Shown here piece by piece: positions 1 to 64,000 of a stretch of DNA of 64,000 bases. Both the position numbers and the translations under genes were made by a program. A model generated the notes under the pieces. That model had not been told where the DNA came from and made no database searches. It worked only from the letters and a program-made list of their open reading frames with translations. The stretch spans positions 480,001 through 544,000 of the forward strand of contig BK006943.2 in the NCBI GenBank assembly GCA_000146045.2, written 5' to 3'. The stretch comes from TPA_inf: Saccharomyces (taxonomy: Eukaryota). Within the stretch, counting starts at the first letter, position 1. Every line of letters begins with the position of its first letter.

Positions 1-3000
1 GTACTTGCACCTATCGTAAAATATGGAGACTTTTACTGGGTATCTAAAAAGTACTTGCTTCCATCAAATATCTCCGTACCCACCATCAATAATGTCCATA
101 CAAGTGAAAGTACACGCAAATATCCTTATCCTTTCATTCATCGAATGCTTGCGCATGCCAATGCACAGACAATTCGATACTCACTTAAAAATAACACCAT
201 CACGTATTTTAACGAATCAGATGTCGACTGGTCTAGTGCTATTGACTATCAATGTCCTGATTGTTTAATCGGCAAAAGCACCAAACACAGACATATCAAA
301 GGTTCACGACTAAAATACCAAAATTCATACGAACCCTTTCAATACCTACATACTGACATATTTGGTCCAGTTCACAACCTACCAAAAAGTGCACCATCCT
401 ATTTCATCTCATTTACTGATGAGACAACAAAATTCCGTTGGGTTTATCCATTACACGACCGTCGCGAGGACTCTATCCTCGATGTTTTTACTACGATACT
501 AGCTTTTATTAAGAACCAGTTTCAGGCCAGTGTCTTGGTTATACAAATGGACCGTGGTTCTGAGTATACTAACAGAACTCTCCATAAATTCCTTGAAAAA
601 AATGGTATAACTCCATGCTATACAACCACAGCGGATTCCCGAGCACATGGAGTCGCTGAACGGCTCAACCGTACCTTATTAGATGACTGCCGTACTCAAC
701 TGCAATGTAGTGGTTTACCGAACCATTTATGGTTCTCTGCAATCGAATTTTCTACTATTGTGAGAAATTCACTAGCTTCACCTAAAAGCAAAAAATCTGC
801 AAGACAACATGCTGGCTTGGCAGGACTTGATATCAGTACTTTGTTACCTTTCGGTCAACCTGTTATCGTCAATGATCACAACCCTAACTCCAAAATACAT
901 CCTCGTGGCATCCCAGGCTACGCTCTACATCCGTCTCGAAACTCTTATGGATATATCATCTATCTTCCATCCTTAAAGAAGACAGTAGATACAACTAACT
1001 ATGTTATTCTTCAGGGCAAGGAATCCAGATTAGATCAATTCAATTACGACGCACTCACTTTCGATGAAGACTTAAACCGTTTAACTGCTTCATATCAATC
1101 GTTCATTGCGTCAAATGAGATCCAACAATCCGATGATCTTAACATAGAATCTGACCATGACTTCCAATCTGACATCGAACTACATCCTGAGCAACCGAGA
1201 AATGTCCTTTCAAAAGCTGTGAGTCCAACCGATTCCACACCTCCGTCAACTCATACTGAAGATTCGAAACGTGTTTCTAAAACCAATATTCGCGCACCCA
1301 GAGAAGTTGACCCCAACATATCTGAATCTAATATTCTTCCATCAAAGAAGAGATCTAGCACCCCCCAAATTTCCAATATCGAGAGTACCGGTTCGGGTGG
1401 TATGCATAAATTAAATGTTCCTTTACTTGCTCCCATGTCCCAATCTAACACACATGAGTCGTCGCACGCCAGTAAATCTAAAGATTTCAGACACTCAGAC
1501 TCGTACAGTGAAAATGAGACTAATCATACAAACGTACCAATATCCAGTACGGGTGGTACCAACAACAAAACTGTTCCGCAGATAAGTGACCAAGAGACTG
1601 AGAAAAGGATTATACACCGTTCACCTTCAATCGATGCTTCTCCACCGGAAAATAATTCATCGCACAATATTGTTCCTATCAAAACGCCAACTACTGTTTC
1701 TGAACAGAATACCGAGGAATCTATCATCGCTGATCTCCCACTCCCTGATCTACCTCCAGAATCTCCTACCGAATTCCCTGACCCATTTAAAGAACTCCCA
1801 CCGATCAATTCTCGTCAAACTAATTCCAGTTTGGGTGGTATTGGTGACTCTAATGCCTATACTACTATCAACAGTAAGAAAAGATCATTAGAAGATAATG
1901 AAACTGAAATTAAGGTATCACGAGACACATGGAATACTAAGAATATGCGTAGTTTAGAACCTCCGAGATCGAAGAAACGAATTCACCTGATTGCAGCTGT
2001 AAAAGCAGTAAAATCAATCAAACCAATACGGACAACCTTACGATACGATGAGGCAATCACCTATAATAAAGATATTAAAGAAAAAGAAAAATATATCGAG
2101 GCATACCACAAAGAAGTCAATCAACTGTTGAAGATGAAAACTTGGGACACTGACGAATATTATGACAGAAAAGAAATAGACCCTAAAAGAGTAATAAACT
2201 CAATGTTTATCTTCAACAAGAAACGTGACGGTACTCATAAAGCTAGATTTGTTGCAAGAGGTGATATTCAGCATCCTGACACTTACGACTCAGGCATGCA
2301 ATCCAATACCGTACATCACTATGCATTAATGACATCCCTGTCACTTGCATTAGACAATAACTACTATATTACACAATTAGACATATCTTCGGCATATTTG
2401 TATGCAGACATCAAAGAAGAATTATACATAAGACCTCCACCACATTTAGGAATGAATGATAAGTTGATACGTTTGAAGAAATCACTTTATGGATTGAAAC
2501 AAAGTGGAGCGAACTGGTACGAAACTATCAAATCATACCTGATACAACAATGTGGTATGGAAGAAGTTCGTGGATGGTCATGCGTATTTAAAAACAGTCA
2601 AGTGACAATTTGTTTATTCGTAGATGATATGGTATTGTTTAGCAAAAATCTAAATTCAAACAAAAGAATTATAGAGAAGCTTAAGATGCAATACGACACC
2701 AAGATTATAAATCTAGGCGAAAGTGATGAGGAAATTCAATATGACATTCTTGGCTTGGAAATCAAATACCAAAGAGGTAAATACATGAAATTGGGTATGG
2801 AAAACTCATTAACTGAAAAAATACCCAAACTAAACGTACCTTTAAACCCAAAAGGAAGGAAACTTAGTGCTCCAGGTCAACCAGGTCTATATATAGACCA
2901 GCAAGAACTAGAGCTAGAAGAAGATGATTACAAAATGAAGGTACATGAAATGCAAAAGCTGATAGGTCTAGCATCATATGTTGGATATAAATTTAGATTT

Positions 3001-3612
3001 GACCTATTATACTACATCAACACACTTGCACAACATATACTATTTCCGTCCAAGCAAGTGTTAGATATGACATATGAATTGATACAGTTCATATGGAATA
3101 CGAGAGATAAGCAATTAATATGGCACAAAAGCAAACCTGTTAAGCCAACAAATAAATTAGTTGTTATAAGCGATGCCTCGTATGGCAACCAACCGTATTA
3201 TAAATCACAAATTGGCAACATATATTTACTTAATGGAAAGGTAATTGGAGGAAAGTCCACCAAGGCTTCATTAACATGTACTTCAACTACGGAAGCAGAA
3301 ATACACGCGATAAGTGAATCTGTCCCATTATTAAATAATCTAAGTTACCTGATACAAGAACTTGACAAGAAACCAATTACCAAAGGATTACTAACCGACA
3401 GTAAATCTACAATCAGTATAATTATATCCAATAATGAAGAGAAATTTAGGAACAGATTTTTTGGTACTAAAGCAATGAGATTGAGAGATGAAGTATCAGG
3501 AAATCATCTGCACGTATGCTATATCGAAACCAAAAAGAATATTGCAGACGTAATGACCAAACCTCTTCCGATAAAAACATTCAAACTATTAACAAACAAA
3601 TGGATTCATTAG
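1..3612 (+). CDS. TYB: Ty1 TYB (Gag-Pol) C-terminal part, covering integrase, reverse transcriptase and RNase H. 5'-partial with no internal stop.
   Basis: Continuous 1185-codon ORF with Ty1 Pol motifs: integrase DD35E region (HTDIFGP.. TDET..), the RT core motif LFVDDMVLF (a YXDD-type box) and RNase H ([15 protein letters not shown]-like). TAG stop at 3610-3612. Confidence 0.93.
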
Positions 3613-3626
3613 ATCTATTACATTAT

Positions 3627-3634
3627 GGGTGGTA
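3627..3634 (+). other. Ty1 polypurine tract (plus-strand primer site) immediately 5' of the 3' LTR.
   Basis: GGGTGGTA abuts the LTR start TGTTGG at 3635, the canonical Ty1 PPT1 arrangement. Confidence 0.7.
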
Positions 3635-3972
3635 TGTTGGAATAAAAATCCACTATCGTCTATCAACTAATAGTTATATTATCAATATATTATCATATAC
3701 GGTGTTAAGATGATGACATAAGTTATGAGAAGCTGTCATCGAAGTTAGAGGAAGCTGAAACGCAAGGATTGATAATGTAATAGGATCAATGAATATAAAC
3801 ATATAAAACGGAATGAGGAATAATCGTAATATTAGTATGTAGAAATATAGATTCCATTTTGAGGATTCCTATATCCTCGAGGAGAACTTCTAGTATATTC
3901 TGTATACCTAATATTATAGCCTTTATCAACAATGGAATCCCAACAATTATCTCAACATTCACATATTTCTCA
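3635..3972 (+). repeat. Ty1 3' LTR (delta), 338 bp.
   Basis: TGTTGGAATAAAAATCCACTATCG ... GGAATCCCAACAATTATCTCAACATTCACATATTTCTCA, with TG..CA termini and the conserved AAGCTGAAACGCAAGGATTGATAATGTAATAGGATCAATGAAT core. Confidence 0.93.
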
Positions 3973-6196
3973 GTTGCCTTACTTTAACAGAAGATAACAG
4001 AAGTGAAGAACTTATATATTCTGATGAGTCTTTCATATTAGCCAATTCTGAATTTTCAGTAGATGATCTAGTAACATTACGACTGAAGCATGAAGACGAA
4101 GATACCGTTGATAAAGTTCCTGTGGTGGTTGAGGGTGAAAGGGATGATGTCTGGCTACTTTGTAACTGATATTGTAACACATTCACCAACTTAGCAGCTT
4201 GCGCACAGCGTATAGACAGCGTGAGATCGTGGAGTGTTCCAAATACACTAGCTTTGAAATCAGAGGAAGGAATCCGAAGTTGAACATCTTGTGCCGTTGA
4301 TCTATTGTACTTCCAGGTGGGTTCCAATTTCACAACCAATTTACACTTCTCCTTTTCGAAGTCTTTATATACAATTAGTAAGGTCTCGTTGTCTCCGGAT
4401 AAAATTAAAGACAAACACAGCATGTCCTTACTCAAAGGCACCCATGACTTGCCGTTCCAAAGGGAAACTTTTACCGAATCGTTTTCGAAATATACTGCTC
4501 CTCCAGATGTGTTTATGCTTAACGGAAACGATACATACGTTTCATCAACGTTATCGTCATGGGGGGTTGCTGATACCGGGGTAACTGATTGTTGATTGCC
4601 TGGCAAACTAAACAATGATCTTGAATGATTTTTGGGAATATCGATAGTTAGATTCTTTTTGTTTTTTGAGAAGATGCTTAGTAAAGATGAAGATTTACGC
4701 CGATAAAGCGTTGGCTTATAGAAATCGATATCTGGATCGAATAAATCTTTATCTCGTTTATCCTTTCCATCTTCAGAAATTATACTCTCAGAATCGTCAA
4801 TTTCAGACGCAACACTCTCTATTAGTTCGGGAGAGACACTCTCCAGGCTGAAAGTTTGAGAAGCTGTTCTAATGTTTTTTAAGGTAGGTGTGTCCATATA
4901 TTTAGGCGAGAGAGGTACTTGAATGCTCTTATCCAATTCAATTAGCTTTTCACAACTTAGGGATTCAATATCTTTCAGAGAGGTGTCAAGATCTGAATCT
5001 TCGCTAACTGTTGCCCTCTCACTCATGATTGACAGTGACTCCTCGTCAGGGTATTCATTAGAGGTCTCTATTAAGGAAGACAGACTTCCCGGCAAAGGAA
5101 TTGATCTATGCAGTGTGCGACCATTGTGTATTGTATCTGATATCTTTACAGAGCTAATAGGCATATCGTCATTTCTTTTAGGAGAAGTATAATCAGGGTT
5201 GTTACTCCTAACATAAACCTGTTGAGAAATTTTACTTCCAGATCGCTTGTATTCTTTTGTAGCTGTTGAGTCGAAAAGCTTTCTAATAACATGTTTCCAA
5301 TACTCTTGCCATTGAATAGGATCTTTGCAAGTTAACCTCAATACAATGCTATTATTTATCGGTACCTTTAGTTTTGCTCCACTATCATCAAGTCTGATGA
5401 GATCAAGATCGCCGGACCTAAATGGTCGAAATAGCAGCGACCTCCCGACATTCATTAAGTCATGGTTTCCTAACGCAAGGGATTGGAACAAGTTATCAAT
5501 GGTTTGTAATGTGTATGGCATTTTTTCAGAAAGAACCTCAAATATAGCTATCTCCCCATTATCTAATTCAAGGATTTCAACTAGTTTATTATTGATCGCC
5601 AACTTCTTTACATCTAGTCTGTAATATGCTCTATTTATAACCTTATTGGAATCGATTGGCGGAAGATTAATCAGGGAAACTTCGCCTGATATAACGTCAC
5701 GAACGCTTCCGTATTTCAGTGAGTTACAGCTTATAAAGTCATAGCAACTTTTAAATTTGTATACAAACGCACTGATTAGGGAGCCTAGTCGTACTTCATT
5801 TGTGACATAGAAAATGTCCCTCAACTTATAATAAACCTTGAATAGTAATACCGCAAAAAGCTTTTGTGAATCCATCCTAAAGTATGACATGTTCGCATCG
5901 AGAAGCAAATGCATACATCCAAATAAAAGATTATGATACAAATCGAGTATTTGCGCATCTTTGAATAAACTCTTGTAAGAATTCACTATGGATTGTGTTA
6001 GAGACATGTCATCATGATTTGCAGCATGCTTTCTCAAAATGCATCTCAAGTAACCGCTAATTTTTCTCATTTCATGACCAACTTTAACCATTGGGTCCAA
6101 GCTCGAACCATGGTACCTGCTATGGGACTCACAGACAACGAGTAATCGTTTTAACAGAGTCTCGAAGCTCGCTTCTTCCTTGTTAAATAATTCCAT
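3959..6196 (-). CDS. YJR030C: YJR030C, uncharacterized protein of 745 aa. Its last 4 codons and the TGA stop lie inside the Ty1 LTR.
   Basis: ORF-track entry 3959..6208 (749 aa) begins with a GTG. The first in-frame ATG is at 6194-6196 ([15 protein letters not shown]...), giving 745 aa, and synteny with GEA1 and CPR7 fits. Stop is TGA at 3959-3961; the LTR ends at 3972. Confidence 0.88.
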
Positions 6197-6403
6197 CCCG
6201 TCTCCCACACAATACTAATTTGCTTGCTCGTTCGTAATTAGAGGAACTTTTACTTGGTTCATGATGAATTTTAATTGAACTGAGGGTAAAAGAGTAATCT
6301 CGATAAGGGTACATTTTTATTTTTCCCATTAAGTGAAATTTCCTTCAAATTATTCTCGAAGCTTTCATGCCATTGGTGACACGAAAAAAAAATCTTGTTG
6401 TAT

Positions 6404-6435
6404 TTTATCTAACGCGTCGCGACGCGTTAGATAAA
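6404..6435. promoter_or_regulatory. 32-bp perfect palindrome carrying two MluI cell-cycle boxes (ACGCGT x2, MBF-type), about 210 bp upstream of the YJR030C ATG.
   Basis: TTTATCTAACGCGTCGCGACGCGTTAGATAAA is exactly self-complementary. ACGCGT sits at 6412-6417 and 6422-6427 with TCGCGA at the centre. Confidence 0.55.
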
Positions 6436-6585
6436 TATAACAGTAAATGATGGTATAAATGCCACCGTCGATATTTAAATGAGATTGCTTATATATCGCA
6501 TTATTACCTGCGAAAATCTAATTTACGACTCCTTGAAAAAATTCCATCATACTAAGTTTCTTGGTATAGTTACATTATCGTTGGT

Positions 6586-9500
6586 CTACTCCTTCTCGAT
6601 TTCCCTCTTAGAAATAATCAACTCTTGCAACTGCCTTTCCACCGTAGGATCATCTACATACTTGTTAAATACGTTAAGCACTCTCAAAAAAGTTTCGTTA
6701 CTTGTTACGCCTTCCACAAGTTGACCCAAGAAGATTTTAGAAAGAACGGATAAAATGCTAGTAATTCGTTTCATCTTGACATCTTGGATTTCATCCAACT
6801 CAAAAATCGGTAATAATCCTGTCTCTAGTAGGTTATCCACCGCAACTTTTTCCGTACGTAGTTGACTTGCTCGAGATAACAGAATGTTCTCTAATGCTTG
6901 CAATGCTTGCATACCTAGTTCGTCACAGGGATTGAGGCATTGATGGGCGAGACCTTGAATAGCAGCTATAATCTCATTCTTGTTGAGTGCTGAATTACTC
7001 CTCCCAACAGTCGAAAGTAGGTCTGCAGTTATATTAATGGAACGACTAGAAAGATCAATAATAGAACGGTATGGATTGGATTCAGGTGCTTCACACCCAT
7101 CCTCGACTGAATTTTCATAATTTTGTTCCCATTTTGTGCCAACGGCACCTGCACATGACATTTCATCAAGCAGACTTAATATGTTCATAAAGTTCCCATC
7201 ATCTACAAAGATATCACCATTTTGAATGTATTTTTCCAAAAATGTGTAGACGGCAAATTGGCGGTCTTTGGCTGATATTAATATCCTTAAAAAATTCCAA
7301 AATTTTACATTTTTGAGAGCCCGCTCATTGTATTTTACGTCATTGAGATGTGTAAACAGATCATTTATTACTTGCTTCCCCCATTCACTTTCATAATATT
7401 TAGTATTGAAGATTTCATTTTTTACCAAAAAGTCGTGTTCTATTAAATCACTTAAAATGTCCCGTGGATTATCAAATCTCGAAACCAAAAACATTTTATA
7501 CGAGGCAAGTCTTGCAATAGCCTCCTTGGAAAGGCCATCTAAATTCGAAATATTAATCATATGATCAGCAATTAGTGCTCCAAATTCTTGTCCATAAGAA
7601 GCCTCTGATATTAATATAATGGATATTTCCAACAAAAAGAGAAGTTCTTGTTCGAAATAGGGCGAATTTTCACTCGTTTTTTCAATCACAAGTGAAGAGA
7701 GAAGAGTTTCAATCATCTTAGGACTGACGAGTTGATTGTTCTCAAAGACTGAACTGAGAGGATGGCTAGCCTTAACGCACTCAAATGCTTTAATGGAAAA
7801 ATCGATGTCTTCTTCCGAAGGTTCTTCATCGCCTTTCAAGTAAGAGGCGAAAGTAGACAGAAGGCTTCTGCTCATCTTTGCCTTGCGGATCGATATATCT
7901 GGATCTGGCAATGGTAGTTCAGGAAGTTTCAAGAGTGAATGAAAGTTTGTAAAAAATGGTAAATTAGGTTCCATCAATAAATTCTCGAATAATTTCAAAA
8001 TGAGTTGCACAATCTGGTTCCATAGTCTGGTAGAAACAATGCTAGGATCACTTATTTCTTTAATGATTTGAAAGTACAATACGGTACATAACTGAGCCTT
8101 AAAGTTTTGTCCAAGTCTTATACTCTGGTTACTAACGGATATCTTCGACCCAGTGTCTTCGACGAATATCTCGACCAAAGGAATACTGTCAACATCTAGC
8201 TCCACCGCTTTTGCGCTACTTTGTGCCAATGTTGTCATTTCTCCCAGATGAAGTACAGTATCATTATATGACTGGTCAAAAGAAAAGTAATAGTTGATAA
8301 ATGTACACTTACTAATGGCGTCCAAGATACGTAATGATATTTGATCACTGGAAGCAACTGTGAATATTTTGAATAAAGTCTTCAGGATAATATCTCTAAC
8401 ATTTGAGAAAATTGCTTTCTCATACTGAAGTATGTCTATTTGCGCTAACTTAGAAATAGGGTTTGTGAAATCTCTTTGCATCTCTGTCATCACAGATGTT
8501 GAGGATATTAAGTTATTCCAGGCATCTTCAAACCACCTTTCATTTCCATGATGTTCTTCAGGCATTACTATTTCCTTAACTTTGATGGACGTGTAAATTT
8601 TATGCAAATACCAACGAGGAAAATCTTTTCCATTGTAGCATCCTCGTAAATTGTTAGAGTAGTCATCAAAAGTCATATGGTCTTTAACCTGCGGGTTATG
8701 TGAATCGGTATTTAACATGATTATCGAATAACTTAACACAAACACAGAGTCTGCATCAGGCTGTACATGAATGATGTCATCTTCTGTCATTGACTCTGAG
8801 CCATTTTTTCCTGCTTTTTTATCCTCTAACTCCACTTTATCATTGCTTTGATCAGCAGAATATTTTGATGAAAATGCTTCAACGATTCTTTCAATCTGTT
8901 GAGATTCCCCTGGTAATCTGAATTTCGTCAGCAAAATTCTGATCGCTTCATCAACCCTTAACCCTTTAAAATCGAATAGATCTATAAATTCTTTTAACAA
9001 TGAAGTTTTTTTCGGATCACAAAGTAATAGACCGATGGTTTTCTTATTTAAACGTCCGTTATTGAGAAACAAAAATGAAGCAATGTCTCTATTAGAATCC
9101 GAATCAATGAATCCTTTTTCAATTAACATTTGAATGCCTTTCTTTGCCTTTTCATTAAATGTTTCAACGCATAATATGAATTCAGTCTTTCTGTCTCTCT
9201 GTTTCAAAATATCAATTTCTTTCTGATTTTTTACGAATTCTGCCCTATCAAATCTCTGCAGATCATTGTATATATTTTCAATAAGCGAAAGTACACCTTC
9301 TAGGCAAATTGGAGGAATGTTGTTAGAGGTATTAACGGCCGCCGCTGGTAAAGAAAATTTAGTTAGCTCTTTTATAAAGTCAATCGAAAGATCCGACCTA
9401 TCCAAATTACAATCGAAATTTACAAAAAGTTGCAAAAAGAAAGCGGGAGAGTGAATCCACAGTATTGAAAGTTGTTCAATAATTAATTCCCTGATTGCAG

Positions 9501-10812
9501 GTGGTTTTTGCTTACTAACGTCACCACTGATTGTGGTATCCTCTAGAATTTCGAATATTCTCCTTAAAGTCAGTTCAATCTGCATAGGCAAATAATCACC
9601 CAATATCACAACCAAACTCGTGAATAATTGTAAAGTTGCTTGCAAAAGAGAATACTGGGTAGAACTTTGTATAATGAATAAAACACTTTTAAATATTGGA
9701 TCAGAAATTAAGCTGAATAACCGGGGATATAGAGGAAATTTGTCACCGGATATTTCAATGGCTGCATTGATTAACTGTAGAGATAATTTCATGGCCGAAG
9801 TTGTGTGCTTCATTCTATTCTCTGGCATAACCAGTGATAACAATAATCCAAGATAATCCTTTATAACTGTTATTCCGTAATTTGGCTCGACATTTTCGGC
9901 TTTCTCAGCCGTTTCCTCATCATTTTCCTGTTCCCTTATGACCTGTTGGACTGGCTTCTCATTTTTATTATCGTCTGCAACAGCACTGTCATCATCAGTG
10001 CTACTCAAATCGTTATCAGAGGTAGTCGTACCTATAATGTCATCCTTCAAATTATTGTCGGTGTAACTTTCATCATTGATATATTTTTCTGTTTTTGTAG
10101 GTGGATCTAGTAACTTCAACTTTGTAAATAGTTTAACGGTTATCCCTGCAATTGTAACTTCAGCCGTTTTCCTCAAAACCTCGCTTCTCTGCGTATTACA
10201 TGCCAAGGAAAGTGTCGTTTGTAAAACATCGTAGATTATAGTATCGGAGAGATAGTCTCCAAAGGAAGAGGTTATAATATCGCGTAGTAATGTTACAACT
10301 TTTAATAAAACAGAGTCGTCCGAAATTTGCTTTGAAGCTTCAAATCTACAATGTGTAAGCGCAACAACGGTTTCCCTAACGGCAATTTGAATATCATTAA
10401 ATGTTTTGTTTATGATTTTTAGTGTAAAAACTTTCTGCAACGAGTCCAGAGCCAGAGAAGTAGTATAACCCGATACTGAACTAGCGCTGACTATTTCTAA
10501 AAATGGTTTCAAAAGTTCCAAGGCGTTTAATGAATCTAAACCCTTCAAGTCGTTAATTTTTAGCCGCAGCTGTACTAAACCAGATATCAGAGGATCATGA
10601 TAGCTAGAAGTAGGCAAATTGTGGAAGCTGTCAACAAACGAATCACTTTGACTCAAGAATATATCACTACCTCCGCCCAGCAACGCGGCCACACTTGTTT
10701 GTGATTTATCTCTGGACTGCTTGTTCATGGCAGAACAAAGATTGATGCACTCTTTGACAATCATCGTAGCTGGGTTCACGGCCAAAACAGTTTCCATTGG
10801 CACGTCGTGCAT
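6586..10812 (-). CDS. GEA1: GEA1, Sec7-domain ARF guanine-nucleotide exchange factor (1408 aa).
   Basis: ATG at 10810-10812. Sec7 catalytic motif FRLPGESQQIERIVEAF, length 1408 aa (GEA1 rather than the 1459-aa GEA2) and the chrX neighbours all agree. Confidence 0.95.
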   Translation of the reverse strand: MHDVPMETVLAVNPATMIVKECINLCSAMNKQSRDKSQTSVAALLGGGSDIFLSQSDSFVDSFHNLPTSSYHDPLISGLVQLRLKINDLKGLDSLNALELLKPFLEIVSASSVSGYTTSLALDSLQKVFTLKIINKTFNDIQIAVRETVVALTHCRFEASKQISDDSVLLKVVTLLRDIITSSFGDYLSDTIIYDVLQTTLSLACNTQRSEVLRKTAEVTIAGITVKLFTKLKLLDPPTKTEKYINDESYTDNNLKDDIIGTTTSDNDLSSTDDDSAVADDNKNEKPVQQVIREQENDEETAEKAENVEPNYGITVIKDYLGLLLSLVMPENRMKHTTSAMKLSLQLINAAIEISGDKFPLYPRLFSLISDPIFKSVLFIIQSSTQYSLLQATLQLFTSLVVILGDYLPMQIELTLRRIFEILEDTTISGDVSKQKPPAIRELIIEQLSILWIHSPAFFLQLFVNFDCNLDRSDLSIDFIKELTKFSLPAAAVNTSNNIPPICLEGVLSLIENIYNDLQRFDRAEFVKNQKEIDILKQRDRKTEFILCVETFNEKAKKGIQMLIEKGFIDSDSNRDIASFLFLNNGRLNKKTIGLLLCDPKKTSLLKEFIDLFDFKGLRVDEAIRILLTKFRLPGESQQIERIVEAFSSKYSADQSNDKVELEDKKAGKNGSESMTEDDIIHVQPDADSVFVLSYSIIMLNTDSHNPQVKDHMTFDDYSNNLRGCYNGKDFPRWYLHKIYTSIKVKEIVMPEEHHGNERWFEDAWNNLISSTSVMTEMQRDFTNPISKLAQIDILQYEKAIFSNVRDIILKTLFKIFTVASSDQISLRILDAISKCTFINYYFSFDQSYNDTVLHLGEMTTLAQSSAKAVELDVDSIPLVEIFVEDTGSKISVSNQSIRLGQNFKAQLCTVLYFQIIKEISDPSIVSTRLWNQIVQLILKLFENLLMEPNLPFFTNFHSLLKLPELPLPDPDISIRKAKMSRSLLSTFASYLKGDEEPSEEDIDFSIKAFECVKASHPLSSVFENNQLVSPKMIETLLSSLVIEKTSENSPYFEQELLFLLEISIILISEASYGQEFGALIADHMINISNLDGLSKEAIARLASYKMFLVSRFDNPRDILSDLIEHDFLVKNEIFNTKYYESEWGKQVINDLFTHLNDVKYNERALKNVKFWNFLRILISAKDRQFAVYTFLEKYIQNGDIFVDDGNFMNILSLLDEMSCAGAVGTKWEQNYENSVEDGCEAPESNPYRSIIDLSSRSINITADLLSTVGRSNSALNKNEIIAAIQGLAHQCLNPCDELGMQALQALENILLSRASQLRTEKVAVDNLLETGLLPIFELDEIQDVKMKRITSILSVLSKIFLGQLVEGVTSNETFLRVLNVFNKYVDDPTVERQLQELIISKREIEKE

Positions 10813-11080
10813 TTTGTATATGAAGCCGTATTAGTTAAACCTGGGCGCTTCTTACCAAAGTTGCGAATTAACTTAACTAAGATGGTTCAATTCTCTGTGT
10901 AAAGTATCCATATTAAAAGGTCTTAGTTCCAACATGTAAACAAAGAGATCTATATATTGTTTTTTTTCCAATGCGCTGAGTGATGAAGTGATTAGAAAAT
11001 CATAAAAATGAGAAACTGCAAAGAAAAAAAAAGTCGTTATTCTGAAAGGTGTTCGGCAGCAACAACCTACATCCAACGCG

Positions 11081-12262
11081 ATGATTCAAGATCCCCTTGT
11101 ATATTTAGACATCTCCATTGATAAAAAACCAATTGGTCGTATTGTCTGCAAACTTTTTCGTGAGAAGGCTCCTAAAACAACAGAGAATTTTTATAAGTTA
11201 TGCGCTGGTGATGTTAAGAGTCCTTTGAAGGATCAACAGTACCTGAGCTATAAGGGAAATGGTTTTCATAGAGTCGTTAAGAATTTTATGATCCAGGCAG
11301 GTGACATTGTCTTTGGGACACAAAAGGATTCCTCTTCATCGTCTGTTGGAAAAGGTGGATGTTCAATTTACGCTGATAAAGAGGAAGTGAAAACCGATGA
11401 TGAATCTTTCTGTTACGGGAATTTTGAAGACGAAAACTTGGGAGAGTTTGTAGAACCCTTTACCTTAGGTATGGCCAATTTAGGTTCTCCAAATACGAAC
11501 AATTCCCAGTTTTTCATAACTACATACGCCGCACCTCATTTGAACGGCAAGCATTCTATTTTTGGGCAGGTGGTTCATGGAAAATCAGTGGTTCGCACTA
11601 TAGAAAACTGCAGGGTAGATTCTGATGGAGTCCCTGAATCAGACGTTAGAATCAGCGACTGTGGAGTGTGGGAAAAAACTATGGGTGTCCCGCTTTACAA
11701 CGCTTCTAATGACCAAATTGGCGGTGACGTATACGAAGAATATCCAGACGATGATACACATTTCGGTGACGATGATTTTGGTAAGGCTCTTGAGGCTGCT
11801 AATATAATCAAAGAATCTGGGACGCTCTTATTTAAGAAAAAGGATTACTCTAATGCCTTTTTCAAATACAGAAAATCTTTAAATTATATCAATGAATACA
11901 TGCCTGAACCCGACGTAGACAAAGAAAGAAACATCCAATTTATTAACCTAAAGATGAAAATTTACCTAAATTTATCTTTGGTGCTCTTTAATCTGGAAAG
12001 ATACGATGATGCTATCATGTATGCTACGTATTTATTGGAGATGGATAACGTTCCTAACAGAGATCAAGCAAAGGCTTATTATAGAAGAGGTAACAGTTAC
12101 TTAAAAAAAAAGAGACTAGACGAAGCTTTACAAGATTATATTTTTTGTAAAGAGAAAAATCCCGATGACGAAGTTATAGAACAAAGAATAGAATATGTCA
12201 ATAGGCTCATAGAAGAGAATAAGGAAAAGACAAGAAAGAATATATCAAAGTTTTTCTCCTAA
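11081..12262 (+). CDS. CPR7: CPR7, cyclophilin-type peptidyl-prolyl isomerase with C-terminal TPR repeats (393 aa).
   Basis: Cyclophilin core (FHRVVKNFMIQAGD, GMANLGSPNTNNSQFFIT) plus a TPR tail (AKAYYRRGNSYLKKKRLDEALQDY). ATG at 11081. Confidence 0.95.
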   Translation: MIQDPLVYLDISIDKKPIGRIVCKLFREKAPKTTENFYKLCAGDVKSPLKDQQYLSYKGNGFHRVVKNFMIQAGDIVFGTQKDSSSSSVGKGGCSIYADKEEVKTDDESFCYGNFEDENLGEFVEPFTLGMANLGSPNTNNSQFFITTYAAPHLNGKHSIFGQVVHGKSVVRTIENCRVDSDGVPESDVRISDCGVWEKTMGVPLYNASNDQIGGDVYEEYPDDDTHFGDDDFGKALEAANIIKESGTLLFKKKDYSNAFFKYRKSLNYINEYMPEPDVDKERNIQFINLKMKIYLNLSLVLFNLERYDDAIMYATYLLEMDNVPNRDQAKAYYRRGNSYLKKKRLDEALQDYIFCKEKNPDDEVIEQRIEYVNRLIEENKEKTRKNISKFFS

Positions 12263-12377
12263 TTAGTTACTTGTAAGGCTGAAATTTGAGATTAAATAAC
12301 CCAATATGAAAACACTACATTAATAAGATGTAATTATTTTTATTTATAAATCCATTTATTTGATAAAAAATATGATA

Positions 12378-15300
12378 TCATACAAAGTCATCTAGTAAGT
12401 TCTTGGTAATAGCAGATTTTTTTGGCTTCTGTGGCTTTTGTGATGAAAGATCATCTAATATGTCCTTAGAGAGTTTATCTTTCCTATTTTCTGAGTTGTC
12501 TGTTTCACCCACAGAGTCGTTTGGCGCTTTTGGAGTTAAATTCTCTTTATGCTGAGAATATGAAGGAGAGACGAACTCATCCAGTATACTTCTAGGTGCA
12601 GAAGAAGAACTTTGAGCGAGGGAATTTGAAGAAGTGCTATTTGGTGGTGGTTGCAAGAAGTCGTCTAATAAGCTATTTGGTAACTTTGGATTAGGTGACT
12701 CTATATCTGAAGCACTTGGCGAGCCAAACTTATCAAAAAGACTGGGCCTCATCCTAGCAGTAGAAATTGGTTCAGACGCCATGGCGCCAATAGCAGAATA
12801 TGCTCTATCCTTGGTGGGGCTCTTTAATAGCTTCTGAACTGGTATGGAATTTCTTTCGATGAACTTCCAATTCTTCACAAGTGAAACCGCCAGGTAATTG
12901 CAACCCATTCGGCAAAGAATATCAGTAACTCTTAAGATCAGAGTACACTCGATTTTTGCTTCAACATTTAGAGATCCAATGAAATACTTCAAGTTTCTGT
13001 TTCTCAGGTGATTGTATAGATAGAGCAAAGCAGGGTCTTCAACAAGGAATGATCTGTTAACACAGACTTCCTTATCAACAATGCTTGAGTTGTTTTCTAA
13101 ATCAATCGGAGCAGTCAGCAAAGCTTTAATAGCCACTTCCTGCTTTCTCAATTTCCAGTAAATGAAACTTGCTTTCCATCTATCATTCTCCTTTATTGTT
13201 TCAGGTAGCATTTGCGCTGTCAATAGCTCTCCCAACACGGGTCCATTATCACCTTCATAAACACGACATACACCGATTGCCAAATCCATATCATGCACTT
13301 GCTTGCAAAGAACGTTGACACAATCTTTTAGAGAGTCAGTTAAGAGAAAGAAAACTGCTGCATCCATATATCTATGCTTACTTAGCAGAACAAAAGCATT
13401 TTTGAGTGCTGCCGTTCTCCACCTCGGTACAGTGAAATCATTACTGATAAATCTAACCATCTTTTGCTGCTCAGGATGACCAATAGCCATCTTCCACAAG
13501 CTCAATAGTATCTGTTTTTTCTTCAACGCAAGATAAAAAATAGCACAACGGCTTGGATCCCTCTTATCATCTTTGGAAAATTCATATTTTGCAATATCCT
13601 CGAATTTCTTCACCAAGTCCTGCTCCTTAATCCAATAGGCTATTCTATATTCTCGAGCGCGATTCCATGAGGTTATGTGGCGGTCAATAGAAGATAATAA
13701 TATTTCTTTATTGTCTGAGTGCAATGCCCAAGACACATCCCTCATCAATATGCTTTTTTGAATATTTTTATGTGATAAAAATAACTTCACGCCCAACAAG
13801 AACCTAACACCGTTGTAATCTACTATATTCTCATTTTTGGTGACTTCATCCACTGCTTCAATGACTGTGATAAGCGTGATCTGCTGGTGGCGGGTTAGAT
13901 AAGGCAAAGTTGTTTTCGTTAGTTGCTCAGTAAGTGCTAGAGACACTGTCTTATTGAAACAGGGGTATGGATCAGGGAAAGATTCGACCGGATAGTCTCT
14001 ATCTTTAGCAATAAAGTACTTTAATGGATCCATTCCTAGATTGGAATCCAAATTAGATACATCTTGCGATTCAAAGTCTAATTTTCTTAACGCTAAAAAC
14101 AATCTTAATAACAGCTCCTTGACAAGTTGTAACTTATTCGCATAAATGGCTTGAATCAAAAATTGTGGATGATAAACTGGAAGTGGACCATTTAAAACAC
14201 TACTTAAATGGAGAATATCATTTGATAAAATTTTTCTTGAACCAATTGATTGGTACGTAAATGGATCAGTCAAATCCAGAGATTTATCCTTGATGTAAAA
14301 TTGATTTCCGGAAGCAACAACAAACGTGCCATTTTTCATCCATACGGAGTCACCTATATTATGAGCTGTATGTGCTGTGATATCAATTTTTTCAATAGGT
14401 AGGTAACTAGGTGTGTTGTTCGTGTAATCATACCTTAATTGAGTATAAAGTAAAGCGTATCCTGTAAATCCGATAGAGACAATGCTTTGGCCATATTCCG
14501 TGCTTGTCCAATCTATATCCTCGATAGGATTATGAAATGTTTCTTCGTATTCAAGAACTCCCCTGTTCAGGTCCCATAGTGACATTACTTTACCAGTAGA
14601 ATTAACAATACATAACTTACCTGTAGATGATCCTCTAATACATGTACAATTCATTATTCCGGTGTTAATTTCACATGCCTTGATCCATTGGACATGCCTA
14701 TCATTATAATTAACGATGGCTTTATACGTTCTGGTAAGACCTTTTTTAGTAATCAAAGAAATCAAAGGCCTGTTACTCACAAAAGTTTGATGTACAGGGT
14801 CAATAATGGAGATCTTGTATATGTCGTCACCATCGATATCTAATGAATCAGACTTTACTTCAAAAATACCACGTGTTAAAGAGACTTCAAAAGCTTTGAT
14901 TGAACCATCAGAGAATATTAACGCGGTGAAATGACGCTCATGACTATGCTTTGGCTCAGGTGTATTTAACATAACTATTGGATGGATTTTTTTCTCCTCT
15001 TTCAGTCTCGTTTCCACACGTAAATATGATTGCTTCTGTTCACTGTCCTCCTTACGATTCGTTGGACATTCCCAGGCTTGTAAAGCCCCATTTTCGAGAA
15101 GACAGATGACCTGTTTACCCAACTCATGTACAACTGCAAATTTTATGGGAGATTCTGTTTGTATTGTATTTTGTAACCGCAGTGAAACCCCATGGTTTAA
15201 CTTTTGTGGGTACCAAACGCCATTTTCTGAGAATCTCGAAGTGGTTAATAAAGCTTCGCCGTCGCTGCTTCTTACCAACTTCTGCACAGATTTGTTATGT

Positions 15301-16451
15301 CCCGTAAATTTGTGCTCTAAAGCGGCACTCAGATCTTCGGTTTTATTGTTTATAAGCTGCAGAATGTCGATTAGTAAATGTCTGATTACACCTTGTAAAT
15401 CGTGGACGAGAAAAGAAAGTTTGCCCTTCACATTGTCATAGGGTTGTATTTCGGGGAGGTACAAATATCTTGTATCGTTTAGCATAGTTGCTTTCTTGAC
15501 TTTTTTATGGGAAATGGTCTTTTTAGTCATTGGTTTTGGAGGATCTTGGGAAAGATTATTCAAAGCCAAAACTTCCATTTCCCCAGTCATTGAACCCAGA
15601 ATAACAATGTCTGAGTCAGATATATCAAAGATTTCCGAGTCTTTCACACTGAGAGTTTGCCTAATGATCCAATTGTCTATTATCACGCAGAACTTCTGCG
15701 TGGGGGAAAGAGGCACTTCACCCCATATTTGCACAGTATGGTTTTTCTCCATTTCAAAACAAGACCATATTCTCAGAACTTTATCTTCACACAGCGTATA
15801 AAGAGCATGAGAGGCAGTGTTGTTTTTACTCACCTGGTCTGGCTCTTTTTTCCACCGCATTGCAGTTATAGGTTTCGGATGAGGCAACATAGTAAGGTTA
15901 AAGATGGCTTGTTCTCCGACTATTGAAACACGCTTCCATAGTTTAGCATTACAGTCGTACTTCCCAATACTGACTATCAGCTGCGAATCTTGTGATATAA
16001 TCACATTATAAACAGGTTTAGGCTGTTTTTGGTTCCACTGCAAAATAGGTTGATACACACCAAAATTATCCTTAATTTTCCAAAAAGAAAGAAAATCAGA
16101 TCCAATGGCTAACTCATTATCAGAAGACCATCTTAGGCAGTTTACTGGCGTGTCATCATGGAACAACTGGCAACATTGGGTCCACTTGGGATTCTGCATA
16201 ATTTGATGAATGGGCTTGTAGATGAGCACCCTATTGTGGAAGGAAAGGGCAATGAATCCATTCTGGCTGTTAATATCGACCGCAGTACAGTCTGATTGTG
16301 TATATATGGTCTGTAACCTAGTGAATTTGTTGGTAAGTATGATTAAATTATTCCCTGAACAATATGCAAAGATGGTATGATTTTGCCATGTTGCTTGACA
16401 AGCTGTCTGAGGGGTAGCATTGGGGCGTCCTGGAAGAAAGTTCAATGACAT
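12378..16451 (-). CDS. RAV1: RAV1, RAVE complex subunit that regulates V-ATPase assembly (1357 aa, WD repeats).
   Basis: 1357-aa ORF with ATG at 16449-16451 and an N-terminal WD-repeat region. Position between CPR7 and PET191 matches YJR033C. Confidence 0.93.
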   Translation of the reverse strand: MSLNFLPGRPNATPQTACQATWQNHTIFAYCSGNNLIILTNKFTRLQTIYTQSDCTAVDINSQNGFIALSFHNRVLIYKPIHQIMQNPKWTQCCQLFHDDTPVNCLRWSSDNELAIGSDFLSFWKIKDNFGVYQPILQWNQKQPKPVYNVIISQDSQLIVSIGKYDCNAKLWKRVSIVGEQAIFNLTMLPHPKPITAMRWKKEPDQVSKNNTASHALYTLCEDKVLRIWSCFEMEKNHTVQIWGEVPLSPTQKFCVIIDNWIIRQTLSVKDSEIFDISDSDIVILGSMTGEMEVLALNNLSQDPPKPMTKKTISHKKVKKATMLNDTRYLYLPEIQPYDNVKGKLSFLVHDLQGVIRHLLIDILQLINNKTEDLSAALEHKFTGHNKSVQKLVRSSDGEALLTTSRFSENGVWYPQKLNHGVSLRLQNTIQTESPIKFAVVHELGKQVICLLENGALQAWECPTNRKEDSEQKQSYLRVETRLKEEKKIHPIVMLNTPEPKHSHERHFTALIFSDGSIKAFEVSLTRGIFEVKSDSLDIDGDDIYKISIIDPVHQTFVSNRPLISLITKKGLTRTYKAIVNYNDRHVQWIKACEINTGIMNCTCIRGSSTGKLCIVNSTGKVMSLWDLNRGVLEYEETFHNPIEDIDWTSTEYGQSIVSIGFTGYALLYTQLRYDYTNNTPSYLPIEKIDITAHTAHNIGDSVWMKNGTFVVASGNQFYIKDKSLDLTDPFTYQSIGSRKILSNDILHLSSVLNGPLPVYHPQFLIQAIYANKLQLVKELLLRLFLALRKLDFESQDVSNLDSNLGMDPLKYFIAKDRDYPVESFPDPYPCFNKTVSLALTEQLTKTTLPYLTRHQQITLITVIEAVDEVTKNENIVDYNGVRFLLGVKLFLSHKNIQKSILMRDVSWALHSDNKEILLSSIDRHITSWNRAREYRIAYWIKEQDLVKKFEDIAKYEFSKDDKRDPSRCAIFYLALKKKQILLSLWKMAIGHPEQQKMVRFISNDFTVPRWRTAALKNAFVLLSKHRYMDAAVFFLLTDSLKDCVNVLCKQVHDMDLAIGVCRVYEGDNGPVLGELLTAQMLPETIKENDRWKASFIYWKLRKQEVAIKALLTAPIDLENNSSIVDKEVCVNRSFLVEDPALLYLYNHLRNRNLKYFIGSLNVEAKIECTLILRVTDILCRMGCNYLAVSLVKNWKFIERNSIPVQKLLKSPTKDRAYSAIGAMASEPISTARMRPSLFDKFGSPSASDIESPNPKLPNSLLDDFLQPPPNSTSSNSLAQSSSSAPRSILDEFVSPSYSQHKENLTPKAPNDSVGETDNSENRKDKLSKDILDDLSSQKPQKPKKSAITKNLLDDFV

Positions 16452-16682
16452 GAGAACTACCTTTGCGTGTGCACGTTTGTTTACTTTCTCAATTGTTTGC
16501 GGTGTTCTTAGATCCCTTTAATTATTAAAAAAACTGAAGTGCTTGAAACAATAACATAACGAGGTTTCGCTATGCGGGCAGCTTTAAAGAAAGAGGGATA
16601 GTATATTAAAAGGCTGCCATAACAATTAATCGGAACAGAATAGACACAAATAAATTTGCAGTGCGTTTGTAGATATCAAAGA

Positions 16683-17009
16683 ATGGTAGCTAGTTGTAAA
16701 GATCAGAAGAAGGCTGTCGCTATATGTTTGCAGAGATCGCCCTGTGTCATGATAGAGAGACATAACCCTCAAGAATGTCTTGACAATCCAGAGCTGAATA
16801 AGGATCTGCCCGAACTTTGTATTGCTCAGATGAAAGCATTTTTGGATTGTAAGCGAGGAATCGTCGACATGACTAAGCGGTTCACAGGTAACGCACCTCT
16901 GTCGACTGGCAAGTACGATCAACAGTACGAAAACTTGTGCAAAGGAAAGTTTGATCCGAGGGAGGAGATGGAAAAGCTAAAACTTCTGAACAGCCAGCAG
17001 AAGGACTGA
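16683..17009 (+). CDS. PET191: PET191, twin-Cx9C mitochondrial cytochrome c oxidase assembly factor (108 aa).
   Basis: First ATG is at 16683 (MVASCKDQKKAVAICLQRSPCVMIERHNPQECLDNPELNKDLPELC...). The tracked ORF starts at an upstream non-ATG codon. Cx9C motifs are present. Confidence 0.9.
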   Translation: MVASCKDQKKAVAICLQRSPCVMIERHNPQECLDNPELNKDLPELCIAQMKAFLDCKRGIVDMTKRFTGNAPLSTGKYDQQYENLCKGKFDPREEMEKLKLLNSQQKD

Positions 17010-17098
17010 TTATTTATGAAAATTGGCCTGTAAATATATACATAAATAAATATATGCGTCAAGCTCTTTTATTCGGTTTGTCCAGTAATCCTCTTACA

Positions 17099-17117
17099 AT
17101 ATATATATATATATATA
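17099..17117. repeat. (AT)9-10 dinucleotide microsatellite in the PET191/RAD26 intergenic region.
   Basis: ATATATATATATATATATA. Confidence 0.9.
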
Positions 17118-17303
17118 CGCATGTAGCGTATTCAAGAACATTACATTTAAAAAATAGAGGGTAGAACAATAAAAATGCACTTAACAAGTTCCGTAAGTAG
17201 AAATTATAATCAGTCTAAGTACAAATTTATACCTTAGCTTCATTTCAGTTAAGGGCGATGCAATAAAAGTGGAAGAAAAAAAAAGAAGGGAAGAGGTTTG
17301 ATA

Positions 17304-17325
17304 ATATATATATATATATATATAT
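17304..17325. repeat. (TA)11 dinucleotide microsatellite about 30 bp upstream of the RAD26 ATG.
   Basis: TATATATATATATATATATATA. Confidence 0.9.
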
Positions 17326-17354
17326 AACATTGCTCAGAGAAACATACATCAGTG

Positions 17355-20300
17355 ATGGAAGATAAAGAGCAGCAAGACAATGCGAAACTTGAAAACAATG
17401 AGTCACTAAAAGATCTGGGAGTTAACGTGCTTTCCCAAAGCAGTTTGGAGGAAAAAATAGCTAATGATGTAACTAACTTTAGCAACCTACAATCGCTGCA
17501 GCAAGAAGAGACTCGTCTAGAACGGAGTAAGACCGCTCTGCAACGTTATGTCAATAAGAAGAATCATCTCACAAGGAAGTTGAACAATACCACTAGGATA
17601 TCTGTTAAGCAGAATCTCCGAGACCAGATCAAGAACTTACAATCAGACGATATTGAACGAGTTCTGAAGGACATAGACGATATCCAATCAAGGATTAAAG
17701 AGTTGAAAGAGCAGGTAGATCAAGGTGCTGAAAATAAAGGTTCCAAAGAGGGGCTGCAGAGACCCGGTGAAACTGAGAAGGAGTTTTTAATCAGGACTGG
17801 TAAGATCACTGCATTTGGACACAAGGCTGGTTTCAGCTTGGACACTGCAAACAGAGAGTATGCCAAGAATGACGAACAAAAAGATGAGGATTTTGAAATG
17901 GCAACAGAACAAATGGTAGAAAATTTAACGGATGAGGATGACAATCTCAGCGATCAAGACTATCAAATGAGTGGTAAAGAGAGTGAAGATGACGAAGAAG
18001 AAGAAAATGACGATAAAATTCTCAAAGAACTGGAAGACCTGCGGTTCAGAGGCCAACCTGGTGAGGCGAAGGATGATGGGGACGAGTTGTATTATCAAGA
18101 AAGGTTAAAAAAATGGGTGAAACAACGTTCTTGCGGTAGTCAAAGGTCATCGGACTTGCCAGAATGGCGAAGACCTCATCCGAATATTCCCGACGCAAAA
18201 CTTAATAGCCAGTTCAAAATACCCGGTGAAATATACTCGCTGTTATTTAATTACCAAAAGACGTGCGTTCAGTGGCTCTATGAGCTTTACCAGCAGAACT
18301 GTGGCGGTATTATTGGTGACGAAATGGGTCTGGGAAAAACGATTCAAGTTATCGCATTTATCGCAGCGTTGCATCATTCAGGTCTATTAACAGGCCCTGT
18401 ATTAATTGTCTGTCCTGCAACTGTGATGAAGCAATGGTGTAATGAGTTCCAGCATTGGTGGCCTCCATTGAGGACGGTCATATTGCACTCAATGGGTTCA
18501 GGAATGGCTTCTGACCAAAAATTTAAGATGGATGAAAACGATCTAGAGAACTTGATAATGAATTCAAAGCCAAGTGATTTTTCTTACGAGGATTGGAAGA
18601 ACTCAACAAGGACAAAGAAGGCATTGGAATCAAGCTATCATTTAGATAAGTTGATAGATAAAGTCGTTACTGATGGGCACATTTTAATTACCACGTACGT
18701 TGGGTTAAGAATACATTCAGATAAGCTACTAAAAGTTAAATGGCAGTATGCTGTTTTAGATGAGGGACATAAGATTAGAAACCCAGATTCGGAGATTTCA
18801 TTGACTTGCAAAAAACTGAAGACACATAATAGGATCATTCTTTCAGGAACACCGATACAGAATAATTTAACCGAGCTTTGGTCGCTTTTTGATTTCATTT
18901 TCCCTGGTAAATTAGGAACTCTACCTGTGTTTCAACAACAGTTTGTCATACCTATAAATATTGGTGGTTATGCAAACGCAACAAACATACAAGTTCAGAC
19001 CGGCTACAAATGTGCTGTTGCATTGCGTGACTTGATTTCACCGTACCTGTTACGTCGTGTGAAAGCTGATGTTGCAAAAGATCTGCCACAAAAGAAAGAA
19101 ATGGTTCTCTTTTGTAAGCTTACGAAATATCAAAGAAGCAAATATTTGGAGTTTCTGCATTCTTCAGATTTAAACCAAATACAAAACGGTAAGAGAAATG
19201 TTCTATTTGGTATCGACATTCTAAGGAAAATATGTAATCACCCCGATTTACTTGACAGAGATACAAAGAGACATAATCCAGATTACGGTGATCCTAAAAG
19301 ATCCGGAAAAATGCAGGTTGTCAAGCAATTATTATTACTGTGGCATAAGCAGGGCTATAAAGCCCTACTCTTCACTCAATCGAGACAAATGCTCGATATT
19401 CTAGAGGAGTTTATATCAACGAAAGATCCCGATTTATCACATTTGAACTACCTACGAATGGATGGGACAACTAATATCAAAGGGAGACAGTCGTTAGTTG
19501 ACCGGTTTAACAATGAATCTTTCGATGTATTCTTACTAACCACAAGAGTTGGGGGGCTAGGTGTTAATTTAACCGGTGCTAATAGAATTATCATTTTTGA
19601 TCCAGACTGGAACCCATCTACTGACATGCAAGCTCGAGAAAGGGCATGGAGGATTGGGCAGAAAAGAGAGGTATCAATATATAGGTTGATGGTAGGAGGT
19701 TCAATAGAGGAGAAGATTTATCATAGACAAATATTCAAACAATTCTTAACCAACAGGATTTTGACTGATCCTAAGCAGAAACGATTTTTCAAAATTCACG
19801 AACTCCATGATCTGTTTTCACTGGGGGGTGAAAACGGTTATTCTACAGAAGAATTGAACGAAGAAGTTCAAAAACATACCGAAAATTTAAAAAATTCCAA
19901 ATCAGAGGAAAGTGACGATTTTGAACAACTGGTCAACCTATCTGGCGTATCTAAACTAGAAAGCTTTTATAACGGTAAGGAAAAAAAAGAGAATAGTAAA
20001 ACAGAGGATGATAGATTAATCGAAGGGTTGCTAGGAGGAGAGAGCAATTTAGAAACCGTTATGAGTCATGATTCGGTTGTCAATTCGCACGCGGGCAGTT
20101 CTTCTTCGAATATAATTACAAAAGAGGCTTCCAGAGTAGCGATTGAGGCGGTTAATGCGCTAAGGAAATCGAGAAAAAAGATCACTAAGCAATATGAAAT
20201 TGGGACACCTACTTGGACAGGTAGGTTTGGTAAAGCAGGTAAAATTAGAAAGAGAGATCCGTTGAAAAATAAATTAACTGGATCAGCTGCCATTTTAGGC

Positions 20301-20612
20301 AATATTACAAAATCACAAAAAGAGGCATCCAAGGAAGCTCGCCAAGAAAATTACGACGATGGTATAACCTTCGCAAGATCCAAGGAAATCAATTCCAATA
20401 CCAAAACGCTAGAAAATATTCGGGCATATTTACAGAAACAGAATAACTTTTTCTCATCTAGTGTTAGCATACTTAACAGCATTGGCGTCAGTCTTTCTGA
20501 TAAAGAAGACGTTATTAAGGTTAGAGCATTATTAAAAACCATAGCACAGTTTGATAAAGAGCGTAAAGGGTGGGTGCTTGATGAAGAATTTAGGAATAAC
20601 AATGCTTCATGA
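17355..20612 (+). CDS. RAD26: RAD26, SNF2-family DNA-dependent ATPase for transcription-coupled repair and the CSB homolog (1085 aa).
   Basis: ATG at 17355; the tracked ORF starts at GTG 17352. Helicase motifs GDEMGLGKT (I), LDEGHKIRN (II, DEGH box), LLFTQSRQMLDIL and a QARERAWRIGQKR (VI). Confidence 0.95.
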   Translation: MEDKEQQDNAKLENNESLKDLGVNVLSQSSLEEKIANDVTNFSNLQSLQQEETRLERSKTALQRYVNKKNHLTRKLNNTTRISVKQNLRDQIKNLQSDDIERVLKDIDDIQSRIKELKEQVDQGAENKGSKEGLQRPGETEKEFLIRTGKITAFGHKAGFSLDTANREYAKNDEQKDEDFEMATEQMVENLTDEDDNLSDQDYQMSGKESEDDEEEENDDKILKELEDLRFRGQPGEAKDDGDELYYQERLKKWVKQRSCGSQRSSDLPEWRRPHPNIPDAKLNSQFKIPGEIYSLLFNYQKTCVQWLYELYQQNCGGIIGDEMGLGKTIQVIAFIAALHHSGLLTGPVLIVCPATVMKQWCNEFQHWWPPLRTVILHSMGSGMASDQKFKMDENDLENLIMNSKPSDFSYEDWKNSTRTKKALESSYHLDKLIDKVVTDGHILITTYVGLRIHSDKLLKVKWQYAVLDEGHKIRNPDSEISLTCKKLKTHNRIILSGTPIQNNLTELWSLFDFIFPGKLGTLPVFQQQFVIPINIGGYANATNIQVQTGYKCAVALRDLISPYLLRRVKADVAKDLPQKKEMVLFCKLTKYQRSKYLEFLHSSDLNQIQNGKRNVLFGIDILRKICNHPDLLDRDTKRHNPDYGDPKRSGKMQVVKQLLLLWHKQGYKALLFTQSRQMLDILEEFISTKDPDLSHLNYLRMDGTTNIKGRQSLVDRFNNESFDVFLLTTRVGGLGVNLTGANRIIIFDPDWNPSTDMQARERAWRIGQKREVSIYRLMVGGSIEEKIYHRQIFKQFLTNRILTDPKQKRFFKIHELHDLFSLGGENGYSTEELNEEVQKHTENLKNSKSEESDDFEQLVNLSGVSKLESFYNGKEKKENSKTEDDRLIEGLLGGESNLETVMSHDSVVNSHAGSSSSNIITKEASRVAIEAVNALRKSRKKITKQYEIGTPTWTGRFGKAGKIRKRDPLKNKLTGSAAILGNITKSQKEASKEARQENYDDGITFARSKEINSNTKTLENIRAYLQKQNNFFSSSVSILNSIGVSLSDKEDVIKVRALLKTIAQFDKERKGWVLDEEFRNNNAS

Positions 20613-20712
20613 AAACTTAGAATGGACAGAGTACCCTTGACGTAACTTTACCCATAGAAATATCTATAAAAAATATGTATGTGTTATGTGTATATGTATA
20701 TTCTGAAGACTC

Positions 20713-23391
20713 TTAGCGGAACCCGTAACCTTCAGATTCATTAATTGCCCAAAGTAATTTCAGTTCTAGTTTTTTTTTCGAGGAATAATTCCATAAACAT
20801 ATTTCATTAAAACATGTATGAGCCAATGGCAAATCATCACTATCATGCGACCCTAGCAAGCTAATTTTGAATGGGATAGTAGAGATACCCGTTGCAGGTA
20901 TACGATCAGATGCCGTTACGAATTGTAATAATTTCTTCTGCAATGGATAGTCCCAACTTTCAATAATTTCCCAAAACCAGCAAACCGCTCTGGAATCATC
21001 GGAGAAGCCACCTACATACTTTGTCACGGATCTTAACGATTTGAAATCAAATTTAGTTTGTTCCTCATCACCACACACTAATCTCTCCAGCTCTTCAGAA
21101 TTAAATAATTTTATAGAATTGCATTCTGCGAAGACCCTTTTAAAACCTGAAACAAATTTATTGTATTGTGGCTCAATGGACTTTTCCAGATAAAATTCTA
21201 CCCATTTCATGACAAACTCATGCTTGTTACTTTGGGTTATTGGCACATTTCTGCCATTTTCACATAATTCTACCGTTACATACTCTTTGCTCGATTTACT
21301 GTCATTTAAAATCCAGTTGTTATTTCGATACGTAGTCTCAAATGTTAAAGAAAAGACGTCTTCGAAATTATCCTCTGTGTAATTGAGCATTTTTATTAAG
21401 TTCCTACTTGTCTCCGGAAACAATTCCGAGTAATCTTCAAAACTCAGAGGCTCTGAGCATAGTTTTTTATAAAGCGCCTTTGGAAATTGTAAATCTAATA
21501 TGGTACTGTTGAAAATCGCCAACCCCATGACAACTCCAAACAAGTAATATAATTCCAGTTGTGAGTTTTTTCCTTTTGATTTGTCAAAATTTGGAGGGTC
21601 AATGGCAAACCATGAACGTGAGCTTTCTTTTATGTAAATAAATAAGCCATTCATCGGATTAAACAGCGATTTTGTTAATAAGAAAAACCATTCTTTTCTC
21701 AACCCTCCCGCATCAATTCCAGGTTCATTAACAAACTCTATTCTCAGCGATTTTAATAAATCGCCTTGATGTTCCTTGATACATCTCAATGAATCATGAG
21801 AAATAACGTCACGCCGTACTTTGATTTTGAAATAAACGTCTACGGATTTGCCTTTATCCAGTGAAATTAAAAAAGCCTGTTCAGCTTCATGTTCCATGAT
21901 TCTGCGAATTTCATACTCCATAATAGAGATTTTGATGCCGAGTGACAATATAAATGGATACTTACAGAATGAAAAACATTTTTTTGTCGTCGAATTTCCC
22001 CACTCTTCAATCAGTTGATTCATTTTTGTCTTTTGAGCTACTCCTCTCCAATGATCGAAATCTTGTTTATAATCTATGAAGTCTAGCGTTATATTGTAAA
22101 AGCTTTGAATTGACAACGCTCCACGGCCATTTCTTCTAGTATTGGCTACATAATAGATGAACGTCAATTTTGCTGCAGAGTGAATATGCCAGTCTTCCTC
22201 ATATTGAAAAAATTTAAATTTCATCTTATTATTGACGGGATGCGTGAAACCACTTCCCTGTTTATCATTTGATTGTGCACTTATTGGTCTAGTACTCAGG
22301 AATTCATGGCCAGTAGTGTGATGCCGACGAAGACGAGATCGCATCTCATCTTCAGGCTTCACGTTATTTTTTGCGGTTCTATTTGATAATTCGTTCGACA
22401 GTAATCTGGAAAATTGGAAATTGATGTATAAATTTAAAATCTCTACCTGGTATGAAAAATTATCCGTAGGCGTTCGCCGTAATGATTGAATCAATTGTTG
22501 AGATGTTTTTGTTGATAGGTTAGACAAGTAGCCAATACATCGTTTGGCCAACTCATAAGACACCGCCCTTATTTGTTGGGTCTCAAACACATTTTTGCTC
22601 TTCCGATCTCTAATAAGGCAGGTTCGTATTGTAGGTATATTTAATATAATCAGCAACCAACGATACTGTAATATTTGCAAATTTTCCCCTTTATTGATTG
22701 TTATTCTCTTCAGTAGATCGTTACAGCAACACAGCATACTATAATACGGTTTCCTTGTAGGAAGATTTGATAATATACTGTAAAATCTTTGTAAAACTTC
22801 ATAATTCAGCATCTTTATATTCTTTCCACCATCATGTACCAAGAACGACCTGTTTAAAATGCTAACATCATGAAATCTGTCCAGTAAATACGTTATTACC
22901 GGTTGGAAAATCAACCCCTTTCTTTCTTTATCCAGAATCCCAGTCTTCTTAAGCCGCTGCAAATCATCATGGCACCGCCTTACTACCATCTGCAAACCCT
23001 CTAATGTGCACGAAATATGCGTACTAGATTCCAAATTACTGTTAATTTCCGGCTCCTTTACAATAACTGTTACTTGGCATGCGCTGCATCGAAATTTCGT
23101 TATGGAGGCTGGAAACCGTAGTGGGACACCACAACATAGGCAATTAAGTGAAATTAGACAGGATTTATCTTCTTCCCCTGACACGGATGCCGAAGAGTTC
23201 CGCTTATTGCTTTTGCTATTTGAGCAACTTCCGTCCTTTACACTAGCGGCTAAGGACCGTTCCGACGTGCGCCTTCCTGATTTGGGTAACCTGTTCTTAG
23301 TATGGGCTACAGAATGTGATAGCAACTCCTTCGACACAGATCCATCTCTACCGTCTTTTTTTGCATTAAGCTTATCAAATAAAGAAACCAT
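20713..23391 (-). CDS. HUL4: HUL4, HECT-domain E3 ubiquitin ligase (892 aa).
   Basis: C-terminal HECT domain with catalytic-Cys context ([23 protein letters not shown]). 892 aa with ATG at 23389-23391. Confidence 0.93.
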
Positions 23392-23935
23392 TTCCTATTT
23401 TACTTTACCTATCAGCCGCAGTATTCGAGAGATATACCTGGTAAATTTCACCAATGCCCTTAAAAATATGTACTTTTCTGCTTAAAGTCGAGAAATGCAT
23501 GCAAAAACTTGCCCCTATCTAGCAATCCTTCGAATATATTTATCTATCTACCTGTTCCACATGGGCGGTTATACCTGACTCTTCAAAAAATCCTGTAACC
23601 TCCATTTTTTTCCTTTATTTGGGGCAATCACAAAAAAAGGGTCCCAGAAAGATATGACCCTACTCCCTTTTTGCCTTATTTAAAAGTGCTAGGAGATACA
23701 AGGTTAAAGCTAGACCTCGGTTAACGATGGGTCTTGACACGTAGGCGTTGCTCTCCTCTCCATAATCATAGTAAGTTGAGACAATCGTATACCTCCAAAG
23801 GAAGCACTTGTTGGCTTGACAAGAGACTCATGATAGACAGGAACGAGAGTCAGGGTAATTGGATAGTGGAAAGATGAAAGCAAGAGAAACGATGCAAAGA
23901 GGAGGCTGCCCAGGGCTTGGCGTATCCAATTTCTC

Positions 23936-26900
23936 ATGCCAGCAGGGAGGATTCGTATAGCGATGACTGACAACATTATAGTAAGTGAGGTTGATGGTCC
24001 CCCGGATGTAGTTAAATGTTTTATTAGGGAAGAAGATGGACTCGAAGGACAGAGCCGAGAATTGGTGGTCATAGGACTAGAATATATAGATGTGTTTGAA
24101 GGGGTAGAACAAGATGAAGCGCGCAAGAAGTTAAGACTTAGGACTGTCGGATATACAATGGCAGCCTTTTATTTCAAAGATCATACTGCACCTAACCGAA
24201 GATTTTATATTCTGTTGAAAGCCACGGGACGGTTGGACTTCGTCAACCTTGATTACAAAATAGTGAAATCTCTGGAAACAGGAATTGATCAGGTAAGATC
24301 AGAGCCAAAGTTCATGTTCCAAGATCCACTACGAACAGCTCTGGTTTTTAATTTGTCATGCACTGAAATTTACGAGATTTCTACTGAGGACATTTTTTGT
24401 TTGGAAGAAACAGACGTTAAGCTGAGTTATGTGACATCCTCACCGATAGTATCCATAGATGCGTGTATCAATTTCAATGATTTCTTAGATAAGGATGTCT
24501 TTACGTTGTCGATTCTCACACGTGCACACAATGAGGTTGCATATAAGTTGGAAGCATGCGTGTGTGTATTCGAGTCTAAACCAGCCAAAGGAACGAAGTG
24601 GCAAAGAACTACCAATTTAACATTTGTGGAGGAAGCAACGGTCTCACAAGTACTTCTCAAATCGGTCACCAATATTGGTCATTTTGTTTTTACGCCATGG
24701 AAAACTTATTTTATTAAACATGCATTGTCATCGAAACAGACCATTGATGGTAAAACGGTAGACAAAATATACCAAGGGCCTGGTGCCTTTGGGTCTGATA
24801 ACATGGAAAGAATCGAACTTTTGCAGCCTATTTTAGCGGATACCACATTAAATCATTTAACATTTACATTTATGACGAGTACTGCAATTCTAATAACATG
24901 CAGAATGAATGCAATCCTTAGCAGTTTTGAAGACGATACGTATATCTGGGAAAAGGCCTTGTTTGAGAGGCTTCCCATCAATGGTGGTTCCTCACATGAT
25001 CACTACCTTGCAGCGTTTTTCAATGAGAAGTGTTGGATACTGGTATCCCCAAAGGGCCATCTTACAGTATATTCAGTCAGAAATGAAGGGCATAGTAATT
25101 TTGTTCATCTTGGTTCTTTTCTTTGCAAATCAACCTTATATTCCGATTTGATAGGGAACTACACCAAGTCACATTTATCTTGTGGATCATTACACTGTGG
25201 GCAGGGATACTTGTGCTTGAAATTTCGATCGTGTGGGGACATTTTCGCGTCCACTTGCATGAAGCTACTTTTCAAAAGTAAAGACAGTGTTCCTCGACAA
25301 GTTTACTCTACAAGAAAAGGTATCTATTGGGCAGATGTGAATAATAATGTTTACAGAGATAGTGAGCGAATAGACTTTGAAATAAATGGCAGTTTCATTG
25401 CTACTAAAGATGGAACTCTATTGAAAGATAACACTATCGTTACTTTGGTCCCAATTCAAAGAGATAATGAGTGTAATTACGCATACGTCACAAAACAAGG
25501 TTATCTGAGGTGGAGTTTTTCAAAGGTTTATTACCGGATTCAAAACACGGGAGTTGATTTGACTATAGATAATTGCTTTTTATCTGCTATATCTAGCAAG
25601 GGCTCTTTTTTGACTGTACTTGTTCTGAATGATGAAATAACGGTATTTGATCATTGCAACCGTTTGAAAAGCCAGAAAGTAGTTTTCCATAGACTTTCTG
25701 ACTTAGCGTCCATTTTCCTATATGAATACGAAAGCACGGTCTACATTTTCATGTCTGACACCGAAGGAAACCTTTGCGTTATGAAATTGGCAACTTTTGA
25801 GATCGTAGAAGAGGTTAAAATTTGCAAGAAGAAGTTACAGTTCTGTGAAGTCCCTAACTCAGATTATTTTTTTATATATACAGCCGATACTATAATTTTT
25901 TTCAAGCCAAGTAAAATAAAAGGTAGATTTAAAATCCAAGAAGTATATGCACCATGTCCTATAAGCTGTTTGATACCTGGAGAAAAAGATGGCTCAGTTG
26001 TTATGGTTACTTCTCAAGGTCAATTTTACGACGTACTTGTTCCTGGTGATGCCGGAAGGGCTACTCTTTGTTCTAAGTTTGAAAAAGTTTTAAAAACATG
26101 TCTCAAATTTATAACTTTGGAATCTTCATCAAGATATGTGATTGTAGCGGCCCTGCCAGTAGCAAATCCATTGCAGGACAAGTATTCCGAAATTTATGTG
26201 TATGATATTAAACAGTTCAAAAACATTTCCGCATTCAATTTTTCTAACCTCAACAATGATATCGAGAGTATAAAATATGAAAACGCTATGATATCAGATA
26301 TTATTGCCGTACCCATGCTCAAAAGAACCGAAACATTAGGAAAAAGAAAGACTTCTGAGCTGTATAAGGAAGTGATTTTCAATTCATGTATCTTGGTGTC
26401 TCTAAATTTAGACTCAATAGACGGTATTGATAGTAAAAATATGAATAACCTATTATTGTTTTCATTTGATGAGGAATCGGGTTTTATTGAATTTGTTTTT
26501 GGGATTAACACGGGGTTCTCAATCAGTGGGTTACATAACTATTACAATGGATGTGTTTTGGTTTATGGGGAGTTTGTGCAAGCTTATCAACTGAACTATT
26601 CAGTTCATGATAACAAGTTCAGTATTGAACAGGTTTCAAATAGGTTGAATATTTCTGGTATTACAATAACATCATCTATATTTTTTGATAAAAGGAAGGC
26701 AAAGATGGCTAGGAAGCAGCAAAATATAGGTACATGGGTTTATTTGGAAGAAATGATTTTACTTGATGTACGGAAAGGTGTGATGAGGTTCAATGTCATC
26801 CATACAACAGACGGTAACATAGAAAAGGTTCAATTGCAGGTACAGCCTCTGAATTTATTTGAGAGGGACCTCATCAATAGCATTACCGACACCGGGAAAA

Positions 26901-27301
26901 TGTTTACCGGTGCAGCCGCTATAACTTTCAAGAATATTAGGTATCTACTAATTTCGTACGGTGATCAAAAGCTCACGTTATTTAGTTTAAAACTTGATGG
27001 TGAGGAAGAAATAGACGAAAGAGTGTACCATGTTGCTGAGCAAGTTACAACCATCAACTCTGTAAGAACTACTGATTCCAGAATGAGCACGTTTTTAGGC
27101 GAATCTACATTTATGCCCTTATTCTTAGTAAGTACCTTGTCTAACGGTTGTTATGTGATCGGAATCCTGCATGAAGAGTCAGATATCTCATTACATATCT
27201 TATCAGAAAAGAAAGCTGTCTTCGCAAAGCGGTCGGTTCAAAAGTTCCTGGGCTTCCTCGATCCTCAAATGGATGATCACACTGTAATATCTGAAATTTA
27301 G
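23936..27301 (+). CDS. YJR039W: YJR039W, large uncharacterized protein (1121 aa).
   Basis: Uninterrupted 1121-codon ORF with ATG at 23936. Coding-like composition and synteny; I recognise no domain. Confidence 0.85.
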
Positions 27302-27745
27302 TGTCTACGTTATGATATATACACTTACAAATTTACTTTCCTTTTTTAGTATAGTTTTCAAGTAAAATTCTTGAAGCGGTGTTGTTTTTGTTTGTTCTTC
27401 GTTTAGCAAAAGTCATTGTTAAATACACGCTATAATATGGCCATGACCGTAGGACCGAATGCTGTCCGAAAAATGATACTTATCACACATTTCAAATAAG
27501 ATCGGTTTTGTAGTTCAAAGATTTCTTAAGAGCCTTTTACGTGTTTCTTAAGAAACACTTCACATTGGCTATCATTATTAGTAAATAGATTTATATGATT
27601 TTCACTTATTAAGGACAGAAATGTCGCGATTTCGAACCCATAAAAAAAGGAAAAGCACCGCCTGTTCTCCAGTCTTCATAAAAGCACACCGTATAGAAAG
27701 GGCGGTGAATGTTGATCTTGCATACTATAAAATTATTTGACACTA

Positions 27746-30085
27746 ATGCCAACAACTTATGTGCCAATAAATCAACCAATTGGGGATGGTGAAGATGTCA
27801 TTGACACCAATCGATTCACCAATATTCCAGAAACGCAAAATTTTGACCAATTTGTTACAATTGATAAGATTGCTGAGGAAAATAGACCACTGTCTGTAGA
27901 CTCGGACAGGGAGTTCCTTAATTCAAAATATCGACATTACCGAGAGGTTATATGGGACCGTGCAAAAACATTTATCACATTAAGCTCTACGGCCATAGTT
28001 ATTGGATGTATTGCTGGTTTCCTACAAGTCTTCACGGAAACTCTGGTTAACTGGAAAACAGGTCATTGTCAGAGGAACTGGCTACTTAATAAATCCTTCT
28101 GTTGTAACGGCGTGGTTAATGAGGTTACCTCTACAAGCAATTTACTACTGAAAAGACAAGAGTTTGAATGCGAGGCACAAGGGCTTTGGATTGCCTGGAA
28201 GGGACATGTGTCCCCTTTTATAATTTTCATGCTTTTGTCAGTCTTATTTGCTCTAATTAGTACACTGTTAGTCAAATATGTTGCTCCTATGGCTACTGGT
28301 TCAGGAATCTCAGAGATTAAGGTATGGGTATCAGGTTTTGAATACAATAAGGAATTTTTGGGTTTCTTAACATTAGTCATTAAAAGTGTTGCCCTTCCTT
28401 TGGCTATTTCTTCGGGATTAAGCGTAGGTAAAGAAGGGCCCTCAGTTCATTATGCAACCTGTTGTGGGTACTTACTCACAAAATGGCTACTAAGAGATAC
28501 TTTGACGTATTCATCGCAATATGAGTATATCACAGCAGCTAGTGGAGCAGGTGTTGCGGTTGCTTTTGGTGCTCCTATTGGTGGTGTCCTTTTTGGTTTG
28601 GAAGAGATTGCTTCTGCGAATAGGTTTAACTCCTCTACCTTATGGAAATCCTATTATGTCGCCCTAGTCGCAATAACTACTTTGAAGTACATTGATCCAT
28701 TTAGGAATGGCAGAGTTATTTTATTCAATGTAACATATGATAGAGACTGGAAGGTACAAGAGATTCCGATCTTTATAGCCTTAGGAATCTTTGGTGGTTT
28801 ATATGGAAAATATATTAGTAAGTGGAACATCAACTTTATTCACTTTCGCAAAATGTACCTGTCCTCATGGCCAGTTCAAGAAGTGCTTTTTTTGGCGACG
28901 CTTACTGCTTTGATTTCTTACTTCAATGAGTTCTTGAAATTAGACATGACAGAAAGTATGGGTATATTGTTTCATGAATGTGTCAAGAACGATAACACCT
29001 CAACTTTTAGTCATAGGTTATGTCAGTTGGATGAAAATACGCACGCTTTTGAGTTCTTAAAAATTTTTACTTCCCTATGCTTTGCCACTGTTATCAGGGC
29101 CTTGTTGGTGGTGGTATCATATGGCGCCAGAGTTCCTGCCGGAATCTTTGTTCCTTCAATGGCGGTTGGGGCCACATTTGGACGGGCAGTAAGTCTACTG
29201 GTAGAGAGATTTATAAGTGGCCCTTCTGTTATTACTCCTGGTGCCTACGCCTTCCTGGGAGCAGCCGCTACCTTGAGCGGGATAACTAACTTGACTTTAA
29301 CTGTGGTGGTAATAATGTTCGAGCTAACAGGCGCCTTCATGTATATCATACCCCTTATGATTGTAGTGGCAATAACAAGGATAATTTTAAGCACGTCTGG
29401 TATTTCTGGCGGTATTGCTGATCAAATGATCATGGTTAATGGATTCCCATATTTGGAAGACGAGCAAGACGAGGAAGAGGAGGAAACCTTAGAAAAATAC
29501 ACTGCAGAGCAGCTCATGTCCTCCAAATTAATTACTATTAATGAAACCATTTACCTTTCCGAGCTTGAATCTTTGTTGTACGACTCAGCGTCTGAATATT
29601 CTGTGCATGGTTTTCCAATAACTAAGGATGAGGATAAGTTTGAGAAGGAAAAAAGATGTATTGGCTATGTTTTAAAAAGGCACTTAGCCAGTAAAATCAT
29701 GATGCAAAGCGTAAATAGCACCAAAGCTCAAACGACACTGGTATACTTCAATAAGTCTAACGAAGAGTTGGGACATCGTGAAAACTGCATCGGATTTAAG
29801 GATATTATGAATGAATCTCCAATCTCGGTGAAGAAGGCGGTGCCAGTAACATTGTTATTCCGTATGTTTAAAGAGCTAGGTTGTAAGACTATCATCGTAG
29901 AGGAAAGTGGAATTTTAAAGGGGTTGGTCACTGCTAAAGATATTTTGAGGTTCAAAAGAATTAAGTATCGAGAAGTTCACGGTGCGAAATTTACATATAA
30001 TGAAGCACTTGATAGAAGATGTTGGTCAGTTATCCATTTCATAATCAAAAGGTTTACCACTAATCGAAATGGTAACGTTATATGA
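27746..30085 (+). CDS. GEF1: GEF1, CLC-family voltage-gated chloride channel with C-terminal CBS domains (779 aa).
   Basis: CLC selectivity-filter motifs GSGISEIK and GKEGP, plus GxFxP-like (GIFVPSMAVGA). ATG at 27746; the tracked ORF starts at TTG 27737. Confidence 0.95.
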   Translation: MPTTYVPINQPIGDGEDVIDTNRFTNIPETQNFDQFVTIDKIAEENRPLSVDSDREFLNSKYRHYREVIWDRAKTFITLSSTAIVIGCIAGFLQVFTETLVNWKTGHCQRNWLLNKSFCCNGVVNEVTSTSNLLLKRQEFECEAQGLWIAWKGHVSPFIIFMLLSVLFALISTLLVKYVAPMATGSGISEIKVWVSGFEYNKEFLGFLTLVIKSVALPLAISSGLSVGKEGPSVHYATCCGYLLTKWLLRDTLTYSSQYEYITAASGAGVAVAFGAPIGGVLFGLEEIASANRFNSSTLWKSYYVALVAITTLKYIDPFRNGRVILFNVTYDRDWKVQEIPIFIALGIFGGLYGKYISKWNINFIHFRKMYLSSWPVQEVLFLATLTALISYFNEFLKLDMTESMGILFHECVKNDNTSTFSHRLCQLDENTHAFEFLKIFTSLCFATVIRALLVVVSYGARVPAGIFVPSMAVGATFGRAVSLLVERFISGPSVITPGAYAFLGAAATLSGITNLTLTVVVIMFELTGAFMYIIPLMIVVAITRIILSTSGISGGIADQMIMVNGFPYLEDEQDEEEEETLEKYTAEQLMSSKLITINETIYLSELESLLYDSASEYSVHGFPITKDEDKFEKEKRCIGYVLKRHLASKIMMQSVNSTKAQTTLVYFNKSNEELGHRENCIGFKDIMNESPISVKKAVPVTLLFRMFKELGCKTIIVEESGILKGLVTAKDILRFKRIKYREVHGAKFTYNEALDRRCWSVIHFIIKRFTTNRNGNVI

Positions 30086-30238
30086 TTAGACATTTATGTA
30101 ATTTTTAAGGCGCTAGTATAGATTATTCAAAATTATATGATACAGACTTTTATCAATTTTTACTTGTTTAAGCTCCGTCACCCTGTTATTAAACGTGAGC
30201 AGAGAAATGCCTTTTGAAAACACACTAAAACACATAAG

Positions 30239-33200
30239 TTAATCTTCGCGCCATTTACCAACCTTTTTGTATTGGAGGTAAAGTGCTTTGAAATATTGTT
30301 TCCCAGGTGTGTCAAGGAAAGCGTTCAATTGATTCAACTCGTTCTGAGATAATATATCAAAAATCGCATGAATACCGGGCTGCAGACTCTTTTTTATGTT
30401 TAAACTGAACTGCGTCGTAATAGACAACTGTATATATTTCGTTAGAACCACAAGTACATTTTTTCTGATGGACTGCTTTATCAAACTTATCTTTGAGCTT
30501 AAGTTATTTTTCTGCCCATTTTGAGCGTTTGATACATTATAAGGCTCGCAGTAGTTCGTTATTAGTCTGGCTACGGCGTCTGCTGAATTTGCACACAATG
30601 TACCATCATGAATTGCTATTATTTCTAGTATCTGGCAAAGAACGGAGTTAAACAAATGGTGACGATTGGAAAATTTAAACCTGTGAACTAATAGCATATG
30701 ATCTATCACTTCGATGATGTTAATAAAGCCTTCATTGATTTCATCCGTTGACTCATGGTTTACTATAAAAGCGAGAGTTTTTAAACAGAAAGGAAGCAGC
30801 ATTTCAATACAGTATTGGCTGAATAGCCATGGTTTCGATACTAAGAACTCCTTGATAGCATTGAACAGTAGCAAGTATGACTTGTAGCCAAATTTTTCTA
30901 TATCACAATAGGTGTAGGCTTCAAGTAAAGCTATCACAAATAGGTGATGACCAAGGTTATTGTCTCTTGCAATCCTTTTTGACATTATGATAAAAACTCT
31001 CACAAATTTTTCAGCACAAGGTTGGCTAATGGTGGAAAACGATTTAGCACTGTTCCAGAGCAGGCGGTTAAACGCATCAGGACCTTGTTTAAGACTTTCT
31101 TCCAAGCAGAACCCCAAGGCAGAATCGCACTTATCTGTATGCTCAATATTTAAGTACTCTGCAAAAATATACTCCAACTTGTTTTCTGTAAGGAGTGAAT
31201 GAACCAAAAACATTTCCTGTTCTTCTGGCGCATGGTACACTTTTTTAGAATGATATCGAAGCATAATTTTGGAAAATATATCCAGAATTCTCGATTTATG
31301 CTTAGAAATATCGCCTTGTCCGGTCGTTATAATCTTGTACAATGTAGACATTGATATTCTGAAAAGGGGAATTGTTTCAGATTCAAAATTTTCAGAGTAG
31401 TTTTCCAAAATTTTAACAGCATAGCTAATTGCCATACCTTGTATATCTCTATGCTTGTTATCTGGTTTCAAAAATTTTGCGATAGTAAACCCGGCGATAA
31501 TTAGTTTGCTATCACCATTGGACAATGACATTGACTGTTTAACGATATCGTAACCAGATTCTAAGAACTTCTCACTCACAGGCTCCTTTGCCTGTGACAG
31601 ATGATTAGTCCAAACTTTTTCGAAAATAGATATTTTGTCTTCTATTTCCTTTTTTTCATCACCTGTCTCTGAAATGGCCATTTCGGGGCTCATTATTGTT
31701 TTCTCACATAATTCGTAGAAATTTGTTTCAATGTTGCTCTTGAAGGTCGGGCTTGACAATAAATGAAGGAGGCATTCTCTAGTAGCGGAATCAAGGCAAA
31801 ATGATTCGCATGTTAGATTGTTAATGAGAGCCACTCTAACGTTTTTGTTGATGCATTGGATAGGAATTTGAATCAAAGCTTCTAGAGCGAAGGTTTGATG
31901 GTATGATGAAGCAAGCTTGTTTATTAAAGCGTACGTGATATTTGTCTCCTCAAAAATGTCATCATTTTTTAATAACGAAGATAAATTTGTCGAGTTCAAT
32001 AGTAATGAATCAATTAAAGAAGAAATTTGTTCTCTTGTAAAGTTGTTGTTTACTAATGTTGCAAATTTGGACACAACAGAGTATGATAAGTTTGACTTTC
32101 TTTCTTCGTCAAGGATTTCAAAGTGCCTCATGAATTTTTTTTTTGCATCAGAAAGATCGAACGAAATATATTCTCTCAATTTGAAGCAATAAAAGAACAG
32201 TTCTTCAACATCAGCCGATGTAGTATCAAAAATATTAGAAGATAACACGTAATCGATTTTTTCTAGTTCCTCTGCAGGGACAATATCATCGTAGACTTCC
32301 ATTATATGATACTTTAGGTCCCATTGAAGACTGTTATTAAATGATTCCAAAGTAAATACTTGAGATAAAATAGGCTTTACCTCATCGAGAGTTGCGCGCG
32401 ATGCGCCCTCTGATAGTCCCTCCAAGCATATGCGTATTAAATATAAAGGAACCCTGTTGGTGGAATCGTGATTGACTTGGTCAAGTAAAGCTTGCAATAG
32501 ATTTTTCCATTGTAAAGAAGATAAAGTGAACAATTGCTTCGTTATAGACTTGACATATGCAGGATGATTTATCAAAAAATAGGAATCGGGTCCTTTTCTG
32601 GAACAGTACTCATTTATTTTGGCAAAAAAATCTGATAATTCCCTTGCGTTAGCGTGTGATTGGATTATTAAATCCCAAATATGAGAGGAAAAGAGAGGAT
32701 CGTTCAAATTTTCGAGCTGAATCAATTCAAGTAACCGAAAAATATGTTTAATAGCAACCTCGATATCCAATTTAAGGATAATTGGTATTAATGATAACAC
32801 TCCAGATTCATCAGTCGACGCTAACATTTCAAGCAATAATGCTTCAAGGAACTCTTGAGATACGGTTTTCTTCGATTCCGATAAAAGATTCAGAAATCTG
32901 CATTCTAAACTAGGTTTCTTGGCACCTAAAATTGTAAAGATGACTTCTAGTTGAGCAAAATTGTCTTTTGATAAGAAAGTGACGAAAGTGGCAAAATAAT
33001 AATAAGCCATATCGTCGGTAATTTCGGACGCATTCTCTTGGACAAACTTTTTATTTAATTTCATGTAATCTATGCGTGGTTGTAAAAGGAACTTTCCCAT
33101 AAAATGAGATAGACGAATGAAGGATTGGTTTGAAGATGCAGAATTTTTGGTCTGTGCGAAATATCTTAAACTTGGTAGTAGCATATGCTTGCAGTAACAA

Positions 33201-33763
33201 GTAGCAATTTTGTTATCCGTTGTAGTAATATTGTCAACATGAGTTAGATTGCAGGCATCTTGCAAGTATGAAAGCGCAAAGTCAGTCGTCGGGCACGAAC
33301 TTAATCCATTTATGGCATGTTCTAAAAGTTGAAAAGACTCTTCAACAGAAAAATTGACAATCAAGTAGTCATTAATCGCAAAAAATGCTTTTATAAACGA
33401 AACGCTACGTGTAAGTAATTTGTCTTTAGGCCAAAGGAAAAATGTTCTTATCATTACAGGCACAGTCTTCAATTTTTTGAGTAGTTTTTTTATCGAAATT
33501 GGATCATTAATAGCATCTAATAATCTCGTGAAAATTATCCAAGTATGTTCACTGGTCTTAAAATCATCCAAATTTCCATTGTTGAGCCTATCAATGAGTA
33601 AATCTAAGACGAAAATTTCTTTTTTTGGAAAGTAGGTTTCTAATTTATCAAATTTTGAAACTATCTCGGCAATTTGATGGGGTTTTGTGCTCGTCGAACG
33701 TAGTAATTTCGACAAATCTTGGGCATTGTCTGGGATAGATAGTTCTTCTGTAAGATCACCCAT
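30239..33763 (-). CDS. URB2: URB2, nucleolar 60S ribosome biogenesis factor (1174 aa).
   Basis: 1174-aa ORF with ATG at 33761-33763. Synteny (YJR041C) and PAC/RRPE-like motifs in its promoter. Confidence 0.9.
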
Positions 33764-34054
33764 ATTATCAAAAAGTGCAGTATACTCTCTGTTTTTCCAA
33801 AGATAATTGATGGCAAGCTAAATCTTAGACAGAGATGTTCCTATGCTAGTAAACAATTCTGTAGTTGTGACCAAGTGCCCTCTTAGCGATCATTTTGAGA
33901 TGAGCTAAGTGAAATTTTTCAGATCGCGCACGACGGAGAGGTTTTTTAGTTGGATGGAAGTCAAGCCTTGTACAAATTGTAGTTGTATAGAAAACATTGA
34001 ACTTACGGTCTTGAGTTGAGTCAATAAGCGTGAGCCAGAACGCAATTATCAGAT

Positions 34055-36289
34055 ATGACAATCGATGATTCAAATCGATTACTTATGGACGTCGATCAAT
34101 TTGATTTTTTGGACGACGGAACGGCGCAACTTAGTAATAACAAGACCGATGAAGAAGAACAACTATATAAAAGGGACCCAGTCAGCGGGGCTATCCTGGT
34201 CCCTATGACTGTAAATGATCAACCGATTGAAAAAAATGGCGACAAGATGCCTTTAAAGTTCAAGCTGGGGCCACTTTCTTACCAAAATATGGCATTCATA
34301 ACTGCAAAAGATAAATATAAGCTTTATCCTGTTAGAATTCCTAGATTAGATACCAGCAAAGAGTTTTCTGCATACGTATCAGGTTTATTTGAAATTTACC
34401 GTGATTTAGGTGATGACAGAGTGTTTAATGTACCAACGATTGGAGTTGTTAATTCTAATTTCGCGAAGGAGCATAATGCAACAGTAAATCTGGCCATGGA
34501 GGCGATTCTGAATGAATTGGAAGTGTTTATTGGTAGAGTCAAGGATCAGGATGGAAGAGTGAACCGATTTTATGAGTTGGAAGAATCTTTAACCGTTTTA
34601 AACTGTCTGAGGACAATGTACTTCATATTAGATGGTCAGGATGTAGAGGAGAACAGATCAGAGTTTATTGAGTCATTGCTAAACTGGATTAATAGATCAG
34701 ACGGTGAACCAGATGAAGAATATATTGAACAAGTGTTTTCAGTGAAGGATTCTACAGCAGGTAAAAAAGTGTTCGAAACACAATATTTCTGGAAGCTTTT
34801 GAATCAGCTTGTTTTAAGAGGCCTGCTCTCCCAAGCTATAGGTTGCATTGAAAGATCAGATCTTTTACCATATTTGAGTGATACATGTGCCGTTTCATTT
34901 GATGCAGTAAGTGACTCCATCGAACTCCTGAAACAATATCCAAAAGATTCGTCCAGTACATTTAGAGAATGGAAAAATTTGGTGCTAAAATTAAGTCAAG
35001 CCTTTGGTAGTTCTGCTACTGATATTTCCGGTGAATTACGGGATTACATTGAAGATTTCTTGTTAGTAATTGGTGGAAATCAACGAAAAATTCTGCAGTA
35101 TTCAAGGACGTGGTATGAGTCCTTTTGTGGGTTTTTATTATACTATATCCCCTCATTAGAACTATCAGCAGAATATTTACAAATGTCACTGGAAGCTAAC
35201 GTCGTAGACATAACAAATGATTGGGAACAACCATGCGTCGACATCATTAGTGGTAAGATACACTCAATTTTACCGGTAATGGAATCTTTAGATAGTTGCA
35301 CAGCAGCATTTACCGCTATGATTTGTGAAGCAAAAGGTTTGATAGAGAATATTTTTGAGGGTGAAAAAAATAGCGATGATTATAGTAATGAAGACAACGA
35401 AATGCTTGAAGATCTATTCTCTTATAGGAATGGTATGGCATCTTATATGCTAAATAGCTTCGCTTTTGAGTTGTGTTCACTGGGTGATAAGGAACTATGG
35501 CCCGTTGCCATTGGATTGATAGCCTTATCTGCAACAGGGACGAGAAGTGCAAAGAAAATGGTGATTGCAGAATTACTTCCACACTACCCATTTGTTACGA
35601 ATGATGACATTGAATGGATGCTAAGTATATGTGTAGAATGGAGACTACCAGAAATAGCGAAGGAAATATACACCACGTTGGGTAATCAAATGTTATCGGC
35701 ACACAACATAATTGAAAGTATCGCAAATTTTAGTAGGGCGGGCAAATATGAACTGGTAAAGTCATATTCGTGGCTATTATTTGAAGCTTCGTGCATGGAG
35801 GGCCAGAAGTTGGACGACCCTGTGTTGAATGCCATTGTGAGCAAAAACTCTCCTGCAGAGGATGACGTTATAATACCACAAGACATTTTAGATTGTGTAG
35901 TGACGAATTCTATGCGTCAAACTTTAGCGCCATATGCTGTTCTGTCACAATTCTATGAGCTGAGGGACAGAGAAGATTGGGGCCAAGCGCTGCGCCTATT
36001 GCTTTTGCTGATTGAATTCCCTTATTTACCAAAACATTACTTGGTTTTGCTTGTGGCGAAATTCCTGTACCCAATTTTCCTTTTAGATGATAAGAAGCTA
36101 ATGGATGAAGATTCAGTGGCGACAGTCATTGAAGTTATAGAAACTAAATGGGATGACGCTGATGAAAAAAGTTCAAACTTATATGAAACCATTATTGAAG
36201 CAGATAAAAGCTTACCTAGTAGCATGGCAACACTTTTGAAAAATTTAAGAAAGAAACTAAATTTCAAATTATGTCAAGCGTTCATGTAA
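34055..36289 (+). CDS. NUP85: NUP85, nucleoporin of the Nup84 subcomplex (744 aa).
   Basis: 744-aa ORF with ATG at 34055. Sequence and position match YJR042W. Confidence 0.93.
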   Translation: MTIDDSNRLLMDVDQFDFLDDGTAQLSNNKTDEEEQLYKRDPVSGAILVPMTVNDQPIEKNGDKMPLKFKLGPLSYQNMAFITAKDKYKLYPVRIPRLDTSKEFSAYVSGLFEIYRDLGDDRVFNVPTIGVVNSNFAKEHNATVNLAMEAILNELEVFIGRVKDQDGRVNRFYELEESLTVLNCLRTMYFILDGQDVEENRSEFIESLLNWINRSDGEPDEEYIEQVFSVKDSTAGKKVFETQYFWKLLNQLVLRGLLSQAIGCIERSDLLPYLSDTCAVSFDAVSDSIELLKQYPKDSSSTFREWKNLVLKLSQAFGSSATDISGELRDYIEDFLLVIGGNQRKILQYSRTWYESFCGFLLYYIPSLELSAEYLQMSLEANVVDITNDWEQPCVDIISGKIHSILPVMESLDSCTAAFTAMICEAKGLIENIFEGEKNSDDYSNEDNEMLEDLFSYRNGMASYMLNSFAFELCSLGDKELWPVAIGLIALSATGTRSAKKMVIAELLPHYPFVTNDDIEWMLSICVEWRLPEIAKEIYTTLGNQMLSAHNIIESIANFSRAGKYELVKSYSWLLFEASCMEGQKLDDPVLNAIVSKNSPAEDDVIIPQDILDCVVTNSMRQTLAPYAVLSQFYELRDREDWGQALRLLLLLIEFPYLPKHYLVLLVAKFLYPIFLLDDKKLMDEDSVATVIEVIETKWDDADEKSSNLYETIIEADKSLPSSMATLLKNLRKKLNFKLCQAFM

Positions 36290-36460
36290 ATCAGTATAGT
36301 AATGTCCTTCGGATGGTATATTAGGATATATGACGAAAATAAGTAAATTTAAACAACAATATATATTTATATTGATCTATTTTTCTATCACGTAAGTTGA
36401 CATTTGTATTATACATTACATCACAATTAGTAATGGAAAGTGTTTGGAAAAAAAAGAAGA

Positions 36461-37513
36461 TTATTTTGCCTTTCTTTTGAAAAAGCTTTCCAATGTTCCT
36501 TGCTTTTTTAACCTTTTATTCGATGACGGCGTTTCTTGCTTTTTTGAAGACGACAATGCCCTTTTTACCACGGGTGATGGCTTGCGTGGTGGTGTTGAAG
36601 TTGCGGGTCTCTTTGTCACAATATATCCATCCTCATCAATAAAAGAGGAGGGCTCTTCTTCAGATTTAGGTTCCTTTGAATGTTCTGTTTCAGAAGGCTT
36701 TGTTTGCTGTATTTTAGGTACATCCATAAGTGAATCTTCTGCTGTCGTTTCCAACAAGTCTTCTAAATCATCGTTGTTTTTGTCCTTATCGTTGCTGTCA
36801 GTTTCTTTAGGTGAGTTGGGCTTGGACCCTCCATTTACTTCCTCTGTATCTAAGTCATCTTCGACAAAAAGATTATTTAACTCTTTCATTTGAGCTTCTC
36901 TTTCAGGGTTCTGTTTATTTATTTTTTGCAAGTTCTCCTCTTTCCTTTTACGTAACTCATTTTGTCTAGAGGTTTCCTTGTCATCTCTATCCTTTTTCAT
37001 CTTAGCCAGCAGTGCAGTAGACCTGAGACCCATGTCTTTAGATTTGGATTTCCTTCCGGTTGTTTCTTCTGGCGTGGTCTTTGATCTTGCTGTAGGCCTT
37101 ACCAAAGGTTTAGATTTCTCTTCTAACGTCTTAGTCCTCTCTATAATTTTCGATGATTCAGAAACTTTAAGTTCGTATGAATTTTTAATGGTTAAACAAT
37201 CCTTTTGATCGATAATGTCGTAATATGGTATGAAGCTGTCCATGGGATTGAAGGCATAGATGAAACAATCAATTATTGAATCTTGCTGTGGAATGTTGGA
37301 AAGATCATGAATAATTTTAATAGTTTGATCTTTGTAGCAGCATATCACTACGCAGTTGTATTTGGCATTGGTGGTCTGTTTGTAATAGTCAAACATTAAT
37401 TTCTTGGCCATGGATGGGCCGATCTTCAAGTGGTGAATTAGATCCGTAAAAAGGACGGGCTTTACCTCAGTGAAGAGCTTCTCATTGATAAAATATGACG
37501 CCTTTTGATCCAT
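36461..37513 (-). CDS. POL32: POL32, third subunit of DNA polymerase delta (350 aa) with a C-terminal PIP box.
   Basis: C-terminal QGTLESFFKRKAK fits the PCNA-interacting QxxLxxFF motif. 350 aa with ATG at 37511-37513. Confidence 0.94.
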   Translation of the reverse strand: MDQKASYFINEKLFTEVKPVLFTDLIHHLKIGPSMAKKLMFDYYKQTTNAKYNCVVICCYKDQTIKIIHDLSNIPQQDSIIDCFIYAFNPMDSFIPYYDIIDQKDCLTIKNSYELKVSESSKIIERTKTLEEKSKPLVRPTARSKTTPEETTGRKSKSKDMGLRSTALLAKMKKDRDDKETSRQNELRKRKEENLQKINKQNPEREAQMKELNNLFVEDDLDTEEVNGGSKPNSPKETDSNDKDKNNDDLEDLLETTAEDSLMDVPKIQQTKPSETEHSKEPKSEEEPSSFIDEDGYIVTKRPATSTPPRKPSPVVKRALSSSKKQETPSSNKRLKKQGTLESFFKRKAK

Positions 37514-37630
37514 TAATTACCGATTGAGTTAACTAAAGCCTATTTCTGGTTGTTAGTTAATGTGAAATATTATTTCGAGCTGATCTGATTGCGATGTAAC
37601 GAACTTCTGCGTACTTTTCAAAATTAAGAG

Positions 37631-37656
37631 TTTCGCGTGTTTAACTCATACGCGTT
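37631..37656. promoter_or_regulatory. MCB/SCB-type G1/S elements about 120-145 bp upstream of POL32 (ACGCGT and CGCGAAA on the complement).
   Basis: TTTCGCGTGT (complement ACACGCGAAA) at 37631-37640 and ACGCGTTTAC at 37650-37659. DNA-replication genes are typically MBF targets. Confidence 0.6.
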
Positions 37657-37812
37657 TACTACTTCCGTCGGAAAGTTACACCGTAGTGGAAAATAGACCT
37701 ATTCGTTAGTATAACCTTATTAAGGTACTTCCATTAATGAAGTGTTCTATATTGAGGCATACTGATCGAGAATTTTCATAAGGTGAAACGATAAAAATAT
37801 AAAAATTAAGCT

Positions 37813-37884
37813 TAGCGCCGCTCGGTTTCGATCCGAGGACATCAGGGTTATGAGCCCTGCGCGCTTCCACTGCGCCACGGCGCT
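37813..37884 (-). tRNA. tM(CAU): Initiator tRNA-Met (anticodon CAU, IMT family), 72 nt, no intron.
   Basis: The reverse complement reads AGCGCCGTGGCGCAGTGGAAGCGCGCAGGGCTCATAACCCTGATGTCCTCGGATCGAAACCGAGCGGCGCTA. This has the A1:U72 pair and the GGG/CCC anticodon-stem pairs diagnostic of eukaryotic initiator tRNA, and a downstream T-run terminator. Confidence 0.95.
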
Positions 37885-37957
37885 TAACTTTTATGAATAT
37901 TTTAGACTTAATAAAGATTCATATTGTAAAATTAAAAACAACTTGCACACTGAGCTG

Positions 37958-38125
37958 TGTTAGAATGAAATCCTACTATAATCCATAGTAGTATTCATGT
38001 CACTAGCACATTACAAAATATGCCATAGGAAGATGACGTAAAGATTGAGAACTAGTCATCAGATATAATAGAAGCTGAAAAGCAAGAATTGATAATATCG
38101 GACGCTATCCTACAATAGCAGCGCA
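37958..38125 (+). repeat. Degenerate solo delta (Ty1/Ty2 LTR) relic upstream of the initiator tRNA-Met gene. More LTR-like sequence may continue to about 38440.
   Basis: TGTTAGAATGAAATCC...GAAGATGACGTAAAGATTGAGAACTAGTCATCAGATATAATAGAAGCTGAAAAGCAAGAATTGATAATATCGG parallels the delta core GAAGATGACG...GAAGCTGAAACGCAAGGATTGATAATGTAATAGG. It lies about 75 bp 5' of a Pol III gene. Confidence 0.6.
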
Positions 38126-38762
38126 GTTGCATAATTTGTTATGTGTCGTCTTTATTGTGTGTAAAGCTTTATACACCTTTACCTTTGTGTAGAAGACAAA
38201 GACATTGTTGTTATCACTATGTCCACATTCGCTACGAGGATATTTTCAACATATCTAGTTGAAATACAAATCTCAAGCCACTATAAAAACTGCGGAATCA
38301 AACAAATGTACAATACATTATCCTACTAGAGACTAATTTCTCAAGGTTTGCAATCCCATCTCTTTTCATGAGGTATATTGCGGCACAGAATGGTTGTACG
38401 ACCATTGCTCAACGTTTCCGCTCATAGATCGATTCAAATAAGATTATAGACATGTGGCGATTCAATGCCAATCCTTATCCCGAAATTACGGATGTATTCA
38501 GCCAACTTTGCCTATCTACATTATTCTGTCAACTAGAGGCTAAAGACACGAATTTCTTGGCATTTTTTGTTTGAAAACTTGAAATGGAAGAAAGACAGAA
38601 AGTAATTTTATGTAATCTATTATATTTAAGTAGTTCTAAAAAAAAGGAGAAATCGACGCCAGATTTCCCACCTTGAGTAGAGTATCATACTATATAATAT
38701 CAATGTACGGTTCACGCACCCAGTTGGCTTAGTCTGTTGAGGGGATGAGTAATTGTTATATA

Positions 38763-39185
38763 TTAACCAAAAAGGGAATCATCTTCGTTGAAATCTTTTT
38801 TGAAAAACCATTTAAAAATAACAATACTAGAATATATGATAAGACCACCGATCATGCACATGATACAACTCAAATGGCCAATCAATTGGCAATGATAGAA
38901 AACAACAGGGAGTGCTATACCGCTTGTCACCAGCATTCCTGTAAGGAAGTGAGCCAGATCTTGGCCAGTGTTTGATGAATCGGACATGAAGTCAGATGTG
39001 TGATATTTATTTCCTGCATTGAAAATTGTGTTTGGTATTGGGGCAAGCAAAAAGATCAAAATATCGAATAGTGGGTAGTAATTATGGAATAATGCGCAGC
39101 TTAGTATGACCAAAAGGAATCCCAATGCGAGGAATCCTGACAGAGAAATAATCTTTGTCAATGGTGACACTTTGAATTCCATCAT
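38763..39185 (-). CDS. VPS55: VPS55, small late-endosomal membrane protein (140 aa).
   Basis: 140-aa hydrophobic ORF (MMEFKVSPLTKIISLSGFLALGFLLVILSCALF...). ATG at 39183-39185. Confidence 0.9.
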   Translation of the reverse strand: MMEFKVSPLTKIISLSGFLALGFLLVILSCALFHNYYPLFDILIFLLAPIPNTIFNAGNKYHTSDFMSDSSNTGQDLAHFLTGMLVTSGIALPVVFYHCQLIGHLSCIMCMIGGLIIYSSIVIFKWFFKKDFNEDDSLFG

Positions 39186-39252
39186 AACCGTCTGGGATTT
39201 TATGTATTAAGATTCTTTGCCTTTTAGATTTGATAAATATGCGCCGATATTA

Positions 39253-39255
<3 letters not shown>

Positions 39256-39296
<41 letters not shown>
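39256..39296. repeat. (GT)20 / poly(CA) dinucleotide microsatellite between VPS55 and SSC1.
   Basis: 41 bp of uninterrupted GTGTGT... Confidence 0.95.
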
Positions 39297-39297
<1 letters not shown>

Positions 39298-39637
39298 TTC
39301 CCCTTTTCTAGTTTTTCTCCTACTCTTTTTTTCTCAGTTTTTCGTAAAGTGGAGTGAAAGCCCATCTAAGAAAAAGGCATAATAAAATGTAATAATTTTG
39401 AGGAGTACATTTGGGTATAGAACAGGATCAAACTAATTACAAGAGATACATGGCTTTCCCGCTTAATGCGAGGAAACAGTACTTATATAAACGATATATG
39501 TTTGGGGCGTGTATATTATGTATATAAATGTTCTTAAAAAATAAAGAAACAAAAATACTGGTTAGTTATTATTATGTTTTTTGTCATTCTTTCTAGTTTA
39601 ACATTGTGGTAGTAATTTATTAACAGGAATTTGCTTT

Positions 39638-41602
39638 TTACTGCTTAGTTTCACCAGATTCGGCATTGTTGCCGTTGTTGTTGTTGTTGTTGTTAGAGTC
39701 GTTCTTGTATAATTGTTCAAACAATTTCATCGAGGAAGTTTGCAATTCTTCGGTCTTGGTCTTTAACTCCTCAGCGTTAACCTCTTCGCCACCTTGTACT
39801 CTAGCAACCAACTCCTTCAAGGAAGTGATTTGATCCCTAACCTTTTGGGCTTCAGCCTTGTCAACCTTACCTTCAAATTCTTTCAAGGAGTTTTCAGTAT
39901 CGTTGGCCAATTGGTCAGCCTTGTTGGCAGTTTCGATGGCTTGTTTTCTAGCTTCATCTTGAGACTTGAATTTTTCAGCGTCGTTAACCATTTGTTCAAT
40001 TTCGTTTTCGGACAAACCAGAAGAACCGGCAACAGTAATAGAAGAATCTTTGTTTGTAGCTTTGTCTCTAGCAGAAACGTTAATAATACCATCGGCATCG
40101 ATGTCAAAAGTGACTTCGATTTGTGGGACACCCTTTGGAGCAGGTGGGATACCGGCTAAAGTGAAGTTACCAATCAATTTGTTGTCTCTAACCAATTCTC
40201 TTTCACCTTGGAAAACTCTGATTTCAACAGAAGTTTGACCAGCAGCGGCAGTGGAGAAGATTTGAGATTTCTTTGTTGGAATAGTAGTGTTTCTTGGAAT
40301 CAATCTTGTGAAAACACCACCTAAAGTTTCGATACCTAGAGACAATGGGGTAACATCTAATAATAAGACGTCAGTAACCTCACCGGACAAGACAGCACCT
40401 TGCACAGCAGCACCAATGGCAACAGCTTCATCTGGGTTGACGGCCTTAGATGGGTCCTTACCAAACAAAGATTTAACGGTTTCGACAACCTTAGGCATTC
40501 TGGACATACCACCGACCAATAAGACTTCAGATATGTCTGAAGTAGACAAACCGGCGTCTTTCAAAGCCTTCTTGACTGGGTCGACAGTTCTCTTAACTAG
40601 TGGGGCTGTCAAAGTCTCGAATTGAGCCCTGGAGAACTTCATGTTGATATGCTTTGGACCTGAGGCATCAGCAGTGATAAATGGCAGGTTGATTTCAGTG
40701 GAAACGGTAGAAGATAGCTCAATCTTAGCCTTTTCAGCAGCTTCTCTAATTCTTTGGATAGCCATACGGTCATTTTCCAAATCAATACCAGTTTCGGTCT
40801 TGAAACGAGAAACAATCTCTCTCAACAAATAGATGTCGAAATCTTCACCACCCAAATGAGTGTCACCGTTAGTGGACTTAACTTCAAAAACACCGTTGTC
40901 AATATCTAAGATGGAGATATCGAAAGTACCACCACCCAAATCGAAAACGGCAACAACTTTAGAGTCGGATTTTTCCAAACCGTAAGCTAAGGCAGCGGCG
41001 GTTGGTTCATTGACGACACGTAAAACGTTCAAACCAACAATTTGGCCTGCGTCTTTAGTAGCTTGTCTTTGAGAGTCGTTGAAATAAGCTGGGACAGTGA
41101 CAACAGCATTCTTAACTGGCTTACCCAAGTAGGCCTCAGCTGTTTCCTTCATCTTGTTCAAGACGAACCCACCGATTTGGGCTGGTGAGTAAGTTTGACC
41201 TCTGGCCTCAACCCAAGCATCCCCGTTGGAGTGCTTGACGATCTTGTATGGAACTTGCTTGATATCTCTTTGCACTTCAGCGTCTTCGAAACGACGACCA
41301 ATCAAACGCTTGGTAGCAAATAGGGTGTTTTCTGGGTTCACTACGGCTTGACGCTTGGCTGGAATACCAACCAAACGTTCTCCCTCTTTAGTGAAAGCTA
41401 CTACAGAAGGAGTAGTTCTGGAACCTTCGGCGTTTTCAATAATTTTTGGAACTTTACCTTCCATAATGGCAACCGCAGAGTTGGTGGTACCCAAATCGAT
41501 ACCGATGACGGAACCTTGAACCTTGGTTGACTGCAAACGTGTGGCAATACGGAAAGAGCTAGACAAGCTTGACCTGTTTAGTATGTTTTTAGCAGCAAGC
41601 AT
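39638..41602 (-). CDS. SSC1: SSC1, mitochondrial matrix Hsp70 (654 aa).
   Basis: Hsp70 signatures IDLGTTNS and DLGGGTFD. N-terminal presequence ([25 protein letters not shown]) and a poly-Asn C-terminal tail. ATG at 41600-41602. Confidence 0.96.
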
Positions 41603-41860
41603 CTTGGTGCGTATAATATGAGATTTGTGTAGTCTTAATTATATTAAATGGGTCGTAAATACAAAAGTTGTCACTCTGGCAAAGGTTGGTGAGCAGCGGG
41701 GCGTCGATATGTACAGCAGGCAGAGGAGGACAGCAACGTATGGAGTTTTCAAACGTGGAACAAAGAACCCAAAAGTTCCCAAGCGTCGAGCCGGCGTTGG
41801 ATCGTTCGTTTTTATACACCGCACCGTAAGCGGTCACCGGAAAAAGAGGCAGGGGGCGGT

Positions 41861-41885
41861 GGAACCGGGCCGAAGCCCATGGAAA
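41861..41885. promoter_or_regulatory. Step-type heat-shock element (three GAA units at exact 10-bp spacing) plus an adjacent STRE-like AGGGGG in the SSC1 promoter.
   Basis: GGAACCGGGCCGAAGCCCATGGAAAAG has GAA at 41862-64, 41872-74 and 41882-84, i.e. nGAAn(5)nGAAn(5)nGAAn. AGGGGG lies at 41850-41855. A gapped TTC/GAA cluster sits at about 41745-41785. Confidence 0.55.
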
Positions 41886-42047
41886 AGCTCTGCCGTTGTG
41901 GGTGATATACAATTATTCAGCGCATCTAAGGCACTAGCTTTAGCACATTGTACCATTGCGATGATGCGGAAGAGTTTAATATAAGCAGATGTTAGTTGCG
42001 GTAGTTGGTATCATGACAGTGAGCTGAACTACGTAGCGTCGTGATTT

Positions 42048-43862
42048 ATGAGTGGCACAGCTAATAGTAGGAGGAAGGAGGTTTTGCGCGTGCCTGTGAT
42101 AGATTTGAATAGAGTTTCAGATGAAGAGCAGCTGTTGCCGGTGGTGAGGGCAATTTTGCTACAGCATGACACCTTTCTGTTAAAAAATTATGCTAACAAG
42201 GCTGTTCTAGATGCACTACTAGCGGGGCTCACGACAAAGGACCTGCCTGACACGAGTCAAGGTTTTGATGCGAACTTTACGGGTACATTACCGCTAGAAG
42301 ATGATGTTTGGCTGGAGCAGTACATATTTGACACTGATCCTCAATTACGCTTCGATCGGAAGTGCAGGAATGAGTCACTGTGCTCCATATATAGTAGGCT
42401 GTTCAAACTGGGTCTGTTTTTCGCCCAACTGTGTGTGAAAAGTGTGGTTTCTAGCGCAGAATTGCAAGACTGTATCAGCACCTCTCATTATGCGACTAAG
42501 CTGACCCGTTATTTCAATGATAATGGTAGTACACACGATGGTGCAGATGCAGGTGCTACCGTGCTGCCCACTGGCGACGATTTCCAGTACCTGTTTGAAA
42601 GGGACTATGTTACTTTTCTTCCGACGGGCGTGTTGACCATCTTCCCCTGTGCCAAGGCTATAAGGTACAAGCCATCGACTATGGCGACGACGGACAATTC
42701 TTGGGTGAGTATTGATGAACCCGATTGTCTTCTGTTCCACACGGGGACCCTCCTTGCGCGCTGGTCTCAAGGTATGCACACTACCTCACCACTCCAGATA
42801 GATCCTCGTGCGAACATTGTTTCGTTGACCATCTGGCCTCCACTTACTACGCCAATCTCGAGTAAAGGAGAGGGTACGATTGCCAATCATTTGTTGGAGC
42901 AACAAATTAAGGCTTTCCCAAAAGTCGCTCAGCAATACTACCCACGGGAGCTTAGTATTCTAAGACTCCAAGACGCAATGAAGTTTGTTAAGGAGTTGTT
43001 TACTGTTTGCGAGACTGTATTGTCTTTAAACGCTCTTTCCAGATCCACGGGCGTCCCACCAGAGCTGCACGTTTTGTTACCCCAGATATCCAGCATGATG
43101 AAAAGGAAAATAGTGCAGGATGATATTTTGAAGTTATTGACCATTTGGTCTGATGCATACGTAGTGGAACTGAACTCTAGAGGGGAGCTGACCATGAATC
43201 TACCCAAAAGAGACAATCTAACAACGTTGACCAATAAGTCTAGGACTTTGGCATTCGTGGAAAGGGCAGAGTCGTGGTACCAACAAGTGATAGCTTCCAA
43301 GGATGAGATTATGACTGATGTACCCGCTTTCAAAATAAATAAAAGAAGGTCCAGCTCTAATTCTAAAACAGTCTTGAGCAGTAAAGTGCAAACGAAGAGC
43401 TCTAATGCTAATGCCTTGAATAACTCAAGATATTTGGCGAATAGTAAGGAAAATTTCATGTACAAAGAGAAGATGCCTGATTCGCAAGCAAACCTTATGG
43501 ACAGACTGCGTGAAAGAGAGAGACGTTCGGCCGCATTGCTTTCTCAAAGGCAAAAACGTTACCAGCAGTTTCTAGCGATGAAAATGACTCAGGTATTTGA
43601 TATTCTTTTTTCGCTGACCAGGGGCCAGCCTTATACAGAGACATATCTAAGCTCGCTAATCGTAGATAGTTTACAAGATAGTAATAATCCTATCGGTACA
43701 AAAGAAGCAAGTGAAATTTTAGCTGGGCTACAAGGTATCCTACCAATGGACATATCTGTTCATCAAGTGGATGGTGGGTTAAAAGTTTATAGATGGAACA
43801 GTTTGGATAAAAACAGATTTTCTAAGCTGTTGCAAATCCACAAATCAAAACAACAAGATTGA
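42048..43862 (+). CDS. TAH11: TAH11 (CDT1), DNA replication licensing factor (604 aa).
   Basis: 604-aa ORF with ATG at 42048. Position (YJR046W) and sequence agree. Confidence 0.92.
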   Translation: MSGTANSRRKEVLRVPVIDLNRVSDEEQLLPVVRAILLQHDTFLLKNYANKAVLDALLAGLTTKDLPDTSQGFDANFTGTLPLEDDVWLEQYIFDTDPQLRFDRKCRNESLCSIYSRLFKLGLFFAQLCVKSVVSSAELQDCISTSHYATKLTRYFNDNGSTHDGADAGATVLPTGDDFQYLFERDYVTFLPTGVLTIFPCAKAIRYKPSTMATTDNSWVSIDEPDCLLFHTGTLLARWSQGMHTTSPLQIDPRANIVSLTIWPPLTTPISSKGEGTIANHLLEQQIKAFPKVAQQYYPRELSILRLQDAMKFVKELFTVCETVLSLNALSRSTGVPPELHVLLPQISSMMKRKIVQDDILKLLTIWSDAYVVELNSRGELTMNLPKRDNLTTLTNKSRTLAFVERAESWYQQVIASKDEIMTDVPAFKINKRRSSSNSKTVLSSKVQTKSSNANALNNSRYLANSKENFMYKEKMPDSQANLMDRLRERERRSAALLSQRQKRYQQFLAMKMTQVFDILFSLTRGQPYTETYLSSLIVDSLQDSNNPIGTKEASEILAGLQGILPMDISVHQVDGGLKVYRWNSLDKNRFSKLLQIHKSKQQD

Positions 43863-44011
43863 AGAATATTTTTAGATATAAGGTAGAATACGTACATTTA
43901 CGGTAAAAAAAAAAAAAAAAGAAAAAAAATTGATCTTGATACATACGTTGGTATTTTACTTTGAAGACTGTGCATTGTGTATGTACGAAAAGAAAGGGAA
44001 ATAAAAAATAA

Positions 44012-44093
44012 CGACAACTGCAGGACTCGAACCTGCGCGGGCAAAGCCCAAAAGATTTCTAATCTTTCGCCTTAACCACTCGGCCAAGTTGCC
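44012..44093 (-). tRNA. tS(AGA): tRNA-Ser (anticodon AGA), 82 nt, class II with a long variable arm and no intron.
   Basis: The reverse complement reads GGCAACTTGGCCGAGTGGTTAAGGCGAAAGATTAGAAATCTTTTGGGCTTTGCCCGCGCAGGTTCGAGTCCTGCAGTTGTCG. T-run terminator follows on the gene strand. Confidence 0.95.
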
Positions 44094-44907
44094 TTTAATC
44101 TCTTGAGTTTGTTTAAGGACAACACTGTCCACCTGGCATGGGAATATTACCATTATTCCAGATTCGGGCTTGTTATTAGGACTTTTTACCAGCTTGATTT
44201 ACCGGTCATTACTTATCCTACACATCATACATCACAACTACACTTGGTGAAGAAATCACAGAGCCTTGGATTTGTAACAATTATATGTTTACGCAATTTA
44301 TCTTGGGAAAGCAGGGCCTCATTTGTGGACATAGCACGGTCTGTCACCCTCGTCGTGCAAAAAATATTTTGACTTCTACTCTTTTTGAAGTTTCGTTGAT
44401 CGGGTCCCTTCCAAGGAAAAGTCGAATGCTGTCACTGCGCATATAAAGGCGAGAACGATAGTGACTGTGATATTAAGTTATTGTCATCATATAAGTAATT
44501 TTTTCTCTGATATCTGTAGCCCTAGTTTTTAATATTTTCGTAAAATGCTCAAAAAAATTTCTGTTTAAATTCTTCTGGGGTATATACACATGTTCCCGTC
44601 AGCTAAATTAAAAAGAAGAAGGAACCGAAAGAAGGCAAATTATAAAGTAATCATCCTCGGCATATTGAGGGGAAAATATCCGTCAAAAAAAAAAGTTCTG
44701 CACGTCGTCATAAGTGACTATGGTATCAAACACCAATTAACACGAACGTAGCGATAATGAAGGCAACTTCGTAGCTGAAACAGAACGAAGTTAGTTAGGA
44801 TGAATAATTATGATTATGATTATTATAATATTATATAAAATGTATAAATAAGATTTCTAGATCAAAAAAACATCGCGTATTTTGTAAGCTATAGAAATCT
44901 AAAATAT

Positions 44908-45381
44908 CTAATCAGATCTTGGAGCTTCCTTGAAGGAGATGGCAGCTTCTTCACCCATGGCAGAAATGATAGTGACCATCAAATCCTTACCTTCATCGAA
45001 AGCAGCTTGCATGCTGTCACCCAATTCACCTTCTGGTGCCTTGACATCGTCTTTGGTTTCACCGTCCATGGTCATCAAGGACAAGTAGCCATCATCAATA
45101 TCCAACAATTGGTATTCGCTTCTCTTGACAAATGGAACTTCCAAGTTGTGAGTGGATGGAGACAAATCTTCCAACTTCTTACCAGTGAAGATATCAAGGG
45201 TAACCAAATGGACCTTGGCGTGACCGTGCTTACCGGTCTTGGAAGTGGACATGTCGACAATCTTACATGGTCTACCTTTGATGACAACGAAACCATTCTT
45301 TCTCAAGGCAGAACATTGCATTGGGTAGGTGGCGGAGGCACCAGCGTCAGCATTTTCAAAGGTGTGTTCTTCGTCAGACAT
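44908..45381 (-). CDS. ANB1: ANB1, hypoxic isoform of translation factor eIF5A (157 aa).
   Basis: eIF5A sequence with the hypusine-site motif [12 protein letters not shown]. Adjacent and divergent to CYC1, as for ANB1 rather than HYP2. Confidence 0.93.
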
Positions 45382-45566
45382 GTTTTAGTGTGTGAATGAA
45401 ATAGGTGTATGTTTTCTTTTTGCTAGACAATAATTAGGAACAAGGTAAGGGAACTAAAGTGTAGAATAAGATTAAAAAAGAAGAACAAGTTGAAAAGGCA
45501 AGTTGAAATTTCAAGAAAAAAGTCAATTGAAGTACAGTAAATTGACCTGAATATATCTGAGTTCCG

Positions 45567-45694
45567 ACAACAATGAGTTTACCAAAGAGAACAATGGAAT
45601 AGGAAACTTTGAACGAAGAAAGGAAAGCAGGAAAGGAAAAAATTTTTAGGCTCGAGAACAATAGGGCGAAAAAACAGGCAACGAACGAACAATG
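45567..45694. promoter_or_regulatory. Rox1 hypoxic operator sites (YYYATTGTTCTC-type) in the ANB1 promoter.
   Basis: On the complement: CCATTGTTCTC (45587-45597), CTCATTGTTGTCG (45565-45577) and CCATTGTTCGTTCG (45681-45694). All contain the ATTGTT core. Confidence 0.65.
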
Positions 45695-45699
45695 GAAAA

Positions 45700-45850
45700 A
45701 CGAAAAAAAAAAAAAAAAACACAGAAAAGAATGCAGAAAGATGTCAACTGAAAAAAAAAAAGGTGAACACAGGAAAAAAAATAAAAAAAAAAAAAAAAAA
45801 AGGAGGACGAAACAAAAAAGTGAAAAAAAATGAAAATTTTTTTGGAAAAC
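45700..45850. repeat. Long poly(dA:dT) tracts (A17 or longer, A11, A19) in the ANB1/CYC1 intergenic region.
   Basis: Runs of 11-19 A with interspersed G. They produce the low-complexity artefact ORFs 45434..45853(-) and 45609..45833(+). Confidence 0.9.
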
Positions 45851-45997
45851 CAAGAAATGAATTATATTTCCGTGTGAGACGACATCGTCGAATATGATTC
45901 AGGGTAACAGTATTGATGTAATCAATTTCCTACCTGAATCTAAAATTCCCGGGAGCAAGATCAAGATGTTTTCACCGATCTTTCCGGTCTCTTTGGC

Positions 45998-46009
45998 CGG
46001 GGTTTACGG
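45998..46009. promoter_or_regulatory. CYC1 UAS1 Hap1 site (CGG-N6-CGG).
   Basis: GGCCGGGGTTTACGGACGATGG is the well-known CYC1 UAS1B sequence. Confidence 0.8.
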
Positions 46010-46044
46010 ACGATGGCAGAAGACCAAAGCGCCAGTTCATTTGG

Positions 46045-46075
46045 CGAGCGTTGGTTGGTGGATCAAGCCCACGCG
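46045..46075. promoter_or_regulatory. CYC1 UAS2 (Hap2/3/4/5 CCAAT-type site, TGGTTGGT).
   Basis: GCGTTGGTTGGTGGATCAAGCCCACGCG, the classical UAS2 region in which the UP1 mutation creates TGATTGGT. Confidence 0.8.
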
Positions 46076-46107
46076 TAGGCAATCCTCGAGCAGATCCGCC
46101 AGGCGTG

Positions 46108-46220
46108 TATATATAGCGTGGATGGCCAGGCAACTTTAGTGCTGACACATACAGGCATATATATATGTGTGCGACGACACATGATCATATGGCATGCATG
46201 TGCTCTGTATGTATATAAAA
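46108..46220 (+). promoter_or_regulatory. CYC1 TATA elements (TATATATA at 46108, CATATATATAT at 46157, GTATATAAAA at 46211).
   Basis: Matches the widely used pCYC1 promoter fragment, including the XhoI site CTCGAG at 46085. Confidence 0.8.
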
Positions 46221-46244
46221 CTCTTGTTTTCTTCTTTTCTCTAA

Positions 46245-46664
<420 letters not shown>

Positions 46665-46920
46665 ACAGGCCCCTTTTCCTTTGTCGATATCATGTAATTA
46701 GTTATGTCACGCTTACATTCACGCCCTCCTCCCACATCCGCTCTAACCGAAAAGGAAGGAGTTAGACAACCTGAAGTCTAGGTCCCTATTTATTTTTTTT
46801 AATAGTTATGTTAGTATTAAGAACGTTATTTATATTTCAAATTTTTCTTTTTTTTCTGTACAAACGCGTGTACGCATGTAACATTATACTGAAAACCTTG
46901 CTTGAGAAGGTTTTGGGACG
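46665..46920 (+). terminator. CYC1 transcription terminator / 3' end-formation region (the classical tCYC1). It overlaps the 3' end of convergent UTR1.
   Basis: ACAGGCCCCTTTTCCTTTGTCGATATCATGTAATTAGTTATGTCACGCTTACATTCACGCCCTCCTCCCACATCCGCTCTAACCG... with TAG...TATGT...TTT efficiency and positioning elements. Confidence 0.8.
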
Positions 46921-48476
46921 CTCGAAGGCTTTAATTTGCAAGCTTCGCAGTTTACACTCTCATCGTCGCTCTCATCATCGCTTCCGTTGTTGTTTTCCTT
47001 AGTAGCGTCTGCTTCCAGAGAGTATTTATCTCTTATTACCTCTAAAGGTTCTGCTTGATTTCTGACTTTGTTCGCCTCATGTGCATATTTTTCTTGGTTC
47101 TTTTGGGACAAAATATGCGTAAAGGACTTTTGTTGTTCCCTCACATTCCAGTTTAGTTGTCGACTGATACTGTTAATAAACTCATCGGGCGAGGCTTCCA
47201 CGGTTGGAAAAGCATATGGGCTGGCGCATATGGTTATAAAATCACCTTTTTGCAATTCAATTCTATCTTTCCCATCAAAAGCCGCCCATGCTGGAGCCCT
47301 TGACTTCATCGAGACTTTCACTTTTAAATTTATACTTTCTGGTAAGATGATGGGTCTGAAACTCAATGCATGTGGACAAATGGGTGTTAAAGCGATTGCA
47401 TTGACGGTTGGGCATACCAATGACCCACCTGCACTCAAAGAATAGGCCGTGGACCCAGTCGGAGTAGCAGCAATCAGTCCGTCCGCCTGCGCAACGGTCA
47501 TTAATGAGCCGTCACCATACAATTCTAACATGGATAGAAAAGGACTTGGACCACGATCGATGGTCACTTCGTTCAAAATGTGGTGTGTGCTTAGTTTTTC
47601 CACCACACATATTTTCTTCCCCGTGTTTGGGTCTACTTCAGGGCGGTGTCTACGATAAATTGTGCACTCCAACCTCAACCGTAAATTTGTCTTGATTTTA
47701 TGATTCATAATCCGAGGTAAATCCTCCCTGAAATGTTCAAACTTAAAATTTGTTAAAAATCCTAGAGACCCTAATGAAAACGACATAACGGGTGGTACAT
47801 GTCTCTGAAAAATGGAACTTACAAAAAGAACAGTACCGTCGCCACCCAAAGTCACTACCAAATCGAAGAAAACATCATGTTCCCTGATGAAATCCTTTGT
47901 CCAATACTTGATCCTTGATTCTCTACATTTACTATCTTCACATAACTCGCCAGCGGCAAATTTTTTGCTGTTTTTCAATTCGGAATCCACATAAACAGTC
48001 ACACGTGGAAAATGTACCAAAACCCATTCTACCAACTCTCTTGTTAAGAAATACAGTGAGACATCGTTGAGTTTCGTAACAATCATCAAATTTTCCACAT
48101 CCAGTTCCACTTTGGTATTAGATATATCTTTACTCAACATTCTTACACCATACGCCGTGGAGGCATACTGAAAGTGTGTATTACTACTCTTAGAACTTCC
48201 TCTTGTTCCGTTAATGCTCGTACCACCGCCACTGTTTGCATTGCCGTTCACGAGAGATGAATCTTTATTCAACAGGGAGCTTCTGCGCGAGCTGCTTTCA
48301 CTTGATATTTTCCTCAACATTTCTTTGGCGTTGTCGATATCCTGAGTTCTATCAATTTGCTCATTGTTCATCATGGCCTTCTTCATCAAGTTATTATTGT
48401 TGTTATGATGATCATTTCGACCATCTTCCTCATTTACCCATTTATCTACGCCATTATTCATGTCATTCTCCTTCAT
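46884..48476 (-). CDS. UTR1: UTR1, ATP-NADH kinase (530 aa).
   Basis: NAD kinase motifs GGDGTVL and DGLIAATPTGSTAYS. ATG at 48474-48476. Confidence 0.94.
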   Translation of the reverse strand: MKENDMNNGVDKWVNEEDGRNDHHNNNNNLMKKAMMNNEQIDRTQDIDNAKEMLRKISSESSSRRSSLLNKDSSLVNGNANSGGGTSINGTRGSSKSSNTHFQYASTAYGVRMLSKDISNTKVELDVENLMIVTKLNDVSLYFLTRELVEWVLVHFPRVTVYVDSELKNSKKFAAGELCEDSKCRESRIKYWTKDFIREHDVFFDLVVTLGGDGTVLFVSSIFQRHVPPVMSFSLGSLGFLTNFKFEHFREDLPRIMNHKIKTNLRLRLECTIYRRHRPEVDPNTGKKICVVEKLSTHHILNEVTIDRGPSPFLSMLELYGDGSLMTVAQADGLIAATPTGSTAYSLSAGGSLVCPTVNAIALTPICPHALSFRPIILPESINLKVKVSMKSRAPAWAAFDGKDRIELQKGDFITICASPYAFPTVEASPDEFINSISRQLNWNVREQQKSFTHILSQKNQEKYAHEANKVRNQAEPLEVIRDKYSLEADATKENNNGSDDESDDESVNCEACKLKPSSVPKPSQARFSV

Positions 48477-48696
48477 CTCAAGAGCTTTTACTCTACTTAT
48501 TTAGGGAGCCTATTGTATTTTTTTTTGGCTTACGATCACGATGTCAATGATCATTTGCCCTATTATACCTTTTTCTCCGTTCTCTTTGCGTAGTGCGGTG
48601 AAATAATTTCAGGATGCATGAAAGAGCAAATAAAAGTGACACACCGTTATATCGCAAGGCGCACCACATCAGTAATCAGATACCTGTGCATTCAAA

Positions 48697-49404
48697 ATGA
48701 GTAGAAATGTAGATAAGGCCAACTCAGTTCTGGTACGATTTCAAGAGCAGCAAGCAGAGTCGGCAGGTGGATACAAGGATTATTCACGTTACCAGAGGCC
48801 CAGGAACGTGTCTAAGGTAAAATCCATAAAAGAGGCCAACGAATGGAAGCGACAAGTAAGTAAAGAGATAAAACAAAAAAGCACAAGAATATATGATCCG
48901 TCTTTAAATGAAATGCAGATTGCGGAACTTAACGACGAACTTAATAATCTTTTCAAAGAATGGAAGAGATGGCAGTGGCACATTGACCATACACTTATGG
49001 AAAAAAAAACCAAGAGGAAAAGGTTAGAAGACAGTCATGTGCTGATGAATTCAGGAAAGCTGATAAATGGTAAGAGATATTTTGGAAGAGCCCTGGAATT
49101 GCCTGAAGTAAAAGAATGGCTCAAGCAGTCTCAAAGGCAGAATGATGGGGGTTCTATAAACACCAAATGCATACCGAAGGATAGAAATGATTTTTATTAC
49201 CATGGCAAAGTCACAGCCGCCTTAACCGAATTTGAGGCTAACTGGACATCCATTTTGAAAGCACATTATAATGTGCCTGTGAATGAAGATGAAGAAGAAA
49301 TGTCAAGGCAGACACAAGAAATCCATGTACCAACTCTGGCAGATATGGAGCATTGGTTAGTGCAAAGAAGAAAAAAGAAACTAATGGATGAACTTAACCT
49401 TTAG
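48697..49404 (+). CDS. ISY1: ISY1, NineTeen-complex splicing factor (235 aa).
   Basis: MSRNVDKANSVLVRFQEQQAE... with length 235 and synteny (YJR050W). Confidence 0.92.
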   Translation: MSRNVDKANSVLVRFQEQQAESAGGYKDYSRYQRPRNVSKVKSIKEANEWKRQVSKEIKQKSTRIYDPSLNEMQIAELNDELNNLFKEWKRWQWHIDHTLMEKKTKRKRLEDSHVLMNSGKLINGKRYFGRALELPEVKEWLKQSQRQNDGGSINTKCIPKDRNDFYYHGKVTAALTEFEANWTSILKAHYNVPVNEDEEEMSRQTQEIHVPTLADMEHWLVQRRKKKLMDELNL

Positions 49405-49833
49405 CTATGGAAAATTATTCAAACATTTAGAAGAGGCACTATTTCGAATGACCATCACAAGCATTATAATCTTCAAACATGTCCGAGCTGCAGATATGAA
49501 GTAAAATAGTGATCGGGACTCATTTTTTTTTCTTCTATGATATCATATTGTCCCGTTCGTTATTAAATGTAATTCTTCCACCGTACTAGTTATCGAAGGC
49601 AAGATCTCCTTTTTACGCTTAGGTAGATTACATAGATTTCATAATGTACACCAATACAAATGTATCTTATACACTCGTCAAATCTTATATGAATCATGCA
49701 GGAGTAGCTCTCGTTTTCTTTTTACGAGCTACTTGAAAAAAAAAAACTAGCGAAAATCCTTTGCTTAGAAATCCAGATTTAAAACAAAACCGCCGAAAAG
49801 GGAAAGATTTTATGATAGGAAATACCTTAATAA

Positions 49834-51366
<1,533 letters not shown>

Positions 51367-51827
51367 GAATTTATAGGGAAATAAAAGATATTTTTGCAAC
51401 GTACTTTACATTTCAATAATTAATGCGACATGATAGGATATACTGTTTGCTATTTCTTTCCGTAACGATATACGATTTTTTCTTTTCTTTGGAGTTCCAA
51501 ATGAAGAATATATCTTGTTGGGAAAAGCTATAGTATTAGGTTTACAGAATATGGTAGAGGTTTCTCCCCGACGATATAGGAATCTACAAGAGAGAGCATG
51601 ATTCTACACGATAATACTGCAATTTCTTCTTTGCGTTGAAGTGTCACCATTGCCTATCCTTTTACATTATCAATGTCAATGTTCCCTCTTCTAACAAACT
51701 GAATGACTTTTCTACACGATTCATATTATCTTCTTGCGCAGTAAATTATGTTAACGTAATAGTAGGGTCTCTTGTGCTTCATTATTTTGTAACTGTACAC
51801 ATAATTGACACGTTTAACAATTAGTGA

Positions 51828-51898
51828 GCGCAAGTGGTTTAGTGGTAAAATCCAACGTTGCCATCGTTGGGCCCCCGGTTCGATTCCGGGCTTGCGCA
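51828..51898 (+). tRNA. tG(GCC): tRNA-Gly (anticodon GCC), 71 nt.
   Basis: GCGCAAGTGGTTTAGTGGTAAAATCCAACGTTGCCATCGTTGGGCCCCCGGTTCGATTCCGGGCTTGCGCA, followed by T7. Confidence 0.96.
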
Positions 51899-52061
51899 GT
51901 TTCTTTTCTTTTTTTCTGGAAAATAAGAAAACTTATTTATGGAAGCAAAAATGGAATAAAGGATTGGGACGAAGTTAGTGAAAAAAAACTGAAATAGTCC
52001 TAGAGTAACTCCGAAGTGTCTTTGTATAAGCTATTATCTAGAAATCACGAGAGGGGAAGAA

Positions 52062-53759
52062 ATGTATCGCAGTAGAAACCGACCAAAAAGAGGTGGAGAA
52101 AATGAAGTTAAGGGACCAAATTCTGCCTTGACTCAATTTTTAAGAGAAGAAGGGATCAGTGCTGAAAATATCAAACAAAAATGGTACCAGCGACAGTCGA
52201 AGAAGCAAGAAGATGCAACAGACGAAAAAAAAGGTAAAGCGGAGGATGATAGCTTTACTGCCGAGATATCTCGAGTAGTTGAAGATGAAGAAATTGATGA
52301 AATTGGAACAGGTAGTGGTACCGAGACAGAAAGAGCTCAGGTTTCCTACGATGCCAGGATGAAATTAGTCCCTGCTGATAGTGATGAAGAAGAATATGAA
52401 ACTAGCCACATTTCTGACACGCCAGTCAGTTTAAGTTCGGCTAATGACCGGGAATCATTGACTAAAAAAAGGCAAAATACTGCAAAAATTATCCAAAATC
52501 GTCGCAGAAAGCGTAAAAGAGCAGCTGACCTATTGGATAGACGCGTCAACAAAGTATCCAGCTTACAAAGTCTTTGTATTACGAAAATTAGTGAAAATAT
52601 ATCCAAGTGGCAAAAAGAGGCTGATGAATCATCAAAGTTGGTATTTAACAAATTGAGAGATGTCCTTGGTGGCGTATCAACCGCTAATTTGAATAATTTG
52701 GCAAAAGCACTATCGAAGAATAGGGCCCTGAATGATCATACTCTGCAACTTTTCTTGAAGACAGATCTAAAAAGGTTAACTTTCAGCGATTGTTCTAAAA
52801 TTTCATTTGATGGTTACAAAACGCTAGCCATTTTTTCGCCACACCTAACCGAATTATCCCTACAAATGTGTGGGCAGTTGAACCATGAATCATTGCTTTA
52901 CATTGCTGAAAAGCTTCCGAACTTGAAATCACTGAATTTAGATGGACCATTTCTGATCAACGAGGACACATGGGAGAAGTTCTTTGTAATAATGAAAGGT
53001 AGATTAGAAGAGTTCCACATTTCTAATACGCACCGCTTCACCGACAAATCATTATCTAATTTATTGATCAACTGCGGTTCTACCTTGGTATCCTTAGGGT
53101 TATCCAGACTAGATTCTATATCAAATTACGCTTTATTACCGCAGTACCTAGTCAACGACGAATTTCACAGTCTCTGTATTGAATATCCATTCAATGAAGA
53201 GGATGTTAACGATGAGATCATCATAAATCTGCTAGGTCAAATCGGGCGCACGTTACGTAAATTGGTTTTGAATGGCTGTATTGACTTGACAGATTCAATG
53301 ATAATCAATGGTCTGACTGCATTCATTCCTGAGAAATGTCCATTGGAGGTATTGAGCTTGGAAGAATCAGATCAGATCACTACAGATTCACTGTCGTACT
53401 TTTTCAGCAAAGTAGAACTGAATAATTTGATTGAATGCAGCTTTAGAAGATGTCTACAATTGGGCGATATGGCAATTATAGAGCTATTGCTTAACGGAGC
53501 AAGAGATAGTCTGAGAAGCTTAAATCTCAATTCATTAAAAGAGCTAACTAAGGAGGCATTTGTGGCGTTAGCCTGTCCTAATCTGACGTATCTTGATCTT
53601 GGTTTTGTACGTTGTGTTGATGACTCGGTGATTCAAATGTTGGGTGAGCAAAATCCGAATTTAACTGTAATTGATGTTTTCGGAGACAATTTGGTTACTG
53701 AAAAGGCCACAATGAGGCCTGGACTTACGTTGATAGGGAGACAGAGTGACAGTATATAA
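52062..53759 (+). CDS. RAD7: RAD7, nucleotide-excision-repair protein with leucine-rich repeats (565 aa).
   Basis: N-terminal basic/acidic region then LRRs (LTELSLQMCGQLN.., LKSLNLDGPFLIN..). ATG at 52062. Confidence 0.93.
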   Translation: MYRSRNRPKRGGENEVKGPNSALTQFLREEGISAENIKQKWYQRQSKKQEDATDEKKGKAEDDSFTAEISRVVEDEEIDEIGTGSGTETERAQVSYDARMKLVPADSDEEEYETSHISDTPVSLSSANDRESLTKKRQNTAKIIQNRRRKRKRAADLLDRRVNKVSSLQSLCITKISENISKWQKEADESSKLVFNKLRDVLGGVSTANLNNLAKALSKNRALNDHTLQLFLKTDLKRLTFSDCSKISFDGYKTLAIFSPHLTELSLQMCGQLNHESLLYIAEKLPNLKSLNLDGPFLINEDTWEKFFVIMKGRLEEFHISNTHRFTDKSLSNLLINCGSTLVSLGLSRLDSISNYALLPQYLVNDEFHSLCIEYPFNEEDVNDEIIINLLGQIGRTLRKLVLNGCIDLTDSMIINGLTAFIPEKCPLEVLSLEESDQITTDSLSYFFSKVELNNLIECSFRRCLQLGDMAIIELLLNGARDSLRSLNLNSLKELTKEAFVALACPNLTYLDLGFVRCVDDSVIQMLGEQNPNLTVIDVFGDNLVTEKATMRPGLTLIGRQSDSI

Positions 53760-54026
53760 TAAAATAAAGACATATAAAACGTGTATTAGATAGAAAACGG
53801 AAAATTGACTAATGTTTTTATTCCTATTATACTCAGATCGTCAAATGTTGCCTTTATTTTCTATTGAAGGGATTTTATGGCATCTCGCGAATAATAAACA
53901 AACAATAATAGTAAAAAAAAAAGTGTAAACTTATGTATTCAGCGCAGATAAAAGGAAAAAAACGAGAAGTTTGACGTAAAGAAAAAAGTTCGAAAACTTT
54001 TGTAGCAGTTGAAAGTTTTGTATGCT

Positions 54027-55751
54027 ATGTCAATTAGGCCTCTCACGTTAAACGGTTTAGATGAGCCAGAAACCTCTTTTGAAGAACTGAATACAACTCT
54101 ACCTCGCTTTCAATCCCATGAAACATTAACTTTGGAAGAAAACGTGCCACCATTGAGTACATCAACTTATATACCGCCTCCATCCTCGGTAGGTACTTCT
54201 GACACTGGCACGGTATTTTCCAATAGTACCAGCGCGTTTTGGTCTAATAAGCAAGCAGACGATGATCAGGACATGGAGGTAGACCAGGATGATGAATTTC
54301 TAAATGACTTCCAGGAATTCCAAAATAAAAAGGATGATTTTGACGATGCTATTAAAACAAATTTTCATTTGAGAAATGGATGTCGAACTGGCCCTTTCAA
54401 AAACGACATTTTCGCAGAAGAGTTTGATAGAAAACTGAGTTTGGAAGATAAACCAAGGCTAAAGCAACCTAGATCAATGATGGAATTGAAACCAAAAAGA
54501 AAACTATCAAATAGCGTCACTTCAAGAAACTTAAGGTCTGGTAATTCTGTAAGATTTAAGAAATCTATGCCTAACTTAGCTTTAGTTAATCCAGCTATCA
54601 GAGAAGAAGAAGAGGACGAAGAACGAGAAAGAGAAGATCAACGAGAGTTTAATTACAAGATTGATAACGATACGCAGGACACAATTTTGGCGAAATTCAG
54701 TTCAGATGATGAAGGTGACTTTCTGACAGGATTTGAAGAATTAGAGGGTGAAGCAATTGATGAAACGATTTCTTCGAACGATAAAGAAAGTGCCGACCAT
54801 CCGCGTTTCTTAAAGAAGTCATCCTCATCTTTGCCATTAAAAATATCACCTGCACAATATGATATAGTAAAGCATGACGAATTATTAACTCCAGGTCTTC
54901 ATAGGCGACAACGAGATTGGAATACCCAGCAGGAACTGGACTCTTTTAAAGAAAAACGATCAGTAAGACACTGTTCTAATCAAAATGTACAACTCAATGG
55001 TCCAGCTAAAATCAAAACAATAAAACAGCAAATTGATCATAATACTCCAATGAAGAAAGGTTCTATGATATATAACCCGAAAACTATGAAGTGGGAAGGA
55101 AATGAAAACGTCTTAAGCAAATTTAGTGATGTAGACACGGCAAACAGGAAAGCTTTATTGATAAAAAACAAGCTACAACGAGATGCAGATTCTAAGAAGC
55201 AAAAATATTCTGATCTACAGCATGCAAGAGCCACTTCGAGAAATCAAAAGGTCATCGGGAACATGATTTTAGATGAACAAAATTTAAGATGGGTTAGTGT
55301 TTCAGAGGAAGAAGCAGACCCTTTTGCAGGCATTCCTGAGATAAACTTACCACCAGTTGGCAAAAGTATGAAAAAACGTAGCTCCTCACCATTTTTGCGT
55401 TCCAAAAGCCAAGTTAATACGCCATTTGTTTCAAATGACAATGATGGCGTTTATCAAAGTACGGCTGCTCAAGCAAGACTCCGTAAATACCATTCAATGA
55501 GGACACTTAACGGTACAACAGAAACTCCAGAAATAAGCTCTACTTTCCATTTGAGTTCAAGAGCATTGGAAAAATTTTACCACGAGGAGAACAGGTGGTG
55601 TAAAAAGTTAGCCTCATGGTTTATACCCCGAGATGAGACCATTATCAGTGTTGATGAGGAAACAATCATGGATGAAAGTACGGTCAATAGCAAGAGAAAA
55701 TCCTATATGTATGAAATCAGGAACATGGTAATCAATTCGACAAAAGATTAG
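54027..55751 (+). CDS. BFA1: BFA1, component of the Bub2-Bfa1 GAP (mitotic exit/spindle position checkpoint), 574 aa.
   Basis: First ATG is at 54027 (MSIRPLTLNGLDEPETSFEELN...). The tracked ORF begins at TTG 54009. Confidence 0.9.
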   Translation: MSIRPLTLNGLDEPETSFEELNTTLPRFQSHETLTLEENVPPLSTSTYIPPPSSVGTSDTGTVFSNSTSAFWSNKQADDDQDMEVDQDDEFLNDFQEFQNKKDDFDDAIKTNFHLRNGCRTGPFKNDIFAEEFDRKLSLEDKPRLKQPRSMMELKPKRKLSNSVTSRNLRSGNSVRFKKSMPNLALVNPAIREEEEDEEREREDQREFNYKIDNDTQDTILAKFSSDDEGDFLTGFEELEGEAIDETISSNDKESADHPRFLKKSSSSLPLKISPAQYDIVKHDELLTPGLHRRQRDWNTQQELDSFKEKRSVRHCSNQNVQLNGPAKIKTIKQQIDHNTPMKKGSMIYNPKTMKWEGNENVLSKFSDVDTANRKALLIKNKLQRDADSKKQKYSDLQHARATSRNQKVIGNMILDEQNLRWVSVSEEEADPFAGIPEINLPPVGKSMKKRSSSPFLRSKSQVNTPFVSNDNDGVYQSTAAQARLRKYHSMRTLNGTTETPEISSTFHLSSRALEKFYHEENRWCKKLASWFIPRDETIISVDEETIMDESTVNSKRKSYMYEIRNMVINSTKD

Positions 55752-56055
55752 CCCTTTAGCCTTCTTATAACTGTTTCTTTACCGTTATCTTGAGTACATT
55801 CATTTCTCTTACATTCCAAAATTAGATAGAACCTTGAATCGTGTCAACTTTTCGCCGACATTTCGCGTCTGACAGAAAAAGAAATGTTGCAGAAAATTCG
55901 AATAGATGTTTCAAATGAAAATAGACCATGAGGGACACATTAACATTTCAAACAAAAGAGCCCTTGATGATTATTAAAACAGATCTTTATGGTTTGTTTA
56001 GCAAACACTTTGGTAATTTCATGAATATTTGACTAGCAGGAACAGAAAATCAAAA

Positions 56056-57549
56056 ATGTTTAACCATGATTGGAAGTACTCCATTAATTCTAAGACTTTC
56101 GCCGATTTAAACATTGAATTATTTCGAAACCACAAGTTCAAAACTGTTTTAAATTACATAATAGGTGTAGTTGGGTGGAATGGATTAAAACTCGCCCTTT
56201 TTGTTTCTGACATTTACACATGTATCAAATTGCTGGCATTCAACTCCTGGTCAAACAACATCATCAAACCATACTTACCCTTTAAAATATCCAAATGGTT
56301 GTTTAGCGGTTGTATTTTAGCATCGATTGTGCTATTGATATGGGAGGCTATAGCGGGAATGAGGATTTACAAAACGGGAAATATCTCTTTGACTTATGTC
56401 AACAATTTTTCCAGAAACCTAAATTCAGTGCTCAATTATTCCAAGTTTTGTGTTTATAATATGATCGAACGAAAGGGTTTTCGACAGAAAATGACATTTT
56501 TTACTTTTTTTCAACTGAAAGATTGTATTAGATTAATCTTCACGGATACCCCAAGGCAAGTTATTAATGGTCTTACGCTGTGGTCAGTTCTCGTAACAGT
56601 AAATAAAAACGAGGATCTAGGCGATCTGGAATCATTTACCGGTTTGATCAACAAAATAAAGAACATTGGCCAGACCAATCATGAAGAAGCAGTGATATTG
56701 TCGCTGATGCTATTTTCCTTTATAATCTGGGCATTATTTGTCTTCAAGTTTCTGCTTGCTGTCATTTGCTCGATTTTTGTTTATTATAAAATAATCAATG
56801 ATCAGGAATATAGCGGGTTGCGTGAGTACATTTGTGTTACCGTCAGCGAAAATGTTGATGAACTTGTTGAAAGACAAAGGAAAAAGGAAAATGATGACAC
56901 GATTTATAAGACAGGTCTTCTCGAATCTCAGACTTTTGACGATTTTAAAGAAGTTGAAAATAAAATTGAAACATCTTTTAATGATACGTCATATGCTTCT
57001 AATAATGATTCTATGATTGAGCTAATAGAGAGAAGACCCGAATACAAAAGTCAGGATGTATGTGGGCCCATTCCCACAATGAAGAAAACGGAAACAATGG
57101 AATCGTTCGTTGACAATGGCAATCCACAATATACCACTAGATTCTCTGCGATTCTAGATTCACCATATATCAACAGCTATGAAAGTAATGATATAAAGAA
57201 AGCAAAAATACAAAGCAGAAGCGTAAATACTCCAAAATATGAGGATTTGTCTTCTTCTGACATTTTCAACAAAATACACTCTGCTGGACAATTAAAATCT
57301 ACAACTTCTATGGAGTTTCACGGGCCATTAGATTCTATGCCAAATACAACAAACAACATCCGTAATTTTAATAGCAACAGTAGTAGACCTAGACCACCTC
57401 CTTTACAGACAAAAAGTTCGATTAATTCAAAAGCTGACTCGAATGATAATGGAAGGATTTATACACCAATGAAAGCGTACTTCAGGGAGCCTGATCTTCC
57501 GAGGAAGGGTTTGCTGGAAGATGAAGATCGTACATATAATTATACTTAA
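56056..57549 (+). CDS. KCH1: KCH1, plasma-membrane K+ transporter-related protein (497 aa, multiple TM segments).
   Basis: First ATG is at 56056 (MFNHDWKYSINSKTF...). The tracked ORF begins at TTG 56029. Hydrophobic N-terminal half. Confidence 0.88.
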   Translation: MFNHDWKYSINSKTFADLNIELFRNHKFKTVLNYIIGVVGWNGLKLALFVSDIYTCIKLLAFNSWSNNIIKPYLPFKISKWLFSGCILASIVLLIWEAIAGMRIYKTGNISLTYVNNFSRNLNSVLNYSKFCVYNMIERKGFRQKMTFFTFFQLKDCIRLIFTDTPRQVINGLTLWSVLVTVNKNEDLGDLESFTGLINKIKNIGQTNHEEAVILSLMLFSFIIWALFVFKFLLAVICSIFVYYKIINDQEYSGLREYICVTVSENVDELVERQRKKENDDTIYKTGLLESQTFDDFKEVENKIETSFNDTSYASNNDSMIELIERRPEYKSQDVCGPIPTMKKTETMESFVDNGNPQYTTRFSAILDSPYINSYESNDIKKAKIQSRSVNTPKYEDLSSSDIFNKIHSAGQLKSTTSMEFHGPLDSMPNTTNNIRNFNSNSSRPRPPPLQTKSSINSKADSNDNGRIYTPMKAYFREPDLPRKGLLEDEDRTYNYT

Positions 57550-57736
57550 TAGGCTGGCAAAAGCCCTTTGCATATTTCATGAATTAGATAGACGTGATTA
57601 GAAACAGCCGTTAGTATGTTTCTGATAAAAATAATACTTTTTTTGTAACACTATTTTCATATATTGGATTGATACCGGTTATAGCACAAACATAACAGCC
57701 ATGAAAGTTTCTTTGAAAACCCCTTTTAACATTTGC

Positions 57737-58052
57737 TTGTAAGAGATAGGTTAATTTTTTATAGTTGCTGAGATTCCATTGTTGGTAAAGACTTAATATT
57801 AGGTATACAGAATATACTAGGAGTTCTCTCTGGGTATGTAGGAATCCACAAAAGGGTGTCACTAGTTCAACATAATAACATCTTTTTTTTATTCCTTCTT
57901 TGATATTTTGTCATATTATCCTATTATTTTATCAATCCTTGCATTTCAGCTTCCAATAGATTTGATATTTGTTTCTCAATATTATGTCATCTTCATACAC
58001 AGTATGTGATAATATACTAGTAACATGAATACTACTAAATGAGTACTACCTT
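57737..58052 (-). repeat. Solo delta LTR of a diverged subfamily, truncated at its 5' end (element orientation).
   Basis: Reverse-complement alignment to the delta at 63447-63780 (GGGTATGTAGGAATCCACAAAAGGGTGTCACTAGTTCAACATAATAA; CAATCCTTGCATTTCAGCTTCC). Confidence 0.8.
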
Positions 58053-58102
58053 AGGGGTTCATTACAGCAGCTTAAGCGAAAGTAGAAAATGAGGCGGATA
58101 TT

Positions 58103-58434
58103 TGTTGGAATAAAAATCAACTATCATCTACTAACTAGTATTTACGTTACTAGTATATTATCATATACGGTGTTAGAAGATGACGCAAATGATGAGAAAT
58201 AGTCATCTAAATTAGTGGAAGCTGAAACGCAAGGATTGATAATGTAATAGGATCAATGAATATTAACATATAAAATGATGATAATAATATTTATAGAATT
58301 GTGTAGAATTGCAGATTCCCTTTTATGGATTCCTAAATCCTCGAGGAGAACTTCTAGTATATCTACATACCTAATATTATTGCCTTATTAAAAATGGAAT
58401 CCCAACAATTACATCAAAATCCACATTCTCTACA
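58103..58434 (+). repeat. Intact canonical solo delta LTR (332 bp) with a perfect 5-bp target-site duplication ATATT, 120 bp upstream of tR(CCU).
   Basis: TGTTGGAATAAAAATCAACTATCATCTACTAACTAGTATTTACG...ATCCACATTCTCTACA, flanked by ATATT at 58098-58102 and 58435-58439. Confidence 0.92.
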
Positions 58435-58554
58435 ATATTGATTTCCATCGTGTAAGTTTTCTGCACGAAGTTTATTCATTCAATTTGAAGTGCTTCGTAA
58501 TAATATTACTATGCAACTTAGGTACCTCATATTTCTTAGAGTTCAACCAAGTTG

Positions 58555-58626
58555 GTTCCGTTGGCGTAATGGTAACGCGTCTCCCTCCTAAGGAGAAGAC
58601 TGCGGGTTCGAGTCCCGTACGGAACG
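58555..58626 (+). tRNA. HSX1: tRNA-Arg (anticodon CCU), 72 nt. HSX1 is the single-copy AGG decoder.
   Basis: GTTCCGTTGGCGTAATGGTAACGCGTCTCCCTCCTAAGGAGAAGACTGCGGGTTCGAGTCCCGTACGGAACG, followed by T16. Confidence 0.93.
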
Positions 58627-58771
58627 TTGATTATTTTTTTTTTTTCGTTTCTTTATAGAAAAAATTCAGACGATATTACCTTGCGATGAGATAATCTTAC
58701 CGCAGAAAGAGTGCCACAGTGGTAATAACTAGTTGAAGGTTCATATTATATAAAAAACTCTAAGAATAAAA

Positions 58772-59266
58772 ATGGTATCTAGTGCAGTTAAATGTGGCAT
58801 ATGTCGCGGAGTTGATGGTAAATATAAATGTCCTAAATGTGGCGTACGATATTGCTCCTTGAAATGCTATAAAGATGCTGCAAAGCATGTTCATAAGGAA
58901 AGCGAACAACCCAGGGCTGGTACAGAAGCTAATGTGGAAGTTGTTAATAACGATAAGATCATAAACAGTTCACTCGCAATGAATAAAACATTAAAGACGA
59001 AGGCATTCGATGATATATATCAAAATAGCGCAGAATTGCAAGAGCTGTTGAAATACAACACGGTGAAGTTCCATTTGGCAAAGGTTTATAGAATTTTGTC
59101 CAGTACTGTTAACGATGGAAGTTCTGGAAAAATGAACAGCGATCTACAAAAAGAACTAGCTGTAAATTATTTGAATACATTACGATATGGTGGTATACAT
59201 TATAATGAAGCAATTGAGGAATTTTGCCAGATTTTATTAGATAAATTAAATGCGGTGAAGAAATAA
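58772..59266 (+). CDS. HIT1: HIT1, zf-HIT zinc-finger protein involved in box C/D snoRNP assembly (164 aa).
   Basis: zf-HIT motif CGICRGVDGKYKCPKCGVRYCSLKCYKDAAKH. ATG at 58772. Confidence 0.93.
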   Translation: MVSSAVKCGICRGVDGKYKCPKCGVRYCSLKCYKDAAKHVHKESEQPRAGTEANVEVVNNDKIINSSLAMNKTLKTKAFDDIYQNSAELQELLKYNTVKFHLAKVYRILSSTVNDGSSGKMNSDLQKELAVNYLNTLRYGGIHYNEAIEEFCQILLDKLNAVKK

Positions 59267-60765
59267 GAATTATCGTTGTTAGCATGATTTTTAAGATTGA
59301 GCATTTTATTCATTTTTAACCATATAATAGTGAAGGTGAGGACTAATAACAAAGTACTTGTTGAAAGGGTCGGGTTGCTTTTAGGTTTTTTCTTCTCGTT
59401 AAGGATTTCCCACTTGTCTGGCAAGGCGTCAAGCAGACTTGGAAAATAATGATATTATGTCAGAATTTTTGTGTGAGGCGCTTCTATTGCAAGTTTGTGA
59501 CACCTTATAATAAAAGTGAACCATGTATTTACATATGATTAGGGAAAGTTCCACCATCATCTTATGATCTTCATGGCCGTTTTGGTCTTCTTTTTAACTT
59601 GAAGTCCAACTTGGCGACTGTACATATATACATATATATAGCAATAAGTATAACAAGGCAACAAATCAGGTCCCATTATTTAATTTGAAGTCATCTACTG
59701 CCCCATAAGAACCTCTATATTATCAGTAGATTCTTTCTTTTAGGGAAATCGAACCTCGATATTGTAAGAGAAACCCGCGCCACTCCTAAAAAGGTATTTT
59801 GAAGGAGAGGATGATTTGGAGCAACATTTGGTACACTTTATCCTCAGTTTTTCGCTAACTACCTCGCAACTTGTTGTTGTGGATGAAATTTTTGATATTA
59901 ATTTCAATAAATAAAATATATGCAAATATCATTATAATTTGTCAAGTGCGGGAAATAGACTATGCAGTGATTTAGTGTGCAAGTTTGCCCACTTCACATT
60001 CATACCAAATATTTCTTCCCACTCATTTTTATCGTATTAGCACTACATACGTGACTTTTTAGCTCAGCTTTCGGACTGGATAGCTTTACTGACTTACTTT
60101 CTACAAGCGATATCATTCGTCACAGTACTCCAAAGAAGTCTGGGCATTTAATTTTCTTCTTTATCAAGTCCGCCATTATGAAGGAATGTATTGGGTAATA
60201 GTTGACATACCGATGTTCTGCTGGTAGCATCGATGAACGAAAATAGGTAACGGCTTGCCGCTGAAGATATTGGAAATGAGACAGATCATTCTAGGGTAAA
60301 ATGCGCTGTAGAGCTAGCGTCAATTGCGATTTTCGAACACTGGCTGCAGGTATTTCTGTTTTCTCGGCTTTCATTATAGTAATGTGAAGCTACTAGGAGA
60401 ATCACGAAACATCTTTTTAGTAGGATGAGAACACCACGCTCTCCTAACTGGAAGTAATTTTTGGTATGCTTAGAGATCTGTTCCTCTCTTATGACTTCTT
60501 TTTCGCCTACTATAAACTTAATATCAACATATTTAGTTAGTTTTTTCAGAGCAATACGTGTTTATTTTTTCACAACTTCGCATGGCATTATGTATCATTG
60601 CAGCGTAAATTTTTACATTTAGTAATATCTAATAACATATACACAAAAAAGGGACAGATTTTTGAATTAAATAAACCAAGCGTAAATCAGTATTGCTCTT
60701 ACCGCAGTAGGGGGAGTTATCTACTCCTGCTTAACGTAGAGAAACAATAGTAAAAGTTATGCTTG

Positions 60766-61094
60766 TGTTGGAATAAAAATCAACTATCGGCTGGCAACTA
60801 ATAGGGACACTACCAATATATTATCATATACGGTGTTAGACGATGACATAAGATACGAGGAACTGTCATCGAAGTTAGAGGAAGCTGAAATGCAAGGATT
60901 GATAATGTAATAGGATAATGAAACATATAAAACGGAATGAGGAATAATCGTAATATTAGTATATAGAGATAAAGATTCCATTTTGAGGATTCCTATATCC
61001 TCGAGGAGAACTTCTAGTATATTCTGTATACCTGATATTATAGCCTTTACCAACAATAGAATCCCACCAATTATCTCAAAATTCACCAGTATCT
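60766..61094 (+). repeat. Solo delta LTR of the same subfamily as the Ty1 3' LTR at 3635-3972.
   Basis: TGTTGGAATAAAAATCAACTATCGGCTGGCAACTAATAGG...GGAATCCCACCAATTATCTCAAAATTCACC. Its 3' end is fused directly to the next delta. Confidence 0.88.
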
Positions 61095-61427
61095 TAAAGA
61101 GAATGTGGATTTTGATGTAATTGTTGGGATTCCATTGTGATTAAGGCTATAATATTAGGTATGTAGAAAGTACTAGAAGTTCTCCTCCAGGATTTAGGAA
61201 TCCATAAAAGGGAATCTGCAATTCTACACAATTCTATAAATATTATTATCATCATTTTATATGTTAATATTCATTGATCCTATTACATTATCAATCCTTG
61301 CGTTTCAGCTTCCACTAATTTAGATGACTATTTCTCATCATTTGCGTCATCTTCTAACACCGTATATGATAATATACTAGTAACGTAAATACTAGTTAGT
61401 AGATGATAGTTGATTTTTATTCCAACA
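61095..61427 (-). repeat. Solo delta LTR, inverted and tail-to-tail with the preceding delta. It is nearly identical to the delta at 58103-58434 and lies 80 bp upstream of tD(GUC).
   Basis: The reverse complement reads TGTTGGAATAAAAATCAACTATCATCTACTAACTAGTATTTACGTTACTAGTATATTATCATATACGGTGTTAGAAGATGACGCAAATGATGAG... Confidence 0.9.
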
Positions 61428-61507
61428 TATCTCAACATTAATTACTCGGAACTTTTTTTTGATTTGTTATATAATAACAGAAAATCCAGATTTGTACAGA
61501 AAGAAAA

Positions 61508-61579
61508 TCCGTGATAGTTTAATGGTCAGAATGGGCGCTTGTCGCGTGCCAGATCGGGGTTCAATTCCCCGTCGCGGAG
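61508..61579 (+). tRNA. tD(GUC): tRNA-Asp (anticodon GUC), 72 nt.
   Basis: TCCGTGATAGTTTAATGGTCAGAATGGGCGCTTGTCGCGTGCCAGATCGGGGTTCAATTCCCCGTCGCGGAG, followed by T7. Confidence 0.96.
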
Positions 61580-61791
61580 ATTTTTTTGGCTACTGTTGCG
61601 GTTACATATAACATACTTTTTGCATATATCGTAAGTTATCAGACACCATCTGGCTCACTGAAAGTTTATTTCTATGTGCTTTCTGAAACGTATGTATATA
61701 TGAGATTCAAAAACAATATTTAAATATTTTCGATATTATACCTACAATGCAATGGGCTCCTTCTAACTTGAGAACCTCTTCCCGGGTGTTC

Positions 61792-62502
61792 TTACAGGTC
61801 CATATCCTGGCGGAAACTCCTTATGTCTACTTCTGAATCAGAATCCAATTTCGGTTTTTTTTCATAATGTGTATTTTCACGATCACGCTCACGCTCATGT
61901 CCAAGTCCCGTTATGTCATTTAGGTTTCTCGTGTCCCCTCTTCCGTGATTGATTGTTCGTGCTTTCCAGGATTTTATACGACTAGCATTCCTAGGAGGAT
62001 GTTCGACACTTAAAGGCGGCATAGAAAGTCTAAATTTAGGTGCTATATTTTCATTAATATTTGAGAGGTCCCCATTTGATTCGTTGAAACTGAAATTATA
62101 CTTGACTGCGCTGTCTTTTTCAAAAGGTTCCTTATGAGCTTCATTTTCGCGGTGTTGGTTTTCACTGAACTTATTAAGCTTTCTTTCCCTTTCTTTCACC
62201 GGATTTAAAGATTTATCCTGCGAGTTTGAAAGGATATCATTTCTTCGTTTATAGCACCAAGCCCTTAACTCGTCAGCAGTCACATTTGAGTCCAATGCAC
62301 ATAGTATATCATCCAAACAGGTGAGGTAGCCCTGATGTTTGGTTAAAGAGTTTTTCTCATTAGCCACCCGGTAAAGTCTTGTCACCGCATTGGCGGCTAG
62401 CTTGAACTCTTGAGAAAGTTCCAAATTAAGACTCTCAATCGCTTGCTTTGTAGGAGGTTGCTCTGGAGGTAAACTTGATTCCAATGAATGCATTTGCTCC
62501 AT
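61792..62502 (-). CDS. YJR056C: YJR056C, uncharacterized protein (236 aa).
   Basis: 236-aa ORF with ATG at 62500-62502 and coding-like composition. Synteny. Confidence 0.85.
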   Translation of the reverse strand: MEQMHSLESSLPPEQPPTKQAIESLNLELSQEFKLAANAVTRLYRVANEKNSLTKHQGYLTCLDDILCALDSNVTADELRAWCYKRRNDILSNSQDKSLNPVKERERKLNKFSENQHRENEAHKEPFEKDSAVKYNFSFNESNGDLSNINENIAPKFRLSMPPLSVEHPPRNASRIKSWKARTINHGRGDTRNLNDITGLGHERERDRENTHYEKKPKLDSDSEVDIRSFRQDMDL

Positions 62503-62955
62503 AATTGAATATATTCTGCTCTTGAATTAGATATGTGTCGTCGGTAAAAAAGGTTTCTTGAAATGTAATTGTATGAGCTGCCACGATGCTAAACTGCAAA
62601 ACGACGTAAGACAAGTACAGTAGAATGAATGGCTGCGCTTCACCACCAATGATTTGTATCAGGCTAACGTGCACTTGGAAGGTGGAAACGATGCTTTTGT
62701 CCAGATGCCTTTACGAGTAAGGAAAAAGAACCATTTGAAATTTTTTCAAGCGCACTTTTAGAACAAATTCGAAAAGTGAAGAAAATATAGGTGGGGTAAC
62801 AAGGAAAAGAGGCTACAAGAGTTCGTTAATATATTATCTCCGTATTGTGTAAAGGAATATGTCACAATTTGATAATAACTCTTCGTTAAGAGCTTGAAAG
62901 AAATATTTCAACTTGCAAGTCTGGGAAGTGAATGGAGACATAAAAAACAAAAAAA

Positions 62956-63044
62956 TCTCCCGGGGGCGAGTCGAACGCCCGATCTCAAGATTTCGTAGTG
63001 ATAAATTACAGTCTTGCGCCTTAAACCAACTTGGCTACCGAGAG
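62956..63044 (-). tRNA. SUP4: tRNA-Tyr (anticodon GUA) with a 14-nt intron, 89 nt. Position matches SUP4.
   Basis: The reverse complement reads CTCTCGGTAGCCAAGTTGGTTTAAGGCGCAAGACTGTAA[TTTATCACTACGAA]ATCTTGAGATCGGGCGTTCGACTCGCCCCCGGGAGA. A T-run follows on the gene strand. Confidence 0.93.
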
Positions 63045-63446
63045 TATTTAATTGTTGAAGAAAGAGTATACTACATAACACATATACAATTGAAAAAGAG
63101 ATTTCAAATAATTATCCGGTCCTTCCAAGATGGTTCAGAGTGAAATTTATACTAAAGCTAAGGGATGGAAGAGAATACTGACAAATTAATGAACAAATAC
63201 TTGAAATGAGATAGCAACTGAGGAACAAACGTAAGTATTTTCAACGGAATTAGAAATAGCGACATCATGACCAGCTTATTCGCAAATGTGATTTTCGGTT
63301 GGGAAGTATTAAGTCAGCATCATCATATGAAAATACTTCATAACTTTTCTGGAGGATACCTTTTGAAGAGAGAAACCTGTATTTTGCACAGTGGATTAGA
63401 GCCGAAACTTCATATGCTGCTGCGTTATTTTCCATAGCTATAGTAA

Positions 63447-63780
63447 CGTTGGAACAAGAATCAACTATTACCTATCGAAGAGTTTTCATGTTACTATTAT
63501 ATTATCCCATACTGTGTAAGAAGATAACATAAGGATTGAGAAACAGTAACAAAGTCTAATGAAAGCTAAAAATGCAAGGATTGATAATGTAATAGGATAA
63601 TGAGTGACAAAGTATCAAAGAAGGAATAAAAAAAAGACATTATTATGTTGAACTAGTGACACCCTTTTGTGGATTCCTACATACCCAGAGAGAACTCCTA
63701 GTATATTCTGTATACCTAATATTAAGTCTTTACCAACAATGGAATCCCAGCAATTATCAAAAAATTCACCTTTCTTCCAA
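63447..63780 (+). repeat. Solo delta LTR of the diverged subfamily, about 400 bp upstream of SUP4.
   Basis: CGTTGGAACAAGAATCAACTATTACC...AAAATGCAAGGATTGATAATGTAATAGGATAATGAG...CCAACAATGGAATCCCAGCAATTATC. Confidence 0.85.
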
Positions 63781-64000
63781 ACATTAATTTGTTCCACGGG
63801 TCCATTTTTATAATTACGAAATAATTGTGCATTGGTAACAAAGGGAGAAAGCGATATCCTAAACTAGTAGGTTACAGTTGATAATATAAAAAGTTGGAAA
63901 ATAGCTTAGAAATGAAGAAGAGAATAACGGCTTCTATGCGGTTGTGACTTTTGACGCGTTAGGCGTGGTGCTAAAGATGGCGAAAAAATGTAACGTCTTC

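What the first reader, a model, noticed from the sequence alone, without database searches (positions are those of the whole stretch)
3959..3977. Ty1 3' LTR supplies the last four codons and the stop codon of YJR030C
The minus-strand YJR030C ORF runs into the terminal 14 bp of the delta LTR. The LTR ends at 3972 (..CATATTTCTCA). The gene's final codons read ..Q-L-R-N-M-TGA, with L (partly), R, N, M and the stop encoded inside the LTR. The C-terminus in this genome is therefore a product of the Ty1 insertion. Strains lacking this Ty1 copy should carry a different, probably longer, native C-terminus.
Basis: seen in the sequence. Interest (0 to 1): 0.5.

Follow-up and report, generated by a model that had tools for sequence, protein, structure and literature searches.

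The report
Ty1 insertion truncates yeast RBH2 gene
In this laboratory-yeast sequence a Ty1 retrotransposon sits inside the end of the RBH2 (YJR030C) gene, so the annotated protein ends in four transposon-encoded residues and lacks its last 99 conserved residues (a whole folded domain), whereas the Ty-free yeast strains examined and sister species keep them.

Summary
The minus-strand ORF 6196..3959 (745 codons plus stop) runs 14 nt into the 3' LTR of a Ty1 element. That LTR spans 3635..3972. Two bases of Leu742, then Arg, Asn, Met and the TGA stop are all LTR sequence.

- Ty-free S. cerevisiae alleles are identical up to ...GGCAAC and then continue for 99 more codons, giving 840 aa.
- Full-length orthologues from five other Saccharomyces species and more distant yeasts carry the same conserved tail.
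- The predicted GTTGC target-site duplication is present at the far end of the element. This holds in a strain with a single Ty1 and in an assembly identical to the window over the 6.2 kb compared, which carries an 11.5-kb tandem Ty1 array.
- Removing the Ty1 and one duplicate in silico restores the 840-aa ORF.
- The lost piece models confidently as a complete RanBD/EVH1-type PH-like domain, and the breakpoint lies in its first strand.

This is a natural Ty1 truncation allele of the S288C laboratory lineage, the same kind of event as hap1-Ty1. I found no paper describing it. A chromosome X assembly carrying loxPsym sites has the Ty1 removed but leaves the gene truncated. The functional consequence is inferred, not shown.

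The parts
1..3612 (+). Ty1 internal region: the 3' part of the TYB (pol) reading frame, open from the window start to the stop at 3610-3612
   Evidence: ORF 55..3612, frame open from base 1. Pfam rve (integrase) at residues 111-211, a retroviral SH3-like domain, and RVT_2 at residues 729-936, which is the Ty1/copia order; 99.7-100% identical to the Ty1 at the same site in other assemblies.
3626..3634 (+). Polypurine tract TGGGTGGTA, directly before the 3' LTR
   Evidence: Read from the sequence. That this is the Ty1 plus-strand primer site rests on established knowledge of Ty1.
3635..3972 (+). Ty1 3' LTR (delta), 338 bp, with TG...CA termini
   Evidence: aligns with four other delta copies in the window; 338/338 identical to the LTR at the far end of the element or array in L007, L017 and L019.
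3959..3972 (-). LTR-encoded end of the ORF: two bases of Leu742, then Arg743, Asn744, Met745 and the TGA stop
   Evidence: of the three frames entering the antisense LTR end, one gives an immediate stop, one gives xRNM*, and one gives a 61-residue tail. This gene entered in the xRNM* frame.
3973..3977 (+). Target-site duplication copy GTTGC (GCAAC on the gene strand), gene-proximal copy
   Evidence: a single GCAAC in empty sites. (a second GCAAC copy at the other end of the Ty1 in L007/L018, L017 and L019).
3959..6196 (-). RBH2/YJR030C as annotated in S288C: 745 codons plus stop. This is a Ty1-truncated allele.
   Evidence: exact match to NP_012564.3 Rbh2p, S288C. (98-99% identical to 840-aa alleles through Q741).
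3973..6196 (-). Native part of the gene: codons 1-741 plus the first base of codon 742
   Evidence: identical to two Ty-free alleles up to this point apart from one substitution in L001, with divergence starting exactly at 3972.
3974..4012 (-). Residues 729-741: the remaining stub of strand 1 of the C-terminal PH-like domain. The rest of the domain (742-830) is severed.
   Evidence: strand 729-744 in the full-length model; the domain spans 729-830. Residue numbering is shared between S. paradoxus and S. cerevisiae because their alignment has no gaps.
4157..4498 (-). Residues 567-680: the second predicted PH-like domain, retained in the truncated protein
   Evidence: beta strands 567-663 plus helix 667-680, pLDDT about 74-88.
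5273..5641 (-). Residues 186-308: the first predicted PH-like domain, retained. It is preceded by an N-terminal helical domain (residues 1-158, window 5723-6196).
   Evidence: One search gives DH/PH-type matches (Trio, Dbs), and the paper PMC5091641 describes a helical RhoGEF-like N-terminus.
6405..6434 (.). Perfect 30-nt palindrome with two ACGCGT (MCB-type) cores, 209-238 nt upstream of the RBH2 ATG. It is a probable promoter element of the gene.
   Evidence: one match, none expected by chance. YJR030C falls in a G1/S co-expression core cluster (PMC3627109). The assignment as a promoter element is inference.

Best explanation
A Ty1 retrotransposon integrated into codon 742 of RBH2 (YJR030C) in an ancestor of the S288C laboratory lineage. 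It is transcribed convergently with the gene.

Shown:
- Integration duplicated the 5-bp target GTTGC and cut off the last 99 codons.
- The reading frame now runs 14 nt into the U5 end of the 3' LTR, read antisense. It picks up Leu-Arg-Asn-Met and stops at a TGA supplied by the LTR.
- The annotated 745-aa protein is therefore a chimera of 741 host residues and 4 LTR-derived residues.
- It keeps the N-terminal helical domain and two predicted PH-like domains.
- It lacks the whole conserved C-terminal RanBD/EVH1-type PH-like domain (residues about 729-830), because the breakpoint lies in the first strand of that domain.
- The severed 3' piece survives intact but unlinked on the other side of the Ty1 array, next to BNA1. 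That location is outside the window.
- In the S288C-type assembly the element later became a tandem Ty1-LTR-Ty1 array. A related strain still has the single element.

Inferred:
- The insertion is young.
- The truncated gene is still transcribed from its own promoter and must use cryptic 3'-end signals in the antisense LTR.
- The protein is most likely a partial-loss-of-function variant.
For: Junction and frame.

LTR boundaries and Ty1 identity.

Identity of the ORF with S288C Rbh2p, and 840-aa S. cerevisiae alleles in the same cluster.

Empty sites with the gene order GEA1-RBH2(840 aa)-BNA1, and DNA identity ending exactly at the LTR terminus. Two further empty sites came from metagenomes.

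The ancestral state is long. Full-length orthologues of 836-885 aa carry a conserved tail. Most full-length family members among 51 representatives align to the profile end. Eleven invariant columns lie in the lost segment.

Target-site duplication and intact 3' remnant. In-silico excision restores an 840-aa ORF.

Same insertion in a window-matching assembly: L006 is identical to the window over 6,196 nt. Its outer junction lies in L017, and the array measures 11,510 bp.

Young insertion: the outer LTRs are 338/338 identical.

Lost segment is a domain. In the full-length model residues 729-830 form seven strands plus a C-terminal helix. The isolated model has pLDDT 86 and pTM 0.78. Foldseek matches the RanBP3 and RanBP2 Ran-binding domains and Dcp1/Ena EVH1 domains, with TM 0.6-0.69.

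Transcription of the lab allele: membership of a G1/S co-expression core and a double ACGCGT palindrome upstream.
Against: Nothing found contradicts the structural account. The weak points concern consequences and context.
- No data here show that the 745-aa protein is made, is stable, or is impaired.
- The structure models rest on shallow alignments of 9-10 sequences.
- Foldseek E-values are about 1e-4, which supports a fold-level resemblance only.
- How common the insertion is across strains was sampled, not measured.
- The window itself does not contain the 5' end of the array. The target-site duplication for this exact genome is shown through an assembly that is identical over the 6.2 kb compared.
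Confidence: 0.93

Rival explanations
1. The truncation is functionally neutral. The C-terminal domain is dispensable, and the 745-aa protein does everything the 840-aa protein does.
For: The first 741 codons differ from other alleles by only a handful of substitutions. The lab-strain gene is still expressed in a regulated way. The allele persists in widely used lab strains.
Against: The lost segment is a confidently folded domain. It is conserved from Saccharomyces to Vanderwaltozyma, with invariant residues. An intact remainder is expected anyway for a young insertion, since the LTRs are identical, so that point says little. Deleting the gene in wine and sake backgrounds causes a strong growth-rate defect (PMC3504119). 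From my own recollection, the S288C deletion has no comparable phenotype.
Confidence: 0.25
2. In S288C the gene is effectively dead. Transcripts running antisense into the Ty1 LTR are unstable or poorly terminated, or the protein is degraded, so the annotated ORF is a pseudogene.
For: The native 3' UTR and terminator are 11.5 kb away. Transcription is convergent with Ty1. The cut inside strand 1 leaves a 13-residue stub after a disordered linker.
Against: YJR030C gives a consistent cell-cycle expression profile in lab-strain microarray sets, so mRNA is present. The LTR supplies an in-frame stop, so this is not a non-stop transcript. The two retained PH-like domains and the helical domain are separate folded units joined by disordered linkers.
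Confidence: 0.2
3. The 745-aa form is ancestral, or the overlap is an assembly or annotation artefact. On this view the longer forms elsewhere are read-through or fusion gene models.
For: None found. The protein database does contain artefactual models near this gene: a cluster that merges Gea1p with Rbh2p and an adapter-derived chimera.
Against: The 840-aa ORF is continuous in genomic DNA of many strains, and orthologues in other yeasts have the same full-length form. The junction carries the hallmarks of integration, namely the LTR terminus and a 5-bp duplication. It is reproduced in three independent chromosome assemblies.
Confidence: 0.01

Closest known systems
hap1-Ty1 allele of S288C-derived strains (Gaisne et al. 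1999, cited in PMC2515631 and PMC3511429)
   Same: A Ty1 element sits in the 3' end of a protein-coding gene in the S288C lineage. It replaces the native C-terminus with Ty-encoded residues and a Ty-encoded stop. It is absent from most other strains and is carried silently in the reference annotation.
   Different: For HAP1 the functional defect is demonstrated and the allele is well known. From my recollection, only a short C-terminal stretch of Hap1 is lost. Here 99 residues, a whole predicted domain, are lost, the effect is untested, and I found no paper describing it. PMC2515631 names HAP1 as the only coding Ty insertion among the indels it catalogued and calls the rest noncoding.
Canonical Ty1 integration (5-bp target-site duplication, preference for the region upstream of RNA polymerase III genes)
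   Same: TG...CA LTR termini, a 5-bp duplication (GTTGC), identical LTRs at insertion, and IN-RT gene order.
   Different: No tRNA gene lies within the 14.5-kb Ty-free locus, and the nearest tRNA in the window is 34 kb away. This is one of the uncommon Ty1 insertions into a polymerase II coding region. By contrast, the delta cluster at 57.7-63.8 kb in the same window sits among tRNA genes.
Ran-binding domain / EVH1 branch of the PH-like fold (RanBP1, RanBP2, RanBP3, Nup50; Dcp1, Ena/VASP, Homer)
   Same: The lost domain has seven strands capped by a C-terminal helix. Its best structural matches are RanBDs and EVH1 domains, with TM 0.6-0.69. The family was named Rbh, for Ran-binding-domain homologue, from profile searches (PMC5091641).
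   Different: Sequence identity is only 10-18%. Nothing here tests Ran binding or peptide binding. The published Rbh assignment was presumably made on reference-strain sequences. If so, it would refer to one of the two retained domains rather than this one (my inference).
Sc2.0 synthetic chromosome X design (retrotransposons deleted, loxPsym sites added; PMC5894084)
   Same: L016 carries loxPsym sites 3 bp after stop codons. It has the Ty1 array at this site removed.
   Different: The deletion left both GCAAC copies with a loxPsym site between them. The ORF therefore still ends early, now as ...VRQHNFV*, and the 99-codon remnant stays unlinked. Removing the Ty did not restore the ancestral gene.

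Membership tests
Ty1/copia LTR retrotransposon, 3' LTR (delta) | LTR of about 330-340 bp with TG...CA termini, similar to other delta elements | tested here: met
   3635 TGTTGG ... TCTCA 3972, 338 bp. It aligns with four other delta copies in the window, up to 95% identity over sub-segments.
Ty1/copia LTR retrotransposon, 3' LTR (delta) | Internal region encoding integrase before reverse transcriptase, with a polypurine tract abutting the 3' LTR | tested here: met
   rve at residues 111-211 and RVT_2 at residues 729-936 of the frame 1..3609. TGGGTGGTA at 3626-3634.
Ty1/copia LTR retrotransposon, 3' LTR (delta) | 5-bp target-site duplication flanking the element, with a single copy in empty sites | tested here: met
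   GCAAC appears once in L001 and L002. GCAAC flanks both ends in L007/L018, in L006+L017 and in L008+L019.
Ty1-insertion C-terminal truncation allele (hap1-Ty1 type) | Ty1 lies inside the coding region, and the native C-terminus is replaced by Ty-encoded residues and stop | tested here: met
   Breakpoint within codon 742. The LRNM* tail comes from the LTR, and 99 native codons are displaced.
Ty1-insertion C-terminal truncation allele (hap1-Ty1 type) | Polymorphic: present in the S288C lineage and absent from most other strains and from sister species | tested here: met
   The 745-aa allele occurs in S288C, CEN.PK113-7D and a few other assemblies. Eight distinct 840-aa alleles and nine empty-site contigs were found. 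Orthologues are full length. Population frequency was not quantified.
Ty1-insertion C-terminal truncation allele (hap1-Ty1 type) | Demonstrated change of gene function | not testable with these tools
   This needs allele replacement and phenotyping. There are only indirect hints: domain loss and strong deletion phenotypes in non-S288C backgrounds.
Rbh / UPF0508 family (Pfam PF26660, PH_41) | Significant sequence homology to family members over the full length | tested here: met
   Orthologues match at E = 0 to 1e-55 with 97-100% coverage. Precomputed PF26660 hits are recorded for both the 745-aa and 840-aa products. The local Pfam copy lacks this model, so a direct scan gave nothing.
Rbh / UPF0508 family (Pfam PF26660, PH_41) | Full domain set, including the conserved C-terminal PH-like domain | tested here: not met
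   The window allele ends at residue 741 plus 4, inside strand 1 of that domain. It is a truncated member of the family.
Ran-binding domain (RanBD) | PH-like fold most similar to solved RanBDs | tested here: met
   The isolated model of residues 722-840 matches RanBP3 2y8f at E 1.5e-4 and TM 0.65, and also RanBP2 RanBD2-4 and Nup50. EVH1 domains score equally well.
Ran-binding domain (RanBD) | Binding of Ran-GTP, and conserved Ran-contact motifs | not tested
   No residue-level comparison or binding data. Sequence identity to RanBDs is 10-18%.

The most novel reading that the evidence does not exclude
RBH2 in every S288C-derived resource would be a domain-deleted hypomorph. Those resources include the BY4741 deletion, GFP and TAP collections, and apparently the synthetic chromosome X. 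This cryptic lab-strain defect, a second case like hap1, would explain why the gene has stayed 'function unknown'. It would also explain why it behaves as a growth and residual-fructose QTL gene with strong deletion phenotypes in wine and sake backgrounds. Restoring the 840-aa allele would then reveal the role of a three-PH-domain, G1/S-expressed protein.
Probability: 0.35. Interest if true: 0.55.

Novelty: new member of a known kind. Interest (0 to 1): 0.4.

Why it matters
The reference yeast genome, and the strain collections built on it, carry a version of RBH2 that lacks a conserved domain. The annotation does not flag this, because the LTR happens to provide a stop codon 14 nt in.

Several practical consequences follow.
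- A null result or localisation reported for YJR030C in S288C derivatives describes the truncated protein.
- Comparisons with wild, wine or sake strains, such as the residual-sugar QTL study in PMC3504119, compare different architectures.
- Domain predictions made on the reference sequence miss one of three PH-like domains.
- Engineering that simply removes the Ty1, as in the loxPsym-bearing chromosome X assembly, does not repair the gene.

More generally, ORFs whose stop codon lies inside a mobile element should be checked against Ty-free relatives.

Tried and rejected
- The first protein search returned no S. cerevisiae sequences. The reason is that the 90% cluster holding Rbh2p is merged with Gea1p and is represented by a Gea1p sequence.
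- A second search using the orthologue alignment found nothing new. In hindsight it was wasted.
- A Pfam scan of the 745-aa and 840-aa proteins gave no hit, because the local Pfam copy lacks PF26660.
- The one supplement file held as text for the PH-domain paper has no Rbh coordinates.
I reached the far junction through a BNA1 homologue search followed by a cluster look-up.
- Literature searches for RBH2+Ty1, YJRWTy1-2 and Rbh2 found no description of the truncation.
- The metagenome scan gave 11 loci. Nine were chance matches in unrelated organisms, and only two were real RBH2.
- Whole-model Foldseek hits could not be assigned to a domain, and the Rtt106 tandem-PH matches had poor superposition (rmsd 17-19 Å). 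I therefore modelled and searched the C-terminal segment on its own.
- I rejected the idea that 745 aa is ancestral, and the idea of an assembly artefact (see rival explanations).

Full report
**What is in the sequence**

- Window 1..3612 (+) is the 3' part of a Ty1 pol frame. Integrase precedes reverse transcriptase.
- A polypurine tract, TGGGTGGTA, lies at 3626-3634.
- A 338-bp delta LTR runs from TGTTGG at 3635 to TCTCA at 3972. The same LTR type recurs as solo copies at 57.7-63.8 kb in the window.
- On the minus strand an ORF starts at the ATG at 6196 and stops at the TGA at 3961-3959, giving 745 codons.
- Its last codons are Q (3976-3974), L (3973-3971), R, N, M, then stop. The final 14 nt of the ORF (3959-3972) are therefore the antisense U5 end of the LTR.
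- The protein is an exact match to Rbh2p/YJR030C of S. cerevisiae S288C.

**What the native gene looks like**

- The first homologue search returned only other species. All of their full-length proteins were about 95 residues longer: S. paradoxus 840 aa, S. mikatae 836, S. uvarum 839, S. eubayanus 839, S. kudriavzevii 881, Maudiozyma 849 and Vanderwaltozyma 885.
- In the alignment they continue after ...LLLSSxKVRQ with a conserved tail, HVKTKSNIWKPSRVGFTDIFSQEYKG...YKLILPF. The window protein instead has LRNM.
- S. cerevisiae sequences were hidden because their 90% cluster is merged with Gea1p. The cluster listing showed many 840-aa S. cerevisiae alleles.
- Those alleles are 98-99% identical to the window protein through Q741, and then carry 99 further residues.

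**The empty site**

- A Ty-free assembly (L001) has the gene order GEA1-RBH2(840 aa)-BNA1-MDE1, with 488 bp between RBH2 and BNA1.
- Its DNA matches the window up to ...AAGGCAAC apart from one substitution, and a second Ty-free contig (L002) is identical. The two alleles then part at exactly the LTR terminus.
- Further empty sites appear in four more contigs, in two Logan contigs carrying the S288C-type BNA1 allele, and in two metagenome contigs.

**The other end of the element**

- L007 encodes the same 745-aa protein but has a single Ty1 of 5,933 bp. That Ty1 is 99.7% identical to the Ty1 in the window, and both of its LTRs are 338/338 identical to the window's LTR.
- Its far junction reads ...TATTCCAACA|GCAAC|ATGTTAAAACG.... 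This is the predicted GTTGC duplication, followed by the intact remaining 99 codons and stop of RBH2, and then BNA1.
- Deleting the Ty1 and one GCAAC copy in silico gives an uninterrupted 840-aa ORF.
- L006 is identical to the window over all 6,196 nt compared. It carries a tandem Ty1-LTR-Ty1 array.
- The overlapping locus L017, from the same record, shows the same outer junction. The array measures 11,510 bp.
- The two outer LTRs of the array are identical to each other, while the middle LTR is only 87% identical.
- This pattern suggests one young insertion that later became a tandem array in the S288C line. That last step is inference.

**What was lost**

- A full-length AlphaFold2 model of the S. 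paradoxus protein uses the same residue numbering as S. cerevisiae. It shows these regions:
  - a helical N-terminal domain, residues 1-158;
  - a PH-like unit, residues 186-308;
  - a long disordered region, residues 314-549;
  - a second PH-like unit, residues 567-680;
  - a disordered serine-rich linker, residues 682-726;
  - a third unit of seven strands plus a C-terminal helix, residues 729-830.
- Residues 722-840 modelled alone give pLDDT 86 and pTM 0.78.
- The best PDB matches for that model are the Ran-binding domains of RanBP3 and RanBP2 and the EVH1 domains of Dcp1, Ena and Homer, with TM about 0.6-0.69 and E about 1e-4.
- The breakpoint after residue 741 lies inside the first strand (729-744). 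The S288C protein therefore lacks this domain entirely.
- The domain is conserved. Eleven invariant columns across ten orthologues fall within it. In an exhaustive profile search, most full-length members of this small family (51 representatives) align to the profile's end.

**Context**

- No tRNA gene lies within the 14.5-kb Ty-free locus, and the nearest tRNA in the window is 34 kb away. This is an atypical Ty1 target.
- The gene is transcribed convergently with the Ty1.
- The gene appears to be expressed in lab strains. It belongs to a tight G1/S co-expression core together with CDC45, POL2, RNR1 and RAD27 (PMC3627109).
- A perfect 30-nt palindrome with two ACGCGT cores lies 209-238 nt upstream of its ATG.
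- In wine and sake backgrounds YJR030C is a validated residual-sugar QTL gene, and deleting it slows growth strongly (PMC3504119).
- Whether the S288C truncation weakens the protein is not shown. I consider partial loss of function the most likely outcome, with neutrality and effective gene death as alternatives.

**Comparison with what is known**

- The event is of the same kind as the Ty1 insertion at the 3' end of HAP1 in S288C (Gaisne 1999, cited).
- I found no paper that describes the RBH2 case.
- One polymorphism catalogue names HAP1 as the Ty insertion at the 3' end of a gene and calls the remaining Ty indels noncoding.
- Another paper describes inserting a marker 'between YJRWTy1-2 and YJR030C'.
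- An assembly carrying loxPsym sites 3 bp after stop codons (L016) is consistent with the Sc2.0 synthetic chromosome X design described in PMC5894084.
- In L016 the Ty1 array is replaced by a loxPsym site between the two GCAAC copies. The ORF there still ends early, as ...VRQHNFV*.

**Verdict**

- This is a real and clear-cut new member of a known kind, namely natural Ty1 truncation alleles of the reference strain.
- It has practical consequences for anyone studying RBH2, and its general surprise value is modest.

Noticed in passing
L016 9163-9220 (GCA_033956085.1, CP135956.1): In this assembly a 34-bp loxPsym site lies between the two GCAAC copies and replaces the Ty1 array. There are nine loxPsym sites in 20.5 kb, and the two checked lie 3 bp after stop codons, so this looks like the Sc2.0 synthetic chromosome X. 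RBH2 now ends ...VRQHNFV* at a TAA inside loxPsym. Removing the Ty1 did not repair the gene, and the annotated LTR-borne stop was deleted along with the LTR.
   Followed up: partly
L006 12225-22238 together with L017 1-9209, compared with L007 12225-18157: The S288C-type assembly has a tandem Ty1-LTR-Ty1 array of 11,510 bp. Its two outer LTRs are 338/338 identical, and its middle LTR is only 87% identical to them. A related assembly with the same truncated allele has a single Ty1 with identical LTRs. The two Ty1 units of the array are 98.8% and 96.6% identical to that single element.
   Followed up: partly
window 6405-6434: A perfect 30-nt palindrome, TTATCTAACGCGTCGCGACGCGTTAGATAA, with two ACGCGT (MCB-type) cores lies between GEA1 and RBH2, 209-238 nt upstream of the RBH2 start. 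This fits the gene's place in a G1/S co-expression cluster (PMC3627109).
   Followed up: partly
window 57742-63800: A cluster of at least six delta (Ty1 LTR) copies and fragments, in both orientations, is interleaved with tRNA-Arg(CCT), tRNA-Asp(GTC) and tRNA-Tyr(GTA) genes. One inverted pair is 276 nt long and 97% complementary. This is the usual Ty1 landing zone, in contrast with the ORF insertion studied here.
   Followed up: no
protein cluster (P0013-P0027): The 90% identity cluster that holds Rbh2p also holds the unrelated neighbour Gea1p (1408 aa) and is represented by a Gea1p sequence. Presumably a fused gene model links them. This hid all S. cerevisiae Rbh2 proteins from the homologue search.
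   Followed up: partly
P0011 (ENA metagenome contig, 414 aa): This is a chimeric protein. A UBX-domain N-terminal part is joined to an Rbh2 fragment through the peptide LDVYKRQ, which is the translation of the Nextera transposase adapter. It is an assembly artefact.
   Followed up: yes
window 45669-45834: A long A-rich, low-complexity tract was reported as overlapping direct repeats (family D7). I did not examine it.
   Followed up: no
L007 18163-18462; L017 9215-9514: The severed 3' end of RBH2 (codons 742-840 plus stop) is still an open, undegraded frame next to BNA1 in Ty-bearing strains. Some gene callers report it as a small partial ORF at contig ends (L023-L025).
   Followed up: partly

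What the first reader, a model, noticed from the sequence alone, without database searches (positions are those of the whole stretch)
6404..6435. 32-bp perfect palindrome with a double MluI cell-cycle box in the YJR030C promoter
TTTATCTAACGCGTCGCGACGCGTTAGATAAA is exactly self-complementary over 32 bp. It holds two ACGCGT MCB cores 10 bp apart, one helical turn. Tandem MCBs at this spacing are the classical MBF (Mbp1-Swi6) G1/S architecture. A perfect palindrome of this length is also unusual, being cruciform-capable. It sits about 210 bp upstream of the ATG of a gene of unknown function.
Basis: partly seen in the sequence, partly recalled or inferred. Interest (0 to 1): 0.5.

Follow-up and report, generated by a model that had tools for sequence, protein, structure and literature searches.

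The report
Palindromic double MluI box, RBH2 promoter
The 32-base perfect palindrome is real and is the already-documented cell-cycle (MBF) control element of yeast gene YJR030C/RBH2; what is new is that its two halves have evolved in lock-step, which looks like DNA replication copying one half from the other rather than a special function.

Summary
Window 6404-6435 is an exact 32-bp palindrome with ACGCGT at 6412 and 6422, lying 208-239 bp upstream of the YJR030C/RBH2 ATG (6196, minus strand) and 151 nt past the GEA1 stop. About 0.008 such palindromes are expected per yeast genome.

The MBF reading is supported but already published. Ferrezuelo 2010 ranks YJR030C 33rd of 111 MBF targets, with Mbp1 ChIP-chip hits in four studies, a G1/S peak, and Cln3 induction that is lost in swi6Δ and mbp1Δ swi4Δ.

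Three results appear new:
- S. cerevisiae carries two alleles, both perfect palindromes, differing by one mirrored double substitution. No intermediates were seen in 14 sequences.
- S. paradoxus has the second allele. S. uvarum and S. eubayanus keep 11- and 16-bp arms, with the 6-nt spacer exactly reverse-complemented between them. S. mikatae and S. kudriavzevii have lost the symmetry.
- A V. polyspora homologue has its MCB pair inside an unrelated 46-bp quasi-palindrome.

Best reading: a known MBF element whose symmetry comes from replication template switching, seeded by two self-complementary hexamers. Cruciform or RNA function is unsupported. Interest is modest.

The parts
6404..6435 (.). 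Perfect 32-bp palindrome TTTATCTAACGCGTCGCGACGCGTTAGATAAA (S288C-type allele A). It amounts to two outward-facing extended MCBs (ACGCGTTA, fitting the ACGCGTNA consensus) around a CGCG centre.
   Evidence: As a single DNA strand it folds as a hairpin at -14.4 kcal/mol, z = -6.2.
6412..6417 (.). MCB core ACGCGT proximal to RBH2, at -216 to -221 from the ATG. In S. mikatae and S. kudriavzevii this copy is degenerate (CACGT, AACGC).
6422..6427 (.). MCB core ACGCGT distal to RBH2, at -226 to -231. The ACGCG core is kept in all six Saccharomyces species.
6407..6407 (.). Polymorphic arm position, A in S288C-type strains and C in allele B. It changes together with its mirror position 6432.
6432..6432 (.). 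Mirror polymorphic arm position, T in S288C-type strains and G in allele B.
6380..6392 (+). SCB-type element CACGAAA (6380-6386) running into an A9 tract. It is invariant in six Saccharomyces species and is a likely Swi4/Mbp1 site plus a nucleosome-excluding tract.
6350..6379 (-). Block of about 30 bp, nearly invariant in six species (RBH2 sense: CAC[C/G]AATGGC[A/G]TGAAAGCTTCGAGAATAA). The factor that binds it is unknown.
3959..6196 (-). YJR030C/RBH2 ORF, the regulated gene. The S288C allele is 745 aa, cut short by a Ty1 LTR.
6586..10812 (-). GEA1 (YJR031C). Its 3' end is 151 nt upstream of the palindrome on the same strand, so the palindrome is also in the GEA1 3' flank.

Best explanation
The palindrome is the core of the G1/S upstream activating region of RBH2 (YJR030C).

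How the element works:
- Two MluI cell-cycle boxes are bound by MBF (Mbp1-Swi6). The conserved SCB 18 bp closer to the gene gives Swi4/SBF partial access.
- At Start, Cln3-Cdc28 activates these Swi6-containing factors and RBH2 is transcribed in a late-G1 burst. Shut-off in S phase by the MBF co-repressor Nrm1 is inferred from what is known of other MBF targets.
- Published results show promoter-level Mbp1 occupancy, G1/S periodicity, and dependence on Cln3 and Swi6.
- That these particular hexamers are the bound sites is inferred from sequence, position and conservation.

Why it is a perfect palindrome:
- The 32-bp perfection is most likely not itself the functional feature.
- ACGCGT is its own reverse complement, so two copies 10 bp apart are already a G+C-rich inverted repeat.
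- During replication a nascent strand can fold back on such a repeat and copy one arm from the other. This is short-range template switching, also called quasi-palindrome correction.
- That process homogenises the arms, extends them, mirrors a new substitution onto the other arm, and occasionally inverts the spacer.
- Symmetry therefore persists and spreads while the arm sequence drifts, and it decays for good once one arm is badly damaged, as in S. mikatae and S. kudriavzevii.

My probability that this is an MBF element is about 0.9. My probability that the symmetry is mainly a template-switch product is about 0.6.
For: MBF element, from published data:
- Rank 33 of 111 MBF targets, Mbp1 ChIP-chip in four studies, 2 ACGCG within 200 bp of the TSS, cell-cycle peak at 17%.
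- MBF score +9.1 against SBF score -2.79.
- After GAL-CLN3 induction, log2 change at 20/40 min: wild type 0.82/0.52, mbp1Δ 0.25/0.41, swi4Δ 0.13/0.46. It is about zero in swi6Δ, mbp1Δ swi4Δ and cln3Δ.
- Membership of a tight G1/S cluster with DNA-replication genes.

MBF element, from sequence comparison:
- All six Saccharomyces species keep at least one ACGCGT here. The 10-bp register has no indels, and the SCB is invariant.
- Family homologues in V. polyspora, a Torulaspora-like yeast, Maudiozyma and an unnamed yeast all carry MCB or MCB/SCB elements 170-410 bp upstream.

Template switching:
1. Among 13 natural S. cerevisiae sequences plus the window there are two alleles, TTTATC...GATAAA (11 sequences) and TTTCTC...GAGAAA (3 sequences). 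Both are perfect palindromes and no intermediates were seen.
2. Only 4 substitutions are private to the minor-allele group across 3.9 kb, and 2 of them are this mirrored pair. The chance probability is 2e-4 to 4e-6.
3. S. paradoxus, S. uvarum and S. eubayanus carry C:G at this pair, so the S288C form is derived. S. mikatae, whose palindrome has decayed, has A at the same position without the mirror change.
4. The S. uvarum spacer TCACAT and the S. eubayanus spacer ATGTGA are exact reverse complements between identical arms. The chance probability is 2.6e-7. Spacer or loop inversion is a recognised template-switch footprint.
5. On the S. cerevisiae/S. paradoxus branch, three changes within 4 nt (ATCA to GACG) all restore complementarity to the other arm and recreate the second ACGCGT.
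6. The symmetry is far beyond chance in S. cerevisiae, S. paradoxus, S. uvarum and S. eubayanus (hairpin z from -5.1 to -9.6, 0/100 shuffles). It is absent in S. mikatae and S. kudriavzevii (z +0.6 and 0.0), although the rest of the promoter stays conserved there.
7. The mechanism is documented: quasi-palindrome mutations in yeast (PMC3820800), homogenisation of promoter inverted repeats with alternative perfect versions and spacer inversions across S. cerevisiae strains, and an excess of perfect inverted repeats in the yeast genome.
Against: - No site-level data. ChIP-chip resolves the intergenic region, not the hexamers, and no mutagenesis of this promoter was found.
- The formal covariation test is weak. 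There are 3 pairs with changes on both sides, and 31/500 and 44/500 column shuffles reach the observed scores. All species have T-rich left and A-rich right flanks, so much of the arm symmetry could come from conserved extended half-sites rather than from copying.
- A perfect palindrome gives template switching nothing to change. The mirrored polymorphism therefore still needs an ordinary first mutation, followed by correction or selection, and these data cannot tell the two apart.
- An unrelated 46-bp quasi-palindrome around the MCB pair of a V. polyspora homologue is an odd coincidence for a purely neutral process. It may point to selection for symmetry in this gene family.
- The only other MCB pair available, at POL32, shows no extended symmetry. 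Seeding by hexamer pairs is thus not general on n = 2.
Confidence: 0.62

Rival explanations
1. The extended symmetry is selected at the protein level. Two MBF complexes, or MBF plus a partner, would bind as a symmetric pair on the same face of the helix, and flanking bases out to about 16 bp would contribute. Both arms would then be held to the same optimal sequence.
For: - The 10-bp register has no indel in six species.
- Each arm reads outward as an extended MCB, ACGCGTTA or ACGCGTAA.
- An independent long quasi-palindrome carries the MCB pair in V. polyspora.
- Dimeric factors on perfect inverted repeats are a known theme.
Against: - An optimum flank should be the same in all species. Instead the arms differ between clades and between S. 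cerevisiae strains while staying complementary.
- S. mikatae and S. kudriavzevii lost the second box and the symmetry but keep the rest of the promoter.
- In V. polyspora the boxes sit at the outer ends of the arms, 38 bp apart, which is a different geometry.
- The POL32 pair is asymmetric.
- The co-varying positions lie 4-8 bp outside the hexamer.
Confidence: 0.17
2. The palindrome functions as a nucleic-acid hairpin. This could be an RNA stem-loop in GEA1 read-through or 3'-end transcripts that affects termination or stability, or a DNA cruciform that modulates the promoter or replication.
For: - Hairpin predictions are strong in four species.
- It lies 151 nt downstream of the GEA1 stop, just past a conserved TATATA element.
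- Yeast inverted repeats cluster in the 3' flanks of genes.
- Compensatory changes are the classical signature of a selected stem.
Against: - The structure is lost completely in S. mikatae and S. kudriavzevii.
- The loop is not conserved and is inverted between sister species.
- Rfam gives only far sub-threshold generic miRNA-hairpin hits, 20-25 bits against a gathering score of 70-80.
- Energetic analysis found no perfect short-spacer inverted repeat in the genome that is cruciform-susceptible, and the centre is G+C-rich.
- The V. polyspora palindrome has no called gene within the 1.2 kb upstream.
- Whether GEA1 transcripts reach the palindrome is unknown.
Confidence: 0.07
3. In S288C-type strains the derived arm sequence matters in its own right. 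The mirrored change created two inverted GATAA motifs (TTTATC ... GATAAA) about 25 bp apart. This is the kind of pair used by GATA factors such as Dal80/Gzf3 or Gln3/Gat1, and it would add nitrogen control to a cell-cycle promoter.
For: - Sequence only: allele A has GATAA on both strands and allele B has GAGAA.
- A template-switch expansion creating a Dal80 site is reported at ERT1.
- YJR030C is a validated QTL gene for residual sugar in a wine x sake cross, in which GAT1 was another of the candidate genes examined.
- The GATA-pair requirement is from my own knowledge and was not checked here.
Against: - No binding or expression data support it.
- The QTL authors attribute the effect to coding changes.
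- GATAA is a short, common motif in A+T-rich promoters.
- The alleles carried by the QTL parents are unknown.
Confidence: 0.05
4. Chance: two MCBs happen to lie in a palindromic context and there is nothing further to explain.
For: 6 of the 16 pairs come for free from two self-complementary hexamers, and the flanks are A+T-rich.
Against: - The other 10 pairs have P = 1.8e-6.
- About 0.008 such palindromes are expected per genome.
- 0/100 shuffles reach the observed arm length.
- The mirrored polymorphism and the spacer inversion are each very improbable on their own.
Confidence: 0.01

Closest known systems
Paired MluI cell-cycle boxes of MBF-regulated G1/S promoters (for example CDC45, CDC21, RFA1/2, POL32, RAD51 in the Ferrezuelo 2010 list)
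   Same: Two ACGCG(T) cores within 200 bp of the TSS, Mbp1 ChIP signal, peak at 14-24% of the cycle, and induction by Cln3 through Swi6. YJR030C is itself on that list at rank 33.
   Different: The two boxes are embedded in a perfect 32-bp palindrome. The one other example I could inspect (POL32, window 37633-37655) has 17-bp spacing and no flanking symmetry. The gene product has no known role in DNA replication.
Promoter inverted repeats homogenised or expanded by template switching in S. cerevisiae strains (Rozenfeld et al. 2026, GRE2, ERT1, CAP1/LAC1; PMC13100816)
   Same: A perfect inverted repeat overlapping transcription-factor sites near the TSS. Alternative perfect versions occur at identical coordinates in different strains, and spacer inversion is seen in relatives.
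   Different: Zero spacer. The repeat is seeded by a self-complementary factor core present twice, and it predates the S. cerevisiae/S. paradoxus split rather than being strain-specific. Only two changes separate the alleles, below that study's filter of 3 or more changes. The locus is not named in the paper's main text, and its tables were not available to me.
Template-switch creation and maintenance of hairpin stems (Mönttinen and Löytynoja 2022, PMC8794818; Löytynoja and Goldman 2017, PMC5453318)
   Same: Compensatory changes without observed intermediates, loop inversion, and perfect stems arising in a single event.
   Different: Those cases are RNA genes whose stems are functional. Here there is no evidence that the hairpin is ever used, and the functional units are duplex protein-binding sites.
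Quasi-palindrome mutation hotspots in yeast reporters (Kim et al. 2013, PMC3820800; Ripley 1982 model)
   Same: [quoted passage not shown]
   Different: Those are experimental hotspots in a highly transcribed reporter gene. This is a natural intergenic site, and the process is inferred only from comparative data.

Membership tests
MBF (Mbp1-Swi6) regulated G1/S promoter element (MCB) | One or more ACGCGT cores close upstream of the TSS | tested here: met
   ACGCGT at 6412 and 6422, that is -216 and -226 from the ATG. Ferrezuelo 2010 counts 2 ACGCG within 200 bp upstream of the mapped TSS.
MBF (Mbp1-Swi6) regulated G1/S promoter element (MCB) | In vivo occupancy of the promoter by Mbp1/Swi6 | tested here: met
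   Literature look-up: 'TF binding 15-18', meaning Mbp1 ChIP-chip positive in Iyer 2001, Simon 2001, Lee 2002 and Harbison 2004. Resolution is the intergenic region, not the hexamers.
MBF (Mbp1-Swi6) regulated G1/S promoter element (MCB) | Periodic mRNA peaking at G1/S | tested here: met
   Peak at 17% of the cycle, among 648 consensus cell-cycle genes. Member of the tight C1 cluster with CDC45, POL2, POL3, RNR1 and RAD27.
MBF (Mbp1-Swi6) regulated G1/S promoter element (MCB) | Induction depends on Cln3 and on Swi6 and Mbp1 | tested here: met
   Induction is abolished in cln3Δ, swi6Δ and mbp1Δ swi4Δ. It is reduced or delayed in mbp1Δ and also in swi4Δ, so Mbp1 and Swi4 are partly redundant here.
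MBF (Mbp1-Swi6) regulated G1/S promoter element (MCB) | Mutating the ACGCGT cores abolishes periodic expression | not tested
   No such experiment was found in the nine papers that mention YJR030C. It cannot be done with these tools.
MBF (Mbp1-Swi6) regulated G1/S promoter element (MCB) | Motif conserved in orthologous promoters | tested here: met
   At least one ACGCGT at the aligned position in 6 of 6 Saccharomyces species. MCB or MCB/SCB elements are present in four more distant homologues.
Inverted repeat shaped by short-range template switching (quasi-palindrome correction) | Differences between relatives are mirrored and complementary in the two arms, more often than independent substitution allows | tested here: met
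   The mirrored double SNP within S. cerevisiae has P of 2e-4 to 4e-6. A symmetrising 3-in-4-nt cluster lies on the S. cerevisiae/S. paradoxus branch. The generic covariation score is only marginal.
Inverted repeat shaped by short-range template switching (quasi-palindrome correction) | Spacer (loop) inversion between identical arms | tested here: met
   S. uvarum TCACAT against S. eubayanus ATGTGA, an exact reverse complement, P = 2.6e-7.
Inverted repeat shaped by short-range template switching (quasi-palindrome correction) | Direct demonstration of the switch (mutation spectrum or rate at an engineered mismatch; dependence on replication factors) | not testable with these tools
   Needs a yeast reporter or a mutation-accumulation experiment.
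Cruciform-forming or fragile palindrome | Arm and spacer lengths and composition that allow extrusion at physiological superhelicity | tested here: not met
   Strawbridge 2010: none of the perfect long-copy, short-spacer inverted repeats in the S. cerevisiae genome is susceptible to extrusion. The centre CGCGTCGCGACGCG is G+C-rich. In vivo probing was not possible.
Known structured RNA family | Match to an Rfam covariance model at gathering score | tested here: not met
   Best hits are 20-25 bits to miRNA or snoRNA hairpin models whose gathering scores are 70-80.

The most novel reading that the evidence does not exclude
Pairs of self-complementary factor cores such as ACGCGT may act as built-in seeds for replication fold-back. 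Under this reading, MBF promoters in general tend to grow, maintain and occasionally flip long perfect palindromes. One template switch could duplicate a binding site in inverted orientation, as inferred for the RBH2-proximal MCB in the S. cerevisiae/S. paradoxus ancestor. It could also install a new motif on both sides at once, as with the two GATAA motifs of the S288C allele.

A stronger version is that the RBH family is actually selected for a palindromic MCB pair. That would explain why unrelated long palindromes carry the pair in both Saccharomyces RBH2 and a V. polyspora homologue.
Probability: 0.2. Interest if true: 0.55.

Novelty: new member of a known kind. Interest (0 to 1): 0.3.

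Why it matters
As a regulatory element this adds nothing. YJR030C/RBH2 has been on MBF target lists since 2001.

The locus is useful as a compact natural example of how a mutational mechanism can imitate selection. It shows compensatory changes, 'conserved' secondary structure and very strong hairpin z-scores at a site whose function is duplex protein binding. Anyone scanning yeast intergenic DNA for structured elements or cruciforms would flag it wrongly.

It also suggests a testable general idea. Palindromic factor cores present in pairs could be hotspots where template switching duplicates, symmetrises or re-orients binding sites. That would be a route for cis-regulatory turnover.

One practical point: the reference-strain RBH2 allele is truncated by a Ty1 element. 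Phenotypes from S288C-derived strains may therefore understate the function of this gene, which is a validated fermentation QTL in wild strains.

Tried and rejected
- RBH1 promoter: I tried to retrieve the promoter of the paralogue RBH1/YJL181W, to see whether it also has a palindromic MCB pair. The search with P0007 returned only pre-duplication (Torulaspora, Zygosaccharomyces) orthologues. The profile search returned 2 proteins. All three protein searches and all 12 contig look-ups are now used. From the literature, RBH1 is MBF target number 86, with 3 ACGCG.
- P0006, a further Saccharomyces-like orthologue: its contig starts just downstream of the palindrome, so it has no usable upstream sequence.
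- Metagenome scan with the invariant 24-mer: one contig, an S. cerevisiae allele-B sequence.
- Formal covariation counting on 7 sequences: register-specific (76% paired against 41-57% when slid), but the column-shuffle control was not decisive. I therefore rest the argument on the specific events, not on this score.
- Rfam: only noise.
- Pfam on RBH2, truncated or full-length: no hit in this copy of the library. I could not say which domain the Ty1 truncation removes.
- Papers: Spellman 1998 is not held. The supplements of Harris 2013 and Rozenfeld 2026 are not held.
- L009 turned out to be a synthetic chromosome, with a loxPsym insert and recoded tags, and was excluded from the population comparison.
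- S. paradoxus introgression as the source of allele B: rejected, because the flanks of allele-B strains are S. cerevisiae-type.
- An earlier idea that S. cerevisiae and S. paradoxus corrected an ancestral mismatch in opposite directions: dropped once allele B was found inside S. cerevisiae.
Full report
**1. The observation**

Window 6404-6435 is TTTATCTAACGCGTCGCGACGCGTTAGATAAA. It equals its own reverse complement, and the symmetry ends exactly at both borders. ACGCGT starts at 6412 and 6422, so the two cores are 10 bp apart.

It is the longest palindrome in the 64 kb. The others of 18 bp or more are (AT)n runs and one unique 18-mer.

From window base composition, a 16-pair palindrome is expected 4e-5 times per window and 0.008 times per 12-Mb genome. 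Two symmetric ACGCGT give six pairs for free, and the other ten pairs still have P = 1.8e-6. No dinucleotide shuffle of the intergenic region gave arms longer than 10. A published survey found fewer than one perfect inverted repeat with copies longer than 15 per randomised yeast genome. The feature is real and is not chance.

**2. Where it is**

The window is S. cerevisiae chromosome X.
- The ORF 145-3612 (+) has integrase and reverse-transcriptase domains, so it is Ty1.
- The ORF 3959-6196 (-) is YJR030C/RBH2. Its orthologues are named Rbh2p or YJR030C-like.
- The ORF 6586-10812 (-) is GEA1, with a Sec7 domain and GEA1-RBH2-BNA1-MDE1 synteny in five other Saccharomyces species.

The RBH2 ATG is at 6196, so the palindrome spans -208 to -239. 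It is also 151-182 nt downstream of the GEA1 stop on the same strand.

**3. What it does: already known**

Ferrezuelo et al. 2010 (PMC2911115) rank YJR030C 33rd of 111 MBF targets. [quoted passage not shown] Its MBF score is +9.1 and its SBF score is -2.79.

Their arrays give the log2 change after GAL-CLN3 induction:

| Strain | 20 min | 40 min |
|---|---|---|
| wild type | 0.82 | 0.52 |
| mbp1Δ | 0.25 | 0.41 |
| swi4Δ | 0.13 | 0.46 |
| swi6Δ, mbp1Δ swi4Δ, cln3Δ | about 0 | about 0 |

An independent clustering study places YJR030C in a 19-gene core with CDC45, POL2, POL3, RNR1, RAD27 and RFA2. An older annotation paper already notes an 'MBP-1 binding site'.

The conclusion is not new. The partial dependence on Swi4 fits a perfect SCB (CACGAAA, window 6380-6386) that is invariant in six species, 18 bp from the palindrome.

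**4. Comparative anatomy**

I aligned the GEA1-RBH2 intergenic region of six Saccharomyces species. All sequences below are in RBH2 sense.

| Species | Arrangement at the site |
|---|---|
| S. paradoxus | Perfect 32-bp palindrome, TTTCTCTAACGCGTCGCGACGCGTTAGAGAAA |
| S. eubayanus | CGTTTTCTTTTACGCG-ATGTGA-CGCGTAAAAGAAAACG (16-bp arms, 6-nt spacer) |
| S. uvarum | TCTTTTACGCG-TCACAT-CGCGTAAAAGA (11-bp arms, 6-nt spacer) |
| S. mikatae, S. kudriavzevii | RBH2-distal ACGCGT and spacer TCGCAT kept; second box degenerate (CACGT, AACGC); no symmetry |

Predicted single-strand hairpin z-scores:

| Sequence | z-score |
|---|---|
| S. cerevisiae, allele A | -6.2 |
| S. cerevisiae, allele B | -6.3 |
| S. 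paradoxus | -5.8 |
| S. uvarum | -5.1 |
| S. eubayanus | -9.6 |
| S. mikatae | +0.6 |
| S. kudriavzevii | 0.0 |

The 10-bp register has no indel in any species. S. kudriavzevii and S. uvarum have an extra ACGCG about 25 bp closer to the gene, which is ordinary site turnover.

**5. The arms change together**

(a) Within S. cerevisiae. I compared 13 natural sequences plus the window.
- There are two alleles: A, TTTATC...GATAAA (11 sequences, including S288C), and B, TTTCTC...GAGAAA (3 sequences, identical to S. paradoxus).
- Both are perfect palindromes, and there are no intermediates.
- The flanks of allele-B strains are S. cerevisiae-type, so this is not introgression.
- Across a 3.9-kb alignment only four substitutions are private to the B group, and two of them are this mirrored pair.
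- The chance probability is 2e-4 counting only the intergenic region, or 4e-6 over the 3.9 kb.
- The outgroups carry C:G, so allele A is derived.
- S. mikatae, where the palindrome has decayed, has A at the same position without the mirror change.

(b) The spacers of S. uvarum (TCACAT) and S. eubayanus (ATGTGA) are exact reverse complements between identical arms. They account for six of the 40 differences in 389 aligned bases, with P = 2.6e-7. S. eubayanus also has a 2-nt insertion in one arm matched by a substitution in the other, which lengthens the perfect arms to 16 bp.

(c) On the S. cerevisiae/S. paradoxus branch, three changes within four bases (ATCA to GACG) all restore complementarity to the other arm. 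Together they recreate the RBH2-proximal ACGCGT and make the centre palindromic. This polarity rests on parsimony and is an inference.

(d) Between the S. cerevisiae and S. eubayanus clades, arm positions 9 and 11 from the centre differ on both sides and stay complementary.

A generic covariation count is only marginal. There are 3 double-sided pairs, and 31-44 of 500 column shuffles reach the observed values. The flanks are T-rich on one side and A-rich on the other in all species. I therefore weigh the specific events (a) to (c), not that score.

**6. Mechanism of the symmetry**

Mirrored changes, arm extension and spacer inversion are the published footprints of short-range template switching during replication. 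The supporting reports are:
- quasi-palindrome mutations in yeast (PMC3820800);
- hairpin stems created and maintained by template switching, including loop inversions (PMC8794818);
- homogenisation of promoter inverted repeats across S. cerevisiae strains, with alternative perfect versions at the same coordinates and spacer inversions (PMC13100816).

Because ACGCGT is self-complementary, two copies are already a 6-bp G+C-rich inverted repeat. My inference is that this seeds the fold-back.

The loss of symmetry in two species that keep the rest of the promoter argues against the symmetry being required.

This explanation is inferred and has limits. A first ordinary mutation is still needed, and selection for symmetry cannot be excluded.

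**7. An unexplained coincidence**

The V. polyspora homologue Kpol_2001p42 lies next to ATP12, which neighbours RBH1 in S. cerevisiae by my recollection of the gene map (not checked here). Its two ACGCGT sit at the outer ends of an unrelated 46-bp quasi-palindrome, GACGCGTAAACCTTAAACTATAA|TTATAATTTAAGGTTTACGCGTC. It has 17-bp perfect arms and 22 of 23 pairs overall (L026:793-838), and 0/100 shuffles match it.

Three other homologues have MCB or SCB elements without symmetry: a Torulaspora-like yeast, Maudiozyma, and an unnamed yeast with GON7-RBH-ATP12 synteny. The POL32 MCB pair in this window also lacks symmetry.

This could mean that MCB pairs often seed palindromes, or that this gene family favours them. 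I could not retrieve RBH1 promoters to test this.

**8. Rivals**

- Symmetric protein binding is possible, given the fixed 10-bp register and outward-facing extended boxes. It does not explain arms that differ between lineages yet stay complementary, nor the losses.
- RNA-hairpin or cruciform function is unsupported. The structure is lost in two species and the loop is inverted. Rfam gives only noise, and published energetic work finds no cruciform-susceptible perfect repeat in the genome.
- The derived S288C allele creates two inverted GATAA motifs. This is a speculative lead only.
- Chance is excluded.

**9. Verdict**

The MBF interpretation is supported and already known.

The added value is that the palindrome is a clean natural case of arms evolving in concert at a transcription-factor site. 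That makes it a new member of a recently described kind. Interest is modest.

Noticed in passing
window 3635-3973: The S288C RBH2/YJR030C ORF is truncated by a Ty1 LTR (TGTTGG...TTCTCA, 3635-3972). The last four codons and the stop (LRNM*) are LTR-encoded, and about 95 conserved C-terminal residues are missing. Other Saccharomyces species and 7 of the 12 natural S. cerevisiae loci fetched have an 836-840 aa gene call followed directly by BNA1. Only L010/L019, which are one assembly, show the 745-aa call, and the rest have no call or a fragment. The gene is a validated fermentation QTL with a strong deletion phenotype in wild strains.
   Followed up: yes
window 6350-6392: A block of about 40 bp between the palindrome and the ATG is almost invariant in six species: TTTTTTCGTGTCAC[C/G]AATGGC[A/G]TGAAAGCTTCGAGAATAA in RBH2 sense. 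It holds a perfect SCB (CACGAAA, 6380-6386), an A9 tract, and a TTCGAGAA / GCTTCGAG core with no assigned factor.
   Followed up: partly
L026:793-838: The V. polyspora homologue Kpol_2001p42 has its two ACGCGT at the outer ends of a 46-bp quasi-palindrome (17-bp perfect arms, 22 of 23 pairs). It is unrelated in sequence to the Saccharomyces palindrome and is the second long palindrome carrying an MCB pair in this gene family.
   Followed up: partly
window 6407 and 6432: The derived S288C-type allele turns GAGAA into GATAA on both arms, creating two inverted GATA-factor-like motifs about 25 bp apart flanking the MCB pair.
   Followed up: no
window 37633-37655: The 350-aa ORF 36461-37513 (minus strand), which I take to be POL32/YJR043C from its length and map position (not confirmed by a tool; POL32 is MBF target number 25), has TCGCGT and ACGCGT 17 bp apart upstream. 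There is no flanking symmetry, and the pair is about 160 bp from a tRNA-Met gene (37813-37884).
   Followed up: partly
L009 (GCA_033956085.1), about 150-185 bp upstream of the palindrome and in blocks through GEA1: This 'strain' is a synthetic chromosome. It has a 34-bp loxPsym site (ATAACTTCGTATAATGTACATTATACGAAGTTAT, itself a palindrome) inserted after the GEA1 stop, blocks of synonymous recoding, and no gene call at RBH2 (BNA1 begins near 11200). Its natural 32-bp palindrome was left intact.
   Followed up: no
window 58555-58626 and 61508-61579: One ACGCGT (58575) lies inside the tRNA-Arg(CCT) gene and one TCGCGT (61542) inside the tRNA-Asp gene. Not every MluI site in the window is a candidate MCB.
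   Followed up: no
window 27541-27558; 17099-17117; 17304-17326: A unique 18-bp perfect palindrome, GTGTTTCTTAAGAAACAC, at 27541 lies between two same-strand ORFs (23936-27301 and 27746-30085). Two (AT)n microsatellites lie at about 17.1 and 17.3 kb.
   Followed up: no
L007:1501-1632: The S. kudriavzevii orthologue is annotated with a 44-aa N-terminal extension not shared by any other species. This is probably a mis-called start, since the conserved ATG is 132 nt downstream.
   Followed up: no

Follow-up and report, generated by a model that had tools for sequence, protein, structure and literature searches.

Fixed and recently inserted solo delta LTRs among the tRNA genes of the Saccharomyces cerevisiae SUP4 locus

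Introduction

How did five solo delta LTRs come to stand around three tRNA genes in a single chromosomal segment, and how did two of them come to be nearly identical in inverted orientation? The segment in question is the SUP4 locus of Saccharomyces cerevisiae, whose LTRs are named delta16 to delta20 and in whose description KCH1, CDC8 and ARS1018 are also named (PMC7413560). Both the cluster and its recombination are already known, and the account given in an initial annotation of this DNA was correct but ordinary: the arrangement has its place in the reference annotation, its sequence and genetic tests date from 1987, and it serves as a standard assay locus, so that it carries little weight as a discovery. 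The modest addition that we make concerns the near-identical inverted pair, which appears to be young, strain-restricted, and composed of two separate Ty2-type insertions. The anatomy, identities, target-site duplications (TSDs), empty sites and polymorphism described below come from our own comparisons, and the outcomes of recombination are taken from the literature.

Anatomy of the LTR and tRNA gene cluster

Throughout, "the window" denotes the whole 64-kb stretch of DNA that was analysed, and all coordinates refer to it. LTR positions were obtained from a profile built on the five LTRs (nhmmer) together with a repeat finder, and tRNA genes were called by ARAGORN and Rfam. The leftmost repeat is delta16, a solo LTR of an old subfamily (57738..58052, minus strand; nhmmer 3.9e-86), for which the coordinates give the part that aligns and the profile envelope covers 57740-58068(-); its 5' terminus is not recognisable, the 5' 15 nt being degenerate. 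It is followed by the Ty2-type solo LTR delta17 (58103..58434, plus strand; called from the profile, identities and empty sites), 332 bp long with TG...CA ends and flanked by two copies of the duplication ATATT (58098..58102 and 58435..58439). To its right lie the tRNA-Arg(CCU) gene HSX1 (58555..58626, plus strand; ARAGORN, and Rfam tRNA at 70.2 bits) and HIT1 (58772..59266, plus strand), a 164-aa entry in the ORF list with zf-HIT and Hit1_C domains, as given by the Pfam families of an identical protein. In the spacer between HIT1 and the next LTR, a pattern scan found a sole exact match to the ARS consensus, TTTTACATTTA at 60611..60621 (plus strand), which is a candidate core of ARS1018.

The Ty1-type solo LTR delta18 (60766..61094, plus strand; profile and identities) is split 2 nt short of its 3' end by delta19, a 333-bp solo LTR with a Ty2-type U3 (61095..61427, minus strand; profile and identities) that is nested in the end of delta18, whose final CA is found at 61433-61434; the unsplit form of delta18 occurs in assembly L008. 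The TSD of delta19, TATCT, is present in copies at 61090-61094 and 61428-61432. Beyond it are the tRNA-Asp(GUC) gene (61508..61579, plus strand; ARAGORN and Rfam) and a 236-aa ORF (61792..62502, minus strand) with a TAPR1-like domain in its domain record, which by position we take to be YJR056C. The cluster is completed by the intron-containing tRNA-Tyr(GUA) gene SUP4 (62956..63044, minus strand; ARAGORN and Rfam, with the locus name from PMC7413560) and by delta20, a second solo LTR of the old subfamily (63447..63779, plus strand; profile and identities).

Four of the five LTRs measure 332, 331 (329 + 2), 333 and 333 bp, with TGTTGG...CA ends in all except one that starts CGTTGG. Their solo status follows from the unique chromosomal DNA that abuts each LTR on both sides and from TSDs that flank a single LTR. 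The five LTRs, the three tRNA genes, HIT1 and the ATATT duplication had all been placed correctly by the initial annotation to within 1-3 nt; its LTR positions hold, but delta20 ends at 63779, the LTR that it began at 57737 has no recognisable 5' terminus, and delta18 is interrupted. For the three old LTRs (delta16, delta18 and delta20), a by-eye search for TSDs that included the cross-combinations left by an exchange yielded nothing convincing (the flanks are GCTTG versus ACATT for delta18 and AGTAA versus AACAT for delta20), as expected for decayed or recombined copies. A permissive Rfam scan of the region returned, besides the three tRNAs, only two miRNA-family matches (61037-61157); these score far below the gathering threshold and were treated as spurious, because they coincide with the point where two LTRs meet tail to tail and where the sequence folds into a long hairpin.

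LTR positions relative to tRNA genes

From the 5' end of each tRNA gene to the nearest LTR we measured 120 bp (Arg), 80 bp (Asp) and 402 bp (Tyr), in line with the spacing of roughly 80-400 bp noted at the outset, and the nearest edge of every one of the five LTRs lies 80-490 bp upstream of the 5' end of some tRNA gene. Over the full 64-kb window, 7 of 8 delta matches fall within 750 bp upstream of a tRNA gene, a zone that occupies 7% of the window (binomial P = 6e-8), so the clustering of LTRs near tRNA genes is not due to chance. Pol III subunits are known to target Ty1 integrase, with insertions up to about 1 kb upstream (reviewed in PMC5911963), and the LTR positions agree with this Pol III-targeted mode of Ty1/Ty2 integration, as does the finding that other strains have been hit again within a few bases of the same sites. 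Judged by position, the origin of these LTRs in Pol III-targeted integration is thus supported, and both the upstream placement and the repeated independent insertions at the same micro-sites speak for the targeting signature that had been read from the window.

Fixed and polymorphic LTRs across strains

We compared the locus across 18 natural assemblies (designated by L numbers), plus the engineered L007. The latter, in which the locus has neither LTRs nor tRNAs, was rejected as a representative of the ancestral state because it is an engineered synthetic chromosome with 10 loxPsym sites, from which the arrangement was taken out on purpose, and L006 and L012 were left uninterpreted within the LTR clusters, where they contain 100-N gaps. 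Wherever a natural assembly covers the site, delta16, delta18 and delta20 are found there, delta20 with an internal deletion in L009, L013, L019 and L020. The pair formed by delta17 and delta19 is confined to the window and two close relatives; besides the window, L001 and L010 are the only sequences with an orthologous delta19. Exact empty sites for delta17 were found in L004, L005 and L009, and strains without this LTR show just one ATATT there, as in the L004 empty allele; the empty allele for delta19, in L008, runs from CACCAGTATCT directly into CAACATT. Together with the intact TSD, the empty sites support the proposal that delta17 stems from an insertion that was later reduced to a solo LTR.

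Independent insertions of the same subfamily occur in L008 (TSD ATTTC, 7 bp from the delta17 site), inside delta18 in L003 (AATTG), L011 (AATTT) and L019 (AAATG), and in L017 (CATTT). The locus carries a full-length Ty1 in L004 and L011 and a full-length Ty2-type element in L002 and L016; similar LTRs, of the same subfamilies as those in the window and 92-98% identical, bound these full-length 5.9-kb elements. Other families are represented by a solo Ty4 tau in L003, L005 and L006 and by a Ty3 sigma 16 bp upstream of tRNA-Asp in L014. Structural polymorphism, which had been anticipated among strains, is therefore abundant, and consists mostly of insertion presence or absence plus a few probable LTR-LTR deletions. 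An apparent loss of tRNA-Tyr in L018 was rejected, as the gene is present and one intron base change had caused its missed detection.

Origin of the near-identical inverted pair

Pairwise comparison shows delta17(+) and delta19(-) to be 97.6% identical (324/332, plus 1 gap column), above the level of about 80% below which the initial annotation would have held its reading to be refuted, and delta16(-) and delta20(+) form, as it had described, a second and more diverged inverted pair (89.8% with gaps excluded, 83.4% with gaps included). All remaining LTR pairs share 73-82% identity. The Ty1-type delta18 shares 90.9% identity with the Ty1 LTR at window positions 3635-3972, which ends a Ty1 body. 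The U3 regions of delta17 and delta19 match the two LTRs that bound the full-length L002 element, with 1 difference over 239 nt. The Gag of this element shares 45% identity with Ty1 Gag and 86% with a capsid protein of S. mikatae. The name Ty2 is absent from all database matches, and the assignment of delta17 and delta19 to Ty2 is based on ruling out Ty1 and on the closeness to S. mikatae; so read from sequence, it fits the description of Ty2 in PMC3511429. A 1-bp deletion is a marker of Ty2 LTRs in that work; delta17 has, possibly at another position, a 1-bp gap in R that delta19 lacks.

The differences between delta17 and delta19 are unevenly placed. All 10 differing columns fall at LTR position 240 or later, that is, from the U3/R border onwards (P about 3e-6); the break lies at G241 of GAGGAGAAC, with the first 239 nt identical and every difference within the last 94 nt. 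We infer that the two are nearly identical because both descend from one young Ty2 U3 lineage, and that their R-U5 segments came to differ when reverse transcription switched template between co-packaged Ty RNAs.

The same distribution could be taken for a conversion tract, in which ectopic gene conversion between delta17 and delta19 would have homogenised the first 239 nt with no need for a common young lineage; gene-conversion models were reportedly put forward for events at the locus in the 1987 SUP4 work. We nonetheless regard local conversion as quite improbable and have rejected it. The same U3 (0-4 differences; three with none) recurs, with a varying R-U5, in at least six insertions that other strains acquired independently at other sites, so that the shared U3 characterises the family and does not reflect a local event. 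Moreover, the break falls at the very border at which reverse transcription passes from one template to the next by strand transfer, and hybrid Ty1/Ty2 LTRs are on record (PMC3511429 and work cited there). Like them, delta19 combines a Ty2-type U3 with an R-U5 carrying several Ty1-like bases and switches at the U3/R border; however, the published hybrid LTRs belong to full-length elements, whereas here they are solo and the R-U5 is only partly Ty1-like.

A rearrangement in place of two insertions, such as an inverted duplication or an inversion with one of its breakpoints in a single LTR, would also account for inverted copies at such high identity, but is refuted, leaving it a negligible probability, by the distinct and intact 5-bp duplications of the two LTRs (ATATT and TATCT), by the precise empty site for each in other strains, and by the collinearity of the intervening DNA with that of all other strains. 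Finally, the notion that the repeats are chance similarity or members of some non-Ty family, for which only the AT-richness of the region speaks, is refuted by profile E-values of 1e-86 to 1e-100, by TG...CA termini on the intact copies, and by the full-length elements that such LTRs bound in other strains.

Traces of recombination between LTRs

The structural variation anticipated among strains did not extend to inversions: neither the 2.66-kb segment with HSX1 and HIT1 nor the larger one at 57738-63779, which has 5.4 kb between 58052 and 63447, was found inverted in any of the 18 natural assemblies, so that within this small sample natural inversions are rare or absent. Both young LTRs retain intact TSDs, and thus no reciprocal exchange has taken place between them in the sequenced lineage. 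Scars resembling LTR-LTR recombination are present in two assemblies. L018, from assembly GCA_903819175.2, has two LTR junctions that lack TSDs and are probable scars of LTR-LTR deletion, with an apparent loss of tRNA-Asp(GUC). In L013, a metagenome contig of ERZ27275307 with the junction within oriented positions 9236-9720, the LTR at the delta18 position is a clean chimera of a Ty2-type U3 and the local R-U5, which continues into tRNA-Asp, and its left flank leads into glucan synthase and GH72 glycosidase genes (FKS1/GAS2-like), presumably from chromosome XII. This contig might represent a natural interchromosomal translocation whose crossover point lay at the U3/R border of one of the five deltas, a reading that we offer tentatively and consider rather doubtful. 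If it is true, the translocation and the L018 junctions would mean that the deltas reshape the locus in the wild, beyond selection experiments.

Discussion

We are highly confident in the overall history that these observations suggest, in which tRNA-targeted Ty insertions were reduced to solo LTRs, three of them old and fixed and two recent and Ty2-type, that together provide dispersed homology for recombination. The three tRNA genes would have repeatedly drawn Ty integration into roughly 1 kb upstream of each, and each element would then have become a solo LTR through recombination between its own two LTRs. Under this scenario, delta16, delta18 and delta20 are old and fixed in the species, and delta17 and delta19 are recent, separate Ty2-type insertions, each with an intact 5-bp TSD and limited to strains close to the sequenced one. 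Direct LTR pairs can give rise to deletions, and inverted pairs to inversions of the intervening DNA, in a RAD52-dependent manner.

The genetic record of the locus bears directly on the last of these steps. RAD52-dependent deletions between the LTRs delta16 to delta20 have been obtained after a Cas9 break (PMC7413560). As summarised in the same paper, Rothstein, Helms and Rosenberg (1987, Mol Cell Biol 7:1198) described spontaneous delta recombination at SUP4, which was commonest for delta16/delta20 and delta17/delta19, and the deletions and inversions among these deltas include both spontaneous and break-induced events. To the extent of that summary, the role of the deltas as recombination substrates, also proposed from the window, has thus been published for the same two pairs. 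Recombination at SUP4 as measured in this background may not be representative of other strains, because their LTR content at the locus differs.

The system of Rothstein and colleagues comprises the same locus, the same five LTRs and the same tRNA-Tyr gene as the one considered here; delta16/delta20 of the literature correspond to the LTRs at 57738 and 63447, and delta17/delta19 to those at 58103 and 61095, and the two high-identity pairs are the same. In its reference sequence, the locus does not differ from the system of that work and of PMC7413560, and what is new here is the status, fixed or polymorphic, of each LTR.

Organization of the SUP4 cluster

Five solo delta-type LTRs at the SUP4 locus of Saccharomyces cerevisiae were recovered both by a repeat finder and by a profile constructed from the proposed set: d1 (57738–58052, minus strand; profile envelope 57740–58068, with about 15 nt at the start unrecognisable), d2 (58103–58434, plus), d3 (60766–61094, plus), d4 (61095–61427, minus), and d5 (63447–63779, plus). 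ARAGORN and Rfam agree on genes for tRNA-Arg(CCU) (58555–58626, plus), tRNA-Asp(GUC) (61508–61579, plus), and intron-containing tRNA-Tyr(GUA) (62956–63044, minus), so that the initial annotation's inventory of five LTRs and three tRNA genes holds, with slightly corrected boundaries. The open reading frame (ORF) at 58772–59266 carries zf-HIT and Hit1_C domains and is therefore HIT1; neighboring ORFs encode a KCH-family protein (56029–57549), a 236-aa TAPR1-like protein (61792–62502) and, immediately past the window end, a thymidylate kinase. In the HIT1–d3 interval, a pattern scan gave a single exact match to the ARS consensus, at 60611–60621. The same gene order has been described at SUP4, with the LTRs called delta16 to delta20 and ARS1018, KCH1, and CDC8 close by (PMC7413560).

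The nearest LTR lies 120, 80, and 402 bp from the 5′ ends of the Arg, Asp, and Tyr tRNA genes, respectively, matching the roughly 80–400 bp originally noted. Seven of the eight delta matches in the whole window fall at most 750 bp upstream of a tRNA gene, a zone comprising 7% of the sequence (binomial P = 6e-8); Pol III–targeted Ty integration upstream of tRNA genes would account for the LTR positions at SUP4. The eighth match (3635–3972) forms the 3′ LTR of a full-length Ty1, with the element body at 1–3634; no tRNA gene was called in the 30 kb downstream of this LTR. The window begins within this element, 1–3972 corresponding to the 3′ two-thirds of full-length elements in two other assemblies (L004 and L011; 97–98% match). 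Partial delta LTRs also occur at 37958–38118, 73 bp upstream of tRNA-Met(CAU) (37813–37884, minus), and at 51495–51790, 37 bp upstream of tRNA-Gly(GCC) (51828–51898); the window-wide delta scan gave no match near tRNA-Ser(AGA) (44012–44093).

LTR subfamilies

By global pairwise alignment, d2 and d4 are 97.6% identical (324 of 332 aligned bases, plus one gap column), and d1 and d5 form the second, more diverged pair that had been proposed (89.8% without gaps, 83.4% with gaps counted); the remaining pairs share 73–82%. The ten columns at which d2 and d4 differ all fall in R-U5, from LTR position 240 onward, and their U3 parts are identical. Confinement of ten out of ten differences to the last 28% of the LTR has a chance probability of about 3e-6, and the best-split statistic was matched by none of 2000 permutations. 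The G of GAGGAGAAC, at LTR position 241, is what we take to be the Ty1 RNA start, and hence the U3/R border.

Local gene conversion could in principle produce such a pattern, but is rejected here because other strains carry, at other sites, at least six independent insertions that have essentially the same U3 as d2 and d4 together with a variable R-U5 patchwork that includes Ty1-like bases. Because these independent insertions show the same pattern, a shared U3 with variable R-U5 is, judged from sequence, a property of a Ty2-type family and not of the SUP4 locus. A full-length element with this U3 in assembly L002 encodes a Gag 45% identical to Ty1 Gag and 86% identical to an S. mikatae capsid protein. 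Ty2 is described as having arrived recently and as related to elements of S. mikatae, with few fixed copies and with LTRs that closely resemble those of Ty1, and hybrid Ty1/Ty2 LTRs are known to form (PMC3511429). Since the Gag affinities fit this description, we interpret both d2 and d4 as young LTRs of Ty2 type, whose R-U5 parts probably assorted through template switching during reverse transcription. The L002 Ty2-type element (3625–9589) has broken ORFs, and its two LTRs share U3 and differ at several R-U5 positions, a difference not expected of a newly inserted element and one that later conversion or an assembly error may explain.

The d3 LTR, of Ty1 type, shares 90.9% identity with the LTR of the Ty1 in which the window begins, and d1 and d5 derive from an older, more diverged lineage. 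Alignment columns 194–300 of d1 and d5 are identical, with differences concentrated in the 5′ half (permutation p = 0.016).

Fixed and polymorphic insertions across strains

We compared the window with 20-kb loci surrounding exact copies of the HIT1 protein (L001–L010) or of the 236-aa ORF (L011–L020), mapping each for LTRs, tRNAs, and collinearity; one of them, metagenome contig L013, covers the locus only from d3 rightwards. Identities of 96–99.8% place all loci in the same species. The d1, d3, and d5 LTRs are fixed: each is present in every natural assembly covering its site, although not every copy is intact, some being interrupted or internally deleted. Only L001 and L010, the two loci matching the window most completely, carry orthologs of d2 and d4 with identical target-site duplications (TSDs). 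Exact empty sites are found for d2 in L004, L005, and L009, and for d4 in L002, L004, L005, L008, L009, and most of L012–L020. Structural polymorphism among strains is thus evident in the presence or absence of d2 and d4, in further insertions, and in probable LTR–LTR scars.

A solo LTR with an intact TSD is the product of recombination between the two LTRs of a single element. ATATT stands on either side of d2, and together with the exact empty sites this bears out the proposal that d2 arose by insertion and later solo-LTR formation, not by rearrangement. The d4 LTR likewise has a TSD, TATCT (61090–61094 and 61428–61432), which the initial annotation missed. Strains lacking d4 read CACCAGTATCT directly followed by CAACATT; d4 therefore inserted into d3, two bases before its 3′ end, and the terminal CA of d3 now lies at 61433–61434. 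No recognisable TSD was found at d1, d3, or d5. Given the matched TSDs kept by both d2 and d4, we infer that reciprocal exchange between them cannot have occurred in the sequenced lineage since their insertion.

Tail-to-tail, d3 and d4 make up a 669-nt quasi-palindrome without spacer (60766–61434), with a folding energy as single-stranded DNA of −189.6 kcal/mol (z = −45 versus shuffles). Although inverted repeats of this kind can act as fragile sites, these arms are only about 80% alike. Two sub-threshold Rfam miRNA-family matches on the palindrome were taken as spurious. The 9-mer ACATTAATT directly follows the 3′ ends of both d3 (61435–61443) and d5 (63781–63789) in the same register; this could be coincidence in AT-rich sequence, or else the remnant of an ancient exchange between the direct repeats d3 and d5.

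Other strains carry independent insertions only a few bases from these sites. An LTR in the same orientation lies 7 bp from the d2 site in L008 (TSD ATTTC), minus-strand LTRs lie within d3 in L003 (AATTG), L011 (AATTT), and L019 (AAATG), and an LTR adjoins d1 in L017 (CATTT). Full-length Ty1 elements are present in L004 and L011, and Ty2-type elements in L002 and L016. Solo Ty4 tau LTRs are nested in d1 in L003 (oriented 9223–9594; TSD CATGA) and L006, and in d3 in L005 (oriented 12015–12384); L014 has a Ty3 sigma (oriented 9362–9701; TSD TGTAC) 16 bp upstream of tRNA-Asp. As a landing pad the locus has seen heavy reuse, with repeated hits by all four tRNA-targeting Ty families. The L003 tau and the L002 full-length element interrupt collinearity at one window position, 58028.

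Rearrangements and comparison with known SUP4 events

The reference order and orientation of tRNA-Arg, HIT1, tRNA-Asp, the 236-aa ORF, and tRNA-Tyr are kept in all 18 natural assemblies; no inversion was sampled among them, with the proviso that places sharing the same neighboring proteins were collapsed at look-up, so that some inversions could be hidden. Probable LTR–LTR recombination scars occur in two loci. L018 (oriented 9019–9894) lacks tRNA-Asp(GUC) and most of d3, running from the first 148 nt of d3 through a solo Ty4 tau to window 61685 with unmatched flanks (AATAG/GAAAC); further left, 180 bp (60561–60740) are replaced by a minus-strand delta without a TSD. Both junctions look like recombination between two separately inserted LTRs, deletions in a natural strain. 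In L013 (oriented 8672–9643), the LTR at the d3 position joins a Ty2-type U3 to the R-U5 of d3 itself, the right flank being the tRNA-Asp side and the left leading into glucan synthase and GH72 glycosidase genes in place of HIT1; the join reflects either a chimeric metagenome assembly or a translocation in nature that crossed over within d3.

The public record L007, a designed synthetic chromosome with an identical HIT1 protein, carries ten loxPsym sites over 20 kb, and from it 57742–58626 and 60766–61788 (four LTRs and two tRNA genes) have been cleanly excised. Its collinearity stops again at 62955, directly before tRNA-Tyr, and neither LTR nor tRNA gene was detected anywhere in this locus.

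Once dispersed, d1–d5 would serve as homology for RAD52-dependent recombination. Following a Cas9 break at SUP4, about half of survivors carried deletions between flanking LTRs, and these disappeared in rad52 mutants (PMC7413560). Among the spontaneous events of a 1987 study, as that paper relates them, delta16/delta20 and delta17/delta19 recombined most and were the most similar pairs (PMC7413560); these are d1/d5 and d2/d4, the top two pairs in our identity table. So far as this account goes, the view of these deltas as recombination substrates is supported. The SUP4 cluster is among the best-studied LTR clusters of yeast, and neither the initial observation, here confirmed, nor its interpretation, here supported, is new. 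To this known system, the strain comparison adds that the d2/d4 inverted pair is young and strain-restricted, that d4 is nested in d3, and that four Ty families have used the site repeatedly.
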